A program made the translations under genes and the position numbers. A stretch of DNA of 40,067 bases, taken from Candidatus Methylomirabilota bacterium (GTDB taxonomy: Bacteria > Methylomirabilota > Methylomirabilia > Methylomirabilales > 2-02-FULL-66-22). The notes under the pieces are model-generated. The model was given only the letters and a program-made list of their open reading frames with translations, was not told the DNA's origin and did no database searches. Below, one piece after another: positions 1 through 40,067 of the stretch (positions within the stretch are counted from its first letter, which is position 1; every line of letters begins with the position of its first letter). The stretch is from NCBI GenBank assembly GCA_016180655.1, contig JACPAT010000026.1:1-40067 (forward strand), read 5' to 3'.

Positions 1-28
1 CTCTGGCATCAGTCGTTCGGAAAGAACC

Positions 29-113
29 ATGAACCGCCAAGGCGCCAACAACGCCGCAATTTCGAATTTCGAACTTCGAATTTCGAAACTGTCGCGGCAT
101 CATGGCGGTTCAT
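29..113. repeat. Composite palindromic repeat: 11-bp terminal inverted repeat enclosing a TTTCGAA heptamer run
   Basis: ATGAACCGCCA (29-39) is the exact reverse complement of TGGCGGTTCAT (103-113); internal ATTTCGA ATTTCGA ACTTCGA ATTTCGA; abuts the stop codon of the DapA-like gene. Confidence 0.75.
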
Positions 114-1004
114 CTAGGCGCGGAGCAGTCCCAGGTCGCGCAGGGCCACGCGGACCGCGGCGCGTTGTCCCTCGTCCATGGGGGCAAGCGGCGGGCGCGC
201 CGGCCCGACGGGCATCCCGGCGGCCGCCATGGCCTCCTTGAGCGGGAACGGGTGGTTCCTGGTGTAGATGGCCAGGATGAGGGGCATCATCCGGTGGTGG
301 AGTTCCACGGCCTTGGCGACCTCGCCCCGCTCCACGAGGTGGAAGATGTCCAGGAACAGCGTGGGCAGGATGTTGCCGCCCGTCAGGATGGCGCCCTGCC
401 CCCCCAGGGCGAAGGTGGCCAGGGCCAGGTCGTCCTCGCCCGACAGCACGGCGAACCCGGGCCGGGCCCGCCGGATCTGCTCCGAGACGATCGCCAGGTC
501 CCGCCGGCACTCCTTGACCCCGACGATGCGGGGCAGGCGGGAAAGCTCTGTCTGGAGGGCGAGATCCATGTCAATCCCCGTCCGCCCGGGGTTGTTGTAG
601 AGCAAAATCGGCAAGGCTGTCGCGTCGTGGACGGTCCGGAAGTGGTTCAGGACCCCCGCGGGCGTGGGCAGGTTGTGGTACGGCGTGAGGAGGAGGAGCG
701 CCTGGACGCCCAGCGCCTCGAAGTCCTTTGCCGCGGCCAGCGCCTGGCCCGTATTCGGCTCGAGGATGCCGGCGATGACCGGCACCCGACCCGCGACCGC
801 ATCCACGGCCGTCCGGACCACCTGCCGGCGTTCCTCGGGCGAGAGATTCACGTACTCGCCGCTGACCCCGCCTACCAGCAGGCCGTGGATCCCCCGGTCC
901 AGTTGCCAGGCGATCCGGGTCCGCAGGGTGTCAAGGTCCAGGGCCCCGTCCTCGCAAAACGGGGTCAGCAGGGCGGTGGTGATCCCGCGCGGCACCCACG
1001 ACAT
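114..1004 (-). CDS. Dihydrodipicolinate synthase (DapA/NAL) family protein
   Basis: TALLTPF, GGVSGE (GxxGE; canonical DapA has GTTGE), LYNNPGRTG, Schiff-base Lys in GVKE, LSGEDD; SD AAGGAG upstream. Confidence 0.9.
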   Translation of the reverse strand: MSWVPRGITTALLTPFCEDGALDLDTLRTRIAWQLDRGIHGLLVGGVSGEYVNLSPEERRQVVRTAVDAVAGRVPVIAGILEPNTGQALAAAKDFEALGVQALLLLTPYHNLPTPAGVLNHFRTVHDATALPILLYNNPGRTGIDMDLALQTELSRLPRIVGVKECRRDLAIVSEQIRRARPGFAVLSGEDDLALATFALGGQGAILTGGNILPTLFLDIFHLVERGEVAKAVELHHRMMPLILAIYTRNHPFPLKEAMAAAGMPVGPARPPLAPMDEGQRAAVRVALRDLGLLRA

Positions 1005-1042
1005 GACCAGCGACTCCTTGTTCCCAGGCGAACACGCCTACA

Positions 1043-1126
1043 TGCAACCGCAAATGAACGCAGATGGACGCAGATGACGATGCTTTGTTTCCCCCTGAAT
1101 CTGCGAAATCTGCGTAATCTGTGGAT
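1043..1126. repeat. CAGATGAACG-type palindromic intergenic repeat, copy 1
   Basis: 10-nt period CAAATGAACG CAGATGGACG CAGATG followed by a complementary arm AATCTGCG AAATCTGCG TAATCTGTGG; related to 8986-9089 and 20178-20257. Confidence 0.75.
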
Positions 1127-1168
1127 AAAGTAAGCCCTGGCGGTTTGCAGTTTTCTTCAGATTCCGGG

Positions 1169-2215
1169 CTACTGCTTGACGATCAGCTTCAGGCGGGAGC
1201 CGGGCGTGAGGGCGGCGTCGTCCCGGAGGCCGTTCAGGGTGGCCAGCTCGAACCGTCGGCCCTCGTCCCCCATCTCGTCCCGGGCGATGCTGCCCAGCGT
1301 GTCGCCGGCCTTCACCGTGTACACCCTGAGGCGCTGCTGATTTTTGGCCTCGCCGTATCGCAGCCGATCGAGGTGGGCCTTGTAGTTGTCGGCCTTGACC
1401 TCCAGCGCGCCTCCCTCGGCGACCAGCAGGGTCGCCATGGTGTCCGCCTTGGCGATCCGGAGGGCGGTGTCGGGGTGGGTGGCCTCGAAGCCGTGATAGG
1501 TGGACTGCCCGCGCAGGATCTCCGTGCGGCGCAGGGCCCGGAGGAACGTCACCATGCGCCGGGGATCATAGCCCGCCCGGTGGGCGTAGCGCAGGCCGAC
1601 CTCATCCGCCTCCAGCTCGTAGTCGCGCCCGTAGCCCAGCAGCATGTAATTGGTCACGTGGCTGGAGATCATGACGAGGCCGGTGGCGGCGGCACCCGAG
1701 CCGCTGGCCGCGGCCGCCCCCACGCCAAGGAGGGTGGCCAACTGGGCGCCGAAGGCCTTGGTGAGCAGCTTGGCGGCGTGACGCGAGTTGACGTGGGTCA
1801 TCTCGTGGCCGAGGATGCCGGCGAGCTGCGCCTCGTCGTTCAGCTCCGCCAGCATCCCCCGGGTGAGGTAGATGAAGCCGCCCGGCAGCGCCATGGCGTT
1901 GATGGCGGCCTGGTCCACCACCTTGAACTGGAAGCTGAACCGGGTGTCGGACGTGGCCGCCACCCGCTGGCCGATCTGGGCGATGTAGTTCTGGAGATCG
2001 GGGCCGTCGTAGTAGCCGAATCGCTTGAGGATCTCGGGATCGGCCTCGCGACCGATCTTCACATCGCCCGCCTCGTCCATGATGGTGTAGGCTTGGCCGG
2101 CGCGGGGCAGGAGGCCGGCGGCCAGGGAGGCCTGCCCCAGCGCGAGGAGAAACTGGCGGCGGCTCCAACCTCCGGAGCCGGTGGCACAGGTTGCACACCA
2201 CTGCATGATCCTCAC
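1169..2215 (-). CDS. Tat-exported M48 family Zn-metalloprotease with C-terminal LysM domain
   Basis: Twin-arginine SRRQFL; NAMALPGG, HEMTH (HExxH), ELEADE, ATHP motifs; C-terminal YTVKAGDTLGSIA...LATLNGL...LTPGSRLKL LysM. Start could be ATG 2206. Confidence 0.9.
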   Translation of the reverse strand: MRIMQWCATCATGSGGWSRRQFLLALGQASLAAGLLPRAGQAYTIMDEAGDVKIGREADPEILKRFGYYDGPDLQNYIAQIGQRVAATSDTRFSFQFKVVDQAAINAMALPGGFIYLTRGMLAELNDEAQLAGILGHEMTHVNSRHAAKLLTKAFGAQLATLLGVGAAAASGSGAAATGLVMISSHVTNYMLLGYGRDYELEADEVGLRYAHRAGYDPRRMVTFLRALRRTEILRGQSTYHGFEATHPDTALRIAKADTMATLLVAEGGALEVKADNYKAHLDRLRYGEAKNQQRLRVYTVKAGDTLGSIARDEMGDEGRRFELATLNGLRDDAALTPGSRLKLIVKQ

Positions 2216-2234
2216 CTGCCCTCGCCGGGACCGC

Positions 2235-2642
2235 TCACTGGCGCAGTCGCGCCTCCACGGCCCGGATGTTCTGCTTGGCCTTGGCGGCCAGGTCCCCCTG
2301 GGGGCTGTATTTCAGGTAGAGTTTGTACTCGGCCAGGGCCTTCCGGTAGAGCGTTCGGTCATCCGTCCCCAGCTTGGCCTTGGTGTGGTAGGAGAGCGCG
2401 AGGTTGTAGTGCGCCTCGGCGTAATCCGACTTCAACTTGACGGCCTGCTCGTATTCGGCGATCGCCTGGTCCAGGGATTCGAAGACCCGCTCGTGGTACA
2501 TGACGCCCAGTTCGTAATGGGCCTCCGCCTGCATCCGGCGATCCGGGGCCTTGGCCCCATCCGGCGCCTGGGCGGCAAGCGCTGAGGTCACGAGCGCCGC
2601 CGCGGCGAGCCCCCCGGCCAGCCAGGTTCCCCACTTCCTCAC
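2235..2642 (-). CDS. Secreted tetratricopeptide repeat protein
   Basis: Signal peptide (ALA-AQA); TPR helices AEAHYELGVMY..., QAIAEYEQAVKLKSDYAEAHYNLA; SD GAGGAGG. Confidence 0.85.
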   Translation of the reverse strand: MRKWGTWLAGGLAAAALVTSALAAQAPDGAKAPDRRMQAEAHYELGVMYHERVFESLDQAIAEYEQAVKLKSDYAEAHYNLALSYHTKAKLGTDDRTLYRKALAEYKLYLKYSPQGDLAAKAKQNIRAVEARLRQ

Positions 2643-2749
2643 CGTCCGCGTCCTCCTCTTTGCTGTCGCCTTCTCCGGGTTTCTCTCGGTTTCGTGTGGG
2701 CGGGTGAGCCTCGCTCACCGGGCCGTCCCGGTGTGGTGGGAAAACGTGC

Positions 2750-2825
2750 TGGAGCCGGCGCTCGGACTTGAACCGAGGACCTGCGGTTTACGAAACCGCT
2801 GCTCTGCCAACTGAGCTACGCCGGC
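2750..2825 (-). tRNA. tRNA-Thr(CGT)
   Basis: Reverse complement GCCGGCGTAGCTCAGTTGGCAGAGCAGCGGTTTCGTAAACCGCAGGTCCTCGGTTCAAGTCCGAGCGCCGGCTCCA: 76 nt, acceptor stem GCCGGCG/CGCCGGC, anticodon loop TT-CGT-AA, GGTTCAA T-loop, encoded CCA. Confidence 0.97.
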
Positions 2826-2835
2826 GCTCGGGCGT

Positions 2836-2864
2836 AGTCTAGTCAACTGACCGGGGGATGGCAA
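2836..2864 (-). promoter_or_regulatory. Putative sigma70 promoter of tRNA-Thr
   Basis: TTGCCA-N17-TAGACT ending 11 nt upstream of the mature tRNA. Confidence 0.65.
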
Positions 2865-2924
2865 GCCATTTCAGGGCCTGTCCTGATCGGATGACCGGGC
2901 CGGGCCCGATGGGGGCGCCGGCTA

Positions 2925-2953
2925 TTGACCCCGCCCCCAGGCGGGGATAAGCT
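2925..2953 (+). promoter_or_regulatory. Putative sigma70 promoter of nitrilase
   Basis: TTGACC-N17-TAAGCT upstream of SD GAGGAGG and ATG 2988. Confidence 0.6.
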
Positions 2954-2987
2954 GTCATTCCACACCGCTGATGGGGAGGAGGCTGCC

Positions 2988-4076
2988 ATGCAGGAGCGGG
3001 TACGGGTCGGCGCGGCGCAGGTGGCGCCGCACTTCTTCGACAAGCGCAAGACGCTGGAGAAGACCGTGCGATTCATCGAGGAGGGCGGGCGGCTGGGCCT
3101 CGACCTCCTGGTCTTTCCCGAGACCTACTTCGCCGCCTACCCGTATTGGCGGGGGGCGGTGTCGGTCCGCCGGTCCACGGAACTCGTCGTGGAGATGCAG
3201 CGGCACGCCATCCGGGCGGATGGGGAGGAGGCGGCCGTCATCGCCGATGCGGCGCGACGCGCCCGGGTCCACTGCGTCGTCGGCTGCAACGAGCTGGACG
3301 ACCGCCCGGGGAGCCTGACCTTGTACAACACCCTGCTCTTCGTGGGGCGGGGCGGGACGATCCTGGGCCGCCACCGCAAGCTCATGCCCACCCACTCGGA
3401 ACGGGTGTACTGGGGGATGGGGGATGCCGCCGACATCCGGGTCTTCGACCTGGACATCGGGGTCGTGGGCGGCCTCATCTGTTACGAGCACCACATGACG
3501 CTCCTCCGGGCGGCCATGGCCATCAAGGGGGAGGAGATCCATTGCGCGGTCTGGCCCGGCTGGTGGAAGGTGGACAGGCACCTGGGGGGAAAGAGCCCGG
3601 AGCCGGCGGCGGAGACCTGCGACATCGAGCCGGCCATCCGCGAGTACGCCATCGAGAACCAGGCCTTCGTGGTCAGCTCGAGCTGGTTCCTGCGGCCGGA
3701 CGACGTGCCGGCCGACCTCCGGGACGAGATGCGCTACAACCTGGCCGTGGGGGGCAGTTGCATCGTGAACCCGGCCGGGCTGTTCCTGGCGGGCCCCGTC
3801 TTCAACGAGGAGACCATCGTCTGGACGGAGATCGCCGCCGAGGAGCGGCGGCTGGCCAAGGCGTACTTCGATTGCCTGGGGCACTACGCGCGGTTCGACC
3901 TGCTGTCCCTGAACATCCGGGAGGAGGCGTGGTCGCCGAGCGGCCCCCGCGCACTGATGCCAGAGGCGGGGGAGCCCCGACGCGACCCGGACCTCCGGCG
4001 GGTGGCCTCCCGGTACGGGGTGCAGGTCGAGGACCTGGAGGCCTATCTCGCCCGTAGGGCGGACCGTGCAGACTAG
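2988..4076 (+). CDS. Nitrilase / carbon-nitrogen hydrolase
   Basis: Catalytic triad motifs VFPETY (E), HRKLMPT (K), GLICYEH (C); C-terminal GHYARFD; strong SD before ATG 2988. Confidence 0.93.
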   Translation: MQERVRVGAAQVAPHFFDKRKTLEKTVRFIEEGGRLGLDLLVFPETYFAAYPYWRGAVSVRRSTELVVEMQRHAIRADGEEAAVIADAARRARVHCVVGCNELDDRPGSLTLYNTLLFVGRGGTILGRHRKLMPTHSERVYWGMGDAADIRVFDLDIGVVGGLICYEHHMTLLRAAMAIKGEEIHCAVWPGWWKVDRHLGGKSPEPAAETCDIEPAIREYAIENQAFVVSSSWFLRPDDVPADLRDEMRYNLAVGGSCIVNPAGLFLAGPVFNEETIVWTEIAAEERRLAKAYFDCLGHYARFDLLSLNIREEAWSPSGPRALMPEAGEPRRDPDLRRVASRYGVQVEDLEAYLARRADRAD

Positions 4077-4326
4077 GCCGCTGATGCGGGAGGCCGCCAG
4101 GCTCCGGCGCTGGATCGGGGTCGCTGTCCTCCTGATAGCGGTGGGGATCGCCTGGGTGGTGATCCCTCGCCTGGGATCGGGGGCGCGTTCGCCCGTCGCC
4201 ATCGTCCTGGTGTGCGGGGTGGCGGTCCTCGTCATGAAGCTGGTGGAGCGGCAGGTCCACCAGTGGTTCCGGCGCTGGGCGGAGCGACAGGCAGCCCGCA
4301 CGGGCGGACGCGGAGCAAAGCCTTAG
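4066..4326 (+). CDS. Small two-TM hypothetical membrane protein
   Basis: Two hydrophobic segments (WIGVAVLLIAVGIAWVVI; VAIVLVCGVAVLVM); overlaps nitrilase stop; start may be ATG 4084. Confidence 0.6.
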   Translation: MQTRPLMREAARLRRWIGVAVLLIAVGIAWVVIPRLGSGARSPVAIVLVCGVAVLVMKLVERQVHQWFRRWAERQAARTGGRGAKP

Positions 4327-4378
4327 CGCACCTCATTCCAGCGATGCCTCCCTGGCGCATCGCGGATGTGACCCCCGC

Positions 4379-4481
4379 TTTCCGTATTTCCATTCCGCAT
4401 TCCGCAACCCTGCCTGCGCCGCGGCCTGCCTGTGCGTTGCCGCACGCAGACAGGGCGCGGCAGGCAGGCGCGCTCCGAAAT
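4379..4481. repeat. Heptamer run interrupted by nested palindromes
   Basis: TTCCGTA TTTCC ATTCCGC ATTCCGC, then outer arms CCTGCCTGC (4409-4417)/GCAGGCAGG (4460-4468) enclosing inner CCTGCCTG...CAGACAGG (4425-4454), then GCTCCGAAAT. Confidence 0.6.
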
Positions 4482-4498
4482 GTGGTGGGAGGCAGGTC

Positions 4499-5056
4499 AT
4501 GCGTAAGGTGCAACTCGGCGCATCGGTTCTGGAACTCGTCGAGGGGGACATCACCCAGCAGGACACCGAGGCCATCGTCAACGCGGCCAACACCAGCCTG
4601 CTGGGTGGGGGTGGGGTGGATGGGGCGATTCACCGGGCCGGCGGGCCGCAGATCCTGGAGGAATGCAGGAAGATCGGCGGCTGTCCCACGGGCGAGGCGC
4701 GGATCACGACGGGAGGCCGGCTGCGGGCCCGGTGGGTGATCCACACCGTGGGCCCGGTCTACCGCGACGGGAAGCACGGGGAGGCGGAGCTGCTGGCCAG
4801 TGCGTACCGGAACAGCCTGCGCCTCGCCTCGGAGCAAGGCATCCAGAGCCTGGCCTTTCCCTCCATCAGCACCGGGGCCTATGGCTATCCCATGGCCGAC
4901 GCCGCCCGCATCGCGCTGCGCACCGCCATCGAGTACCTGAAGGACCATCCAGAGGTCACGCGGGTGCGATTCGTGCTGTTCGGGTCAGCGGCGCTCCGAG
5001 CCTACGAGACGGTCCTGGACGAACTGCTCCCGCCTGAAGGCCGGAGGCCAGCCTGA
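4499..5056 (+). CDS. ymdB: Macrodomain O-acetyl-ADP-ribose deacetylase (YmdB/MacroD type)
   Basis: GDIT, AIVNAANxxLLGGGGVDGAIH, IHTVGPVY, AFPSISTGAYGYP motifs. Confidence 0.93.
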   Translation: MRKVQLGASVLELVEGDITQQDTEAIVNAANTSLLGGGGVDGAIHRAGGPQILEECRKIGGCPTGEARITTGGRLRARWVIHTVGPVYRDGKHGEAELLASAYRNSLRLASEQGIQSLAFPSISTGAYGYPMADAARIALRTAIEYLKDHPEVTRVRFVLFGSAALRAYETVLDELLPPEGRRPA

Positions 5057-5082
5057 TCCTCACGTAGCTGCCTCACTCATCT

Positions 5083-5128
5083 TCAAAAGTGTAAGGCCTG
5101 ACCCTGGGGTCAGGCCTTACACTTTTGA
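5083..5128. terminator. Perfect 22-bp inverted repeat between convergent genes (REP-like element / bidirectional terminator)
   Basis: TCAAAAGTGTAAGGCCTGACCC-TG-GGGTCAGGCCTTACACTTTTGA. Confidence 0.75.
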
Positions 5129-5135
5129 TACTCGG

Positions 5136-6638
5136 TCAGGCGCGGGAGGGGGCCCGGCTGAACCGGCGGAACAGGATGGGGTAGACGGGAGTCAGCCAGG
5201 TGAGGATGGTGAGGACCGCCAGGATGGCTGCCGTCGGGCGCGTGAAGAACTGCGTGAGGTCCCACTCACTCTTGATCATGCTCACCATGAAGTTCTGCTC
5301 GACGATGGGGCCCAGGACCATCCCCAGGACGATGGGGGCCACGGGGATGCCGTTGGCCTCGAAGAAGTAGCCCAGGATCCCCATGGCCAGCATGGTCCCG
5401 ACGTCGAACAGACTGTTGTTGATGGCGAAGGAGCCCACGATGCAGAACATCAGGATGGCCGACATGAGAATATTGCGCGGTACCCGCAGCATGGTGCTGC
5501 TGACCTTGATGGCCAGATAGCCGAAGGGAACCATCAGGATGTTGGCGATGATGAAGGACACATAGACCGCATAGACGAGCTGGGGCTGTTCCTGGAAGAT
5601 CATGGGACCGGGCCGCAAGCCCTTCATATAGAGGACGCCGATGACGATAGCCGTGATGGAGTCGCCGGGGATCCCGAAGACCAGGGCAGGAACCCAGTCC
5701 CCCGCCAGGCAGGAATTGTTGGCGGTCCCGGCGTCCACGATGGACTCGATGGAGCCCTTGCCGAACTTCTCCGGCTCCTTGGAGAACCGCCGGGAAACGG
5801 CGTAGGCGATCCAGGCGGCGATGTCGGCGCCCGCGCCCGGCAGGACCCCGATGAACGTGCCCAGGAGTCCCGATCGGCCGATGTTGACCTTGTACTTCCA
5901 CAGCGTTTCGGCCACGCCGCGAAAGATGTTCTCGGCCTTGACGGCCGTGATCGGAAACTTCAGGTGGGCGCTGGCCATGTTTCGCAGGATCTCGGAGACA
6001 CCGAAGAGGCCGATCATGGCGGGGATGAAGTCCACGCCGTTCAAGAGCTCGGTGATGCCGAAGGTGAAGCGGGGGTACCCCAGGGTGATATCAACCCCCA
6101 CCGTGGAAAAGAACAGCCCCACCAAGAGGGCCAGGCCGGCCTTGAGGGGGGAGATGCTGGCGATCATCACCGTGGCGGAGAGCCCCAGGGCCGCCAGCCA
6201 GAAGTACTCGAAGGACGTGAACGTGAGCGCCACCTCGGCCAGCAGGGGGGCGGCCGTCATCAGGATCACTGCCCCCATCAGGCCACCCATGGCCGACGTG
6301 ATGACATCCACTCCCAGGACCAGCTCCGCCTTCCCCTGCTTCGTCAGCTCGTAGGAGTCATCGGTGTAGGCGGCGGACGAGGGCGTCCCCGGGATGCGCA
6401 CCAGCGCCGCCGGGATGTCGCCGGCGAAGATGGCCATGGCCGACATGGTCACGATGGAGACCAGGGCCGCCAGCGGCTCCATGAAAAAGGTGAAAGGCAC
6501 CAGCAGGGCCGCGGCCATGGTGGCGGTCAGGCCCGGGACGGCGCCGACGAACAGCCCGAAGATGCTGCAGAGGGTAATGGTCAGCAAGAGCTTCCAACTG
6601 GTGAGCATGACCAGGGCGGCCTGGATGTTCTCGATCAT
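5136..6638 (-). CDS. tctA: Tripartite tricarboxylate transporter large permease TctA
   Basis: GAVPGLTATM, IPGTPSS, GVLPGAGADIA, FGIPGD, GLRPGP repeats; ~500 aa polytopic; start ATG 6638. Confidence 0.93.
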   Translation of the reverse strand: MIENIQAALVMLTSWKLLLTITLCSIFGLFVGAVPGLTATMAAALLVPFTFFMEPLAALVSIVTMSAMAIFAGDIPAALVRIPGTPSSAAYTDDSYELTKQGKAELVLGVDVITSAMGGLMGAVILMTAAPLLAEVALTFTSFEYFWLAALGLSATVMIASISPLKAGLALLVGLFFSTVGVDITLGYPRFTFGITELLNGVDFIPAMIGLFGVSEILRNMASAHLKFPITAVKAENIFRGVAETLWKYKVNIGRSGLLGTFIGVLPGAGADIAAWIAYAVSRRFSKEPEKFGKGSIESIVDAGTANNSCLAGDWVPALVFGIPGDSITAIVIGVLYMKGLRPGPMIFQEQPQLVYAVYVSFIIANILMVPFGYLAIKVSSTMLRVPRNILMSAILMFCIVGSFAINNSLFDVGTMLAMGILGYFFEANGIPVAPIVLGMVLGPIVEQNFMVSMIKSEWDLTQFFTRPTAAILAVLTILTWLTPVYPILFRRFSRAPSRA

Positions 6639-6642
6639 CGCC

Positions 6643-7104
6643 TTACCACCAGAGGATGCCCAGGGGCAGCGGCACACGCAAGACCTTGGCGAAGAGGAAG
6701 TGGACCAAGGTGTTGAAGACGATGGCCACCACGGCCGCCTTCACGGGGCGGACCTGAAGCCGCCACATCAGGGTGAAGATGACCAGGGCCCCCATGATGA
6801 GGAAACCCAGATGTTCCACGAGGAAGATGTAGGCGAGCACCCCCGCCAGGACAACCAGGGCGTTGATGAAGGCGGGGTTCTTGTGGAGGCGGAGCCAGGC
6901 GACCTCGTCGGTCACGTCACGCGCCCGCAGGCCCAGGAGGCTCACCAGGCCCCCGAAGACGGCCATCAGGCCGCCGAGGATCCGGGGGAAGAGGGACGGT
7001 CCCGGATGCCCGGCCTCCAGGGTGGGGTAGTTGAGGGTCCCGGCGAAAATAAGGGCGCCGGCTGCGACGAAGCCGGCGCCCACCACGGTGTCGCTGATCT
7101 TCAT
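6643..7104 (-). CDS. tctB: Tripartite tricarboxylate transporter small permease TctB
   Basis: GPSLFP motif, LGF motif, C-terminal FAKVLRVPLPLG; lies between tctC and tctA. Confidence 0.9.
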   Translation of the reverse strand: MKISDTVVGAGFVAAGALIFAGTLNYPTLEAGHPGPSLFPRILGGLMAVFGGLVSLLGLRARDVTDEVAWLRLHKNPAFINALVVLAGVLAYIFLVEHLGFLIMGALVIFTLMWRLQVRPVKAAVVAIVFNTLVHFLFAKVLRVPLPLGILWW

Positions 7105-7123
7105 GTCCGGAGCCGCGGAAACC

Positions 7124-8107
7124 CTACCTGGTGAGTCCCGCCTCTTTCATCAGGACGCCCATCGTCTCATCCTGCTCCGCCAGGAACTTCCCGAATTCGG
7201 CTGCGGGCTTGTACAGGATGCCAAACGGTCCCTTGTTCATGAAGTCAACGAACTCTTTGCTCTTCACCACCTTGTCCAGGGCCTTCTCCATCACGGCCAC
7301 GATCTCGGGAGGTGTGCCCTTGGGCAAGGCGATGCCCCGCCACGCGCCCATGGTCCAGTTGATCCCCTGCTCTTTCAGGGTGGGCACATCGGGGAAGGCC
7401 GGGTCCCGCTTGTCCGCCATGTGGGCCAGCGGCCGCACCTTGCCGGCGTCAATGAGGGGACGGCCCTCCACCAGGCTGGCCGTGACCACCTGCACGCCGC
7501 CCGCCACCAGCTCCTGCAGCCCGGTGGCCGCGCCGGTGCTGGGGACCCAGGGCATAGCGTCAATCGGAATGCCGGCCGTCTTCAGCATGCCCGCCCGGGC
7601 CAGATCCCAGATCCCGCCCTTGCCCGTGCCGGAGGCCTTGGGCTTCCCGGGGTTCGCCTTGACGTAGTCCAGCAGTTGCTTCAGGGTCTTCCACTCCGAG
7701 GTGGCAGCGACCTGCACCCCCGCCGGGTCAATGTTGAGGAGGACCGCCGGCGTGAACTCCCGATATGTCAAGGGGGTGAGGCCCATCCAGTGCATCATGG
7801 CCAGTTCCACGGTGACGATGGTGATGGTGTAGCCGTCCGGGGCGGCCGTGGCGCCGGCCGTGTGACCCACGGCGCCGCTGCCGCCGGTCCGATTGACGAC
7901 GGTCACCGGCTGGCCCAGCTCCTTCTCCAGGAGGACGGCCACCATGCGGGCGATGCGGTCCGTGCCGCCGCCGGCCGCCCACGGGCAGATGAGCTGGATC
8001 GGCCGGCTGGGATACTTGGCCTGGGCCGCGGCGGGCGCAGGCAAGGTCGTCACCAATACCAGTGCGGAGAGGAAGAGGATGAGTCCCGAACTGATCCAGC
8101 GTCGCAT
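7124..8107 (-). CDS. tctC: Tripartite tricarboxylate transporter substrate-binding protein (Bug/TctC)
   Basis: YPSRPIQLICPWAAGGGTD, VVNRTGGSGAVG, APDGYT, PDVPTLKEQG; signal peptide; SD AAGGAGG. Confidence 0.95.
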   Translation of the reverse strand: MRRWISSGLILFLSALVLVTTLPAPAAAQAKYPSRPIQLICPWAAGGGTDRIARMVAVLLEKELGQPVTVVNRTGGSGAVGHTAGATAAPDGYTITIVTVELAMMHWMGLTPLTYREFTPAVLLNIDPAGVQVAATSEWKTLKQLLDYVKANPGKPKASGTGKGGIWDLARAGMLKTAGIPIDAMPWVPSTGAATGLQELVAGGVQVVTASLVEGRPLIDAGKVRPLAHMADKRDPAFPDVPTLKEQGINWTMGAWRGIALPKGTPPEIVAVMEKALDKVVKSKEFVDFMNKGPFGILYKPAAEFGKFLAEQDETMGVLMKEAGLTR

Positions 8108-8174
8108 GAGGCCACCTCCTTGGGATGGGCCGCCTCCGGCGGCCTACCTCTGCCAAAATGCTCCCACAGCCCTG

Positions 8175-8204
8175 CACGTATCACAGGCGACGCCCGGCTG
8201 TCAA
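8175..8204 (-). promoter_or_regulatory. Putative sigma70 promoter of tctCBA
   Basis: TTGACA-N18-TACGTG with TG at the extended -10 position. Confidence 0.45.
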
Positions 8205-8330
8205 GGCGACGATGGCGAGGGTTCACCGCGGGATACATTGCCTGGTGGCGTGAGATTCGAGGGGCGAGGATGCATCCGGGGAGGGGCTCGCCACTGGAAA
8301 ATTTCGGAGTCCTGTGCTACGGTCCCTCGC

Positions 8331-8918
8331 ATGGAGAGCACGCGGCGCGGGCGATCGGAGGCCGCGGCGAGAACCGGGCGAGGCGTCACAGCCGGGCGCG
8401 GGGGCGGCTCCCGGCGGGCGGACCCCCGGAGGTATGTCACCCGGGGGCGCCTCGGGTTTCTCACGGTGGCGGACGGCGGGCGGTCGGCGACGCTCATGGT
8501 GGGGCCGGTTCGAGGGCCCGAGCATCTGGAGCTGATCCATCGCGCCGGGTTCTACCATGTCCCGGTTTCCGCCATCGCCGCCTTCCGAACCGCCGTGGCC
8601 TACATCGCCTTCTACGAGAGCGCCTCCCGTTTCCACCGCCGGACAGGGCTGATCCGGGAGTACGCCGCGGTCCTCGGCATCTCGCGCGTGCGCCGCTGCG
8701 ACCTGCCCGGCTTGACCTGGCCGGCACGCGGCGCCCGGGACGCCCCCTACTACCGCTTTGACCTGGGGCCGATGCAGGCGCTTCCCCGGCCCATCACGAA
8801 TCCGGACCGGCTTCGCGTCGCGTTCCGGTTCCCCGACTTCGAGCGGTTCCGCGCCGCCGCGACGCTCCGGGATCTGGGACCGCGTGGGCCCCGGGATCCG
8901 AAGGCGGGAGACCGCTGA
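8331..8918 (+). CDS. Hypothetical protein, stand-alone PUA-like (putative nucleic-acid reader) domain
   Basis: Pattern LMVG...H...FYHVP...YIAFYE...I.EYA.V...YY.F.LGP...LPRPI...F..A.TL.DL recalls domains fused to DUF559/McrC-type nucleases; start uncertain. Confidence 0.6.
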   Translation: MESTRRGRSEAAARTGRGVTAGRGGGSRRADPRRYVTRGRLGFLTVADGGRSATLMVGPVRGPEHLELIHRAGFYHVPVSAIAAFRTAVAYIAFYESASRFHRRTGLIREYAAVLGISRVRRCDLPGLTWPARGARDAPYYRFDLGPMQALPRPITNPDRLRVAFRFPDFERFRAAATLRDLGPRGPRDPKAGDR

Positions 8919-8985
8919 GGAGCGCCCCCGGTGGGATACTACCAGAACAGATGAGGGGCCAGATGAGTCAGCGCGGACTAGGCCG

Positions 8986-9116
8986 CAACCACAGATGAAC
9001 ACAGATGAACACAGATGTTTATGGCATGTTTTCTCCGTGAATCTGCGTAATCTGTCCGCCTGTGGCGGACCAGGGCTCCATCTGCGGTTAGAGCCGGCCT
9101 TGGCGCCTTGGCGGTT
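8986..9116. repeat. CAGATGAAC-type palindromic repeat, copy 2, plus a half-copy of the AACCGCCAAGGCGCCAA element
   Basis: AACCACAGATGAACACAGATGAACACAGATG ... AATCTGCGTAATCTG[TCCGCCTGTGGCGGA]...CATCTGCGGTT; 9100-9116 is the exact reverse complement of 32-48. Confidence 0.75.
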
Positions 9117-9147
9117 GGGAATTTCGGATCGGGGTGAGGAGCAACCG

Positions 9148-9552
9148 ATGCGCCTAAAGAAGGTCGAGCGGGAGTTCATCGCGTTCCAGCGGGTCTGCCG
9201 CGTGGCCACGGCCAGGCGGGACGGGACGCCCCACAACGTTCCGGTCTGCCCGATCCTGGACGGGGATCGGATCTACTTTGCCTCGGCCGCCGACGGGGTC
9301 AAGGTGCGGAACGTCCAGGCCACCGGCCGGGTGGCACTGGCCTTCGACGAGTACACGGAAATCTGGTCGGGCCTGAAGGGCGTCCTGGTCTGGGGAACGG
9401 CCCGGGTGATCCAGGCCGGCCCGGCCTTCCGGCGGATCCGGAAGCTCCTCTACCAGCGGTACCCGCAGTACGAGGGCTACGCCGCGCTGGAGGAGCGGGC
9501 ATCGGTCATCGTCGAGGTGACCCCGACCCGGACGTTCCACTGGGGGCTGTAA
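9148..9552 (+). CDS. Pyridoxamine 5'-phosphate oxidase-like (split beta-barrel flavin/deazaflavin) protein
   Basis: RVATARRDGTPHNVPV, KVRNV, RVALAFD, SGLKGVLVWGTA, VEVTP...WG; SD GAGGAG. Confidence 0.88.
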   Translation: MRLKKVEREFIAFQRVCRVATARRDGTPHNVPVCPILDGDRIYFASAADGVKVRNVQATGRVALAFDEYTEIWSGLKGVLVWGTARVIQAGPAFRRIRKLLYQRYPQYEGYAALEERASVIVEVTPTRTFHWGL

Positions 9553-9559
9553 CCTTCGA

Positions 9560-9626
9560 CCCCTCACCCACAGCCCTCTCCCACTCCACCCAGAGGGTAC
9601 CCGGGAGAGGGGGCGGGAGAGAGGGG
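9560..9626. repeat. CCCTCACCC/CCCTCTCCC-type palindromic repeat
   Basis: CCCTCACCC followed by arms CCCTCTCCC (9574-9582)/GGGAGAGGG (9603-9611). Confidence 0.6.
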
Positions 9627-9635
9627 TGGAGCGGG

Positions 9636-10358
9636 ATGGATGCGCTGCAGATCCTCCAAGGGGAGGTGGTGGCGTGCCGCAAGTGCCCTCGCCTGGTGGC
9701 GAACCGGGAGCGCGTGGCGCGAGAGAAGGTGCGGCGGTACCGCGATGAGGAATACTGGGGGAAGCCGATCCCGGGCTTCGGTGACCCCGATGCCCGGTTG
9801 CTGATCGTCGGCCTCGCCCCCGCGGCCCACGGGGGCAATCGCACGGGCCGGATCTTCACGGGAGATCGGAGCGGCGACTTCCTCACCCGCGCCCTACATC
9901 GCGCGGGGTTCGCCAATCAGCCCTGGTCCCGCCATAGACGGGACGGCCTCGGGCTTCGGGACTGCTACATCACCGCGGCAATCCGCTGCGCCCCGCCGGA
10001 GAACACGCCCACCCGAGAGGAGCTTCTTGCCTGCCGACCGTACCTGGTGGAAGAGCTTCGGCTGCTCCGCCGGGTGCGGGTCGTCGTGGTGCTTGGCCGG
10101 ATCGCTTTCGAGGCGTTCCTGAGGGCCTGGGTCCAGGCCGGACGCTCCCTGCCGTCCCGGCGACCGGGATTCGCCCACGGCGCCATGGCCGAGCTGCCGG
10201 GTGGGATGATGCTCGTCGCGTCCTATCACCCCAGCCAGCAGAACACGCAGACCGGACGGCTCACCCCCGCCATGTTCCAGCGCATCTTTGCCCGGGCGCG
10301 CCGCGCATTGTCCGCCCCGGCGAACCGCCCGCGGAGCAGCGGGAGCCAAAAGGGATGA
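9636..10358 (+). CDS. udgB: Uracil-DNA glycosylase family 5 (UdgB, 4Fe-4S)
   Basis: CRKCPRL, YWGKPIPGFGD, GLAPAAHGGNRTGRIFTGD, RCAPP...C, SYHPSQQNT motifs. Confidence 0.93.
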   Translation: MDALQILQGEVVACRKCPRLVANRERVAREKVRRYRDEEYWGKPIPGFGDPDARLLIVGLAPAAHGGNRTGRIFTGDRSGDFLTRALHRAGFANQPWSRHRRDGLGLRDCYITAAIRCAPPENTPTREELLACRPYLVEELRLLRRVRVVVVLGRIAFEAFLRAWVQAGRSLPSRRPGFAHGAMAELPGGMMLVASYHPSQQNTQTGRLTPAMFQRIFARARRALSAPANRPRSSGSQKG

Positions 10359-10454
10359 ACTGGGGCCCCGATCCACACAGGCGGCTTGCCAGGCGCCGAT
10401 TCGTCTGCTATATGTATCGTGTGTTCGGTCGGATCTGAAGCCGAGGAGGGTTCC

Positions 10455-10700
10455 GTGGACGAACCGTTGTCCCAGCGCATCCTGGACATCATCTTCCAAG
10501 ACCCCGACGTGCGGCGCCTGTACAAGGAGTCGCTCACGGACTGGATCCTGGATACGCAGCCCCGCACGGCGCCCCTGGATGCGGCGGCCCTGGTGCAGTA
10601 CCTGACGGCGCACCAACCGGACCTCTTGAATCGGCTGAAGATCAACGTGCGGATCAAGGAGGACTTGGCCCGCGCGCTGGAGTCCATCGAGCGGAACTGA
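10455..10700 (+). CDS. Small hypothetical protein (81 aa, helical)
   Basis: GTG 10455 with SD GAGGAGG; upstream TTGCCA-N17-TATATG (10386-10414); host-like codon use. Confidence 0.75.
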   Translation: MDEPLSQRILDIIFQDPDVRRLYKESLTDWILDTQPRTAPLDAAALVQYLTAHQPDLLNRLKINVRIKEDLARALESIERN

Positions 10701-10931
10701 TCTCCCGTACGGCTCCCACCTCCTCGCCCGGCATTCCCCTCGCGCTCTCGTGGTCTGGATCGCACTTCCTCTTCCCAGGTGTCGTTGGTCCGCTGATGTT
10801 AGACCCGTCGTCGTGGCGTGCGCCAGCCCCCGGAAGCACCGGAGAGCCGATGGGCGGGAATCCTGTGGGAATCCCGTTGGATCGTGCGGATGCCCGTGGC
10901 CTCCGAGGCGGGGGCAGGGGCTGAGGGCCTC

Positions 10932-11864
10932 ATGGGCCGGCGGCGGGTGCTTCTGGACGTGGACACGGGTGTGGACGACGGCCTGGCCCTCATGCTGGCG
11001 ATCCGTTCGCCGGAACTGGAGGTCCTGGGGATCACCACGGTGAGCGGGAACGTCCCGGTCGCCCGGTCCACGGCCAACACGCTCCTGGTGCTGGAGATGC
11101 TCGGGGCGTCCACGATCCCCGTCGTGGCGGGCGCGGCCGCGCCGCTCGCGCGAGAACCCTTCACGGCGGCCGAGGTGCACGGCAGCGACGGGCTGGGCGG
11201 CGTGACCCAGCAGTACCCGGCGCCGTCGAGCCGGGCCGGACAGGGTGCCGCCGAATTCCTGCTGGAGACGATCCGGCGGTTTCCGGGGGAGCTGACGCTG
11301 ATCGCCACGGGACCCCTGACCAATGTGGCAACGGCGATCCAGCGGGATGCCGAGGCCATGCACCGCCTTCGGGGTGTCACGGTCATGGGAGGCGCCATCC
11401 GCGTGCCGGGAAACGTGGGGCCCACGACGGAGTTCAACTTCGCCGTGGATCCGGAGGCGGCGGCGATCGTCCTCGGGGCGGGACTCCTGCTCACGCTGGT
11501 GCCCCTGGATGTGACGGAGCAGGTGATCCTTTCCCGGCAGGATGTCGACGAGGCGGGGGACGGCGGACCGCTCCAGGGATTCATCCGGGGGATGACGGCC
11601 GCGACCATGGCCTTCCACCGGGACCACGAGGGCTTCGACGGGATGTTCCTCCACGATCCGCTGGCCGTGGGGGTCATTGTGGATCCCTCCCTGGTCCGGG
11701 GGCAGGCGATGGCCGTGGCGATCGAGTGCCGGGGGGAGCTGACCGCGGGCATGGCGGTGGCGGACCTAAGGCGGCGGAGCCGGACCGCTCCCACGGCCAC
11801 GGTGTGCGTCGAGGTGGAAGCGGCCCGATTCCTGCACCTTTTCACACAGCGAGTCCTGCGCTAG
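10932..11864 (+). CDS. Inosine/uridine-preferring nucleoside hydrolase
   Basis: DVDTGVDD (DxDxxxDD), GN, VHGSDGLG, TGPLTN, MGG, EFNFAVDPEAA, LHDPLA. Confidence 0.93.
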   Translation: MGRRRVLLDVDTGVDDGLALMLAIRSPELEVLGITTVSGNVPVARSTANTLLVLEMLGASTIPVVAGAAAPLAREPFTAAEVHGSDGLGGVTQQYPAPSSRAGQGAAEFLLETIRRFPGELTLIATGPLTNVATAIQRDAEAMHRLRGVTVMGGAIRVPGNVGPTTEFNFAVDPEAAAIVLGAGLLLTLVPLDVTEQVILSRQDVDEAGDGGPLQGFIRGMTAATMAFHRDHEGFDGMFLHDPLAVGVIVDPSLVRGQAMAVAIECRGELTAGMAVADLRRRSRTAPTATVCVEVEAARFLHLFTQRVLR

Positions 11865-11987
11865 GCCCCGGGACGGCTTCCCGCCGGGTTCGGCCGCCCG
11901 TAGGCACCGGAGTTCGAGCAGCGGAATCGGGGGGCAGCCGGTCCGACTGACCGGAAGGCAGGCAGATTCTTTCTCCAGAGGTCTGAA

Positions 11988-13070
11988 GTGGATCAGGCAG
12001 GCAACGTTGGTCTTCCTCCCCTGGCGCCGTCCGGGAACGGAGAGGTCGGGGAGCTGATTGACCGGCTGGTGAATGCGGCGGGAGGATCCCCGCACGCCGA
12101 ATTCCTGCACGAGATGGTGCAGACGGTCCTCCGGCTGATCGAGGACCAGGCGGATCGCGGGGATATCAAGATCGTGAACGCCGCCCTCCGGGAGCTCATC
12201 CACGCCTTCCGCGTGTTCGCCCCGTACCGGGGCATCCGAAAGGTGACGATGTTCGGCTCCGCCCGCACGACGGAGGATCAGCCGGAATACCAGCAGGCCC
12301 TGGCCTTCGCCCACGAGGTCAGCCGGCTGGGCTGGATGGTGATCACGGGGGCCGGCGACGGCATCATGAAGGCGGGCCAGGGTGGGGCCGGCCGGGGGCG
12401 GAGCTTCGGCGTGAACATCCGGCTCCCCTTCGACCAGCCGGCCAACGAGTTCATCCAGAACGATTCCAAGCTGATCACGTTCAAGTACTTCTTCACCCGG
12501 AAGCTCATCTTCGTGAAGGAGACCGACGCCATCGCCCTCTTTCCCGGCGGCTTCGGCACCCTGGACGAGGCCTTCGAGATCCTGACACTGGTCCAGACGG
12601 GGAAAAGCAATCCGCTGCCGGTGGTGTGCGTGGATCGGCCGGGCGGCGATTACTGGAAGACCTGGGAGGGCTACGTGCGCAACGTCCTGCTGGCGCGCGG
12701 CCTGATTGCGCCCGAGGATCTCTGCCTGTACCGGGTCACCGACAGGCTCGACGTGGCCGTCGCCGAGGTCACCGGGTTCTACCGCAACTACCACAGCAGC
12801 CGCTACGTGGGGGACCGGCTGGTGATCCGCCTCCAGCACGCCCCGAGCGGCGAAGACCTGGAACGCCTCAATCGGGAGTTCCCGGACATCCTGGTGGACG
12901 GCGCAATCACGGCGAGCCCTGCCTTGCCTGAAGAGGGCAACGACCCCGCCTTGGCGGGGCTCGCCCATCTGCCCCGCCTCACGCTGCACTTCAACCGGCG
13001 CGATGTCGGCAGGCTCCGCCAGCTCATTGACGCCCTGAACCAGCTTCTCGCCGTCTCGCCGGCCGCCTGA
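11988..13070 (+). CDS. LOG family nucleotide 5'-monophosphate phosphoribohydrolase (long form)
   Basis: FGSAR, ITGAGDGIM, YFFTRKLIFVK, PGGFGTLDE motifs; N- and C-terminal extensions; start uncertain. Confidence 0.9.
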   Translation: MDQAGNVGLPPLAPSGNGEVGELIDRLVNAAGGSPHAEFLHEMVQTVLRLIEDQADRGDIKIVNAALRELIHAFRVFAPYRGIRKVTMFGSARTTEDQPEYQQALAFAHEVSRLGWMVITGAGDGIMKAGQGGAGRGRSFGVNIRLPFDQPANEFIQNDSKLITFKYFFTRKLIFVKETDAIALFPGGFGTLDEAFEILTLVQTGKSNPLPVVCVDRPGGDYWKTWEGYVRNVLLARGLIAPEDLCLYRVTDRLDVAVAEVTGFYRNYHSSRYVGDRLVIRLQHAPSGEDLERLNREFPDILVDGAITASPALPEEGNDPALAGLAHLPRLTLHFNRRDVGRLRQLIDALNQLLAVSPAA

Positions 13071-13128
13071 CCGGCGGTCCGCGCCAGGGCGCCATCCACC
13101 GGGCCATTCCTCTCCGATTCCCCGGTCG

Positions 13129-13170
13129 TGTAAGTCCCCTCACAGTCCCGTCCCGGTCCAAGGGACATCA
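13129..13170 (+). promoter_or_regulatory. CRP/FNR-family binding site with class II promoter geometry
   Basis: TGTAA-N6-TCACA (13129-13144; one mismatch to TGTGA-N6-TCACA) and a -10-like CATCAT at 13165-13170. Confidence 0.5.
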
Positions 13171-13236
13171 TGCTTGAGGAAACCCAGCCACCATTGTAGA
13201 GTCGCTCCACCACGGGGCCGAACGCGGAGGGACTGC

Positions 13237-14214
13237 ATGCGCCGGAGCAATCTGGTCGCGAGCATCATCGTATCGGGTGCGTTACTCTGGGGGGCCGAGG
13301 CGAAGGGCGAGGCCACGCTCGCCGGCACGGTGAAGAACGCGGCGGGACAGCCGCTGCCGGGCCTGGCCCTGATGGAGATCGGCGAACTACATGGGAACGT
13401 GTGGGGGCCGGGCACCCTGGTGGACGAGCGGGGCGAGTTCAAGATCGAGGTCCCCAAGGGCGGGCAGTACGGCCTGCACGTCTACTCCGGCGGGTACCTC
13501 TACCATCCCGAGGCGGTGCTGCTGGAGGAGGGCAAGACGGTCCGGGTGACGGTGACCCTGATTCCCGAGGGGACGCGGGCCAACGATCCGATCATCAAGC
13601 GGCTGGGCTTCTTCCCCTGGGAGGGGAACCAGGGGAAGACGACCTACGTCAAGCTGGACGTGGCGGACCCCAACGACGATCTGGGCCCCCAGGTCCTGGC
13701 GTTCAATGCCAGGACGGGTCGCGGCTACGCCCTGGATCCGCCCAGGCAGGTCCGGAACCTGAAGGAGGATTTCCCCCAGGGCGTCTACCAGCTTCCAGTG
13801 GATACCTCCAAGGCACCGATCGAGCCCAAGGACTGGTACTTCGTCATCGCCGACCACCAGTGCAACACCACGGACATTTTGAGCTACCCCCACCAGCCCC
13901 AGCCTCCACGGGTAGTCCGGGTGATCATGGGGGCCCGGCCGGTCTCGGCCGACACGGGGCGGGACCTGTTCCAGCTCTACTGTACCCGATGTCATTACTC
14001 CGATCGGACGGACACGAAGACAGGGCCGGGGCTGCGCGGCCTGTTCGGCCGGGAGACCCTCCCCAGCAGCAACACGCCGGTAAGCGAGGACAATGTCAAG
14101 CACCAGATCTTCACGGGATCGAGGCCCGAGGTCAAGGGAGACCGGATGCCTCCCTTCGGTCACCTGCCCCCAGGGGACATCCAGAGCCTCCTCCTGTTCC
14201 TGAGGACCTTGTGA
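13237..14214 (+). CDS. Secreted protein: carboxypeptidase-regulatory-like beta-sandwich, unknown middle domain, C-terminal monoheme cytochrome c
   Basis: Signal peptide; LAGTVKNAAGQPLPG...DERGEF...GQY; C-terminal GRDLF..YCTRCH..GPGLRGLF..MPPF; SD GGAGG. Confidence 0.8.
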   Translation: MRRSNLVASIIVSGALLWGAEAKGEATLAGTVKNAAGQPLPGLALMEIGELHGNVWGPGTLVDERGEFKIEVPKGGQYGLHVYSGGYLYHPEAVLLEEGKTVRVTVTLIPEGTRANDPIIKRLGFFPWEGNQGKTTYVKLDVADPNDDLGPQVLAFNARTGRGYALDPPRQVRNLKEDFPQGVYQLPVDTSKAPIEPKDWYFVIADHQCNTTDILSYPHQPQPPRVVRVIMGARPVSADTGRDLFQLYCTRCHYSDRTDTKTGPGLRGLFGRETLPSSNTPVSEDNVKHQIFTGSRPEVKGDRMPPFGHLPPGDIQSLLLFLRTL

Positions 14215-14242
14215 CGGGCATCACGCAGAGAGGGGACCACGC

Positions 14243-14632
14243 ATGGTGAGGACGAGCCGTCTCGGATCCATCCTGCTTGCCGGGCTGGTAGGGGCGGGAG
14301 TCGTGGCCCTCGCCGCCGCGCAGCAGGCGAACATCGCCAACGGGAAGGAAAAGTACCTGGAGCACTGCGCCTCCTGCCACGGCAAGGAGGGGAAGGGGGA
14401 CGGTCCGGACGCCAAAGACCTCAACCCCAAGCCGCGCAACCACACCGATGGCAACGTCATGAACCGCCTGCGGGACAACTACCTCTTCACCGTCGTCAAG
14501 AACGGCGGACAGGCGGTGGGCAAATCCGACCAGATGCCCGGCTGGGGGAACATCCTCTCGGACCAGGACATCACCGATGTGATCGCCTTCGTCCGCACCC
14601 TGGCCAAGCCCCCGTACAAGCCGACGAGATAG
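14243..14632 (+). CDS. Monoheme class I cytochrome c
   Basis: Signal peptide; CASCHG..GKGDGP; distal Met in QMPGW; DVIAFVRTL. Confidence 0.92.
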   Translation: MVRTSRLGSILLAGLVGAGVVALAAAQQANIANGKEKYLEHCASCHGKEGKGDGPDAKDLNPKPRNHTDGNVMNRLRDNYLFTVVKNGGQAVGKSDQMPGWGNILSDQDITDVIAFVRTLAKPPYKPTR

Positions 14633-14650
14633 CCGGCGACCCCCTGATGC

Positions 14651-14715
14651 ATTTCGGATGGCGAATTTCGGATGGCGAATTTTCAATCCGAAATTCGAAA
14701 TCCGACATTCGAAAT
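14651..14715. repeat. Palindromic heptamer repeat (TTTCGGA / TCCGAAA family)
   Basis: ATTTCGGATGGCGA x2, then AATCCGA AATTCGA AATCCGA CATTCGA AAT. Confidence 0.75.
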
Positions 14716-14880
14716 GCCCGTGGCATGCCGGCGCCCCGGCCGTCCTTCCGGCGTGGCGTCCTTGTCTCCTCGACGTGTAACGTCGCCGACTGCCGCATGC
14801 GGGTAAGCGGATAGAGTCGAGGGGCCGGATCGGGAGGCCGGGCTCCATGCCCGTCTGAATGGGTCACAGTAAAGAGGAAG

Positions 14881-15396
14881 ATGCTGGTTCCCCCCGGGTT
14901 GCGGCGAGGTCTCGCGGTGGCTGCGCTCCTGGTGCTGGCCGGGGGCGGTGCGGCCGCGACCCTCTGGACGCGGCCGCGGGGTGACCCGGCGCAACCGATC
15001 ACCTTCAGCCACCGGGTTCACGCCGAGCAGTTCCAGATCCCTTGCCTGTATTGCCACACGGCCGCCACGCGATCTCCGGTGGCGGGTATCCCATCGGTGG
15101 AGCGGTGCATGGGGTGCCACAAGCTCACCGCCACCACGCGTCCCGAGGTCATCAAGCTGAAAGGGTACTTCTCTCGCGGGGAACCCATTCCCTGGATCCG
15201 GATCCATTCCCTCCCGCGGTTTGTGTATTTCTCCCACAGGCGACACGTCCTCCGTGACATCCCCTGCCAGGCCTGTCACGGCGAGGTGGAGAAGATGGAC
15301 ACCGTCCGTCAGGTCGGGCCGCTCACCATGGGTTGGTGCGTGGAGTGCCATCGGAAGGAACAGGCGAGCCTGGATTGCCTGACGTGTCATCAGTGA
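14881..15396 (+). CDS. actA: Alternative complex III pentaheme cytochrome c subunit ActA
   Basis: N-terminal TM; QPITFSHRVH; five CxxCH (CLYCH, CMGCH, CQACH, CVECH, CLTCH); TMGWCVECH. Confidence 0.92.
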   Translation: MLVPPGLRRGLAVAALLVLAGGGAAATLWTRPRGDPAQPITFSHRVHAEQFQIPCLYCHTAATRSPVAGIPSVERCMGCHKLTATTRPEVIKLKGYFSRGEPIPWIRIHSLPRFVYFSHRRHVLRDIPCQACHGEVEKMDTVRQVGPLTMGWCVECHRKEQASLDCLTCHQ

Positions 15397-15420
15397 TGGC
15401 TGAAGGCTGCCGGAGGCGAG

Positions 15421-18348
15421 ATGGACCGCCGTGATTTCCTGAAGATCCTTGGGGGCAGTGGGGCGGCCGCAGCCCTCTCGGGCTGCGCCCAGCCGGTGGA
15501 GAAGATTCTCCCCTATGTGATCCCGGACGAGGACATCGTCCCGGGCGTAGCCACCTGGTATGCCACGGTGTGCCGCGAGTGTCCGGCCGGCTGCGGGATG
15601 TTGGTTCGGACGCGCGAGGGCCGGGCCGTCAAGGTGGAGGGCAATCCGGCCCACCCCGTGAATGCCGGCGCCCTGTGCGCCCGGGGGCAGGCCTCGCTTC
15701 AGGGCCTCTACAATCCCGACCGAATCCCCCACCCGCTCCGTCGGGATGCCTCCGGCAAGACGCACCCGATGTCGTGGGCAGAGGCCGAGGCGCTGCTGGC
15801 AGAGCGGTTCGCGGCGCTCCGGGCGCGCGGCGCCGGCGACCGGGTGGCCTTCGTCGGCCGGCTCGAGACGGGAAGCCTGCGCCGGCTGGTCGGGGAATTC
15901 CTCGCGGCGATCGGATCAATGCAGTATCTGACCTACGAGCCCTTCGCCTACGAACCGCTCCGGGCGGCCAACCACATCGCCTTCGGCCGCGCGGCCATCC
16001 CCTTCTACGATATCGAGGCCGCGGAGTTCCTGCTCTCCTTCGATGCGGACTTCCTTGAGACATGGATCTCGCCGGTCGCATTCGCGCGGGCCTTCGCCCG
16101 CTTCCGGACCGTCCGCGAGGGGACGCGCCCGGGATTCGCGTACGTGGGCCCTCGCTTGAACCTGACCGCCGCGAACGCGGATGCGTGGTTGCCCATCCGT
16201 CCCGGGACAGAGGGGATCCTGGCCCTCGGGATGATTCAGGTGATCCTCCAAGAGAAACTGGTCCCGGTCTCGGGACCGGAGCGAGATCGCGTGTGGACGC
16301 TGGTGCAGGGGTATGATCCGCCGGCGGTGGCCAAAGCCACGGACCTTCCCGCGGAGACGGTGCAGCAATTGGCGCGGGCCTTTGTCCTTCCACGGCCAAG
16401 CCTGGCGCTGGGCGGAGGGATCGCCGCGAGCGCGAATAATGCCACCGCCACCCTGGTGGCCATCAATACTCTGAACGCCATCGTGGGGAATCTCGGCCGG
16501 ACGGTCCGCTTCGGCCCCAATGCGAGCATCGCGGAGGCCAGCCCGTATGCCGACCTCCAGCGGCTGATCCAGGCGATGGCCCAAGGGGACGTGGAGGTCC
16601 TGCTCCTGCACGACGTGAACCCACTCTTCACGCTCCCAGCGGCGACGGGATTCGCCGAGGCGCTGGCCAAGGTCCCCCTGGTGGTCAGCTTCTCCAGTTT
16701 CCCCGACGAGACGACGATGCGGGCCCATCTCGTCCTTCCCGATCACACGCCGCTGGAGTCGTGGGGCGATTACGCGCCGCGAGCGGGTGTCGCCGGCCTG
16801 GTGCAACCGACGATGCGGCCCGTCTTCGCCAGCAAGGGCCTTGGGGATGTCCTCCTGGCGGTGGCCCGCCAGATGGGGGGGGAGGTCGCGAAGGCGTTGC
16901 CGGCCGAGAGCTTCCAGGCCTATCTCCAAGAGGTCTGGCGGGGCCATCACCGGCGCTTGGCGCCGACGATCCCCTTCGAGGAGTTCTGGGAGGCAGCCCT
17001 CAAGCGGGGCGGGGTGTGGGAAGAGGTGCCGGACGAGCGGGTGCGGCTCACACTTGGGGGCATCGCAGCCGTGGAGCCGGAGGTGGCGGGATCAAGCGAG
17101 GGGCTCACCCTGCTTACGGTCCCCTCGTTGCAGCACTTTGATGGGCGCGGGGCCAATCGTCCCTGGCTGCAGGAGCTGCCCGATCCGCTGAGCCAGATCG
17201 TCTGGGATGCCTGGGTCGAGATCCACCCCGAGACCGCCCGGCAGCGGGGGATCGGCGAGGGCGACATCGTCCGGTTGACCTCGCCCTTCGGGCAGATCGA
17301 GCTGCCGGCGCATCTTTCGGCCGGCCTGCGAAAAGATGTGGTCGCAGTTCCGATCGGGCAGGGGCATACGGCCTTCGGCCGGTACGCGGAGCGGCGCGGG
17401 GCGAATCCGCTCCTCCTCCTGGCGCCCCGGGCCGAGGAGGCCTCCGGCGCGCTGCCGCGGCTCTCCGTGCGGGTCGCGCTGGCCCGGACGGGCGCGCGAT
17501 CCCTGCTGGCCAGCCCCGCGGGGTCCTCCCAACAGGTCGGGGAGGGCGTTGCCCGGACGATCACTCTCACGGAGCTGAACCGGTCGGAGGCCGAGCCGGG
17601 TCCGCGCCACGAAGCCGGCAGCCTCTACCCTGCCCACGTCCACCCTGACCATCGCTGGGGCATGGCCATTGACCTGAACGCCTGCATCGGGTGCAGCGCC
17701 TGCGTCGTGGCCTGCGCGGCCGAGAACAACGTCCCGGTGGTGGGCAAGGAGCGCGTGAGCCAGGGGCGGATCATGTCGTGGATCCGGATCGAGCGGTACC
17801 TCGAGGAGGGGCCTTCCTTCCCCCGGCCGCGCTTCGTCCCCATGCTGTGCCAGCACTGCGACAATGCGCCGTGCGAGTCGGTCTGCCCGGTCTTTGCCAC
17901 ATACCACAACCCCGAGGGGTTGAACGCCATGGTCTACAACCGCTGCGTGGGGACGCGCTACTGCGCCAACAACTGTCCCTACAAGGTCCGGCGCTTCAAT
18001 TGGCAGACCTACCCCTGGCCATCCCCGCTCCACCTCCAGCTCAACCCGGACGTGTCGGTGCGGGAGATGGGGGTGATGGAGAAGTGCACCTTCTGCGTCC
18101 AGCGTATCCGGGAGGCCAAGGAGAACGCCAAGGACGAGGGCCGGGGCGTCCGCGACGGGGAGATCACCCCCGCCTGCGCCCAGACCTGTCCCACGTCGGC
18201 GATCGTGTTCGGCGACCTCAAAGACCCGCAGAGCCGGGTGGTCCGCCTCGCCCGGGATCCGCGCGGGTATCATGTCCTCGGCGAGCTGAACACCCGTCCG
18301 GCCATTACCTATCTGAAACGCGTCGTCCTGGGCCGGAGTCCCATCTGA
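15421..18348 (+). CDS. actB: Alternative complex III subunit ActB (molybdopterin-oxidoreductase-like domain fused to polyferredoxin)
   Basis: Tat signal DRRDFLK with lipobox LSGC; GRAVKVEGNP, NRPWLQELPDP; FeS motifs CIGCSACVVAC, CQHCDNAPCESVC, CVGTRYCANNC, CTFC...CAQTC. Confidence 0.95.
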   Translation: MDRRDFLKILGGSGAAAALSGCAQPVEKILPYVIPDEDIVPGVATWYATVCRECPAGCGMLVRTREGRAVKVEGNPAHPVNAGALCARGQASLQGLYNPDRIPHPLRRDASGKTHPMSWAEAEALLAERFAALRARGAGDRVAFVGRLETGSLRRLVGEFLAAIGSMQYLTYEPFAYEPLRAANHIAFGRAAIPFYDIEAAEFLLSFDADFLETWISPVAFARAFARFRTVREGTRPGFAYVGPRLNLTAANADAWLPIRPGTEGILALGMIQVILQEKLVPVSGPERDRVWTLVQGYDPPAVAKATDLPAETVQQLARAFVLPRPSLALGGGIAASANNATATLVAINTLNAIVGNLGRTVRFGPNASIAEASPYADLQRLIQAMAQGDVEVLLLHDVNPLFTLPAATGFAEALAKVPLVVSFSSFPDETTMRAHLVLPDHTPLESWGDYAPRAGVAGLVQPTMRPVFASKGLGDVLLAVARQMGGEVAKALPAESFQAYLQEVWRGHHRRLAPTIPFEEFWEAALKRGGVWEEVPDERVRLTLGGIAAVEPEVAGSSEGLTLLTVPSLQHFDGRGANRPWLQELPDPLSQIVWDAWVEIHPETARQRGIGEGDIVRLTSPFGQIELPAHLSAGLRKDVVAVPIGQGHTAFGRYAERRGANPLLLLAPRAEEASGALPRLSVRVALARTGARSLLASPAGSSQQVGEGVARTITLTELNRSEAEPGPRHEAGSLYPAHVHPDHRWGMAIDLNACIGCSACVVACAAENNVPVVGKERVSQGRIMSWIRIERYLEEGPSFPRPRFVPMLCQHCDNAPCESVCPVFATYHNPEGLNAMVYNRCVGTRYCANNCPYKVRRFNWQTYPWPSPLHLQLNPDVSVREMGVMEKCTFCVQRIREAKENAKDEGRGVRDGEITPACAQTCPTSAIVFGDLKDPQSRVVRLARDPRGYHVLGELNTRPAITYLKRVVLGRSPI

Positions 18349-18361
18349 GAAGCGACCCGCC

Positions 18362-19669
18362 ATGCAGCCTCTGACCTTCCGCCAAGTGGATCGTGACATC
18401 CTGCGGACCATGGAGCCGCCGGGGCGGCTCTACTATGGCCTGCTCGCCCTGGTCCTGGCTGTCATCCTCTGGGGCGTGTACGCCTGGTGGTACCAGATCC
18501 AGACCGGCTTGGCGGTCGCGGGCCTCAACAACCCCGTCGGCTGGGGCGCCTACATCACCAACTTTGTCTTCTGGGTGGGGATCGCCCACTCGGGAACGCT
18601 GATTTCGGCCATCCTGTACCTCTTTCGGGCGCGCTGGCGGACCGCGGTCTACCGCAGCGCCGAGGCCATGACGGTCTTCGCCATCATGACGGCGGGCCTG
18701 TTTCCCCTGATCCATCTGGGCCGGCCCTGGTACTTCTACTGGTTGCTGCCCTATCCCAACCAGCGGAACCTCTGGCCCAATTTCCAGTCGCCCCTCCTCT
18801 GGGACGTCGTCGCCATCGGCACCTACATGACGGTGAGCGTGACGTTCTTCTTTATTGGGCTCATCCCGGACCTGGCCACGGCGAGGGACCAGGCCACCGG
18901 CTGGCGCCGCCTCTTCTACGGCATCCTCTCGCTGGGATGGCGCGGCTCGGACCGGGAATGGCGGCACTACCGGAGCGGCTACTTGTTCTTCGCCGCCCTG
19001 GCCACCCCGCTGGTCGTCTCGGTTCACAGCGTCGTGTCGTGGGATTTCGCCATGTCCATCGTCCCCGGATGGCACAGCACCATCTTCGCCCCCTATTTCG
19101 TCGCCGGGGCGATCCACTCCGGCCTGGCCATGGTCATCACCATCCTCCTCCCGCTCCGCCGGATCTTCCGGCTGGAGGCCTACCTGCTTCCGCGCCACTT
19201 CGAGAACCTGGCCAAGCTGATCATCGTCACCGGCCTCATTGTCGGGTATGCCTACCTGGTGGAGTTCTTCCTGGCCTGGTACAGCGGCAATGTCTACGAG
19301 CATGCGGTCTTCCTGGATCGGGCCACCGGCCACTACGCCCCCGAGTTCTGGATCATGGTGACCTTCAACGCGGTGCTCCCGTTGCTCTTTTTCATCCGCA
19401 GGGTCCGGACGAGCCCCGCGTGGCTCGTCGGCATCTCTCTCGGGATCACTATCGGCATGTGGTTCGAGCGGTTCGTCATCATCGTGGCCTCGCTGGCCCA
19501 TTCCTACATCCCCTTCTCGTGGGGCCTGTACCGCCCCACCTGGGTGGAGCTCTCCATCACCGCGGGCAGCTTCGCCTGGTTCCTGTTCTGGTTCCTGCTC
19601 TTCGCGAAGTTCCTCCCCTCGGTCTCGATGACCGAGGTGAAGGAACAGATCCCGGAGGAGGCAGGATGA
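18362..19669 (+). CDS. actC: Alternative complex III quinol-binding subunit ActC (NrfD family)
   Basis: ITNFVFWVGIAHSGTLISAIL, RSAEAMT, IHLGRPW, SPLLWD, SVHSVVSWDF, GWHSTIF, GMWFERFVII. Confidence 0.95.
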   Translation: MQPLTFRQVDRDILRTMEPPGRLYYGLLALVLAVILWGVYAWWYQIQTGLAVAGLNNPVGWGAYITNFVFWVGIAHSGTLISAILYLFRARWRTAVYRSAEAMTVFAIMTAGLFPLIHLGRPWYFYWLLPYPNQRNLWPNFQSPLLWDVVAIGTYMTVSVTFFFIGLIPDLATARDQATGWRRLFYGILSLGWRGSDREWRHYRSGYLFFAALATPLVVSVHSVVSWDFAMSIVPGWHSTIFAPYFVAGAIHSGLAMVITILLPLRRIFRLEAYLLPRHFENLAKLIIVTGLIVGYAYLVEFFLAWYSGNVYEHAVFLDRATGHYAPEFWIMVTFNAVLPLLFFIRRVRTSPAWLVGISLGITIGMWFERFVIIVASLAHSYIPFSWGLYRPTWVELSITAGSFAWFLFWFLLFAKFLPSVSMTEVKEQIPEEAG

Positions 19670-20169
19670 TCCGGCCCGGCCTCGTGGGGATCTTCGCCGA
19701 CGGAGCGCAGGCCGCCCGGGCGATCGCCGCCCTCCGGCGCGAAGGTTTCGAGGGCTTCGAGGTCTATGGACCGGTCCCGCACCCGGCCGTCGAGGCGGCC
19801 CTGGAGGCGGGCGTGAGCCCGGTGCGACGGTATACCCTGGCGGGGGGCATCCTCGGCTGCGCGAGCGGATTCGCCCTCACGATCTGGACGGCGCTCCAGT
19901 GGAACCTGGTCGTGAGCGGCAAGCCCGTGGTGGCCCTCGTCCCCTTCGTGGTGATCGCCTTCGAGCTCACGGTCCTGTTCGGGGCGCTCGCCACGCTGCT
20001 GGGCGTCCTCGTCCACGCCCGGTTGCCGCGCCTTCGGCCGGAGGTCGGGCAGGATCCGCGTTTCACCGGGGATCGGTTCGGGATCCTGGTGTGGTGCGAG
20101 GGGGATCGCGCCGCGGCGGCCGAGGTGGGGCTCCGCCGGGCGGGGGCCGAGGAAGTGCGAAGTGTCTAG
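19666..20169 (+). CDS. actD: Alternative complex III subunit ActD (DUF3341)
   Basis: ATGA overlap with actC; EVYGPVP, WNLVVSGKP, FVVIAFELTVLFGA, DPRFTGDRFGI, GAEEV. Confidence 0.9.
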   Translation: MIRPGLVGIFADGAQAARAIAALRREGFEGFEVYGPVPHPAVEAALEAGVSPVRRYTLAGGILGCASGFALTIWTALQWNLVVSGKPVVALVPFVVIAFELTVLFGALATLLGVLVHARLPRLRPEVGQDPRFTGDRFGILVWCEGDRAAAAEVGLRRAGAEEVRSV

Positions 20170-20728
20170 AGATTCACTGCAACCGCAGATGAACGCAAAT
20201 AAACGCAAATTCAAATTTGAGGAATCAATTTGCGTGGATTTGCGTTTATTGGCGGTTTCGTTTGGTTTGGTCGTCGCGCTCTGGTGGGTGCCGTCGGCGT
20301 CCAGCATGCCCTGGAGCCAGGACATGGTCCGGCAGCCGTCGGTGAGGCCGCAGCAGGAACCGCGGCCGGCAGCCCCGGGGGCGCTGCCGACCACCGCGCC
20401 ACGCCGGACAGGATCTCGGGGAGAGGCCAGGGAGATCCTGCGGAATCCGGTGGAGGCCTCCCCGGCTTCGGTGGAACGGGGCCTCAAGCTCTACCGGATC
20501 CACTGTGCCGCCTGCCATGGTCCAGGAGGCCAGGGGGATGGCCCGGTGGTGGCGAGATTCCTCAAGCCGCCCTCGCTGACCTCGGAGCGGGCGAAGAAGT
20601 ACCCGGATGGGTTCCTGTACGGGACGATCCGCCACGGCGGGCCCAAGATGCCGAGTTACCGGGAGGGCCTGAGCGACCGGGAGCGGTGGGACGTGGTCAA
20701 CTACCTGCGGAGCTTGCAGGGGCGATGA
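20162..20728 (+). CDS. actE: Alternative complex III monoheme cytochrome c subunit ActE
   Basis: DMVRQPS, NPV..S..RG.KLYRIHCAACHG..GQGDG, MPSY, RWDVVNYLRSLQ; N-terminus contains a translated repeat; start uncertain (GTG 20162 or ATG 20189). Confidence 0.85.
   Translation: MSRDSLQPQMNANKRKFKFEESICVDLRLLAVSFGLVVALWWVPSASSMPWSQDMVRQPSVRPQQEPRPAAPGALPTTAPRRTGSRGEAREILRNPVEASPASVERGLKLYRIHCAACHGPGGQGDGPVVARFLKPPSLTSERAKKYPDGFLYGTIRHGGPKMPSYREGLSDRERWDVVNYLRSLQGR
20178..20257. repeat. CAGATGAACG-type palindromic repeat, copy 3, inside the actE 5' end
   Basis: TGCAACCGCAGATGAACGCAAATAAACGCAAAT...ATTTGCGTGGATTTGCGTTTATTGGCGGTT; AT-rich island in a GC-rich operon. Confidence 0.8.
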
Positions 20729-21975
20729 GCGCGACCGAGTTTCATCCCGTCCCTATCTCGGCCCTCACCCGCCCGCTGCCGCGCTGGATCATCACCGGGC
20801 TGGGTCTGCTGGTGTTGGTGGGAGCGGGGACGTTCCTGCTGGGGGCCAGCGGGCGGAATCCGCTCCGGGCCTGGCAGGCCTACCTGGTCAACTTCCTCTT
20901 CTGGTCCGGGATCGGCCAGGCCGGCCTGGTCTTCGCCAGCATCCAGGAGATGACCGGGGCGCGGTGGGGCCACCCCATTCGGCGGATCGCAGAGGCGATG
21001 GCGGCGTTCCTGCCCATCTCGTTCCTGCTCTTCCTTGCCCTGTTCTTCGGCCGGGGAACCATCTTCCCCTGGGTCCGGAACCCGATCCCCCAGAAGCAAG
21101 CCTGGCTCAACGTCCCCTTCCTCTTCACGCGGGACGCCGTCGCGTTGCTCTTGCTGGGGGGCCTGAGCGTCCTCTTCCTCTACTTCACCCTGCGGCCCGA
21201 CGCGCAGGCTGCGGAAGCAGTGGGCCCCCGCTGGGCATGGCCCCTGTATGTCCTCCTCCGGAGGGGCTGGCGCGGGCGCACAGCGGAGCTGGATCGGAGC
21301 CGGCGAACTCTGGCGATCCTGTCGCCCATCCTGGCGATCCTGTATTGCCTGGGCCTCACCCTGATCGCCTTCGACCTCGTGATGTCCCTGGACCCCGGCT
21401 GGTCCAGCACCCTCTTCGGCGCCTACTTCTTCATCGGCAACCTCTACGTCGGCCTGGCCTGCCTCGCCCTCCTGGCCGCGGCGGCCCGCCGCCTGTTCCG
21501 GCTGGAGGCCCTGATCACCTCGGCACAGTTCCACGACCTCGGGAAGCTGCTCTTCGCGTTCTGCATGCTCAGTGGGGACTTCTTCTGGTCACAGTTCCTG
21601 GTCGTCTGGTACGGGAACCTTCCCGAGGAGACGGGCTTCATCCTCGTCCGCGCACGGCAACTGCCGTGGGCGCCGATCTCCTGGATCGTGCTGCTGGTGT
21701 GTTTCCTGGGCGCCTTTCTCGTCCTGCTCAGTCGGCGGCTCAAAGAGCATCCGGCCGGGCTCTCCGCCGTGGCCACCTGCATTCTCCTCGGCATGTGGCT
21801 GGAGCGGTTCCTGCTGGTGGTCCCTTCGGTCTGGCGTGGGTCGAGTCTGCCCCTCGGCCTGCCCGAGCTCCTCATCACCGGGGGATTCGCCGGCCTGTTC
21901 CTCCTGGCCCTCCTGGCCTTCGGCCGGGCCTTTCCCTTCCTGCCAGCGGTGACCGGGTTTGAGAACCCCTCCTGA
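20725..21975 (+). CDS. actF: Alternative complex III membrane subunit ActF
   Basis: ATGA overlap with actE; RAWQAYLVNF, WLNVPF, DLVMSLDPGWSSTLFG, HDLGKLLFAF, SQFLVVWYGNLPEET. Confidence 0.92.
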   Translation: MSATEFHPVPISALTRPLPRWIITGLGLLVLVGAGTFLLGASGRNPLRAWQAYLVNFLFWSGIGQAGLVFASIQEMTGARWGHPIRRIAEAMAAFLPISFLLFLALFFGRGTIFPWVRNPIPQKQAWLNVPFLFTRDAVALLLLGGLSVLFLYFTLRPDAQAAEAVGPRWAWPLYVLLRRGWRGRTAELDRSRRTLAILSPILAILYCLGLTLIAFDLVMSLDPGWSSTLFGAYFFIGNLYVGLACLALLAAAARRLFRLEALITSAQFHDLGKLLFAFCMLSGDFFWSQFLVVWYGNLPEETGFILVRARQLPWAPISWIVLLVCFLGAFLVLLSRRLKEHPAGLSAVATCILLGMWLERFLLVVPSVWRGSSLPLGLPELLITGGFAGLFLLALLAFGRAFPFLPAVTGFENPS

Positions 21976-22188
21976 CCGTCGGCGAATGCCGTGCGCGGCC
22001 GGTTTTCCCGCTCTCGGGCGTTGCGCGCATATTCCCGCAGCAACCGGTGCGGCAGACCAGTGTCATTGTCGTTACTGTCCCCCCGTTCCTCTTTGTGTAG
22101 TGTCGACCACCGAGCGGAGACGGCGACTGGCGCACCCTTCCTGCCGGAGAGACCCCCGGCCGGTTGGGGTGCGCCACTGGTGGGCTCG

Positions 22189-24894
22189 ATGGCTTCTCTC
22201 TTGCGGGCAATCACCTGCTCCGGGTGGGTGACACCATCATGGCTCCTGTGCATCATCCCCTGGCTCCAACTTTCTGGCGGTCTCCTGGCCTTCCTGCTCA
22301 TCGCCCTCTTCGGCACCATCCATAGCGAGCTCGGCCACCAGATCTCCGCGGGGGAGAGTCCGGCCCTGGCGTGGGCTAGGATCCATGTCGCCGGAGTCCT
22401 TGGGGGTGGCCTCGCATATCTCGCCGTGGCCTCGGCGCTGCAGGCCCTGGCCCTGCGGCAGGCTGGCCGTCCCGCGGCCCGAGGAATGAACCTCCTGGCG
22501 GCAATGGAACTGGTGGCGGTGGCGTCACTGGGCCTGGCGTTTCTGCGCCAGTGGGATGGCGTGGTCCCCTGGGGGCACACCCTGCTTCAACTCTCCTTGC
22601 TGCTACAGGCCCTCGTGCTCCTCTGCCGCTCGGGGCCCCATGAGATCACCTTCCCCGCGGGCCTGCGCGGAGGGGGCCACGGCCTGTTCCTCACGTTGGT
22701 CTTCCTGCTGGCCGCAGTCCCGGGGTACCTGGATCCCTCCTGGCACCGGCTGCGTGAGCACGTGCAGCTCGATTCCGGGCGGGACATCTTTTGGAGTCGC
22801 GTCCTGCCCATGCTGTTCTCCGGGGTGACTGGCCTGTGGCTCGGCAGCGGGGTCCTGGCAATCCTGGCCGGGTGCCGGCGTCTCGCGATGAGGCCGGGCA
22901 TCTCGCCACGGGCGGCGGGGACGATCTCGTTCCTGCCGTTCCTCTCCATCGCGGTCCTCTTCGGGGCGGTGGGGCTGCTCCCTCTGTTTCAGTCCATGGA
23001 GTGGGAGCTCGGCGCCCTCCGGCTCGGGGGCGCCGTGCCGCCACTTTTCCTCCTCCTTTCCGGAGGTGGCGGAGCCTTGTGTTGGCTGGCCTTTCGCCGG
23101 TTGGTGCCGCACGCACCTGGGGCCCGGGGAGAGCTCGTCATCGGCATGGCGGCGCTGGCGATGGGAGGAATGCTGCTTCTGCCGATCACGTGGCTTCTCA
23201 TCCGCCCGGGCTCCGGCTGGCGCTCCCGGCGGTGGCTCCAGGTGTTCTCTCTGCTGGGGAGCCTCGGCCTGGCATACGTCGTCTTGTACGGGAACCTCTT
23301 CGATCCCTGGTTCACCGTCTTCTCCTACCTGAAAGGGGGGATCCTGAAGTTCGTGGCCGTGGTGGTGGCGGGGATCCTGACCATGCTGATCAGGGAGAGC
23401 CAGACCAACGGAACGCGTCCGTCAGAGGCGAAGACCAGGTGGATGCCCGTCGCCGCCGCGTGCCTGGCGGGGGTTATCCCGTTCGCGGCCCTGGAGAGAG
23501 GCCGGGATACCAAGGTCGCCGTTTTGCAGTTCAACGAGCTCAGCATGGTGGACGCCACCTATGCAAGGCTGGCAGCCAGGGTCCTGGGCCTGGAAGGCTG
23601 GATTCGCCTGGGGCAGAACCCCGCGCCCAGGGGTCGGCCGGAACCCTGGCCCCACCCCTGGTCCCTGCAGAGGAACGGCCTCTTGCGCCTCCCACGGGAC
23701 TTCAATCTCCTGGTGATCGTGGTGGACGCCCTGCGGGGGGATGCTTTTGGCTCGGCAGGGTACCATCGGGACCTCACCCCTTTCCTGGACCGGTGGGCCC
23801 GGGAGGAAGCCGTGTCCTTCCGACGGGCCTACAGCCAGGGAGGGGGAACCTTCGCCGCGTATCCCTTCCTGGTCGGCGGCCGGAGCCGGTTCACTCTGTA
23901 TGGGGCTGAGCTCCACCGGGAGAATCTCTACTTCAAGCTTTCCCAGGCCGAGGGGATCCGGCACGTCATGGTGGTCAAGGAGTTCGGGCCCAGGGAAATC
24001 TTCCCTCCCGATTTCCCCGTCATCGAACTGGGCGGTCCGGGTGCGCGTGCCGCCGGGCGGTCTGTTCCGGCGGAGACGGTCTTCGGCCGGGTCCGCGAGG
24101 CCATCGGCGCGCTCTCCAAAGGGGAGAGGTTCTTCGCCTTCCTCCACCTGATGGATGTGCACAGTGTGCTGTGGAAGAAGCCGGAGTGCGTGGACTTCGG
24201 CGACACGCCGAGGGACCTGTACGACAACAACCTGGCCTGTCTGGACAAGGCCTTGGAACGTTTCGTGACCTGGCTCAAAGCGCAGGGAATCTATCAGCGA
24301 ACCGTCATCGTCTTCACTGCGGATCATGGTGAGCAGTTCTGGGAGCACGGGGCCAGTTTGCACGGCCACACCCTGTACGAGGAAGAGATCCACATCCCCC
24401 TGATCCTCCTGGCTCACGGCGTGCGCGGGCGGGTGGAGGACGTGCCGGTGCTGGCGGCGGATATGGCGCCTACCGTGGCGGAGCTGGCGGGCTACTCGGT
24501 CCGCCCTCCCTACGACGATCCCCGAATGGGAATCTCCCTCGTCCCGCTCCTGCTGGGGGAGGAGAGGGAAAGGTATCGGAAGCGGGATGTTGTAGGACGG
24601 GCCTCCTTCAAACGGCGGTACTTCCTCTACCGGGACTGGGAGTGGAAGCTGGTCTATTCCGCCGACTTCGATCTCTTACAGCTCTTCAATACGGCCCGGG
24701 ACCCGTGGGAGAGGAGGAATCTCCTCCGGGAGGAACCGACTCTGGCGGCGGAACTGGAACGGGAGCTCCTGGGATACCTGGAGAGGATCGAGGGGAAGTC
24801 CTACCGGCCCCTGCTTTCCCAGGCGACGAACGGGGGCGGGCTATCGGGCAGGGCACAGCGGCAGCCCCGGTTCGCGGGCGTCCGGGAGCGATGA
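22189..24894 (+). CDS. Polytopic membrane protein with C-terminal sulfatase-like (alkaline phosphatase superfamily) domain
   Basis: Many N-terminal hydrophobic helices; IVVDALRGD, AYSQGGGT (Thr at the nucleophile position), HLMDVH, TADHGE, HGHTLYEEEIHIPL; start uncertain (ORF open from 21991). Confidence 0.8.
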   Translation: MASLLRAITCSGWVTPSWLLCIIPWLQLSGGLLAFLLIALFGTIHSELGHQISAGESPALAWARIHVAGVLGGGLAYLAVASALQALALRQAGRPAARGMNLLAAMELVAVASLGLAFLRQWDGVVPWGHTLLQLSLLLQALVLLCRSGPHEITFPAGLRGGGHGLFLTLVFLLAAVPGYLDPSWHRLREHVQLDSGRDIFWSRVLPMLFSGVTGLWLGSGVLAILAGCRRLAMRPGISPRAAGTISFLPFLSIAVLFGAVGLLPLFQSMEWELGALRLGGAVPPLFLLLSGGGGALCWLAFRRLVPHAPGARGELVIGMAALAMGGMLLLPITWLLIRPGSGWRSRRWLQVFSLLGSLGLAYVVLYGNLFDPWFTVFSYLKGGILKFVAVVVAGILTMLIRESQTNGTRPSEAKTRWMPVAAACLAGVIPFAALERGRDTKVAVLQFNELSMVDATYARLAARVLGLEGWIRLGQNPAPRGRPEPWPHPWSLQRNGLLRLPRDFNLLVIVVDALRGDAFGSAGYHRDLTPFLDRWAREEAVSFRRAYSQGGGTFAAYPFLVGGRSRFTLYGAELHRENLYFKLSQAEGIRHVMVVKEFGPREIFPPDFPVIELGGPGARAAGRSVPAETVFGRVREAIGALSKGERFFAFLHLMDVHSVLWKKPECVDFGDTPRDLYDNNLACLDKALERFVTWLKAQGIYQRTVIVFTADHGEQFWEHGASLHGHTLYEEEIHIPLILLAHGVRGRVEDVPVLAADMAPTVAELAGYSVRPPYDDPRMGISLVPLLLGEERERYRKRDVVGRASFKRRYFLYRDWEWKLVYSADFDLLQLFNTARDPWERRNLLREEPTLAAELERELLGYLERIEGKSYRPLLSQATNGGGLSGRAQRQPRFAGVRER

Positions 24895-25865
24895 AGGAGC
24901 TTCCCATGCGTGGCCGGTGGCAGGCGATGGGGGGCCTGGTTCTGCTCCTGGCGGGGTGCGCCGGGACCGCAGGGATGGAGGGCGTGGTGGCCCTCATCCC
25001 CACGGGACAGTGGCCGGAGGATGTGGTCTTCGACGCGGAGACCCAGACCATCTTCGTCGCCGACGAGGGCAGCGCCACGGTCACGGCCATTGACGCCGGG
25101 AGCCGCACGGTCCGCGGGACGATTCGCCTCCAGACCCGCGCGCGGCACCTCGCCGTTGCGGCTGGACGACTCTACGCGCCGAATGAACACAGCCAGTTCG
25201 TCGGGGTCTATGATGCCAGGACCCTGGGCGAGATCGGCCGCTTGGCCGTGGGAGGACAGCCGCACGGCCTGGCGGTGGACGCCTCGCGAGGACGGCTCCT
25301 GGTGGGCAACGAGGAGGACGGGACGGCGACCCTGGTGGACACGACGACGCTCCGGCCGATCGCCGTGATCCCCGTCGGCCGGGGGCCGGGAGGCGTGACC
25401 GCCGATGTCGGAAGCGGCCGGGGGTTTGTGGTCAGCGTGAAGGAGGACCGGGTGACCGCGGTGGACCTCACCACAGGAACCATCCTGGGAAGCCTGCCCG
25501 TCGGGGCCGGGCCCACGCATCTCCGGGCCAATTCCCGGACGGGGCTGGTGTACGTCTGCAACACGGAGGCGGACAGCCTCACCGTCCTGGATGGTCGGGC
25601 GCTCGCGGTCCGGGCCACCATCCCGGTGGGCCGCTATCCGTTTCCCATCACGATTGAGGAGGCGCGCGGGCGTGCCTTCGTGGTGAACAGCCGGGACGCA
25701 ACGCTCTCCGTGATCGCGGAGGAGAGTCTCCGGGTGATGGAGACCCGCCCCATCCCCCGCAATGTCTCCAGCTTGGCCGTGGATCCCGCCCGCGGGGTTC
25801 TGTACCTTGCCCTGAAGAGCGACAATCGCCTGGCCATCCTTCCCGCGCCAGGGACTCGACCCTAG
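24891..25865 (+). CDS. YncE/YVTN-type beta-propeller lipoprotein
   Basis: Lipobox LLAGC; ~7 repeats of I/VPVGxxPxxxxV...YVxN; ATGA overlap with the upstream gene (alternative start ATG 24906). Confidence 0.85.
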   Translation: MKELPMRGRWQAMGGLVLLLAGCAGTAGMEGVVALIPTGQWPEDVVFDAETQTIFVADEGSATVTAIDAGSRTVRGTIRLQTRARHLAVAAGRLYAPNEHSQFVGVYDARTLGEIGRLAVGGQPHGLAVDASRGRLLVGNEEDGTATLVDTTTLRPIAVIPVGRGPGGVTADVGSGRGFVVSVKEDRVTAVDLTTGTILGSLPVGAGPTHLRANSRTGLVYVCNTEADSLTVLDGRALAVRATIPVGRYPFPITIEEARGRAFVVNSRDATLSVIAEESLRVMETRPIPRNVSSLAVDPARGVLYLALKSDNRLAILPAPGTRP

Positions 25866-25944
25866 CCCGAGGCGGGCTCCATCACCCAATGCCAGCCAGC
25901 GCCCGTCCGATGGTTGGAGAGTTCGGACAGGCCGGACAGGAGGC

Positions 25945-25974
25945 TTGACGGAGGCCGGGCGAACGCGATACCCT
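25945..25974 (+). promoter_or_regulatory. Putative sigma70 promoter of the microprotein/ATPase operon
   Basis: TTGACG-N18-TACCCT about 50 nt upstream of ATG 26023. Confidence 0.5.
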
Positions 25975-26022
25975 CCACCCCGGTAGCAGAGCGTCCACCG
26001 TGCGCTTGGAGGGATACCCACC

Positions 26023-26301
26023 ATGGGTGACGAAGAGAAGCGCGGCATTTTCGGCTCGCTGAAGGACAAGTTCAAGGACTACATCTACGGCATGGCGGCG
26101 CACGAGATGACCCGCCAGGCCCTGAAGACCCGCGGGAGCATGGAGCACCTCTTCATCCTCATCACCATGGGCGACCTCTTGGGGGTGCCCATCCTGCCGC
26201 CGTACTACTCCCTGCGGCTGCTCCCCTACGTGGTGCCGCAGATCTCCACGTGGAAGCGGCGCATGCTCCGCGAAAAGGACCTGACCGACGCCTTGGCCTA
26301 G
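26023..26301 (+). CDS. ArsA/Get3-associated small membrane protein, paralog A
   Basis: SD GGAGG; hydrophobic hairpin LFILITMGDLLGVPILPPYYSLRLLPYVVP; strong paralog at 29453-29728. Confidence 0.88.
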   Translation: MGDEEKRGIFGSLKDKFKDYIYGMAAHEMTRQALKTRGSMEHLFILITMGDLLGVPILPPYYSLRLLPYVVPQISTWKRRMLREKDLTDALA

Positions 26302-26353
26302 CGCCTGACCGGCAGCGCATCCCTCTCGATCCTTCCGACGGAAAGGACCAGGC

Positions 26354-27340
26354 ATGAACGGGGGACTCGGCCGCATCTTCAAGGAGCACCCGGACCGACG
26401 CTACATCATGTTCGGCGGCAAGGGCGGCCTGGGCAAGACGACCTTTTCGGCCGCCACGGCCTACTACCTGGCCCAGCAGGGACACCGGGTCCTGGTCTTC
26501 TCCGTGGACCCCCAGGCCTCCCTCTCGGACATCTTCCAGCGGGACATCTTCGGCAAGGGCCCCGTGGAGATCCTGCCCAACCTTTACGCGCAGGAGATCG
26601 ACGCCGACAAGCGCATCAAGGCCTACCAGGAGGAGATCCGCAAGAAGATCTTCGACATGTACGGCTTCGACAAGATCCCCGACGAGATCGAGAGCTACAT
26701 CCAGGCCGCCGCGGCCGAGCCGGCCATGGAGGAGAGCGCCATCTTCGACGAGGTGGTGGACATCGTGGTTGCCGGGAACTACGACTATTACATCTACGAT
26801 CTGGTGCCGCTGGGCCACGCCCTCTACTACCTCTCCATGGCCAGCGTCTACGACGAGTGGATCGAGCGGATCACCAAGCTCCGCGAGGACATGCGCCAGT
26901 ACGAGGAGATGGCCGCCGCCATCGGCAAGGACAAGGAGCTGGAAGAGGACATGATCCTCAAGGAGCTCCAGTACATCAAGCACCGGATCAGCACCTCCTC
27001 CGGCATCCTCACGGACCGGGAGAAGACCGCCTTCTTCTTCGTGATCATCCCCGAGGAGATGATCCTCATAGACACCCAGAAGGCGGCCCAGCTCTTCGCC
27101 AAGTTCAACGTGCCACTCAGCGGGTATGTCGTCAACCGCGTCATCCCCGAGAGCCTGGCGAGCCAGGACATCCCCGAGTACCTGCGCAACCGGCTCCAGA
27201 TGCAGAAGGGCTACCTGAAGAAGATCCAGGAGCTGTTCGGAAACGAGGTGCTGGCCCAGGTCCCGGAGTTCGAGCGCGACATCACCGGCCTTCCCATGAT
27301 CCAGAAGATGGCCGAGGCCATGTTCGGGACGGGCCGCTGA
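26354..27340 (+). CDS. ArsA/Get3(TRC40)-family ATPase, subunit 1
   Basis: Deviant Walker A GKGGLGKTT, switch I SVDPQASLSD, altered switch II DLVPLGH, VVNRV; no cysteine in the protein. Confidence 0.93.
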   Translation: MNGGLGRIFKEHPDRRYIMFGGKGGLGKTTFSAATAYYLAQQGHRVLVFSVDPQASLSDIFQRDIFGKGPVEILPNLYAQEIDADKRIKAYQEEIRKKIFDMYGFDKIPDEIESYIQAAAAEPAMEESAIFDEVVDIVVAGNYDYYIYDLVPLGHALYYLSMASVYDEWIERITKLREDMRQYEEMAAAIGKDKELEEDMILKELQYIKHRISTSSGILTDREKTAFFFVIIPEEMILIDTQKAAQLFAKFNVPLSGYVVNRVIPESLASQDIPEYLRNRLQMQKGYLKKIQELFGNEVLAQVPEFERDITGLPMIQKMAEAMFGTGR

Positions 27341-27373
27341 GGCCCCCGCACCTTCGCCCGGGAGTGTGATCCC

Positions 27374-28378
27374 ATGACTCAGCAGACAGGGCTGCATCCG
27401 CTGGTCCAGGAGAACATGCGAGGCTTCCTGGAGAAGCATCCGCACCTGAAGTACAACTTCTTCGGCGGAAAGGGCGGCGTGGGCAAGACAGTGCTAGCCG
27501 GCGCTTCGGCCCTGGCCTTCGCCCGACTGGGGAAGCGGACCCTGCTGGCCTCCACCAACCCGGTTCACAGCCTCAGCGGCCTCTTGAGCCAGAACGTCTT
27601 CGGGCAGGTGGTCCAGGTGACCGGGGTGCCGAACCTTTTTGCGTACGAGATCGATACCAAGGATACCATCGAGAAGTCCAAGCAGGAGATCAAGGAGAAG
27701 GTGAGCTGGTTCCTCAAGTTCGCCGAGATCCGGACGCAGGCGGACGCCTTCGTCGAGTCGGCCACCATGAACCCGGCCTTCGAGGAATCGGCCATGTTCG
27801 AGAACATGATTGACATCATGTTCAAGGACGAGTACGAGGTCTACGTCTTCGACACCGCCCCCACCGCCAACGCCCGCCGCCTGCTGGGCATGTCCTCGGT
27901 CTACTCTCTCTGGGTCGGCAAGATGATGAAGAGCCGGGAGGAGGCCCAGTCCCTCCGGCAGGTCCTCTCCTACAGCAAGAAGAAGGAGGAGAAGGACCCG
28001 CTCATGGACTACCTCCTCTCTTTCCAGCAGCGCATGGCCCACGCCAAGGAGCTGCTCACCGACGCCCAGAAGACGGCCTTCTTCTTCGTGACGCTCCCGG
28101 AGGCGCTGCCGATCGCGGTGATCACGCGCTTCATCGCCTGGTTCAAGGAGTTCGGGATTCCCGTGGGCGGCGTCGTGGTCAACATGCTGATCGACAAGGC
28201 CCAGGTGCGCGCCGACTCACCCGAGTTCGTGCGCAACCGCGTGGCCATGCAGGAAGCCTACATGGAAGAGATCAAGTCGGACTTCCCGGGGATGGTGCGC
28301 GCCGTCCTGCCCCTCTTCGAGACCGAAATCCGGGGCGTGGAGATGCTCAAGCGGACGGCCGATGCCCTCTATTGCTAG
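27374..28378 (+). CDS. ArsA/Get3(TRC40)-family ATPase, subunit 2 (switch I Asp to Asn)
   Basis: GKGGVGKTV, STNPVHSLS, DTAPTAN, VTLPE, VVVNM; the only Cys is the terminal residue. Confidence 0.93.
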   Translation: MTQQTGLHPLVQENMRGFLEKHPHLKYNFFGGKGGVGKTVLAGASALAFARLGKRTLLASTNPVHSLSGLLSQNVFGQVVQVTGVPNLFAYEIDTKDTIEKSKQEIKEKVSWFLKFAEIRTQADAFVESATMNPAFEESAMFENMIDIMFKDEYEVYVFDTAPTANARRLLGMSSVYSLWVGKMMKSREEAQSLRQVLSYSKKKEEKDPLMDYLLSFQQRMAHAKELLTDAQKTAFFFVTLPEALPIAVITRFIAWFKEFGIPVGGVVVNMLIDKAQVRADSPEFVRNRVAMQEAYMEEIKSDFPGMVRAVLPLFETEIRGVEMLKRTADALYC

Positions 28379-28452
28379 CCGTCAACCGCCAGCTCAGGCA
28401 CGACGAGCGGCCCCGTGTGGGCCGCTCGTTTTTTCAGTGAACCGCCGAGTGG

Positions 28453-28572
28453 TCATGTAACGAGTTGCACCACGATGGATGAAGACCCGGGCACATTGCC
28501 CAGGTTCAGGCGCCCCCACCCCACCCCTCCCCCCAGCGCGGGGGAGGGGTGGGCGGGGGGGATTTTCGTGAC
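28453..28572. repeat. GC-rich hairpin/repeat element between convergent genes
   Basis: CCCCACCCCACCCCTCCCCC-AGCGC-GGGGAGGGGTGGGCGGGGG hairpin (about 28513-28560) flanked by TCAT...GATGAA and ATTTTCGTGA. Confidence 0.5.
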
Positions 28573-28618
28573 AGGCGCCAGGAACGCCAAGGAAGGCTGG
28601 GTCGAGGGGCGTCAAAGA

Positions 28619-29287
28619 TCAGCGCCCGGGTCCGCGGGGCAGGACGGTCTGGGCGAGCTGTGACAGGGTGGCGAAGATCGGGAGGGGGGTTCGGGTCTCG
28701 GTCGCCGGGACCGGAAGACTGAGGATCAGGTGCGGGGCCTCGAGTTGCAGGCCGACGCGCCAGACATCCATCCCCCCGATGGCGCTCATGACCGCCCGCG
28801 CCAGCGCTCGCCCGTCGGCGTCCGGGCCGGCGCAGAGCAGGGGCGGCCGCCCGGCCAGCGGCTCCTCACGCCAGCCCTTTTCCCGGATGTCATGAGCGAC
28901 CTGGGTCGCGCCGCGCCTCCTGGGGTGGTACACCTCGAAGCTGGCGCCGACGCGGCCGTTCAGGGTCACGCCGATCACCAGCCAGTCGCGTCGTCCACCC
29001 AGCCGGCCAAAGGCCCAGAGGAAGAAGGTCTCCCGGGGCTCCAGCAGGACGCTGATGCCCAGCCGGACGAAGGGGGGCGTCAGTTGCTCCGCCTCGATCC
29101 GGAAGGCGCTCCGCCCGATCCAGCGGATGGTGGCGGTCCCGCCGAAGGGCTGGATGGAGTCGCGCACCTGCCGCACCAGCGTCACGGCCCGCCGGCGGTT
29201 GACCTGGATCCCCGCGACGTACCACATCAGCAGGAAAGCTGCGAGGCCGATGGCCAGGTCGGTGCCGGTGAGTCCGCGATCGAACAT
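28619..29287 (-). CDS. N-terminally membrane-anchored protein with CCDC47/DUF1682-like motifs
   Basis: Single N-terminal TM (LAIGLAAFLLMWYVAG) followed by YxxGxxxNxRxA and R-x15-DxxxIxVTLN motifs; family call made from memory. Confidence 0.7.
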   Translation of the reverse strand: MFDRGLTGTDLAIGLAAFLLMWYVAGIQVNRRRAVTLVRQVRDSIQPFGGTATIRWIGRSAFRIEAEQLTPPFVRLGISVLLEPRETFFLWAFGRLGGRRDWLVIGVTLNGRVGASFEVYHPRRRGATQVAHDIREKGWREEPLAGRPPLLCAGPDADGRALARAVMSAIGGMDVWRVGLQLEAPHLILSLPVPATETRTPLPIFATLSQLAQTVLPRGPGR

Positions 29288-29308
29288 CAGCGTGGGTCCC
29301 CTATGAAT

Positions 29309-29447
29309 TGGGGGTCAGGGGCCAGGGGCTGGGGATCAAGGGTCAGGGAAACGACACGAGGCAGCGCCAGGTGCCTACCGGCGTCAAATCCGCAATCGGA
29401 AACCCTCCGGGTGATCGAACATCCGCAATCCGAAATCCGAAATTCCG
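29309..29447. repeat. Two heptamer tandem runs (GGGTCAG-type and AATCCGC/AATCCGA-type)
   Basis: GGGGTCA GGGGCCA GGGGCTG GGGATCA AGGGTCA (about 29311-29346); AATCCGC AATCGGA ... CATCCGC AATCCGA AATCCGA AAT (about 29387-29444). Confidence 0.65.
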
Positions 29448-29452
29448 GTGGG

Positions 29453-29728
29453 TCATCCGGCGCCCGCGAGGTCGGTGAGGTCCTTTTCCCGCAGCATCCG
29501 GCGCTTCCAGTTGCTGACGGCGGGGACGATGTACGGGAGAAGCCGGAGGGTGTAATAGGGCGGGATCACCGGGACGCCGACGATGTCGCCGAACACGATG
29601 AGCACGAAGAGATGTTCCAGATCCCCGCGCTGCTTCCGGAACATCACGACGGCATCATGCAGGGCCATGCCGAAGAGGAAGCCGCGGAACCACTCCCGCC
29701 AGCCCCCCAGCCACTCCCTGAAGCTCAT
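29453..29728 (-). CDS. ArsA/Get3-associated small membrane protein, paralog B
   Basis: Shares EHLF.L...GD..GVP..PPYY.LRLLPY.VP....WKRRMLREKDLTD with 26023-26301; SD GAGGAAGGA. Confidence 0.88.
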   Translation of the reverse strand: MSFREWLGGWREWFRGFLFGMALHDAVVMFRKQRGDLEHLFVLIVFGDIVGVPVIPPYYTLRLLPYIVPAVSNWKRRMLREKDLTDLAGAG

Positions 29729-29767
29729 CGCCCGTTATCCTTCCTCACTCGCGGCAACCCCACGAGG

Positions 29768-29796
29768 AGTATCCTCTCCTTCTTTGGACAAATCAA
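29768..29796 (-). promoter_or_regulatory. Putative sigma70 promoter for paralog B and the CCDC47-like gene
   Basis: TTGATT-N17-GATACT on the minus strand, 40 nt upstream of ATG 29728. Confidence 0.45.
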
Positions 29797-29839
29797 GCGC
29801 CTCCACTCGGCTCTCGGCTCGCGACTCTCAACTCTTCCG

Positions 29840-30673
29840 TCATCCCTTGACCGCCCCGAAGGTGAGGCCGGTCACGATGTGCCGCTGCACGATCAGCGTG
29901 AGGATGATGACCGGCAGGGTGATCATCGTGGCGGCGGCGGCCAGGGGCCCCCAATTGATCTCCTCGTAGCCGATCATGTTGAAGACGGCGATGGGCAGGG
30001 TCCGGGTGTTCCGGCCGGCCAGGATCACCGAGAACAGGAAGTTGTTCCAGGAGAAGATGAAGCTCAGGATGGAGGTCGCCACGATCCCCGGCTTCACCAG
30101 GGGCACCGCCACCCGCCAGAAGGCCCCGTAGTGGGAGCAGCCGTCAATCAGCGCCGCGTCCTTCAGCTCCGGCGGGATGTCCTCGAAGAACCCGATCATG
30201 ACCCAGATGATGATGGGCAGGCCCACCACCAGGTGGGTGAGGATGAGCGCCTGGTAGGTGTCCACCATGCGGAGGTTCCGGAACAGGATGTACCAGGGGA
30301 TCAAGTAGCTGATCCCGGGGATGATGCGGGCGACCAGCATGGTGAGGGCCAGGCCGCGCTGCCGCCAGTGGGCGATGCTGTAGGCCGCCGGCAGCCCGAC
30401 CGCCAGGCCCAGTACCGTGCATCCCACGGCCACGACCAGGCTGTTCCAGGTGTAGAGCAGGAACGGATGCTTGGCGAAGACCTCCTGGTACCCCTTGAAG
30501 GTGACGGAGAAGCGGAAGAAGCTCGGGGGGTATCCCGCCGCCTCCACCTGCGGCTTCAGGGAGAGGGTGATCATCCAGTAGAAGACGAAGACCGTGGGCA
30601 GCATGACGGCGATCACCAGGGCGTAGAACCCCGCCGTCCGGAGCCAGTTCCGCAGCCTTTTCCCGGTCACCAT
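29840..30673 (-). CDS. Carbohydrate ABC transporter (CUT1) permease, MalG-type
   Basis: WNSLVVA, AAYSIA, EAA loop ELKDAALIDGC, FIFSWNNF, TLPIA, QRHIVTGLTFGAVKG. Confidence 0.93.
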   Translation of the reverse strand: MVTGKRLRNWLRTAGFYALVIAVMLPTVFVFYWMITLSLKPQVEAAGYPPSFFRFSVTFKGYQEVFAKHPFLLYTWNSLVVAVGCTVLGLAVGLPAAYSIAHWRQRGLALTMLVARIIPGISYLIPWYILFRNLRMVDTYQALILTHLVVGLPIIIWVMIGFFEDIPPELKDAALIDGCSHYGAFWRVAVPLVKPGIVATSILSFIFSWNNFLFSVILAGRNTRTLPIAVFNMIGYEEINWGPLAAAATMITLPVIILTLIVQRHIVTGLTFGAVKG

Positions 30674-30826
30674 CCGACCCTCCGGGTATCCATTATTCGG
30701 GGCCCATCCCCCGGGATTTTCGATTTTGGATTGCGGATTTCCGATTGCTCAAAATCGACAATCGAAAATCGACAATCGAAAATTGGATCGGGTCCCTCCC
30801 CCTGGCATCACCATCCGACCCTCCGG
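30667..30826. repeat. 19-bp direct repeat flanking a palindromic heptamer insertion
   Basis: TCACCATCCGACCCTCCGG at 30667-30685 and 30808-30826; between them GATTTTC GATTTTG GATTGCG GATTTCC GATT / AAAATCGACAATCG x2. Confidence 0.85.
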
Positions 30827-31632
30827 ACCTTCATGAGGATGAGGGAGGCCCCCATGACGATGGCGAACAGGGCCACCGCCATGGACGAGGCGTAGCCCAT
30901 GTTGAAATACGAGAAGGCCTGGTTGAACAGCAGGATGTTGATGGTCTCGGAGGAGTTCGATGGCCCTCCCTGCGTCATGACGAAGATGATGTCGAAGGTC
31001 TTCAGGGCGTCAATGGCGCGGAACAGGATGGCCACGATGATCGTCGGTCGCAGGAGGGGGAGCGTGATGTACCAGAATGACTGCAGGCCCGTGGCCCCGT
31101 CAATGAGGGCGGATTCGTACGGCTCCCTCGGCAGGGCCGCCAGACCCGCCAGGGCGATGAGCATGATGAGCGGGGTCCACTCCCACACGTCCACCAGCGC
31201 CAGGGCGTACAGGGCCGTCCGGCTGCTGTAGGTCCACTTGAACGGGGCCAGGCCGGTCAGGCTCACCAGGTAGTTCATCACCCCCAGCGTCGGGTGGTAC
31301 ATCATGACGAAGACCTCCACCGACACCGCCAGAAAGGTGAAGTAGAGCGTCCGGAAGAACGCCTCCCGGAACCTGGGGTCTCCCGTCAGGATCTGCTGAT
31401 AGTTGGCGAGGGCGATGAACTTGGGCAGGGTCAGGCTCGAGGCGAACCATTCCTGGAGGCTCATCCAGCCGGTGTACAAGACCGGGTAGATGATGATGAG
31501 CGCCACCGTGATGGCGGCCGGGGCGGGAAAGAGAAAGCGCGCGTTCCGGTGGGCGAACCGCGACAGGCGGACGCCGACGCCCAGGGCCGGCTCGGGGGCG
31601 GACAGTCGAACGGCGTCAGTGGAATTGGGCAT
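30808..31632 (-). CDS. Carbohydrate ABC transporter (CUT1) permease, MalF-type, with apparent in-frame internal deletion
   Basis: LANY, DVWEWTP, EAA loop YESALIDGA, DALKTFD, TQGGP, MGYASSMA; the usual LG..ALLL...GR..RT...PM segment is missing. Confidence 0.85.
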   Translation of the reverse strand: MPNSTDAVRLSAPEPALGVGVRLSRFAHRNARFLFPAPAAITVALIIIYPVLYTGWMSLQEWFASSLTLPKFIALANYQQILTGDPRFREAFFRTLYFTFLAVSVEVFVMMYHPTLGVMNYLVSLTGLAPFKWTYSSRTALYALALVDVWEWTPLIMLIALAGLAALPREPYESALIDGATGLQSFWYITLPLLRPTIIVAILFRAIDALKTFDIIFVMTQGGPSNSSETINILLFNQAFSYFNMGYASSMAVALFAIVMGASLILMKVRRVGW

Positions 31633-31733
31633 CTGTCGGGCCGCCTCGTCTCCTCCCGCGAAAAGAGCCCGGCCCTCCCGCCACATCGAGGACGATGGGG
31701 GGGAAGGCCAGGCTCTTCCGCGTGGCAGGTGGG

Positions 31734-33089
31734 CTATTTCTCGGTCTTGTCCAAGAGTTCCTGGAATTCCTTGTGGGCCTGGGCGATGACCGTCTCGGAC
31801 TTGGCCCCTTCGATGGCCTTCTGGATCGCGACGCCGATGATGTCGCGATACTGCGTGACGTCAATGATCTCCGGGAGGCCGGCGCGGCCGACCTTCAGGC
31901 TCTCCAGGTACGCGGCGTACCAGTCGGCCGGCATCTTCGGCTTGGCCTTCACCTCGGGGTTGTTCCAGGGCGTGACGCGGCCGACGCCCACGCCCGCCAG
32001 CAGCTCGCGGGCCGCATTCTGCTTGTTGGTGGCCCACTGGATGAACAGGAAGGCCGCCTCCTTGTTCCGGCTCTGGGAGGTGATGGACATGGCATTGGTG
32101 AAGGTCGGGGCGACGTGGGCGGCCGGACCCGCGGGAAGCACCGCATACCCGACCTTGCCCGCGATCTTGGACTTGCCGGGGTCCTCGAACTGGTTGGCGA
32201 AGTTCACCCCGTCGTAGTAGATCCCCACCTGGCCCTGCATGAAGGCGGCGCTGCTTTCGTACCAGTTGAAGTTGACCACGCCGGGGGGGCCGAAGCGCCG
32301 GAGCATCCCGGCGTACCAGTCCATGGCCTTGACCCACTGGGAGGCGTTGAGGGCGGACTTCCCGTCCTTGGTCAGGTACTCCCCGCCCATCGAGTAGATC
32401 ACCCAGGCCCAGGGCGTGGCATTGGCGTTCTTCAACCCGCGCGACACGAAGCCGTACATGCCGGGCGGGTTGTGGAGCTTCTGGGCCTGCTCCTCCAGCT
32501 CCGCCATGGTCTTCGGCGGTTTCCATCCCTTCTGCTGATACAGGTCCTTGCGGTAGAAGAGCACGAAGGGGTCCACGAAGGTGGGGAGCCCGCTGATGGT
32601 CCTGTCGGGCTGGGTCACGTCTGCCCGAGCCCCGGTCGTGAAGTCGTTCCAGTCATAGTCCGGAGCCGTCAGGCTCTTGTCCTCCAAGAATTTGTTCAGC
32701 GGCTGGAACCAGCCCGACTTCCAGGCCCGCCGCTTCTCCACATGCATGCTGGCGTGCCAGGCGTCGATCCCGCCGGCGCCGGCCGTCATCTCCACCGTGA
32801 ACTTCTGGCGCCCCTGCACCTCCGGCAGGACCTCGTACTTGACCTTGATCCCGGTGAGGGATTCAAACTCCGGGATGTGCTTGACCATCTCGTCCACCCA
32901 GGGGTGCTTGTAGAGGAGCAGGAAGAGTTCCTTCCCCTTGAAGCGCTGCCAGTTGAAGGTCTGGCCGTGCCCCGGCGTGGCGATGAAGGGACCGATCGCC
33001 GCTCCGGCGGCGACGGTCGCCCCCAGCCTGAGTACCTCCCGACGGGTCATCCTGTGGGTGCTCGGAACCTTCTGCCGTGGCTTGTTCAT
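31734..33089 (-). CDS. Tat-exported sugar ABC transporter substrate-binding protein
   Basis: TRREVLRLG Tat motif; FESLTGIKV, LFYRKDL, PKTMAEL, FMQGQVG, VGYAVLPAGP; SD GGAGGAGG. Confidence 0.92.
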   Translation of the reverse strand: MNKPRQKVPSTHRMTRREVLRLGATVAAGAAIGPFIATPGHGQTFNWQRFKGKELFLLLYKHPWVDEMVKHIPEFESLTGIKVKYEVLPEVQGRQKFTVEMTAGAGGIDAWHASMHVEKRRAWKSGWFQPLNKFLEDKSLTAPDYDWNDFTTGARADVTQPDRTISGLPTFVDPFVLFYRKDLYQQKGWKPPKTMAELEEQAQKLHNPPGMYGFVSRGLKNANATPWAWVIYSMGGEYLTKDGKSALNASQWVKAMDWYAGMLRRFGPPGVVNFNWYESSAAFMQGQVGIYYDGVNFANQFEDPGKSKIAGKVGYAVLPAGPAAHVAPTFTNAMSITSQSRNKEAAFLFIQWATNKQNAARELLAGVGVGRVTPWNNPEVKAKPKMPADWYAAYLESLKVGRAGLPEIIDVTQYRDIIGVAIQKAIEGAKSETVIAQAHKEFQELLDKTEK

Positions 33090-33140
33090 ACGGACCTCCT
33101 CCCCTCCCAAATTGGTTTCCAGTGGCGGGATGCCGGGGTG

Positions 33141-33170
33141 AACGTATTCCAGTCCCAATATCCCTGTCAA
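33141..33170 (-). promoter_or_regulatory. Putative sigma70 promoter of the ABC operon
   Basis: TTGACA-N18-TACGTT. Confidence 0.55.
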
Positions 33171-33226
33171 GCCTCTCGTGGGGCCGGGTGTCCCGGCCGG
33201 GGCCGCATGGAGAACGTGCCGGCCCA

Positions 33227-34144
33227 TCAGCCCAGGCTCCGCTCCAGTTCCAGGACGCGGCCCACCAGGCTGGTGGCGATTCGCTGCTGCACGTCGTCGA
33301 ACCGCAGGATCGGCTCGCGCACGGCGTGGGTGCGGAAGACGCCCTTGGCCACCAGCACGCGCTTGAAGAACTGGATGGAGATGTCGATGTGCTGGTTGGC
33401 AAAGGCCAGGATGGGCAGCAGCCGTTCGAAGAGGTGCCGGGCGCCCTCCCGGTCCCCCGCCCTATGCCGGGCCATGATCGCCCGGTAGATGGCGACCATG
33501 CTGCCCTCCGGCATGAGGGCGTGGACGCCGCGCTCCAGCCCGTCCAGCATCTGGGTCACGGCCCACCCGCCCGAGACGTGCAGGCGGCCGCCGGTGGCCG
33601 CCAGGATCCGGGAATACTTGGGGCCGGCCGGCGCCGTCTCGACCTTGATGCCGCGAAAGGTGGGCAGCTCCTCGAACAGCTCGCAGATGAGTGCCAGGTC
33701 CATCCCGCCCCCGCGCCAATCCAGGTCCTGGATCATGAGCGGCAAGTCCACGCCGCGGGCCAGGGTTCGGAAATACGCCCGGAGCTGGCCGCTGTCGGTC
33801 CCCATCGCTTCCGGCGCCTGGGCCAGGATTCCGGTGGCCCTCCGGGCCTGGGCGTGGCGGGCCAGGGTCAGGCTTTCCTCGGCACTCCCCGTGCTCACAC
33901 CCACGATAACCGGGACCCGCCCCCGGACGTGATCCAGCACGACTTCGACCGTGTCCTGCCGCTCCGCAGGCGTCAGCTTGTGGACCTCACTCGCCACCGC
34001 CGGATAGATGACGCCCACGGCTCCTGCCTGGATGACGTGGTCCACGAGTCTGTGGAGTGACAAGGGATCCACTCTCCCGTCCTCCCCAAAGGGTGTCTGG
34101 AGGATCGGGACGATACCGTCGAGGACGTAGCGGGTCTTCCCCAT
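33227..34144 (-). CDS. DapA-superfamily enzyme, 2-keto-3-deoxy sugar-acid dehydratase-like
   Basis: GIVPILQTPF, AVASE in place of GxxGE, MIQD (Gln instead of the catalytic Tyr), Schiff-base GIKVE; start ATG 34144. Confidence 0.8.
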   Translation of the reverse strand: MGKTRYVLDGIVPILQTPFGEDGRVDPLSLHRLVDHVIQAGAVGVIYPAVASEVHKLTPAERQDTVEVVLDHVRGRVPVIVGVSTGSAEESLTLARHAQARRATGILAQAPEAMGTDSGQLRAYFRTLARGVDLPLMIQDLDWRGGGMDLALICELFEELPTFRGIKVETAPAGPKYSRILAATGGRLHVSGGWAVTQMLDGLERGVHALMPEGSMVAIYRAIMARHRAGDREGARHLFERLLPILAFANQHIDISIQFFKRVLVAKGVFRTHAVREPILRFDDVQQRIATSLVGRVLELERSLG

Positions 34145-34149
34145 CGCCT

Positions 34150-35436
34150 TCAGCTCTGAAAGCCGACCAGCCGGGGCAGGAAGAGCACCAGGCCCGGCAC
34201 GTAGGTAATGAGGAACAGGACGGTGATCAGCACCCACAGGAAGGGCATGACCTCGCGGATGACCAAGCCCAGGGGGGTCTTGGTAAGGCCGCTCACCGTG
34301 AAGAGCAGCATGCCGTAGGGCGGTGTGCAGAGCCCGATCATCATGTTCAGGACGATGACCACCCCGAAATGCACCAGGTCAATGCCCAGGGCCCGAACAG
34401 CCGGGAGGATCATGGGGATCACAACCAGCATCAGGATCATGGTGTCCAGGAAGCATCCCAGAATGAGAAACAGGATGTTCAGGAGCAGGAGGAGAACGTA
34501 GGGGTTCGTCGTCATGGACACCACGCCCGTGGCGATCCGGTTGGAGATACCCTCCAGGGTCACGACGTAGCTGAAGGCGAAGGCCCCGGCGATAATGAAA
34601 GTCAGGAACCCCACGTTCTCTACGGTGGCCACCATCTCGCGGTACAACCCCCGGAGTCCCATGTCCCGGTACACCAGGACGGCCAGGAGCATGGCGTACA
34701 GGGCGGCGGCCGCGCCGGCCTCCGTCGGCGTAAAGACACCCGAGTAGATCCCCCCCAGGAGGATGACCGGCGTCATCAGCGAGAGGAATGCCTGGGCAAA
34801 GGCCCGGCAGAGGGCCCGAAAGCCCTGCCACGTGCCCACGGGGTAGCTGCGCCGCCTCGCCACGGCCGCGATATACCCCATCATGGCCCCGCCCATGAGC
34901 AGCCCGGGGATCACCCCGCCGAGGAACAGGTTCCCCAGGGAGGCCCCCGAGAGCATGGAGAAGATCACCATGGGGATGGAGGGGGGGATGATGGGTCCGA
35001 TGGTGGCAGTGGCGGCCGACACAGCGCAGGCGAAGGGGCGCTCGTAGCCCCCGTCCTCCATGGACTTGATCTCCATGAGGCCGAGGCCGGAGGCATCCGC
35101 CAGGGCGGATCCCGTCATGCCGGAGAAGATGATGCTGCCCACCACGTTCACGTGGGCCAGCCCGCCCCGAAGGAACCCGACCGAGCTATCGGCGAAGTTG
35201 AAGATCCGCGTGGTGATGCCCCCGATGTTCATGACCCGGGCCGAGAGCACGAAGAGGGGGATCGCCAGGAGCACGAACTGGTTGTCGAAGCCGATCACCA
35301 TGGTCTCTACCACCTCTTGCAGGGTGATCCCCTTGGCGAGGAAGTAGACGCTGGTGGAGACCACCATCCCCAGGGCGATGGAGCCGCGGAACAGGAAGAA
35401 GAGGATGAAGGTAACCACCCACAGGGTGACGGCCAT
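34150..35436 (-). CDS. dctM: TRAP transporter large permease DctM
   Basis: LLAIPLF, GGLAHVNV, FSGMTGSALADA, IIPPSI, GVFTPTEA, GLCTPPYG. Confidence 0.95.
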   Translation of the reverse strand: MAVTLWVVTFILFFLFRGSIALGMVVSTSVYFLAKGITLQEVVETMVIGFDNQFVLLAIPLFVLSARVMNIGGITTRIFNFADSSVGFLRGGLAHVNVVGSIIFSGMTGSALADASGLGLMEIKSMEDGGYERPFACAVSAATATIGPIIPPSIPMVIFSMLSGASLGNLFLGGVIPGLLMGGAMMGYIAAVARRRSYPVGTWQGFRALCRAFAQAFLSLMTPVILLGGIYSGVFTPTEAGAAAALYAMLLAVLVYRDMGLRGLYREMVATVENVGFLTFIIAGAFAFSYVVTLEGISNRIATGVVSMTTNPYVLLLLLNILFLILGCFLDTMILMLVVIPMILPAVRALGIDLVHFGVVIVLNMMIGLCTPPYGMLLFTVSGLTKTPLGLVIREVMPFLWVLITVLFLITYVPGLVLFLPRLVGFQS

Positions 35437-35437
35437 G

Positions 35438-35959
35438 TCACGATTCCCCGGTCCGGGTGCCCCGCCAGTCCCGCACGGCCCCTGCCGCCAAGTGGCCGAT
35501 CATGAGGACGATGCTTACAAGGTACACGAGCACCAGGAAACTCCAGGGGATGTGGAGCGAGGCAGATCGCATGATATGGCTCTGGCGCATGAACTGGATG
35601 CCCGGCACGATCAGCGTGGCCAGGACAGCGGCGCCGAATACCCGGAGACCCGCTGACAGCACCCGCTGGACCGGCACCGGCAGCGCATTGAACAGGACGT
35701 CAAAGGCCACGTGGGAGTCGTGGCGCGCCGCCAGGGCTGCCCCCAAGTAGATGAGGCAGATGTACATATAAATGGACAGCTCGAAGGGCCAGACCAGCGG
35801 CGTGAAGAGATACCGGAAGATGACCTGAACGACGATGGAAACGAACATCACCGCCAAGGCCAGGACACCGCAGGTTTCCTCGAGCAGGCGGATGATCCGA
35901 TCCAGGGCTCCCCCCACGACGGATTTCTCCTGAAAAGAACCGGGGGGTGAGGCAATCAC
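35438..35959 (-). CDS. dctQ: TRAP transporter small permease DctQ
   Basis: QVIFRY, WPFELS, YLGA, HVAFD; four TM; start uncertain. Confidence 0.88.
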   Translation of the reverse strand: MIASPPGSFQEKSVVGGALDRIIRLLEETCGVLALAVMFVSIVVQVIFRYLFTPLVWPFELSIYMYICLIYLGAALAARHDSHVAFDVLFNALPVPVQRVLSAGLRVFGAAVLATLIVPGIQFMRQSHIMRSASLHIPWSFLVLVYLVSIVLMIGHLAAGAVRDWRGTRTGES

Positions 35960-35985
35960 CCCCCGGTTCCGCGCGGCCGATCAGG

Positions 35986-36978
35986 TCACGGGCTTGACTG
36001 GATCTTCTCGTAGACCCCGGCGCCCCACTTGGCCTCGAACTCCTTGTAGGCGGGGCGGGCATTCTGCCGCCAGGGTTCCAGATCGGGATAGATGATCTTG
36101 AGGCCGTACTGCTTCTCGAACTTCTCGAGGAGCGTGGCCTCCCCCTCTAGGACGAGGTAGTTCATGTAGTTGCGCGCCGTCATCAGCGCCGTGTGCATCC
36201 AGACCTTGTACTCGGCCGGCATCCCCTGCCAGAGCGGCTCATGGATGATGGGCCAGAGCTGGCCGATCTGGTGGTTGGTCATGATGATGTACTTCGTGAC
36301 CTCGTAGAACTTAGCCGCCTCGTTGGTCGGCAAGGGGTTGTCCTGCCCGTCCACGGTCCCGGTCTTCAGGGCCAGGTACAGCTCCCCGAAGCCCAGGGGG
36401 GTCGGGTTGGCGCCCAAGGCCTTGCCCATGGCGATCCACATGGGGGCGTTGGGAACCCGGAGCTTGACGTCCTTCATGTCCCCCGGCTTGGTGACCGGCT
36501 TCGTCCGCAGGTTGAGGTTGCGGGTCCCGAGGTACCACACGTCCAGCGGACGGATGCTGGTCTTCTTGGCCAGCGTCTCGAAGTACTGCCGGCCCATGGG
36601 ACCGAGCAGGACCCGGTACATGTGATCCAGGTCCCGGAACAGGTAGGCGGCCGCGAACACGCCCACTTCCGGGTCGAAATCCGACAGCCAGGTGCCATCG
36701 GCAAAGGACATCTCCAGCGTTCCCCGCTGGACCTTGGTCACCTGGGTCTTCTGGTCGCCGAGCTGACCCGAGTGGAACAGGCGGACCTTGATCTTGCCGG
36801 CGCTCAGGGCCTCCACGTTCTTGGCGAAGACCTCCATGGCCTTGTACTCGGGCTGCGTCGGCACCCCCACGGTGTTGAATTTCAGCTCATAGGTGGGCTC
36901 TCCTGCCAGAGCCGGCGCCACGACCCACAAGCCTCCCACGAGGACCAGCACACCCGTCCACATAGCGATGCGTTTCAT
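35986..36978 (-). CDS. dctP: TRAP transporter substrate-binding protein DctP
   Basis: Signal peptide; GQLG, YLGTR, KLRVP (carboxylate-binding Arg), ELYLALKTGTVDGQDNP, FYEV; SD GAGGAGG. Confidence 0.93.
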   Translation of the reverse strand: MKRIAMWTGVLVLVGGLWVVAPALAGEPTYELKFNTVGVPTQPEYKAMEVFAKNVEALSAGKIKVRLFHSGQLGDQKTQVTKVQRGTLEMSFADGTWLSDFDPEVGVFAAAYLFRDLDHMYRVLLGPMGRQYFETLAKKTSIRPLDVWYLGTRNLNLRTKPVTKPGDMKDVKLRVPNAPMWIAMGKALGANPTPLGFGELYLALKTGTVDGQDNPLPTNEAAKFYEVTKYIIMTNHQIGQLWPIIHEPLWQGMPAEYKVWMHTALMTARNYMNYLVLEGEATLLEKFEKQYGLKIIYPDLEPWRQNARPAYKEFEAKWGAGVYEKIQSSP

Positions 36979-37050
36979 GACCCTCCTCCTTTCCCCGGCG
37001 GTCCGGCCCGCAGAGCGCCGGCCACCCGGGCTTTCCCTCCTCCGGATAGT

Positions 37051-37079
37051 AACGTATCCCGCCTCTGCCGACTTCGCAA
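37051..37079 (-). promoter_or_regulatory. Putative internal sigma70 promoter for the second TRAP/dehydratase unit
   Basis: TTGCGA-N17-TACGTT. Confidence 0.5.
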
Positions 37080-37144
37080 GCCATGGTTTCGCGGCCCGGA
37101 CCCTCCTGGGGGATCCGGGGGTCAATCCCGGCCGCAGCGCGCCC

Positions 37145-38425
37145 CTATCGAAACCCCAAGAGCCGGGGGATCACGAGAACCGTCCAGGGGACATAGGTGA
37201 CCATGATCAAGGCCGCCAGCATCGGCCAGATGAAGGGAACGGTTGCCCGCACGACCCGTTCGAAGGAGATCTTTGCCACCTCGGTGGTGGCATACAACAC
37301 CACGCCCACTGGGGGCGTGATGAGCCCGATCACGGTGTTGAGGACGAACAGGACCCCGAAATGCACGCGGTCGATGCCCAGCCGGTCAAGGATCGGCAGG
37401 AAGATGGGCACCATGATAACCATGATCGAGATCCCGTCGAAGAAACAGCCCATGACCAGGCCGAGGATGTTGATGAAGAAGAGGACCGCGGCCGGGCTGG
37501 AGGTCGTCGCGAGGATGAAATCGGCAAACCGCTGGGGCACCTGCTCCCGCGCCAAAATCCAGGAGAAGAGCGAGGCCGTCGTCATGACGAAGACCACCAC
37601 GGCCGTCATGTCCACGGTCTCCCGGAGCATGCGGAGGAGATCGCCGGCTCCCAGGCGACGATAGACTAGCACCCCCAGGAACAGCGTGTAGAAGACGGCG
37701 ACCACGGCCGCCTCGGTGGGGGTGAAGATCCCCAGGCCGATTCCCCCCAGGAGGATCGTCGGGGTGAGCAGGCCCGGGATGGACAGGAGGAAGGCGTGCC
37801 ACAGTGTCCGCAGATTCGCGCGCGGCTGCAATGGATAGTTCCGGCGGATGGCCACGGCGTAGGAGTAGGCCATCATGAACAGGCCCATGAGGACCCCCGG
37901 GATGAAGCCCCCCAGGAACAGCGCCCCGATCGAGGTGCTGGCCAGGACGCCGTACACCACCATGGCGATGCTGGGCGGGATGATGGGGGCGATGGTGGAG
38001 GAGGCCGCGGTCACGGCCGCGCTGAAGTCCACGTCGTAGCCGTTGTCCACCATCGCCTTGATCTCCATGGCGCCCATCCCGCCCACGTCCGCCACCGCGG
38101 CCCCGGACATGCCGGCGAAGATCATGCTGTTCAGGATGTTCACGTGGGCCAGGCCGCCCCGGATGTGCCCCACCAGGCACTGGGCAAAGCCGAAGATCCG
38201 ATCCGTGAGGCCCGCCTCGTTCACCAGCTTGCCCATGAGAATGTAGAACGGGATGGCCAGGAGGGGAAACGAGTCGGCGGCCGCGGACATGCGCTGGGAA
38301 ACGGCCAGCAGGACCTCGCCCCGTCCGATGAGGAACGCCAGGGAGACGATCCCCAGCGAAAAGGCGATGGGGACCCGAAGCGCCAGGAGCAGGAAGAAGC
38401 AGGCGAACAGCAGCAAGATCACCAT
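37145..38425 (-). CDS. dctM: TRAP transporter large permease DctM
   Basis: SFPLLAIPFY, GGLAHVN, FAGMSGAAVAD, IIPPSI, GIFTPTEAA, GLITPPVG; start ATG 38425 overlapping the dctQ stop. Confidence 0.95.
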   Translation of the reverse strand: MVILLLFACFFLLLALRVPIAFSLGIVSLAFLIGRGEVLLAVSQRMSAAADSFPLLAIPFYILMGKLVNEAGLTDRIFGFAQCLVGHIRGGLAHVNILNSMIFAGMSGAAVADVGGMGAMEIKAMVDNGYDVDFSAAVTAASSTIAPIIPPSIAMVVYGVLASTSIGALFLGGFIPGVLMGLFMMAYSYAVAIRRNYPLQPRANLRTLWHAFLLSIPGLLTPTILLGGIGLGIFTPTEAAVVAVFYTLFLGVLVYRRLGAGDLLRMLRETVDMTAVVVFVMTTASLFSWILAREQVPQRFADFILATTSSPAAVLFFINILGLVMGCFFDGISIMVIMVPIFLPILDRLGIDRVHFGVLFVLNTVIGLITPPVGVVLYATTEVAKISFERVVRATVPFIWPMLAALIMVTYVPWTVLVIPRLLGFR

Positions 38426-38904
38426 GCGCGACCGCCGTCGGTATGGCCCGTGACGTGCCGCCAGAGAGCCCCGAGCATCACCAGGACCATGGCCGCCATT
38501 CCCAGGAGGATGCCCAGGTAGACGAACGTCCACGGGATGAGGAGCGCAGCCGTGGGGACCGTCCAGACCATCCCTGCCAAGCGGATGCTCTGCCAAAAGA
38601 CGATCCCCACGAAGGCCAGCAGCAGGATATCCCCCAGCACGGCCACGCCCCGCCGGGGTCCAGGCGGCAGCTTCTCGACGAAGAAGCTCACCTGGATGTG
38701 TCCCTCACGCCGGAGGACGATGGCGGCGCCGAGGAAGACCAGGTAGATGAACAGGTACCGGGCCAGCTCCTCGGACCAGAACAGGGAATGGTTCAGGACA
38801 TACCGGGCGAAGATCTGCGCCCCGACCACCAAAAGCAGCGCGGTCAGGAGGGCCAGGGTTGCCCCGTCAAGGATGCGGTCCACCGCCCGCAGCAGCCCCG
38901 ACAT
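38419..38904 (-). CDS. dctQ: TRAP transporter small permease DctQ
   Basis: QIFARYVLN, WSEELARY, FLGAA, HIQV. Confidence 0.92.
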   Translation of the reverse strand: MSGLLRAVDRILDGATLALLTALLLVVGAQIFARYVLNHSLFWSEELARYLFIYLVFLGAAIVLRREGHIQVSFFVEKLPPGPRRGVAVLGDILLLAFVGIVFWQSIRLAGMVWTVPTAALLIPWTFVYLGILLGMAAMVLVMLGALWRHVTGHTDGGRAW

Positions 38905-38917
38905 CGGACAGGCCCTC

Positions 38918-39901
38918 TCAGCGGATCGCCGCGATCCGCTCGTACAGGCCCTTGCCCCACTTCTCTTCCAGCTTGGGGATGGCCGTCATGGACGCCTTGC
39001 GGAAGGCCTCCACGTCCGGGGTGATGACCGTCATCCCCTTCTTCTTGAACTCATCCACCAGCGACTGCTCCTGCTTGATCAAGAGGTCGTTGCTGAAGGC
39101 GATCCCCTCGTCCACGGCCTCCTGGAGGATCTTCTGGTCGCCCGGCGCCAGGCTCTTCCACAGCTTGTCGCTGATAGCGTGGAACTGGGGGACCATGATG
39201 TGGCCGGTCAGGACGAGGTACTTCTGCACCTCGTAGAATTTTCCCGAGTTGATGGTGGGGATGGGGTTCTCCTGGGCGTCCACCGTCCCCTGCTTCAGCG
39301 CCAGGTACAGTTCGGCAAAGGCCATGGGCGTCGGGTTGGCGCCCCAGGCCCTGGCCATCTCCAGGTACAGCGGCACCTCGGGGACCCGCAGCTTCATCCC
39401 CTTGACGTCCTCGGGCTTGTGCACCGGCTTGTTCGCCGTGAGGTGCCGTACCCCGTAGTACAGGACCCCCAGGGATCGCAGGCCCCGCTTGGCCACCAGC
39501 TCGTCCAGCATCTCTTGCCCGATGGGGCCCCGCATCACCTTGTACATGTGATTCACGTCGCGGAAGAGATAGGGCGCCTCCATGATGGACAGGCGGGGCG
39601 CCCACTGGCTGAACATGGCCGCCCCCTCGGTGGCCATGGCCTGGCTGCCGAAGACCACCGCCTCGATCATGTCCTTGCCCGTGCCGAGCTGGGCCGAGGG
39701 AAACACCTGGATCTGGATCCGGTTGTTGGTCTTCTGGGCGACGGTCTCGGCCGTTTTCTTCATGCCCAGGACGAAGGGGTGCTCCGGTTGCAGGACGATC
39801 CCCCACTTCATGATCAGCGGCTTGTCCTGGGCGAGGGCCAACGGCCCGGCCAGGAGCAGGGCGAACCCCACCAGCAACACGACCAACAGCCGAGATCTCA
39901 T
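38918..39901 (-). CDS. dctP: TRAP transporter substrate-binding protein DctP
   Basis: Signal peptide; FPSAQLG, PYLFRD, YYGVRH, KLRVP, ELYLALKQGTVDAQENP; SD AAGGAGG. Confidence 0.94.
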   Translation of the reverse strand: MRSRLLVVLLVGFALLLAGPLALAQDKPLIMKWGIVLQPEHPFVLGMKKTAETVAQKTNNRIQIQVFPSAQLGTGKDMIEAVVFGSQAMATEGAAMFSQWAPRLSIMEAPYLFRDVNHMYKVMRGPIGQEMLDELVAKRGLRSLGVLYYGVRHLTANKPVHKPEDVKGMKLRVPEVPLYLEMARAWGANPTPMAFAELYLALKQGTVDAQENPIPTINSGKFYEVQKYLVLTGHIMVPQFHAISDKLWKSLAPGDQKILQEAVDEGIAFSNDLLIKQEQSLVDEFKKKGMTVITPDVEAFRKASMTAIPKLEEKWGKGLYERIAAIR

Positions 39902-40018
39902 GACAGCGACCTCCTTTCCCCGTGGACAGATCGTGCGGTGCATTCCTCTCATCGTGGGTGGCGGGAGCCTATCACGAAACCATTGCGGCGCAAATCGTGA
40001 GGCGCGGGGATTTTTGGC

Positions 40019-40048
40019 TTGACACACCATACGGACGTATGGTAGGCA
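40019..40048 (+). promoter_or_regulatory. Palindromic operator within a putative divergent promoter
   Basis: TTGACA (40019-40024) followed by perfect ACCATACG-GA-CGTATGGT (40026-40043). Confidence 0.55.
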
Positions 40049-40067
40049 TCTCCGGAAGACGAACGAA

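Follow-up and report, generated by a model that had tools for sequence, protein, structure and literature searches.

The window, i.e. the whole analysed stretch of 40,067 nucleotides from a Candidatus Methylomirabilota bacterium, contains between positions 26023 and 29728 five ORFs in two convergent units, their coordinates being confirmed in the ORF list (Table 1). Unit 1 comprises small protein A, ATPase 1 and ATPase 2, and unit 2 comprises small protein B and a 222-aa protein. All five ORFs start with ATG, a purine-rich stretch precedes each of them, and the intergenic gaps in locus order are 52, 33, 240 (convergent) and 165 bp. A strong hairpin just 3' of ATPase 2, within the convergent spacer, closes unit 1; it is a terminator by consensus match only, and shuffled sequences also yielded a mean of 2.0 sites. 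The initial annotation had given each unit its own putative promoter, but a sigma-70 consensus scan of positions 25700 to 30000 returned 0 sites.

Table 1. Genes and signals of the two convergent units
Feature	Position	Strand	Length	Basis
Small protein A (CstX-like, Pfam DUF7990/PF25952)	26023..26301	+	92 aa	ORF, PF25952
ATPase 1, single-domain Get3/ArsA-fold	26354..27340	+	328 aa	Pfam, TIGR00345, PDB match, motifs
ATPase 2, paralogous Get3/ArsA-fold	27374..28378	+	334 aa	Pfam, TIGR00345, motifs
Terminator-like hairpin	28402..28430	+		Consensus match; 12 pairs, 9 G-C, then T run
222-aa N-anchored protein (CstY-like)	28619..29287	-	222 aa	ORF, hydropathy, predicted fold
Small protein B (CstX-like, DUF7990)	29453..29728	-	91 aa	ORF, PF25952, tree

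Properties of the encoded proteins

As initially annotated, both units open with a copy of the same small protein: A and B are paralogues of about 90 aa, sharing 57% identity across 83 aa (E 7e-39). The family PF25952, named DUF7990, is precomputed on all listed homologues, and NF041419 matched small protein A weakly (35 bits, cut-off 80). Their description as hydrophobic microproteins holds only marginally, the best 19-residue hydropathy being 1.59 for A and 2.05 for B, and the hydrophobic stretch containing several Pro and an invariant Asp. After this marginal stretch comes a strongly charged tail of 19 residues, unlike in classical tail anchors. Across phyla, 26 alignment columns are invariant; the small protein modelled alone gave a poor structure (pLDDT 57.5). 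A is the slower-evolving paralogue, always positioned directly upstream of ATPase 1, and B is the faster-evolving companion of the 222-aa protein. In a quick tree, B falls into a group of eight NC10 sequences, six of them adjoining a 222-aa gene, and this group is nested in one of 19 sequences with Anaerolineae (14 of 19 adjoining such a gene, SH-aLRT 94).

The two ATPases are 35% identical across 317 aa. Both matched Pfam ArsA_ATPase (E 1e-72 and 6e-65) and, above its cut-off, TIGR00345 GET3_arsA_TRC40. Their nearest solved relatives are archaeal Get3 proteins (E 1.4e-62 for ATPase 1 with 3ug6, 4.9e-51 for ATPase 2), to whose structures the insert region aligned without a large gap. ATPase 1 retains the catalytic Asp (SVDPQASL) beside a variant switch II (DLVPLGH), and its motifs, including the Asp, were unchanged in 67 of 67 sequences. 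In ATPase 2, the catalytic Asp is replaced by Asn (STNPVHSL; 64 of 64 orthologues), and switch II reads DTAPTAN (63 of 64). Because ATPase 2 always carries this Asn, a single active site is probable for the pair, and in a heterodimer ATPase 2 would probably be the partner that does not hydrolyse ATP. The earlier remark that the ATPases lack internal Cys applies fully to ATPase 1, which has none, and to ATPase 2 with the reservation that its last residue is its sole Cys; no conserved Cys column was found among 67 ATPase 1 or 64 ATPase 2 orthologues.

The 222-aa protein is built of a single N-terminal hydrophobic helix (KD19 2.0), a juxtamembrane NRRR followed by a long helix, and a predicted cytoplasmic alpha/beta domain. 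With its model (pLDDT 89.9), Foldseek retrieved 7tm3_4, 9i78_4 (a chain annotated as CCDC47) and 6w6l_7 at E 5e-8 to 1e-4, and VIA gave CCDC47 chains at Z 16.9, 14.4 and 10.8, the next neighbour being TtfA at Z 9.4-9.7. CCDC47 aids the assembly of membrane proteins in animals and fungi. The likeness to it proposed at the outset is borne out for the predicted fold. Sequence and language-model echoes of CCDC47 were faint, and PF07946 was matched by two of 27 family members (best E 0.043), with no match for the window's protein.

Conservation and linkage to a CstA-family carrier

Using the small protein alone as seed, we gathered 80 related loci. In 64 of them, representing at least seven phylum-level groups, the order small protein-ATPase 1-ATPase 2 was kept, with the small-protein gene immediately 5' of ATPase 1. 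As so many loci found with this seed keep the same gene order, the arrangement is far beyond chance. At least two small proteins were encoded in 52 of the 80 loci, and homologues of the 222-aa protein in 31, in 20 of which a small-protein gene lay no more than 400 bp away. A neighbourhood search had been suggested as a check on whether the five genes form one conserved system, and it upholds this view, the set co-occurring across phyla. None of the 16 Desulfobacterota loci has the 222-aa protein, and it was not found in any of five whole genomes with the core module (Desulfomonilaceae, Syntrophaceae, Leptospirales, Nitrospinota and Bacillota); it is therefore not essential to the core mechanism.

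In 57 of the 80 loci, the module is directly preceded by a co-oriented gene for a CstA-family carrier (PF02554; NF011590 at 187 bits, under the equivalog cut-off), and in 29 loci thioredoxin-like CxxC proteins are encoded between cstA and cstX. The window itself contains no cstA: the module copy is detached, and the cstA of this genome sits on another contig. Five of ten NC10 loci are likewise without both ATPases or cstA nearby. CstA was found elsewhere in this genome and in all five further genomes, four of NC10 and one of Chloroflexota, in which module genes are detached or stand alone, but its presence in seven of 14 control genomes makes genome-level co-occurrence weak evidence. The same genome also encodes a separate canonical Get3 homologue (DPAHS, DTAPTGH, CxxC), beside Hsp20 and a Cdc48-like ATPase.

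A cstA-cstX-arsA-like(-cstY) cluster, in which cstA encodes a nutrient carrier, was described by Castillo & Saier (Int J Microbiol 2010, PMC2963123). In the part of this paper available to us, the ArsA homologues are single-domain proteins of about 330 aa, adjacent pairs being 25-31% identical, CstX is a single-TMS protein of about 90 aa with paralogue pairs, and CstY is a single-TMS protein of about 210 aa. The trees of CstA, CstX and ArsA homologues are parallel (section 3.2), and the ATPase was proposed to energise CstA. The five genes very probably represent the cstX/arsA-like/arsA-like unit and the cstX/cstY unit of this cluster, detached from cstA, an equation based on size, topology and position and not on sequence identity with the paper's proteins. 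The gene set is thus widespread in bacteria and was already noted in 2010, i.e. the system is not new; the Asn in ATPase 2, the CCDC47-like predicted fold and the separation from arsenite pumps are new here. In the literature, no measured interaction, ATPase activity or transport phenotype was found for this system.

Possible function of the module

We tentatively favour a role of the module in dedicated assembly or chaperoning of the CstA-CstX(-CstY) carrier complex; ATP coupling of the carrier comes a close second. ATPase 1 and ATPase 2 would form an obligate heterodimer of the archaeal Get3 type, in which ATPase 1 provides the sole hydrolytic site and ATPase 2 a degenerate, ATP-sensing one. 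In the ATP-bound closed dimer, the helical domain would grip the proline-kinked, Asp-containing hydrophobic hairpin of CstX (about 90 aa), membrane-anchored CstY with its CCDC47 fold may be the docking platform at the cytoplasmic membrane face, and hydrolysis at the single active site would release CstX into or onto the membrane beside the CstA-family carrier. Such a module would not serve membrane insertion in general, and it would not pump arsenite. Among the functions initially offered, service to a specific membrane client fits best, given the CstA-family gene directly upstream in 57 of 80 loci. TtfA, titled a transport factor, also speaks for it as the next structural neighbour of the 222-aa protein, as do the conserved gene order, the strict Asp/Asn asymmetry, the nearness to archaeal Get3, the CCDC47-like predicted fold and the clustering of B-type small proteins with the 222-aa gene. 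A weak hint comes from a relative in which a single 3579-nt contig of an RNA library covers all three unit 1 genes. Against it stand the window without cstA and the five incomplete NC10 loci, the absence of the 222-aa protein from many core-module lineages, and the marginal hydrophobic stretch, charged tail and poor stand-alone model of the small protein.

It is possible, though somewhat less likely than the favoured role, that the heterodimer instead binds to the CstA-family secondary carrier through CstX as linker and renders transport ATP-dependent or gated, as in the ArsA-ArsB-like model of Castillo & Saier; pyruvate, peptides or another anion would be the substrates and CstY a non-essential auxiliary subunit. 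The cstA linkage serves this model equally, and the parallel trees and the founding member ArsA, which acts so on ArsB, agree with it (PMC2963123, as far as its available part goes). One active and one sensing site would suit a regulated device, the CxxC proteins recall ArsD beside ArsA, and the PDB title of TtfA, second-best fold match of CstY, fits here as well. However, the ATPases are of Get3 and not ArsA type (single domain, archaeal Get3 nearest, insert kept, no ligand-binding Cys), the module can occur apart from cstA, as in the window, an uncommon trait for stoichiometric pump subunits, and no substrate site can be named. We consider it improbable that the genes form a general, CstA-independent GET/PAT-like targeting system or intramembrane chaperone with many clients, the ATPases acting as Get3, the 222-aa protein as CCDC47 and the small proteins as Asterix. 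The Get3-type ATPases, the CCDC47-like fold with its faint echoes and the position apart from cstA would accord with this, as would the pairing of the B-type small protein with the CCDC47-like gene, which resembles that of Asterix with CCDC47 in the PAT complex (PMC13261788, available part). Yet the tight association with a single carrier gene (57 of 80 loci) points to a dedicated role. The general targeting function first put forward is not supported; moreover, the CCDC47-like protein is missing in many lineages that keep the core, and general duties would more readily fall to the separate canonical Get3 homologue.

Mycobacterial BagAB consists of two interacting Get3-like ATPases which protect against glycerol and NO stress, and a similar stress-protective holdase or other cytosolic role would match the side-by-side ATPase genes. 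A Traffic 2019 review (section 7, as available) argues that Get3 homologues of bacteria could act as chaperones in general, and weak NCBIfam matches to BagA and BagB were obtained, but these reach 48 bits against a cut-off of 400 and 36 against 521, the PDB match to Rv3679 is marginal (E 4.6e-7), and the strict linkage to DUF7990 and CstA would be left unexplained, which makes this role highly improbable. Least credible of all is an arsenite/antimonite pump ATPase split over two genes. It is suggested by the Pfam family name and by ArsA equivalog matches of 101-138 bits, far under the cut-offs of 650 and 800, while no Cys column is conserved in either ATPase, the contig lacks ArsB and ArsD, and these operons are without arsR in the available part of PMC2963123. 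The initial statement that the window lacks arsB, acr3, arsR and arsD holds for its 42 large ORFs, in which a Pfam scan of ORFs of 150 aa or more, a size above that of a possible arsR, returned no ars family; in a whole-genome search, ArsD was not found and ArsB-like matches lay on other contigs only. Since these single-domain proteins have no conserved Cys and no ars genes around them, the earlier view that they are not an arsenite pump stands.

Comparison with known systems

With the 2010 cluster, as presented in the available part of that paper, the locus shares the single-domain ArsA homologues, some in adjacent pairs, the duplicable CstX-like and the single-TMS CstY-like partners, the absence of arsR and, in 57 of 80 relatives, the cstA linkage. 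It differs in that the module is not adjacent to cstA, although CstX is stated in the paper never to occur without CstA, and in that the CstY-like protein occurs in NC10, Chloroflexota and one actinobacterial locus, as against a report of CstY from five archaea only; neither a CCDC47-like fold nor the exchange of Asp for Asn in one ATPase is reported in that part of the paper.

Archaeal Get3 (M. jannaschii 3ug6/3ug7, M. thermautotrophicus 3zq6) has in common with the ATPases the deviant Walker A, the insert region and end-to-end alignment. Unlike the window's pair of diverged paralogues, in which CxxC is missing and one member lacks the catalytic Asp, it assembles into homodimers or tetramers and has a CxxC zinc site beside canonical DPAHS and DTAPTGH motifs. 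The ArsA-ArsB(-ArsD) system is similar in its ATPase superfamily, its secondary-carrier partner and, in many related loci, a small thioredoxin-fold protein. ArsA, however, is one chain with two domains and three metalloid-binding Cys, in contrast to two chains without such Cys, and the carrier linked to this module is not homologous to ArsB. Rv3679/Rv3680 (BagAB) of M. tuberculosis, likewise two adjacent Get3-like ATPases, act as a pair, but the window's ATPases are only remote relatives of them (NCBIfam 36-48 bits, cut-offs 400-521).

CCDC47 of the eukaryotic PAT complex/multipass translocon (7tm3, 7tut, 9i78, 6w6l) and the 222-aa protein have the same succession of TM helix, long juxtamembrane helix and cytosolic alpha/beta domain (210 of 222 residues aligned at the best Z), and the adjoining small hydrophobic protein gene adds to the likeness. 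The 222-aa protein lacks the signal peptide, luminal acidic domain and C-terminal coiled coil of CCDC47, the window's copy does not reach PF07946, and its partners would be Get3-type ATPases and the CstA carrier instead of Sec61 and the ribosome. TtfA (6t84), titled in the PDB as a mycobacterial transport factor for trehalose monomycolate, acts in bacteria as an accessory factor to a membrane transporter; it aligns with about 150 residues of the cytoplasmic domain at a score far below that of CCDC47, has no sequence signal and is associated with a transporter of another family.

Anatomy, conservation and linkage to CstA

All five ORFs placed on this stretch by the initial annotation were recovered with identical boundaries (see the table). 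They form two convergent units, with small protein A and ATPases 1 and 2 in unit 1, and small protein B and a 222-aa protein in unit 2. A purine-rich stretch precedes the ATG of each ORF. Within unit 1 the ORFs are separated by 52 and 33 bp, within unit 2 by 165 bp, and the two units converge with 240 bp between them. The accompanying remark that each unit has its own promoter is unsupported, since a scan for the sigma-70 consensus returned zero promoter-like sites. RNA-library contigs (four libraries, three studies) covered relatives of small protein A, ATPase 1 and ATPase 2, and a single contig of 3579 nt spanned all three; as these contigs come from relatives and may include DNA carry-over, they prove neither transcription nor a single transcript, and the long contig is only a hint of joint expression of unit 1. 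In the same contigs of relatives, the 222-aa gene was almost uncovered and small protein B little covered.

Coordinates of the module genes and of further features discussed in the text
Feature	Sequence	Position	Strand	Remark
Small protein A, 92 aa	window	26023-26301	+	ORF, ATG start
ATPase 1, 328 aa	window	26354-27340	+	ORF, ATG start
ATPase 2, 334 aa	window	27374-28378	+	ORF, ATG start
Terminator-like hairpin, 12 pairs	window	28402-28430		directly 3' of ATPase 2
222-aa protein	window	28619-29287	-	ORF, ATG start
Small protein B, 91 aa	window	29453-29728	-	ORF, ATG start
Alternative-complex-III-like cluster	window	13174-21975		cytochrome c protein, ActB-like, NrfD-like ActC, ActD
967-aa ORF	window	21991-25865		many N-terminal hydrophobic stretches, C-terminal sulfatase domain
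Thioredoxin-like CxxC proteins, ~127 aa	contig C315 of the same genome (L085)	284-985	-	after cstA
Thioredoxin-like CxxC protein, example	related locus L049	5274-5660		between cstA and cstX
Third Get3 homologue, 314 aa, with its neighbourhood	contig C310 of the same genome (L083)	2399-6372	-	
TPR protein, example	related locus L062	8807-9445		
TPR protein, example	related locus L053	2455-3093		

The flanks of the module are occupied by an alternative-complex-III cluster, a large sulfatase-domain membrane protein and a beta-propeller protein, together with ABC, TRAP and TTT transporters; no ars genes were found among the neighbours scanned. The ActB-like protein of the cluster is a molybdopterin/FeS protein of 975 aa. 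The sulfatase ORF overlaps by about 250 bp with the long reading of the next ORF, which encodes the beta-propeller protein and probably has its true start further downstream.

A scan of one genome per species yielded at least 599 DUF7990 stretches, and 80 loci seeded with the small protein only were kept, from Methylomirabilota (NC10), Chloroflexota, Desulfobacterota-type groups, Actinomycetota, Bacillota, Nitrospinota and Leptospirales. Both ATPases were present in 64/80 loci, and a small-protein gene lay immediately upstream of ATPase 1 in the same number (64/80). The 16 loci without both ATPases were mostly short contigs or were seeded by the second small-protein paralogue. Two or more small-protein genes were detected in 52/80 loci and three in 6/80, a homologue of the 222-aa protein occurred in 31/80, and in 20/80 a small-protein gene was located at most 400 bp from the 222-aa gene. 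Small proteins A and B are 57% identical. The initial annotation was thus right in its central claim, because the five genes do travel together as one conserved set and the two units are tied by paralogous small proteins.

The ATPases are unusually well conserved between phyla, with median identities to the window's proteins of 75% for ATPase 1 (n=67, including the window's own) and 71% for ATPase 2 (n=64); between phyla they are 70-80% identical. In a quick tree, A-type small proteins of NC10 nest within Anaerolineae rows. Such cross-phylum similarity might reflect either extreme constraint or transfer of the module between phyla. In 20 Chloroflexota loci, a protein of about 213 aa that combines hydrophobic helices at its N terminus with TPR repeats is encoded near the module. 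Co-chaperones of the TPR type are found in eukaryotic tail-anchor pathways.

Neighbour clustering in non-Chloroflexota loci revealed a large conserved gene upstream of the module, and one of the over-long DUF7990 gene calls scanned with Pfam was fused to a CstA tail. By tblastn, a CstA-family carrier was located upstream of the module and on its strand in 57 of the 80 loci, in all sampled phyla and with one NC10 locus among them. Its best NCBIfam match is the pyruvate/proton symporter CstA (187 bits, under the equivalog cut-off). The window itself gave no tblastn match to cstA; in its genome of origin, which the names of the closest matches place as NC10/Methylomirabilota-type, cstA lies on contig C315 and is followed by thioredoxin-like CxxC proteins. 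CstA was also present in each of five further genomes (four NC10, one Chloroflexota) in which module genes are detached or stand alone. Since CstA is common (7 of 14 control genomes), this co-occurrence at genome level lends weak support. Thioredoxin-like CxxC proteins are encoded between cstA and cstX in 29/80 loci. Contig C315 carries one whole copy and, at its end, a second that is partial; the family has weak Pfam matches only, to DUF1525 and Thioredoxin_3, and its position beside cstA/cstX recalls that of ArsD beside ArsA.

The small proteins and the ATPase pair

The small proteins belong to the family PF25952, named DUF7990 in the Atlas, which comprises 1553 clusters at 90% identity (every one listed has PF25952) and 448 at 50%. 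Across phyla, 26 columns are invariant. An amphipathic N-terminal part is followed by E-H-L-F-x-L-I-x-x-G-D-x-x-G-x-P and a PPYY turn, and the C-terminal half consists of R-L-L-P-Y-x-x-P and a charged tail, W-K-R-R-M-L-R-E-K-D-L-T-D. There is one marginal hydrophobic stretch, its hydropathy at or slightly over the usual TM threshold, and the monomer was modelled with low confidence as a helix-turn-helix (pLDDT 57.5). The small protein would thus be a short hairpin whose two ends face the cytoplasm, and which either dips into the membrane or occupies the ATPase groove; presumably, it is not a classical tail anchor. The quick tree, based on an incomplete careful search and SH-aLRT support only, separates a slow type preceding ATPase 1 from faster types. 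One of the faster groups has 19 rows, 14 of them beside the 222-aa gene, and joins NC10 with Anaerolineae.

Among curated models, the small proteins match one alone, and faintly: that of the cory-CC-star protein (NF041419). This identity was rejected, as the scores were 35 and 39.8 bits against 80 and the window's proteins have no C-terminal Cys-Cys. The same model also matches the control genome of Haloferax volcanii, which has CstA and ArsA-family genes as well; this agrees, as a hint, with the archaeal CstX in the cluster description of Castillo and Saier (2010). A Pfam scan of 14 longer DUF7990 proteins yielded no informative fusion: the one with the CstA tail (P0297) and one with an ArsA head (P0368) look like run-on gene calls. 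A tandem fusion of 163 aa with two DUF7990 stretches (P0241) suggests that the small proteins can act as a pair.

Each ATPase consists of one ArsA_ATPase domain (Pfam E 1e-72 and 6e-65) and exceeds the cut-off of TIGR00345; the two are 35% identical. Among solved structures they are closest to archaeal Get3, namely 3ug6 (E 1.4e-62 and 4.9e-51) and 3zq6, with ArsA and eukaryotic Get3 more distant and Rv3679 (BagA) marginal. The insert, or helical client-binding region, of M. jannaschii Get3 aligns with a 4-residue gap only, and Met is mildly enriched across this region in ATPase 2. Both ATPases carry the deviant Walker A of Get3/TRC40 (GKGGVGKT type), the P-loop reading GGKGGLGKT in ATPase 1 (67/67) and GGKGGVGKT in ATPase 2 (64/64). 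In switch I, ATPase 1 (SVDPQASL) keeps the Asp in 67/67 orthologues, whereas Asn replaces it in ATPase 2 (STNPVHSL, 64/64); we take this Asp to be the catalytic residue of Get3. Switch II reads DLVPLGH (67/67) and DTAPTAN (63/64), respectively. Neither set of orthologues (n=67 and n=64) has a conserved Cys column. The region aligned with the CxxC zinc bridge of the Get3 homodimer is free of Cys, P-[ED]-[YF]-[LV]-x-N-R standing at its position. The simplest reading of these alignments is that the pair would form an obligate, zinc-free heterodimer with one hydrolytic and one ATP-sensing site. Complex prediction with both ATPases, small protein A and two ATP scored 0.22 and 0.15 (mark 0.32) and was uninformative on binding.

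A third Get3 homologue is encoded on contig C310 of the same genome and carries DPAHS, DTAPTGH and CLFC. On one side it has a 201-aa protein of the Hsp20/alpha-crystallin type and on the other a Cdc48/VCP-like double-AAA ATPase of 726 aa. This neighbourhood is of proteostasis type and distinct from the module. As this homologue is canonical, the ATPase pair is a specialised offshoot and not the sole Get3 of the genome.

The 222-aa protein and its predicted fold

No Pfam or NCBIfam model matched the window's 222-aa protein, including PF07946 (CCDC47) at E values up to 10. In an alignment of 27 family members from NC10 and Chloroflexota, which was used for the structure model, PF07946 was matched by two members (best E 0.043, below the gathering score) and was the only Pfam family matched by more than one. 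The model (pLDDT 89.9, pTM 0.83) places about seven residues before a helix at 8-48, comprising the TM segment, NRRR and a juxtamembrane helix, and ends with a globular alpha/beta domain. In this predicted arrangement it matches the TM helix and cytosolic alpha/beta domain of CCDC47, whereas the luminal N-terminal domain and the C-terminal coiled coil of CCDC47 have no counterpart.

Only three Foldseek matches had E <0.001, namely 7tm3 chain 4 (4.7e-8), 9i78 chain 4 (5.7e-8) and 6w6l chain 7 (1.2e-4). VIA-align gave the highest Z for 7tm3_4 / 7tut_4 (16.9; rmsd 3.6-3.7 Å; 210/222 residues aligned), ahead of 9i78_4 (14.4; 4.1 Å; 208), 6w6l_7 (10.8; 4.3 Å; 187), TtfA in 6t84 (9.4-9.7; 3.9-4.0 Å; about 150) and type III secretion chaperones (up to about 8.5). 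In an independent search against 48,161 representative chains the same two entries led, and three chains had Z of at least 8. The 9i78_4 chain is named CCDC47 in the PDB sequence search, where it was the sole match of the family profile; this match is non-significant (E 1.5) and covers the TM-NRR(K/R) stretch. Chain 4 of 7tm3/7tut and chain 7 of 6w6l are taken to be CCDC47 from entry titles, residue ranges and likeness to 9i78_4. A language-model search placed a CCDC47 cluster at rank 24 (score 0.79), as a lead only. Part of the Z advantage of CCDC47 is supplied by the long helix, and when the comparison is confined to the globular domain, TtfA (9.4-9.7) comes close to CCDC47 (10.8). The label "CCDC47-like" given to this protein in the initial annotation therefore holds for the predicted architecture, with its Z of 16.9 on top of all chains searched.

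Homologues of the 222-aa protein were found in 6/10 NC10, 24/48 Chloroflexota and 1/2 Actinomycetota loci and in none of the 16 Desulfobacterota loci. The family was not found in five whole genomes with the core module either, these being MAGs of unknown completeness and the family being fast-diverging. From this, it follows that the protein is not core to the module.

Possible role and relation to known systems

Starting from the anatomy and linkage observed, we infer every mechanistic step that follows. The CstA carrier is the most likely client, and the module would serve it given the linkage to this one carrier, the co-evolution argument in the cluster description of Castillo and Saier (2010) and the precedent of TtfA as a transporter factor. 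We tentatively favour a cycle of assembly or chaperoning that would act on a complex of CstX (the small protein) and CstA. A strong rival, which we regard as possible, is that the ATPases energise CstA in a coupling similar to ArsAB, and it draws on the thioredoxin-like CxxC proteins, encoded in 29 loci between the carrier gene and cstX, which recall ArsD; it is the Get3-type ATPases and the CCDC47-like anchor that tilt us to the assembly or chaperone cycle.

The general targeting role proposed in the initial annotation, i.e. a GET/PAT-like pathway, appears unlikely: the conserved system with its CCDC47-like fold stands, but the generality suffers from the carrier being linked in 57 of 80 loci. 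For comparison, Get3/TRC40 delivers tail-anchored clients to a receptor of the Get1/2 type, and CCDC47 has Asterix as its partner and associates with Sec61 and the ribosome. We consider a BagAB-like stress role less likely still, the NCBIfam models for BagA/BagB identity having cut-offs of 400 and 521 bits, of which 29-48 bits were reached. An arsenite pump, which that annotation had argued against as well, is extremely improbable. ArsA has two fused domains, three metalloid-binding Cys and an ars operon, none of which the ATPases share; the single-domain chains, free of conserved Cys, reach 101-105 bits with TIGR04291 against a cut-off of 650. ArsB and ArsD were not found on the window's contig, and the search of the whole genome returned ArsB-like matches on other contigs only and no ArsD.

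A bolder and rather doubtful proposal is that the 222-aa protein, CstY, shares true homology with CCDC47 as its prokaryotic counterpart, forming with its paired DUF7990 protein a PAT-like intramembrane platform beside the Get3-type ATPases. If so, GET and the PAT part of the multipass translocon, eukaryotic machines of ER biogenesis hitherto treated as separate, would descend from one prokaryotic module which originally serviced the multi-pass carrier CstA. CCDC47, TtfA and CstY would then make up a single superfamily, its members anchored in the membrane as accessory factors for transporters and translocons.

In its part on bacterial homologues, the 2019 Traffic review describes Get3 homologues as common in bacteria and their job as unknown; the corresponding part of the 2023 Get3d paper also treats their function as unknown, and neither part mentions this cluster. 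The locus belongs to the one bacterial/archaeal Get3 subgroup with fixed genetic partners, i.e. the carrier CstA, a DUF7990 small protein and, in some lineages, an anchor with predicted CCDC47 fold. These partners make the question of the Get3 role testable, and the cluster could tell Get3 as an insertion chaperone from Get3 as a transport ATPase. The strict Asp/Asn split offers a ready-made natural "trap" heterodimer for mechanistic work. Within the literature searched, the CCDC47-like predicted fold would be the first clue from prokaryotes as to where the PAT complex originated, and this link is why the locus still merits attention.

The locus is a genuine conserved system that was already described in 2010. 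Our literature search returned no other paper on the module and no later one on CstX, CstY, DUF7990 or prokaryotic CCDC47. In the sections on this cluster, Castillo and Saier (2010; PMC2963123) reported from SEED neighbourhoods CstA with an ArsA homologue in 26 cases, 24 of them with a single-TMS CstX of about 90 aa, two CstX paralogues in two organisms, adjacent pairs of ArsA homologues (25-31% identical) in two organisms, and a single-TMS CstY of about 210 aa in five archaea. Thermococcus kodakarensis is named there as a carrier of cstA, two cstX, arsA and cstY. They proposed that the ATPase energises CstA, with CstX as a linker and CstY as a non-essential auxiliary. The window has single-domain ATPases close to the ~330 aa of their ArsA homologue, adjacent small proteins fitting CstX by description and, as a candidate for the optional CstY, the 222-aa protein with one N-terminal TM helix, whereas cstA is missing from the operon. 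Since sizes, topology, order and duplications match those in the description, we take the small proteins to be putative CstX and the 222-aa protein putative CstY. Relative to that cluster, the following is new: i) the fixed Asp/Asn asymmetry of the ATPase pair, ii) CstY-like proteins in bacteria, iii) their predicted CCDC47-like fold, iv) a distinct CstX paralogue paired with CstY, and v) the detachment of the module from cstA in NC10.

Follow-up and report, generated by a model that had tools for sequence, protein, structure and literature searches.

Work on ATPases of the Get3/ArsA family has dealt with symmetric homodimers or with fused pseudo-dimers, and in E. coli ArsA the two halves are not equivalent. 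The M. tuberculosis proteins BagA and BagB reportedly form a heterodimer, and we know of no DUF7990, CstA or CCDC47-fold partners of these two proteins. E. coli ArsA has been described as a pseudo-dimer in which two homologous nucleotide-binding halves (A1 and A2) make up one functional unit (PMC2963123), and BagA/BagB (Rv3679/Rv3680) are encoded by two adjacent Get3/ArsA-like ATPase genes (PMC10597346). In yeast Get3, D57 primes the attacking water (PMC10248533); the D57N mutant binds ATP, shows no hydrolysis and has a dimer that stays closed (PMC12506534). A cstA-cstX-(cstY)-arsA-homologue module was noted in 2010 by Castillo and Saier (PMC2963123). In their clusters, which are devoid of arsenic genes, single-domain ArsA homologues of ~ 330 aa are accompanied by CstX (~ 90 aa, one TMS) and sometimes also by CstY (~ 210 aa, one TMS). 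The same report noted adjacent ArsA pairs in two organisms, observed Asn as the sole replacement for Asp in the SxD motif, and recorded CstY in archaea only; the word heterodimer does not appear in it and a dead site is not proposed. No experimental test of the module was found in the literature searched, which offered a gene-context description only.

The stretch of DNA analysed here, referred to as the window, comprises 40,067 nucleotides of a Candidatus Methylomirabilota contig (JACPAT010000026.1). Two tandem Get3/ArsA open reading frames occupy positions 26354..28378 of its forward strand, with boundaries in the ORF list exactly as given in a preliminary description of the locus: A1 (26354..27340, 328 aa), with complete catalytic residues, and its paralogue A2 (27374..28378, 334 aa), with Asn in place of the catalytic Asp, both identified by ORF, profiles and alignment. 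Directly upstream of A1 on the same strand lies an ORF for a DUF7990/CstX-like protein of 92 aa (small protein 1, 26023..26301). A terminator-like hairpin of 12 pairs, nine of them G-C, followed by a T run, is located 3′ of A2 (28402..28430, forward strand), although it comes from a consensus scan only, which found 3 sites versus 2.6 expected in shuffled sequence. The reverse strand carries an ORF for a 222-aa protein with an N-terminal membrane helix (28619..29287) and, upstream of that gene, one for a paralogue of small protein 1 of 91 aa (small protein 2, 29453..29728). Metatranscriptome contigs at least 88% alike, originating from four studies, cover most of the stretch, and a single contig of 3579 nt (X17) spans positions 26059–28338 with 213 differences. 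These contigs are no proof of expression, as they come from relatives, cannot show a transcript and may reflect DNA carry-over.

Judged by profile scores, A1 and A2 are members of the TRC40/GET3/ArsA superfamily, in agreement with the preliminary description. The Pfam ArsA_ATPase family (PF02374, cut-off 24.3) was matched at E = 1.3e-72 (245 bits) by A1 and at E = 6e-65 (219.9 bits) by A2, while TIGR00345 (GET3_arsA_TRC40, cut-off 135) gave 236.7 and 216.2 bits, respectively. The deviant Walker A motif with its signature Lys was present as GGKGGLGKT in 69/69 A1 sequences and as GGKGGVGKT in 74 of the 75 A2 sequences. Both proteins failed the equivalog models for Get3d/NosAFP (NF050088; 52.9 and 65.7 bits versus a cut-off of 325), BagA/BagB (NF053622 and NF053621; 29–48 bits versus 400 and 521) and ArsA (TIGR04291 and NF041417; 101–138 bits versus 650 and 800).

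By sequence, the best solved chains were those of archaeal Get3 (3ug6, E = 1.4e-62 for A1 and 4.9e-51 for A2). Archaeal Get3 proteins (M. jannaschii 3ug6/3ug7, M. thermautotrophicus 3zq6) match over the full length; like A1 and A2, they have an A-loop and a deviant Walker A, and their helical region contains an insert about as long. However, each is the product of a single gene, carries canonical STDPAHS and DTAPTGH motifs and has a Cys pair, whereas here two genes encode unequal subunits, the Cys pair is missing from both and one of them has Asn. BagA/BagB are only distant relatives; the match of PDB 6bs3 to A1 (E = 4.6e-7) is confined to the P-loop. E. coli ArsA differs in being fused, activated by metalloid through three Cys residues and located in ars operons, and its model TIGR04291 gives A1 and A2 only 101 and 105 bits against the cut-off of 650.

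It had been claimed that the CxxC zinc site of Get3 and the metalloid-binding Cys residues of ArsA are absent from both subunits, and the Cys content agrees with this: A1 contains no Cys, and A2 contains one, which is its last residue. At the position of the archaeal Cys pair, A2 reads DSPEFVRNR and A1 DIPEYLRNR (consensus PE(Y/F)(L/V)RNR). CxxC, which in Get3 lies at the dimer interface, is also missing from some accepted Get3 proteins (PMC10248533). An arsenic-pump reading was rejected on the basis of the ArsA equivalog scores, the single-domain form, the missing metalloid Cys residues and the lack of any ars gene among the window ORFs scanned.

The preliminary description missed the gene context, in which A1 and A2 are the ATPase pair of a CstA-linked module, together with DUF7990 proteins and the 222-aa protein, and not a free-standing Get3. 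The small protein upstream of A1 is a ~ 90-aa neighbour of the CstX type, and such a protein was found upstream of A1 in all 61 loci where the three genes were each called in full; two small paralogues were present in 47 of the 68 loci having any. Small proteins 1 and 2 scored 35 and 39.8 bits against NF041419 (cory-CC-star), below its cut-off of 80, and small protein 1 was placed with DUF7990 clusters by ESM Atlas features (0.97), a placement that carries no profile score. Residues 36–92 of small protein 1 are nearly invariant in 43 orthologues, and its hydrophobicity over 19 residues is highest in the segment that begins at residue 43. An AlphaFold2 model of the small protein consisted of three helices with a pLDDT of 57.4, too weak to use.

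Unlike in the Castillo and Saier clusters, cstA is not adjacent: no CstA is encoded in the window, and the cstA of this genome is located on another contig (C315) with a Trx-like gene, so the CstA link is made here by homology with other loci only. CstA was upstream in 42 of 79 related loci, and in an NC10 relative (L015) the upstream CstA is 81% identical to that of this genome. The module was found in several phyla.

A homologue of the 222-aa protein was encoded near the module in 20 of the 79 loci, and the protein fits CstY, to which it is likened by description. No Pfam or NCBIfam family was matched, and a profile of the 222-aa family searched against PDB sequences returned chance-level matches only (E = 0.7). 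The AlphaFold2 model (pLDDT 89.4, pTM 0.83) matched chains 9i78_4 (E = 1.1e-8) and 7tm3_4 (E = 1.6e-8) in Foldseek, with VIA-align giving Z = 17.4 and an rmsd of 3.4 over 215 of the 222 residues. From residue ranges, an Atlas lead of 0.79 and PMC7505659, we infer that the matched chains are CCDC47, and the predicted structure would accordingly give the 222-aa protein a CCDC47 fold. Compared with CCDC47 (PF07946), it has a single membrane helix and a strong fold match without a sequence match, and the C-terminal coiled coil is missing.

The catalytic motifs were found as previously listed: GGKGGLGKTT, FSVDPQASL and IYDLVPLGH in A1, and GGKGGVGKTV, ASTNPVHSL (STNPVH) and VFDTAPTAN in A2. In alignment with M. 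jannaschii Get3 (3ug6), the A2 Asn falls under the Asp of STDPAHS, and DTAPTAN falls under DTAPTGH. The yeast D57-type switch I Asp is present in A1 and absent from A2, so that the pair lacks this feature of Get3 in one subunit. The proposed analogy with yeast Get3 D57N, the A2 Asn being at the same switch I position, is backed by PMC12506534 and PMC10248533; the yeast protein is nevertheless a laboratory mutant with both sites dead, whereas here one of the two would be, and switch II is changed too. The canonical DTAPTGH of Get3 switch II is found in neither subunit, with DLVPLGH of A1 retaining D, P, G and H and DTAPTAN of A2 losing G and H. The motifs had been called degenerate in a complementary manner, which was an overstatement: A1 retains every catalytic residue, with Asp in switch I and the D..P.GH core in switch II intact, and the degeneracy is therefore one-sided, affecting A2 alone.

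Conservation of the Asn, which had been suggested as a check, was complete: Asn was present in 120/120 closest homologues and 75/75 aligned A2 orthologues from several phyla, and Asp, the outcome that had been named as refuting, in none of either set, although the sets overlap and the sequences are kin, so that these counts overstate the independent support. Asn is also found in divergent A2-like proteins with 40–51% identity (P0130, P0131, P0153 and P0124) and in the G071 pair, while A1-like partners of such proteins (P0196, G071) retain DPQAS and D..P.GH. DTAPTAN was seen in 74 of the 75 aligned A2 orthologues; on the A1 side, the switch I Asp occurred in 69/69 aligned sequences and DL(V/A)PLGH in 68/69. 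Residues invariant in A2 orthologues were K33, G34-T39, N62, D160, N270, P313 and G321, which include the P-loop, the Walker B Asp (D160), the adenine Asn (N270) and the A-loop. With mean column identities of 74% for A2 and 80% for A1, the two are about equally conserved. Across the orthologues examined, the motifs of A1 and A2 vary little or not at all, a constancy far beyond chance.

In a phylogenetic tree, the A1 and A2 sides were sisters (SH-aLRT 99; 100 for the A1 clade) and stood apart from canonical single-domain homologues; on this topology, A1 and A2 come from one old duplication. Matching groupings were seen in both clades, for example NC10 sequences with the same Chloroflexota subgroup. 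Of the 67 loci in which the sequence upstream of A2 extended for 1100 nt or more, 66 had a complete A1 there, and the two genes had a 4-nt start-stop overlap (ATGA) in 35/66 loci; in a sample of phyla, 23 published genomes had an A1-type gene, and in 22 of them an A2-type gene adjoined it. On the evidence of these neighbourhoods, A1 and A2 are inherited side by side and often translationally coupled. Three candidate natural fusions (P0270, P0272 and P0146; single-member ORFs with both motif sets) were rejected, since their alignments break at the junction in the manner of frameshift joins; a fourth, P0271, consisted of A2 and unrelated sequence, and no convincing A1-A2 fusion was found among longer proteins. 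A single-ATPase CstA module with the same gene order, represented by one locus (G124), has the canonical VSTDPAHS (STDPAHS) and FDTAPTGH motifs. A metagenome scan for the gene context of P0151, a canonical-looking sister of the A1 clade, yielded only one good locus (L088), an ordinary two-ATPase module.

A1 and A2 probably make up a Get3/ArsA-type ATPase dimer with unequal subunits, which belongs to a CstA-associated module. The heterodimer reading of the preliminary description, a stoichiometric A1-A2 pair with one site that would bind nucleotide and not hydrolyse it, is partly supported, as such a pair fits the adjacency and overlap of the genes, their sister origin, the invariant A2 pocket and the canonical motifs of the single-ATPase module. 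The module would consist of the CstA permease, the small DUF7990/CstX proteins, the two ATPases and the CstY-like protein with its putative CCDC47 fold. Like other family members, A1 and A2 would form an ATP sandwich, here as a heterodimer, in which ATP at the A2 site may be held and not hydrolysed, by analogy with yeast Get3 D57N, and turnover at the A1 site alone would drive the open-closed cycle. More speculatively, the targets of this cycle could be the small DUF7990 proteins and, at the membrane, CstA, whose assembly or activity it would affect; the 222-aa protein would then serve as the membrane partner. A complex prediction of A1, A2 and two ATP with the small protein as partner gave a median of 0.41 versus 0.57 in a control with A2 replaced, and speaks neither way.

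Two separate homodimers acting in sequence, an active Get3-like A1 and a non-hydrolysing A2 serving as an ATP-dependent holder or sensor, are a rather unlikely arrangement, albeit one with several points to commend it. A1 could homodimerise since it is missing no catalytic residue, the Get3 D57N mutant gives stable, closed homodimers (PMC12506534), and no fusion protein joins A1 to A2. However, the adjacency (66/67) and the 4-nt overlap (35/66) suggest equal dosage of the two products, and the A1 and A2 clades show the matching groupings described above. Moreover, among the two-domain family matches listed, one half often has a variant switch II, which implies that dimers with uneven halves are common among them.

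It is less likely still that both sites of an A1-A2 heterodimer are active, with Asn or another residue supporting hydrolysis and the motif changes tuning rates. The nucleotide pocket of A2 is fully conserved, Get3d proteins with unusual active sites hydrolyse ATP (PMC10248533), and the A2 Asn might still permit slow hydrolysis. On the other hand, the same substitution blocks hydrolysis in yeast Get3 (PMC12506534), A2 is also without the Gly-His of switch II, and in P0124, an A2-like lineage, the P-loop has decayed to GGKSSVGNTG, an indication that the A2 site is dispensable for catalysis. Lastly, a lineage-specific mutation, sequencing error or decaying pseudogene, in whose favour no point was found, has a negligible probability, because the Asn recurs in all orthologues examined from several phyla and in divergent A2-like proteins, A2 is conserved nearly as well as A1 and the reading frames are intact.

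The partners of the A1-A2 pair, a nearly invariant small membrane protein and the putative CCDC47-fold protein, suggest a role in the handling of membrane proteins rather than in the export of arsenic. It is conceivable, if on balance doubtful, that the module serves as a machine for assembling membrane proteins in prokaryotes. An uneven Get3-like heterodimer, with one site for catalysis and the other a permanent ATP latch, would then capture tail-anchor-like DUF7990 proteins and pass them to a membrane receptor with a CCDC47-like fold in order to build or gate the many-helix CstA permease; such a machine would be the bacterial and archaeal counterpart of parts of the eukaryotic GET and PAT/multipass-translocon systems, and perhaps their forerunner. 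A natural two-gene pair with a D57N-type subunit would be a ready-made system for asking at how many sites ATP must be hydrolysed for the closing-opening cycle to run. All source-named genes of the A1/A2 kind were called arsenite/arsenic transporter or ArsA family ATPase, and the finding corrects the routine annotation of such genes as arsenite/arsenic transporters.

The helical regions had also been described as Met-rich, which was true in part: Met makes up 13 of 328 residues in A1 (4.0%) and 16 of 334 in A2 (4.8%), against a background of 2.68% (range 0.7–5.6%) in 19 Pfam-supported ORFs of the window. Get3, a targeting factor for tail-anchored proteins, takes up a C-terminal transmembrane helix in a hydrophobic client groove rich in Met. 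The Met residues of A1 and A2 are clustered, with nine of the 16 in A2 falling in residues 132–221 and six of the 13 in A1 in residues 102–200, and many of the clustered Met residues of both proteins are invariant among orthologues.

The uneven two-gene Get3/ArsA pair formed by the neighbouring, co-directional ORFs A1 (26354-27340, + strand, 328 aa) and A2 (27374-28378, + strand, 334 aa) is a real and strongly conserved feature. Both ORFs matched Pfam ArsA_ATPase (E = 1.3e-72 for A1, 6e-65 for A2) and TIGR00345 (236.7 and 216.2 bits, respectively, with a cut-off of 135), and by sequence they are Get3/ArsA superfamily proteins over their full length. Profile scores against models of true ArsA, BagA/BagB and NosAFP fell far under the cut-offs. 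The closest solved chains by sequence were archaeal Get3 (3ug6, E = 1.4e-62 for A1 and 4.9e-51 for A2), while likeness to BagA (6bs3) was restricted to a P-loop match. All members of the A2 family bearing a name were labelled at source as arsenite-transporting ATPase, arsenite/tail-anchored protein-transporting ATPase, arsenic transporter or ArsA family ATPase; no arsenic genes were found in the window.

The motifs noted in the preliminary description were recovered from both ORFs: GGKGGLGKTT, FSVDPQASL and IYDLVPLGH in A1, and GGKGGVGKTV, ASTNPVHSL and VFDTAPTAN in A2. Alignment to 3ug6 placed the Asp of STDPAHS over the A2 Asn, and GH over the A2 AN. Unlike 3ug6, which has a Cys pair, A1 contains no Cys and A2 a single one, its final residue, in agreement with the reported lack of CxxC and metalloid-binding Cys. 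The description of the helical regions as Met-rich held in part: Met was moderately raised (4.0% in A1 and 4.8% in A2 versus 2.68% in 19 other window ORFs, which span 0.7-5.6%), with 9 of the 16 A2 Met within residues 132-221. Several of these Met are invariant across orthologues.

Degeneracy of the motifs, previously thought to be complementary, proved one-sided. A1 retains both Walker A lysines, the Thr, the switch I Asp, the Walker B Asp and the switch II Pro, Gly and His, and its switch II differs at three positions only, all of them non-catalytic, whereas A2 alone has lost the switch I Asp and the switch II Gly-His. Across 43 orthologues, the A2 P-loop, Walker B Asp (D160), adenine Asn (N270) and A-loop (P313, G321) were invariant, and A2 was conserved about as well as A1 (mean column identity 74% versus 80%). 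This residue pattern is the signature of a site still able to bind nucleotide but not built for hydrolysis. The switch I Asp (yeast D57) is described as priming the attacking water (PMC10248533), and Get3 D57N as holding bound ATP in a closed form with no hydrolysis (PMC12506534); by analogy, these accounts support the reasoning that the A2 site would hold ATP unhydrolysed.

Among the nearest A2 homologues (75-96% identity), 120 of 120 carried STNPVHS and FDTAPTAN. A scan covering one genome for each species yielded 79 loci, spread over NC10/Methylomirabilota, many Chloroflexota, Syntrophaceae and other deltaproteobacterial bins, Burkholderiaceae, Candidatus Hakubella and others. Their ATPase genes were retained where the call was complete and 300-360 aa long (68 of 73 A1 and 74 of 77 A2 matches) and aligned together with the window's own A1 and A2. 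In the resulting alignment switch I had Asn in 75/75 A2 and Asp in 69/69 A1, switch II read DTAPTAN in 74/75 A2, and D-L-(V/A)-P-L-G-H was found in 68/69 A1, the exceptional row looking frameshifted; since the homologue sets overlap and are kin, these counts are not independent. Asp in A2 orthologues, named beforehand as an observation that would refute the heterodimer reading, was clearly absent, and the Asn is a genuine feature. It was common even to the distant A2-like representatives P0130, P0131, P0153 and P0124 (40-51% identity). The last of these (326 aa, 51% identical to A2) also has a P-loop decayed to GGKSSVGNTG and may represent a wholly inactive subunit in a single lineage. Genome G071 holds a further, divergent pair (about 45% identity) in which the pattern recurs, with FSTDPQAS and FDMPPFGH in its A1-like member and ASLNPVHS and FDTAAVAN in its A2-like member.

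In 67 loci the sequence 5' of A2 extended for 1100 nt or more; 66 of them had a complete A1 there, and in the remaining locus (L035) an A1 match was present whose start was not callable. The A1 stop and A2 start overlapped by 4 nt in 35/66 loci. In a phylum sample of 151 genomes, 23 published genomes had an A1-type gene (at least 60% identity), adjoined on the same contig by an A2-type match in 22; in the other (G083), the A2-type match sat at the edge of a different contig. In a quickly computed maximum-likelihood phylogeny (53 proteins), all A1 formed one clade (SH-aLRT 100), all A2 grouped with the divergent A2-like proteins (SH-aLRT 100), and the two sides were sisters (SH-aLRT 99), separate from canonical single-domain homologues; among A1 and A2 alike, NC10 sequences joined one and the same Chloroflexota subgroup. 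A search for natural A1-A2 fusions gave only single-member ORFs looking like frameshift joins. We infer from family knowledge and conservation that A1 and A2 would dimerise and that the A2 site would be dead.

A single-ATPase CstA module was seen in G124, a related genome from the same order (L098:2681-6433); here CstA is followed by a small protein ending in CWCC (cory-CC-star style), the ATPase and a 149-aa protein whose N-terminal helix is hydrophobic. The motifs of this ATPase are canonical (VSTDPAHS and FDTAPTGH), as sub-functionalisation after duplication predicts, in a single case. A third, fully canonical Get3/ArsA paralogue (314 aa; SSDPAHS, DTAPTGH and a CLFC Cys pair) was seen in the window's genome on contig C310 (L001:1453-2397, - strand), adjoining an HSP20-like protein and a Cdc48-type AAA ATPase; the arrangement recurs in genome G079 (87% and 74% identity).

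Castillo and Saier (2010) described operons joining a CstA permease, a ~90-aa CstX, sometimes a ~210-aa CstY, and ~330-aa single-domain ArsA homologues (PMC2963123). Their paper mentions adjacent ArsA pairs for two organisms and gives Asn as the sole replacement of the SxD motif Asp; the word "heterodimer" is absent from it. In the related loci CstA was found upstream of the module in 42/79 and a Trx-like gene in 31/79, many loci being too short upstream for a judgement. In the window's genome both are on contig C315, namely CstA (581 aa, L086:862-2607, - strand) and the Trx-like protein (127 aa with a CxxC motif, L086:412-795, - strand), close to a contig end and away from the ATPase module, of which they are the direct 5' neighbours in most other lineages. 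In the NC10 relative L015, CstA adjoins the module on its 5' side and shares 81% identity with the C315 CstA.

Directly upstream of A1, a 92-aa ORF resembles DUF7990 clusters (Atlas features, 0.97) and shows hardly any variation in residues 36-92 from NC10 to Burkholderiaceae. It has a 91-aa paralogue at 29453-29728 (- strand), and both match the cory-CC-star model under the cut-off. Two small paralogues occurred in 47 of the 68 loci with any, and the module is therefore often 2 + 2. Between A2 and the second paralogue, a 222-aa protein (28619-29287, - strand) with one N-terminal hydrophobic helix returned no family in profile searches. Its model, built with 16 homologues, was confident (pLDDT 89.4) and matched 7tm3 chain 4 (Z 17.4, rmsd 3.4 over 215 residues, chain residues 135-400), 9i78 chain 4 (Z 14.8) and 6w6l chain 7 (Z 11.6), with lower-scoring matches to TtfA and type III secretion chaperones. 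The three matched chains are probably CCDC47, judging from the residue ranges, a weak Atlas lead (CCDC47 at 0.79) and the 6w6l paper, which describes CCDC47 as the subunit of the translocon whose cytosolic domain is large and globular (PMC7505659).

The uneven Get3/ArsA pair, with its conserved, non-catalytic-looking subunit, thus belongs to a CstA-linked module known from gene context only. Besides the 2010 analysis, no papers on such a pair were found in the Get3/ArsA, CstX/DUF7990 and CstA literature, mostly outside subscription journals. Two readings of the function stand side by side. In one, the 2010 proposal (PMC2963123), the ATPase would energise or regulate CstA; in the other, a Get3-like device would handle small membrane proteins and help to assemble CstA. 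Resemblance to Get3, Met clusters conserved among orthologues, a tail-anchor-like layout in DUF7990 and the predicted fold of the 222-aa partner lean towards the latter.

Elsewhere in the window, two + strand ORFs with alternative complex III-type domains lie further upstream: a 975-aa ORF with molybdopterin oxidoreductase and 4Fe-4S dicluster domains (15421-18348) and a match to subunit ActD (18487-20169). The module is flanked by genes for a sulfatase-domain membrane protein, a beta-propeller, and ABC, TRAP and Tct transporters. The sulfatase-domain ORF (967 aa, N-terminal part hydrophobic as read from translation) and the YVTN/NHL beta-propeller gene that follows it (together 21991-25865, + strand) had no match in any related locus; the longest propeller reading overlaps the sulfatase ORF by ~250 nt, so the propeller start is probably further downstream. 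Uptake systems are dense (5136-8107, 29840-33227 and 34150-40030), comprising TctA/TctC, an ABC permease pair with a binding protein, and two TRAP DctM/DctP sets.
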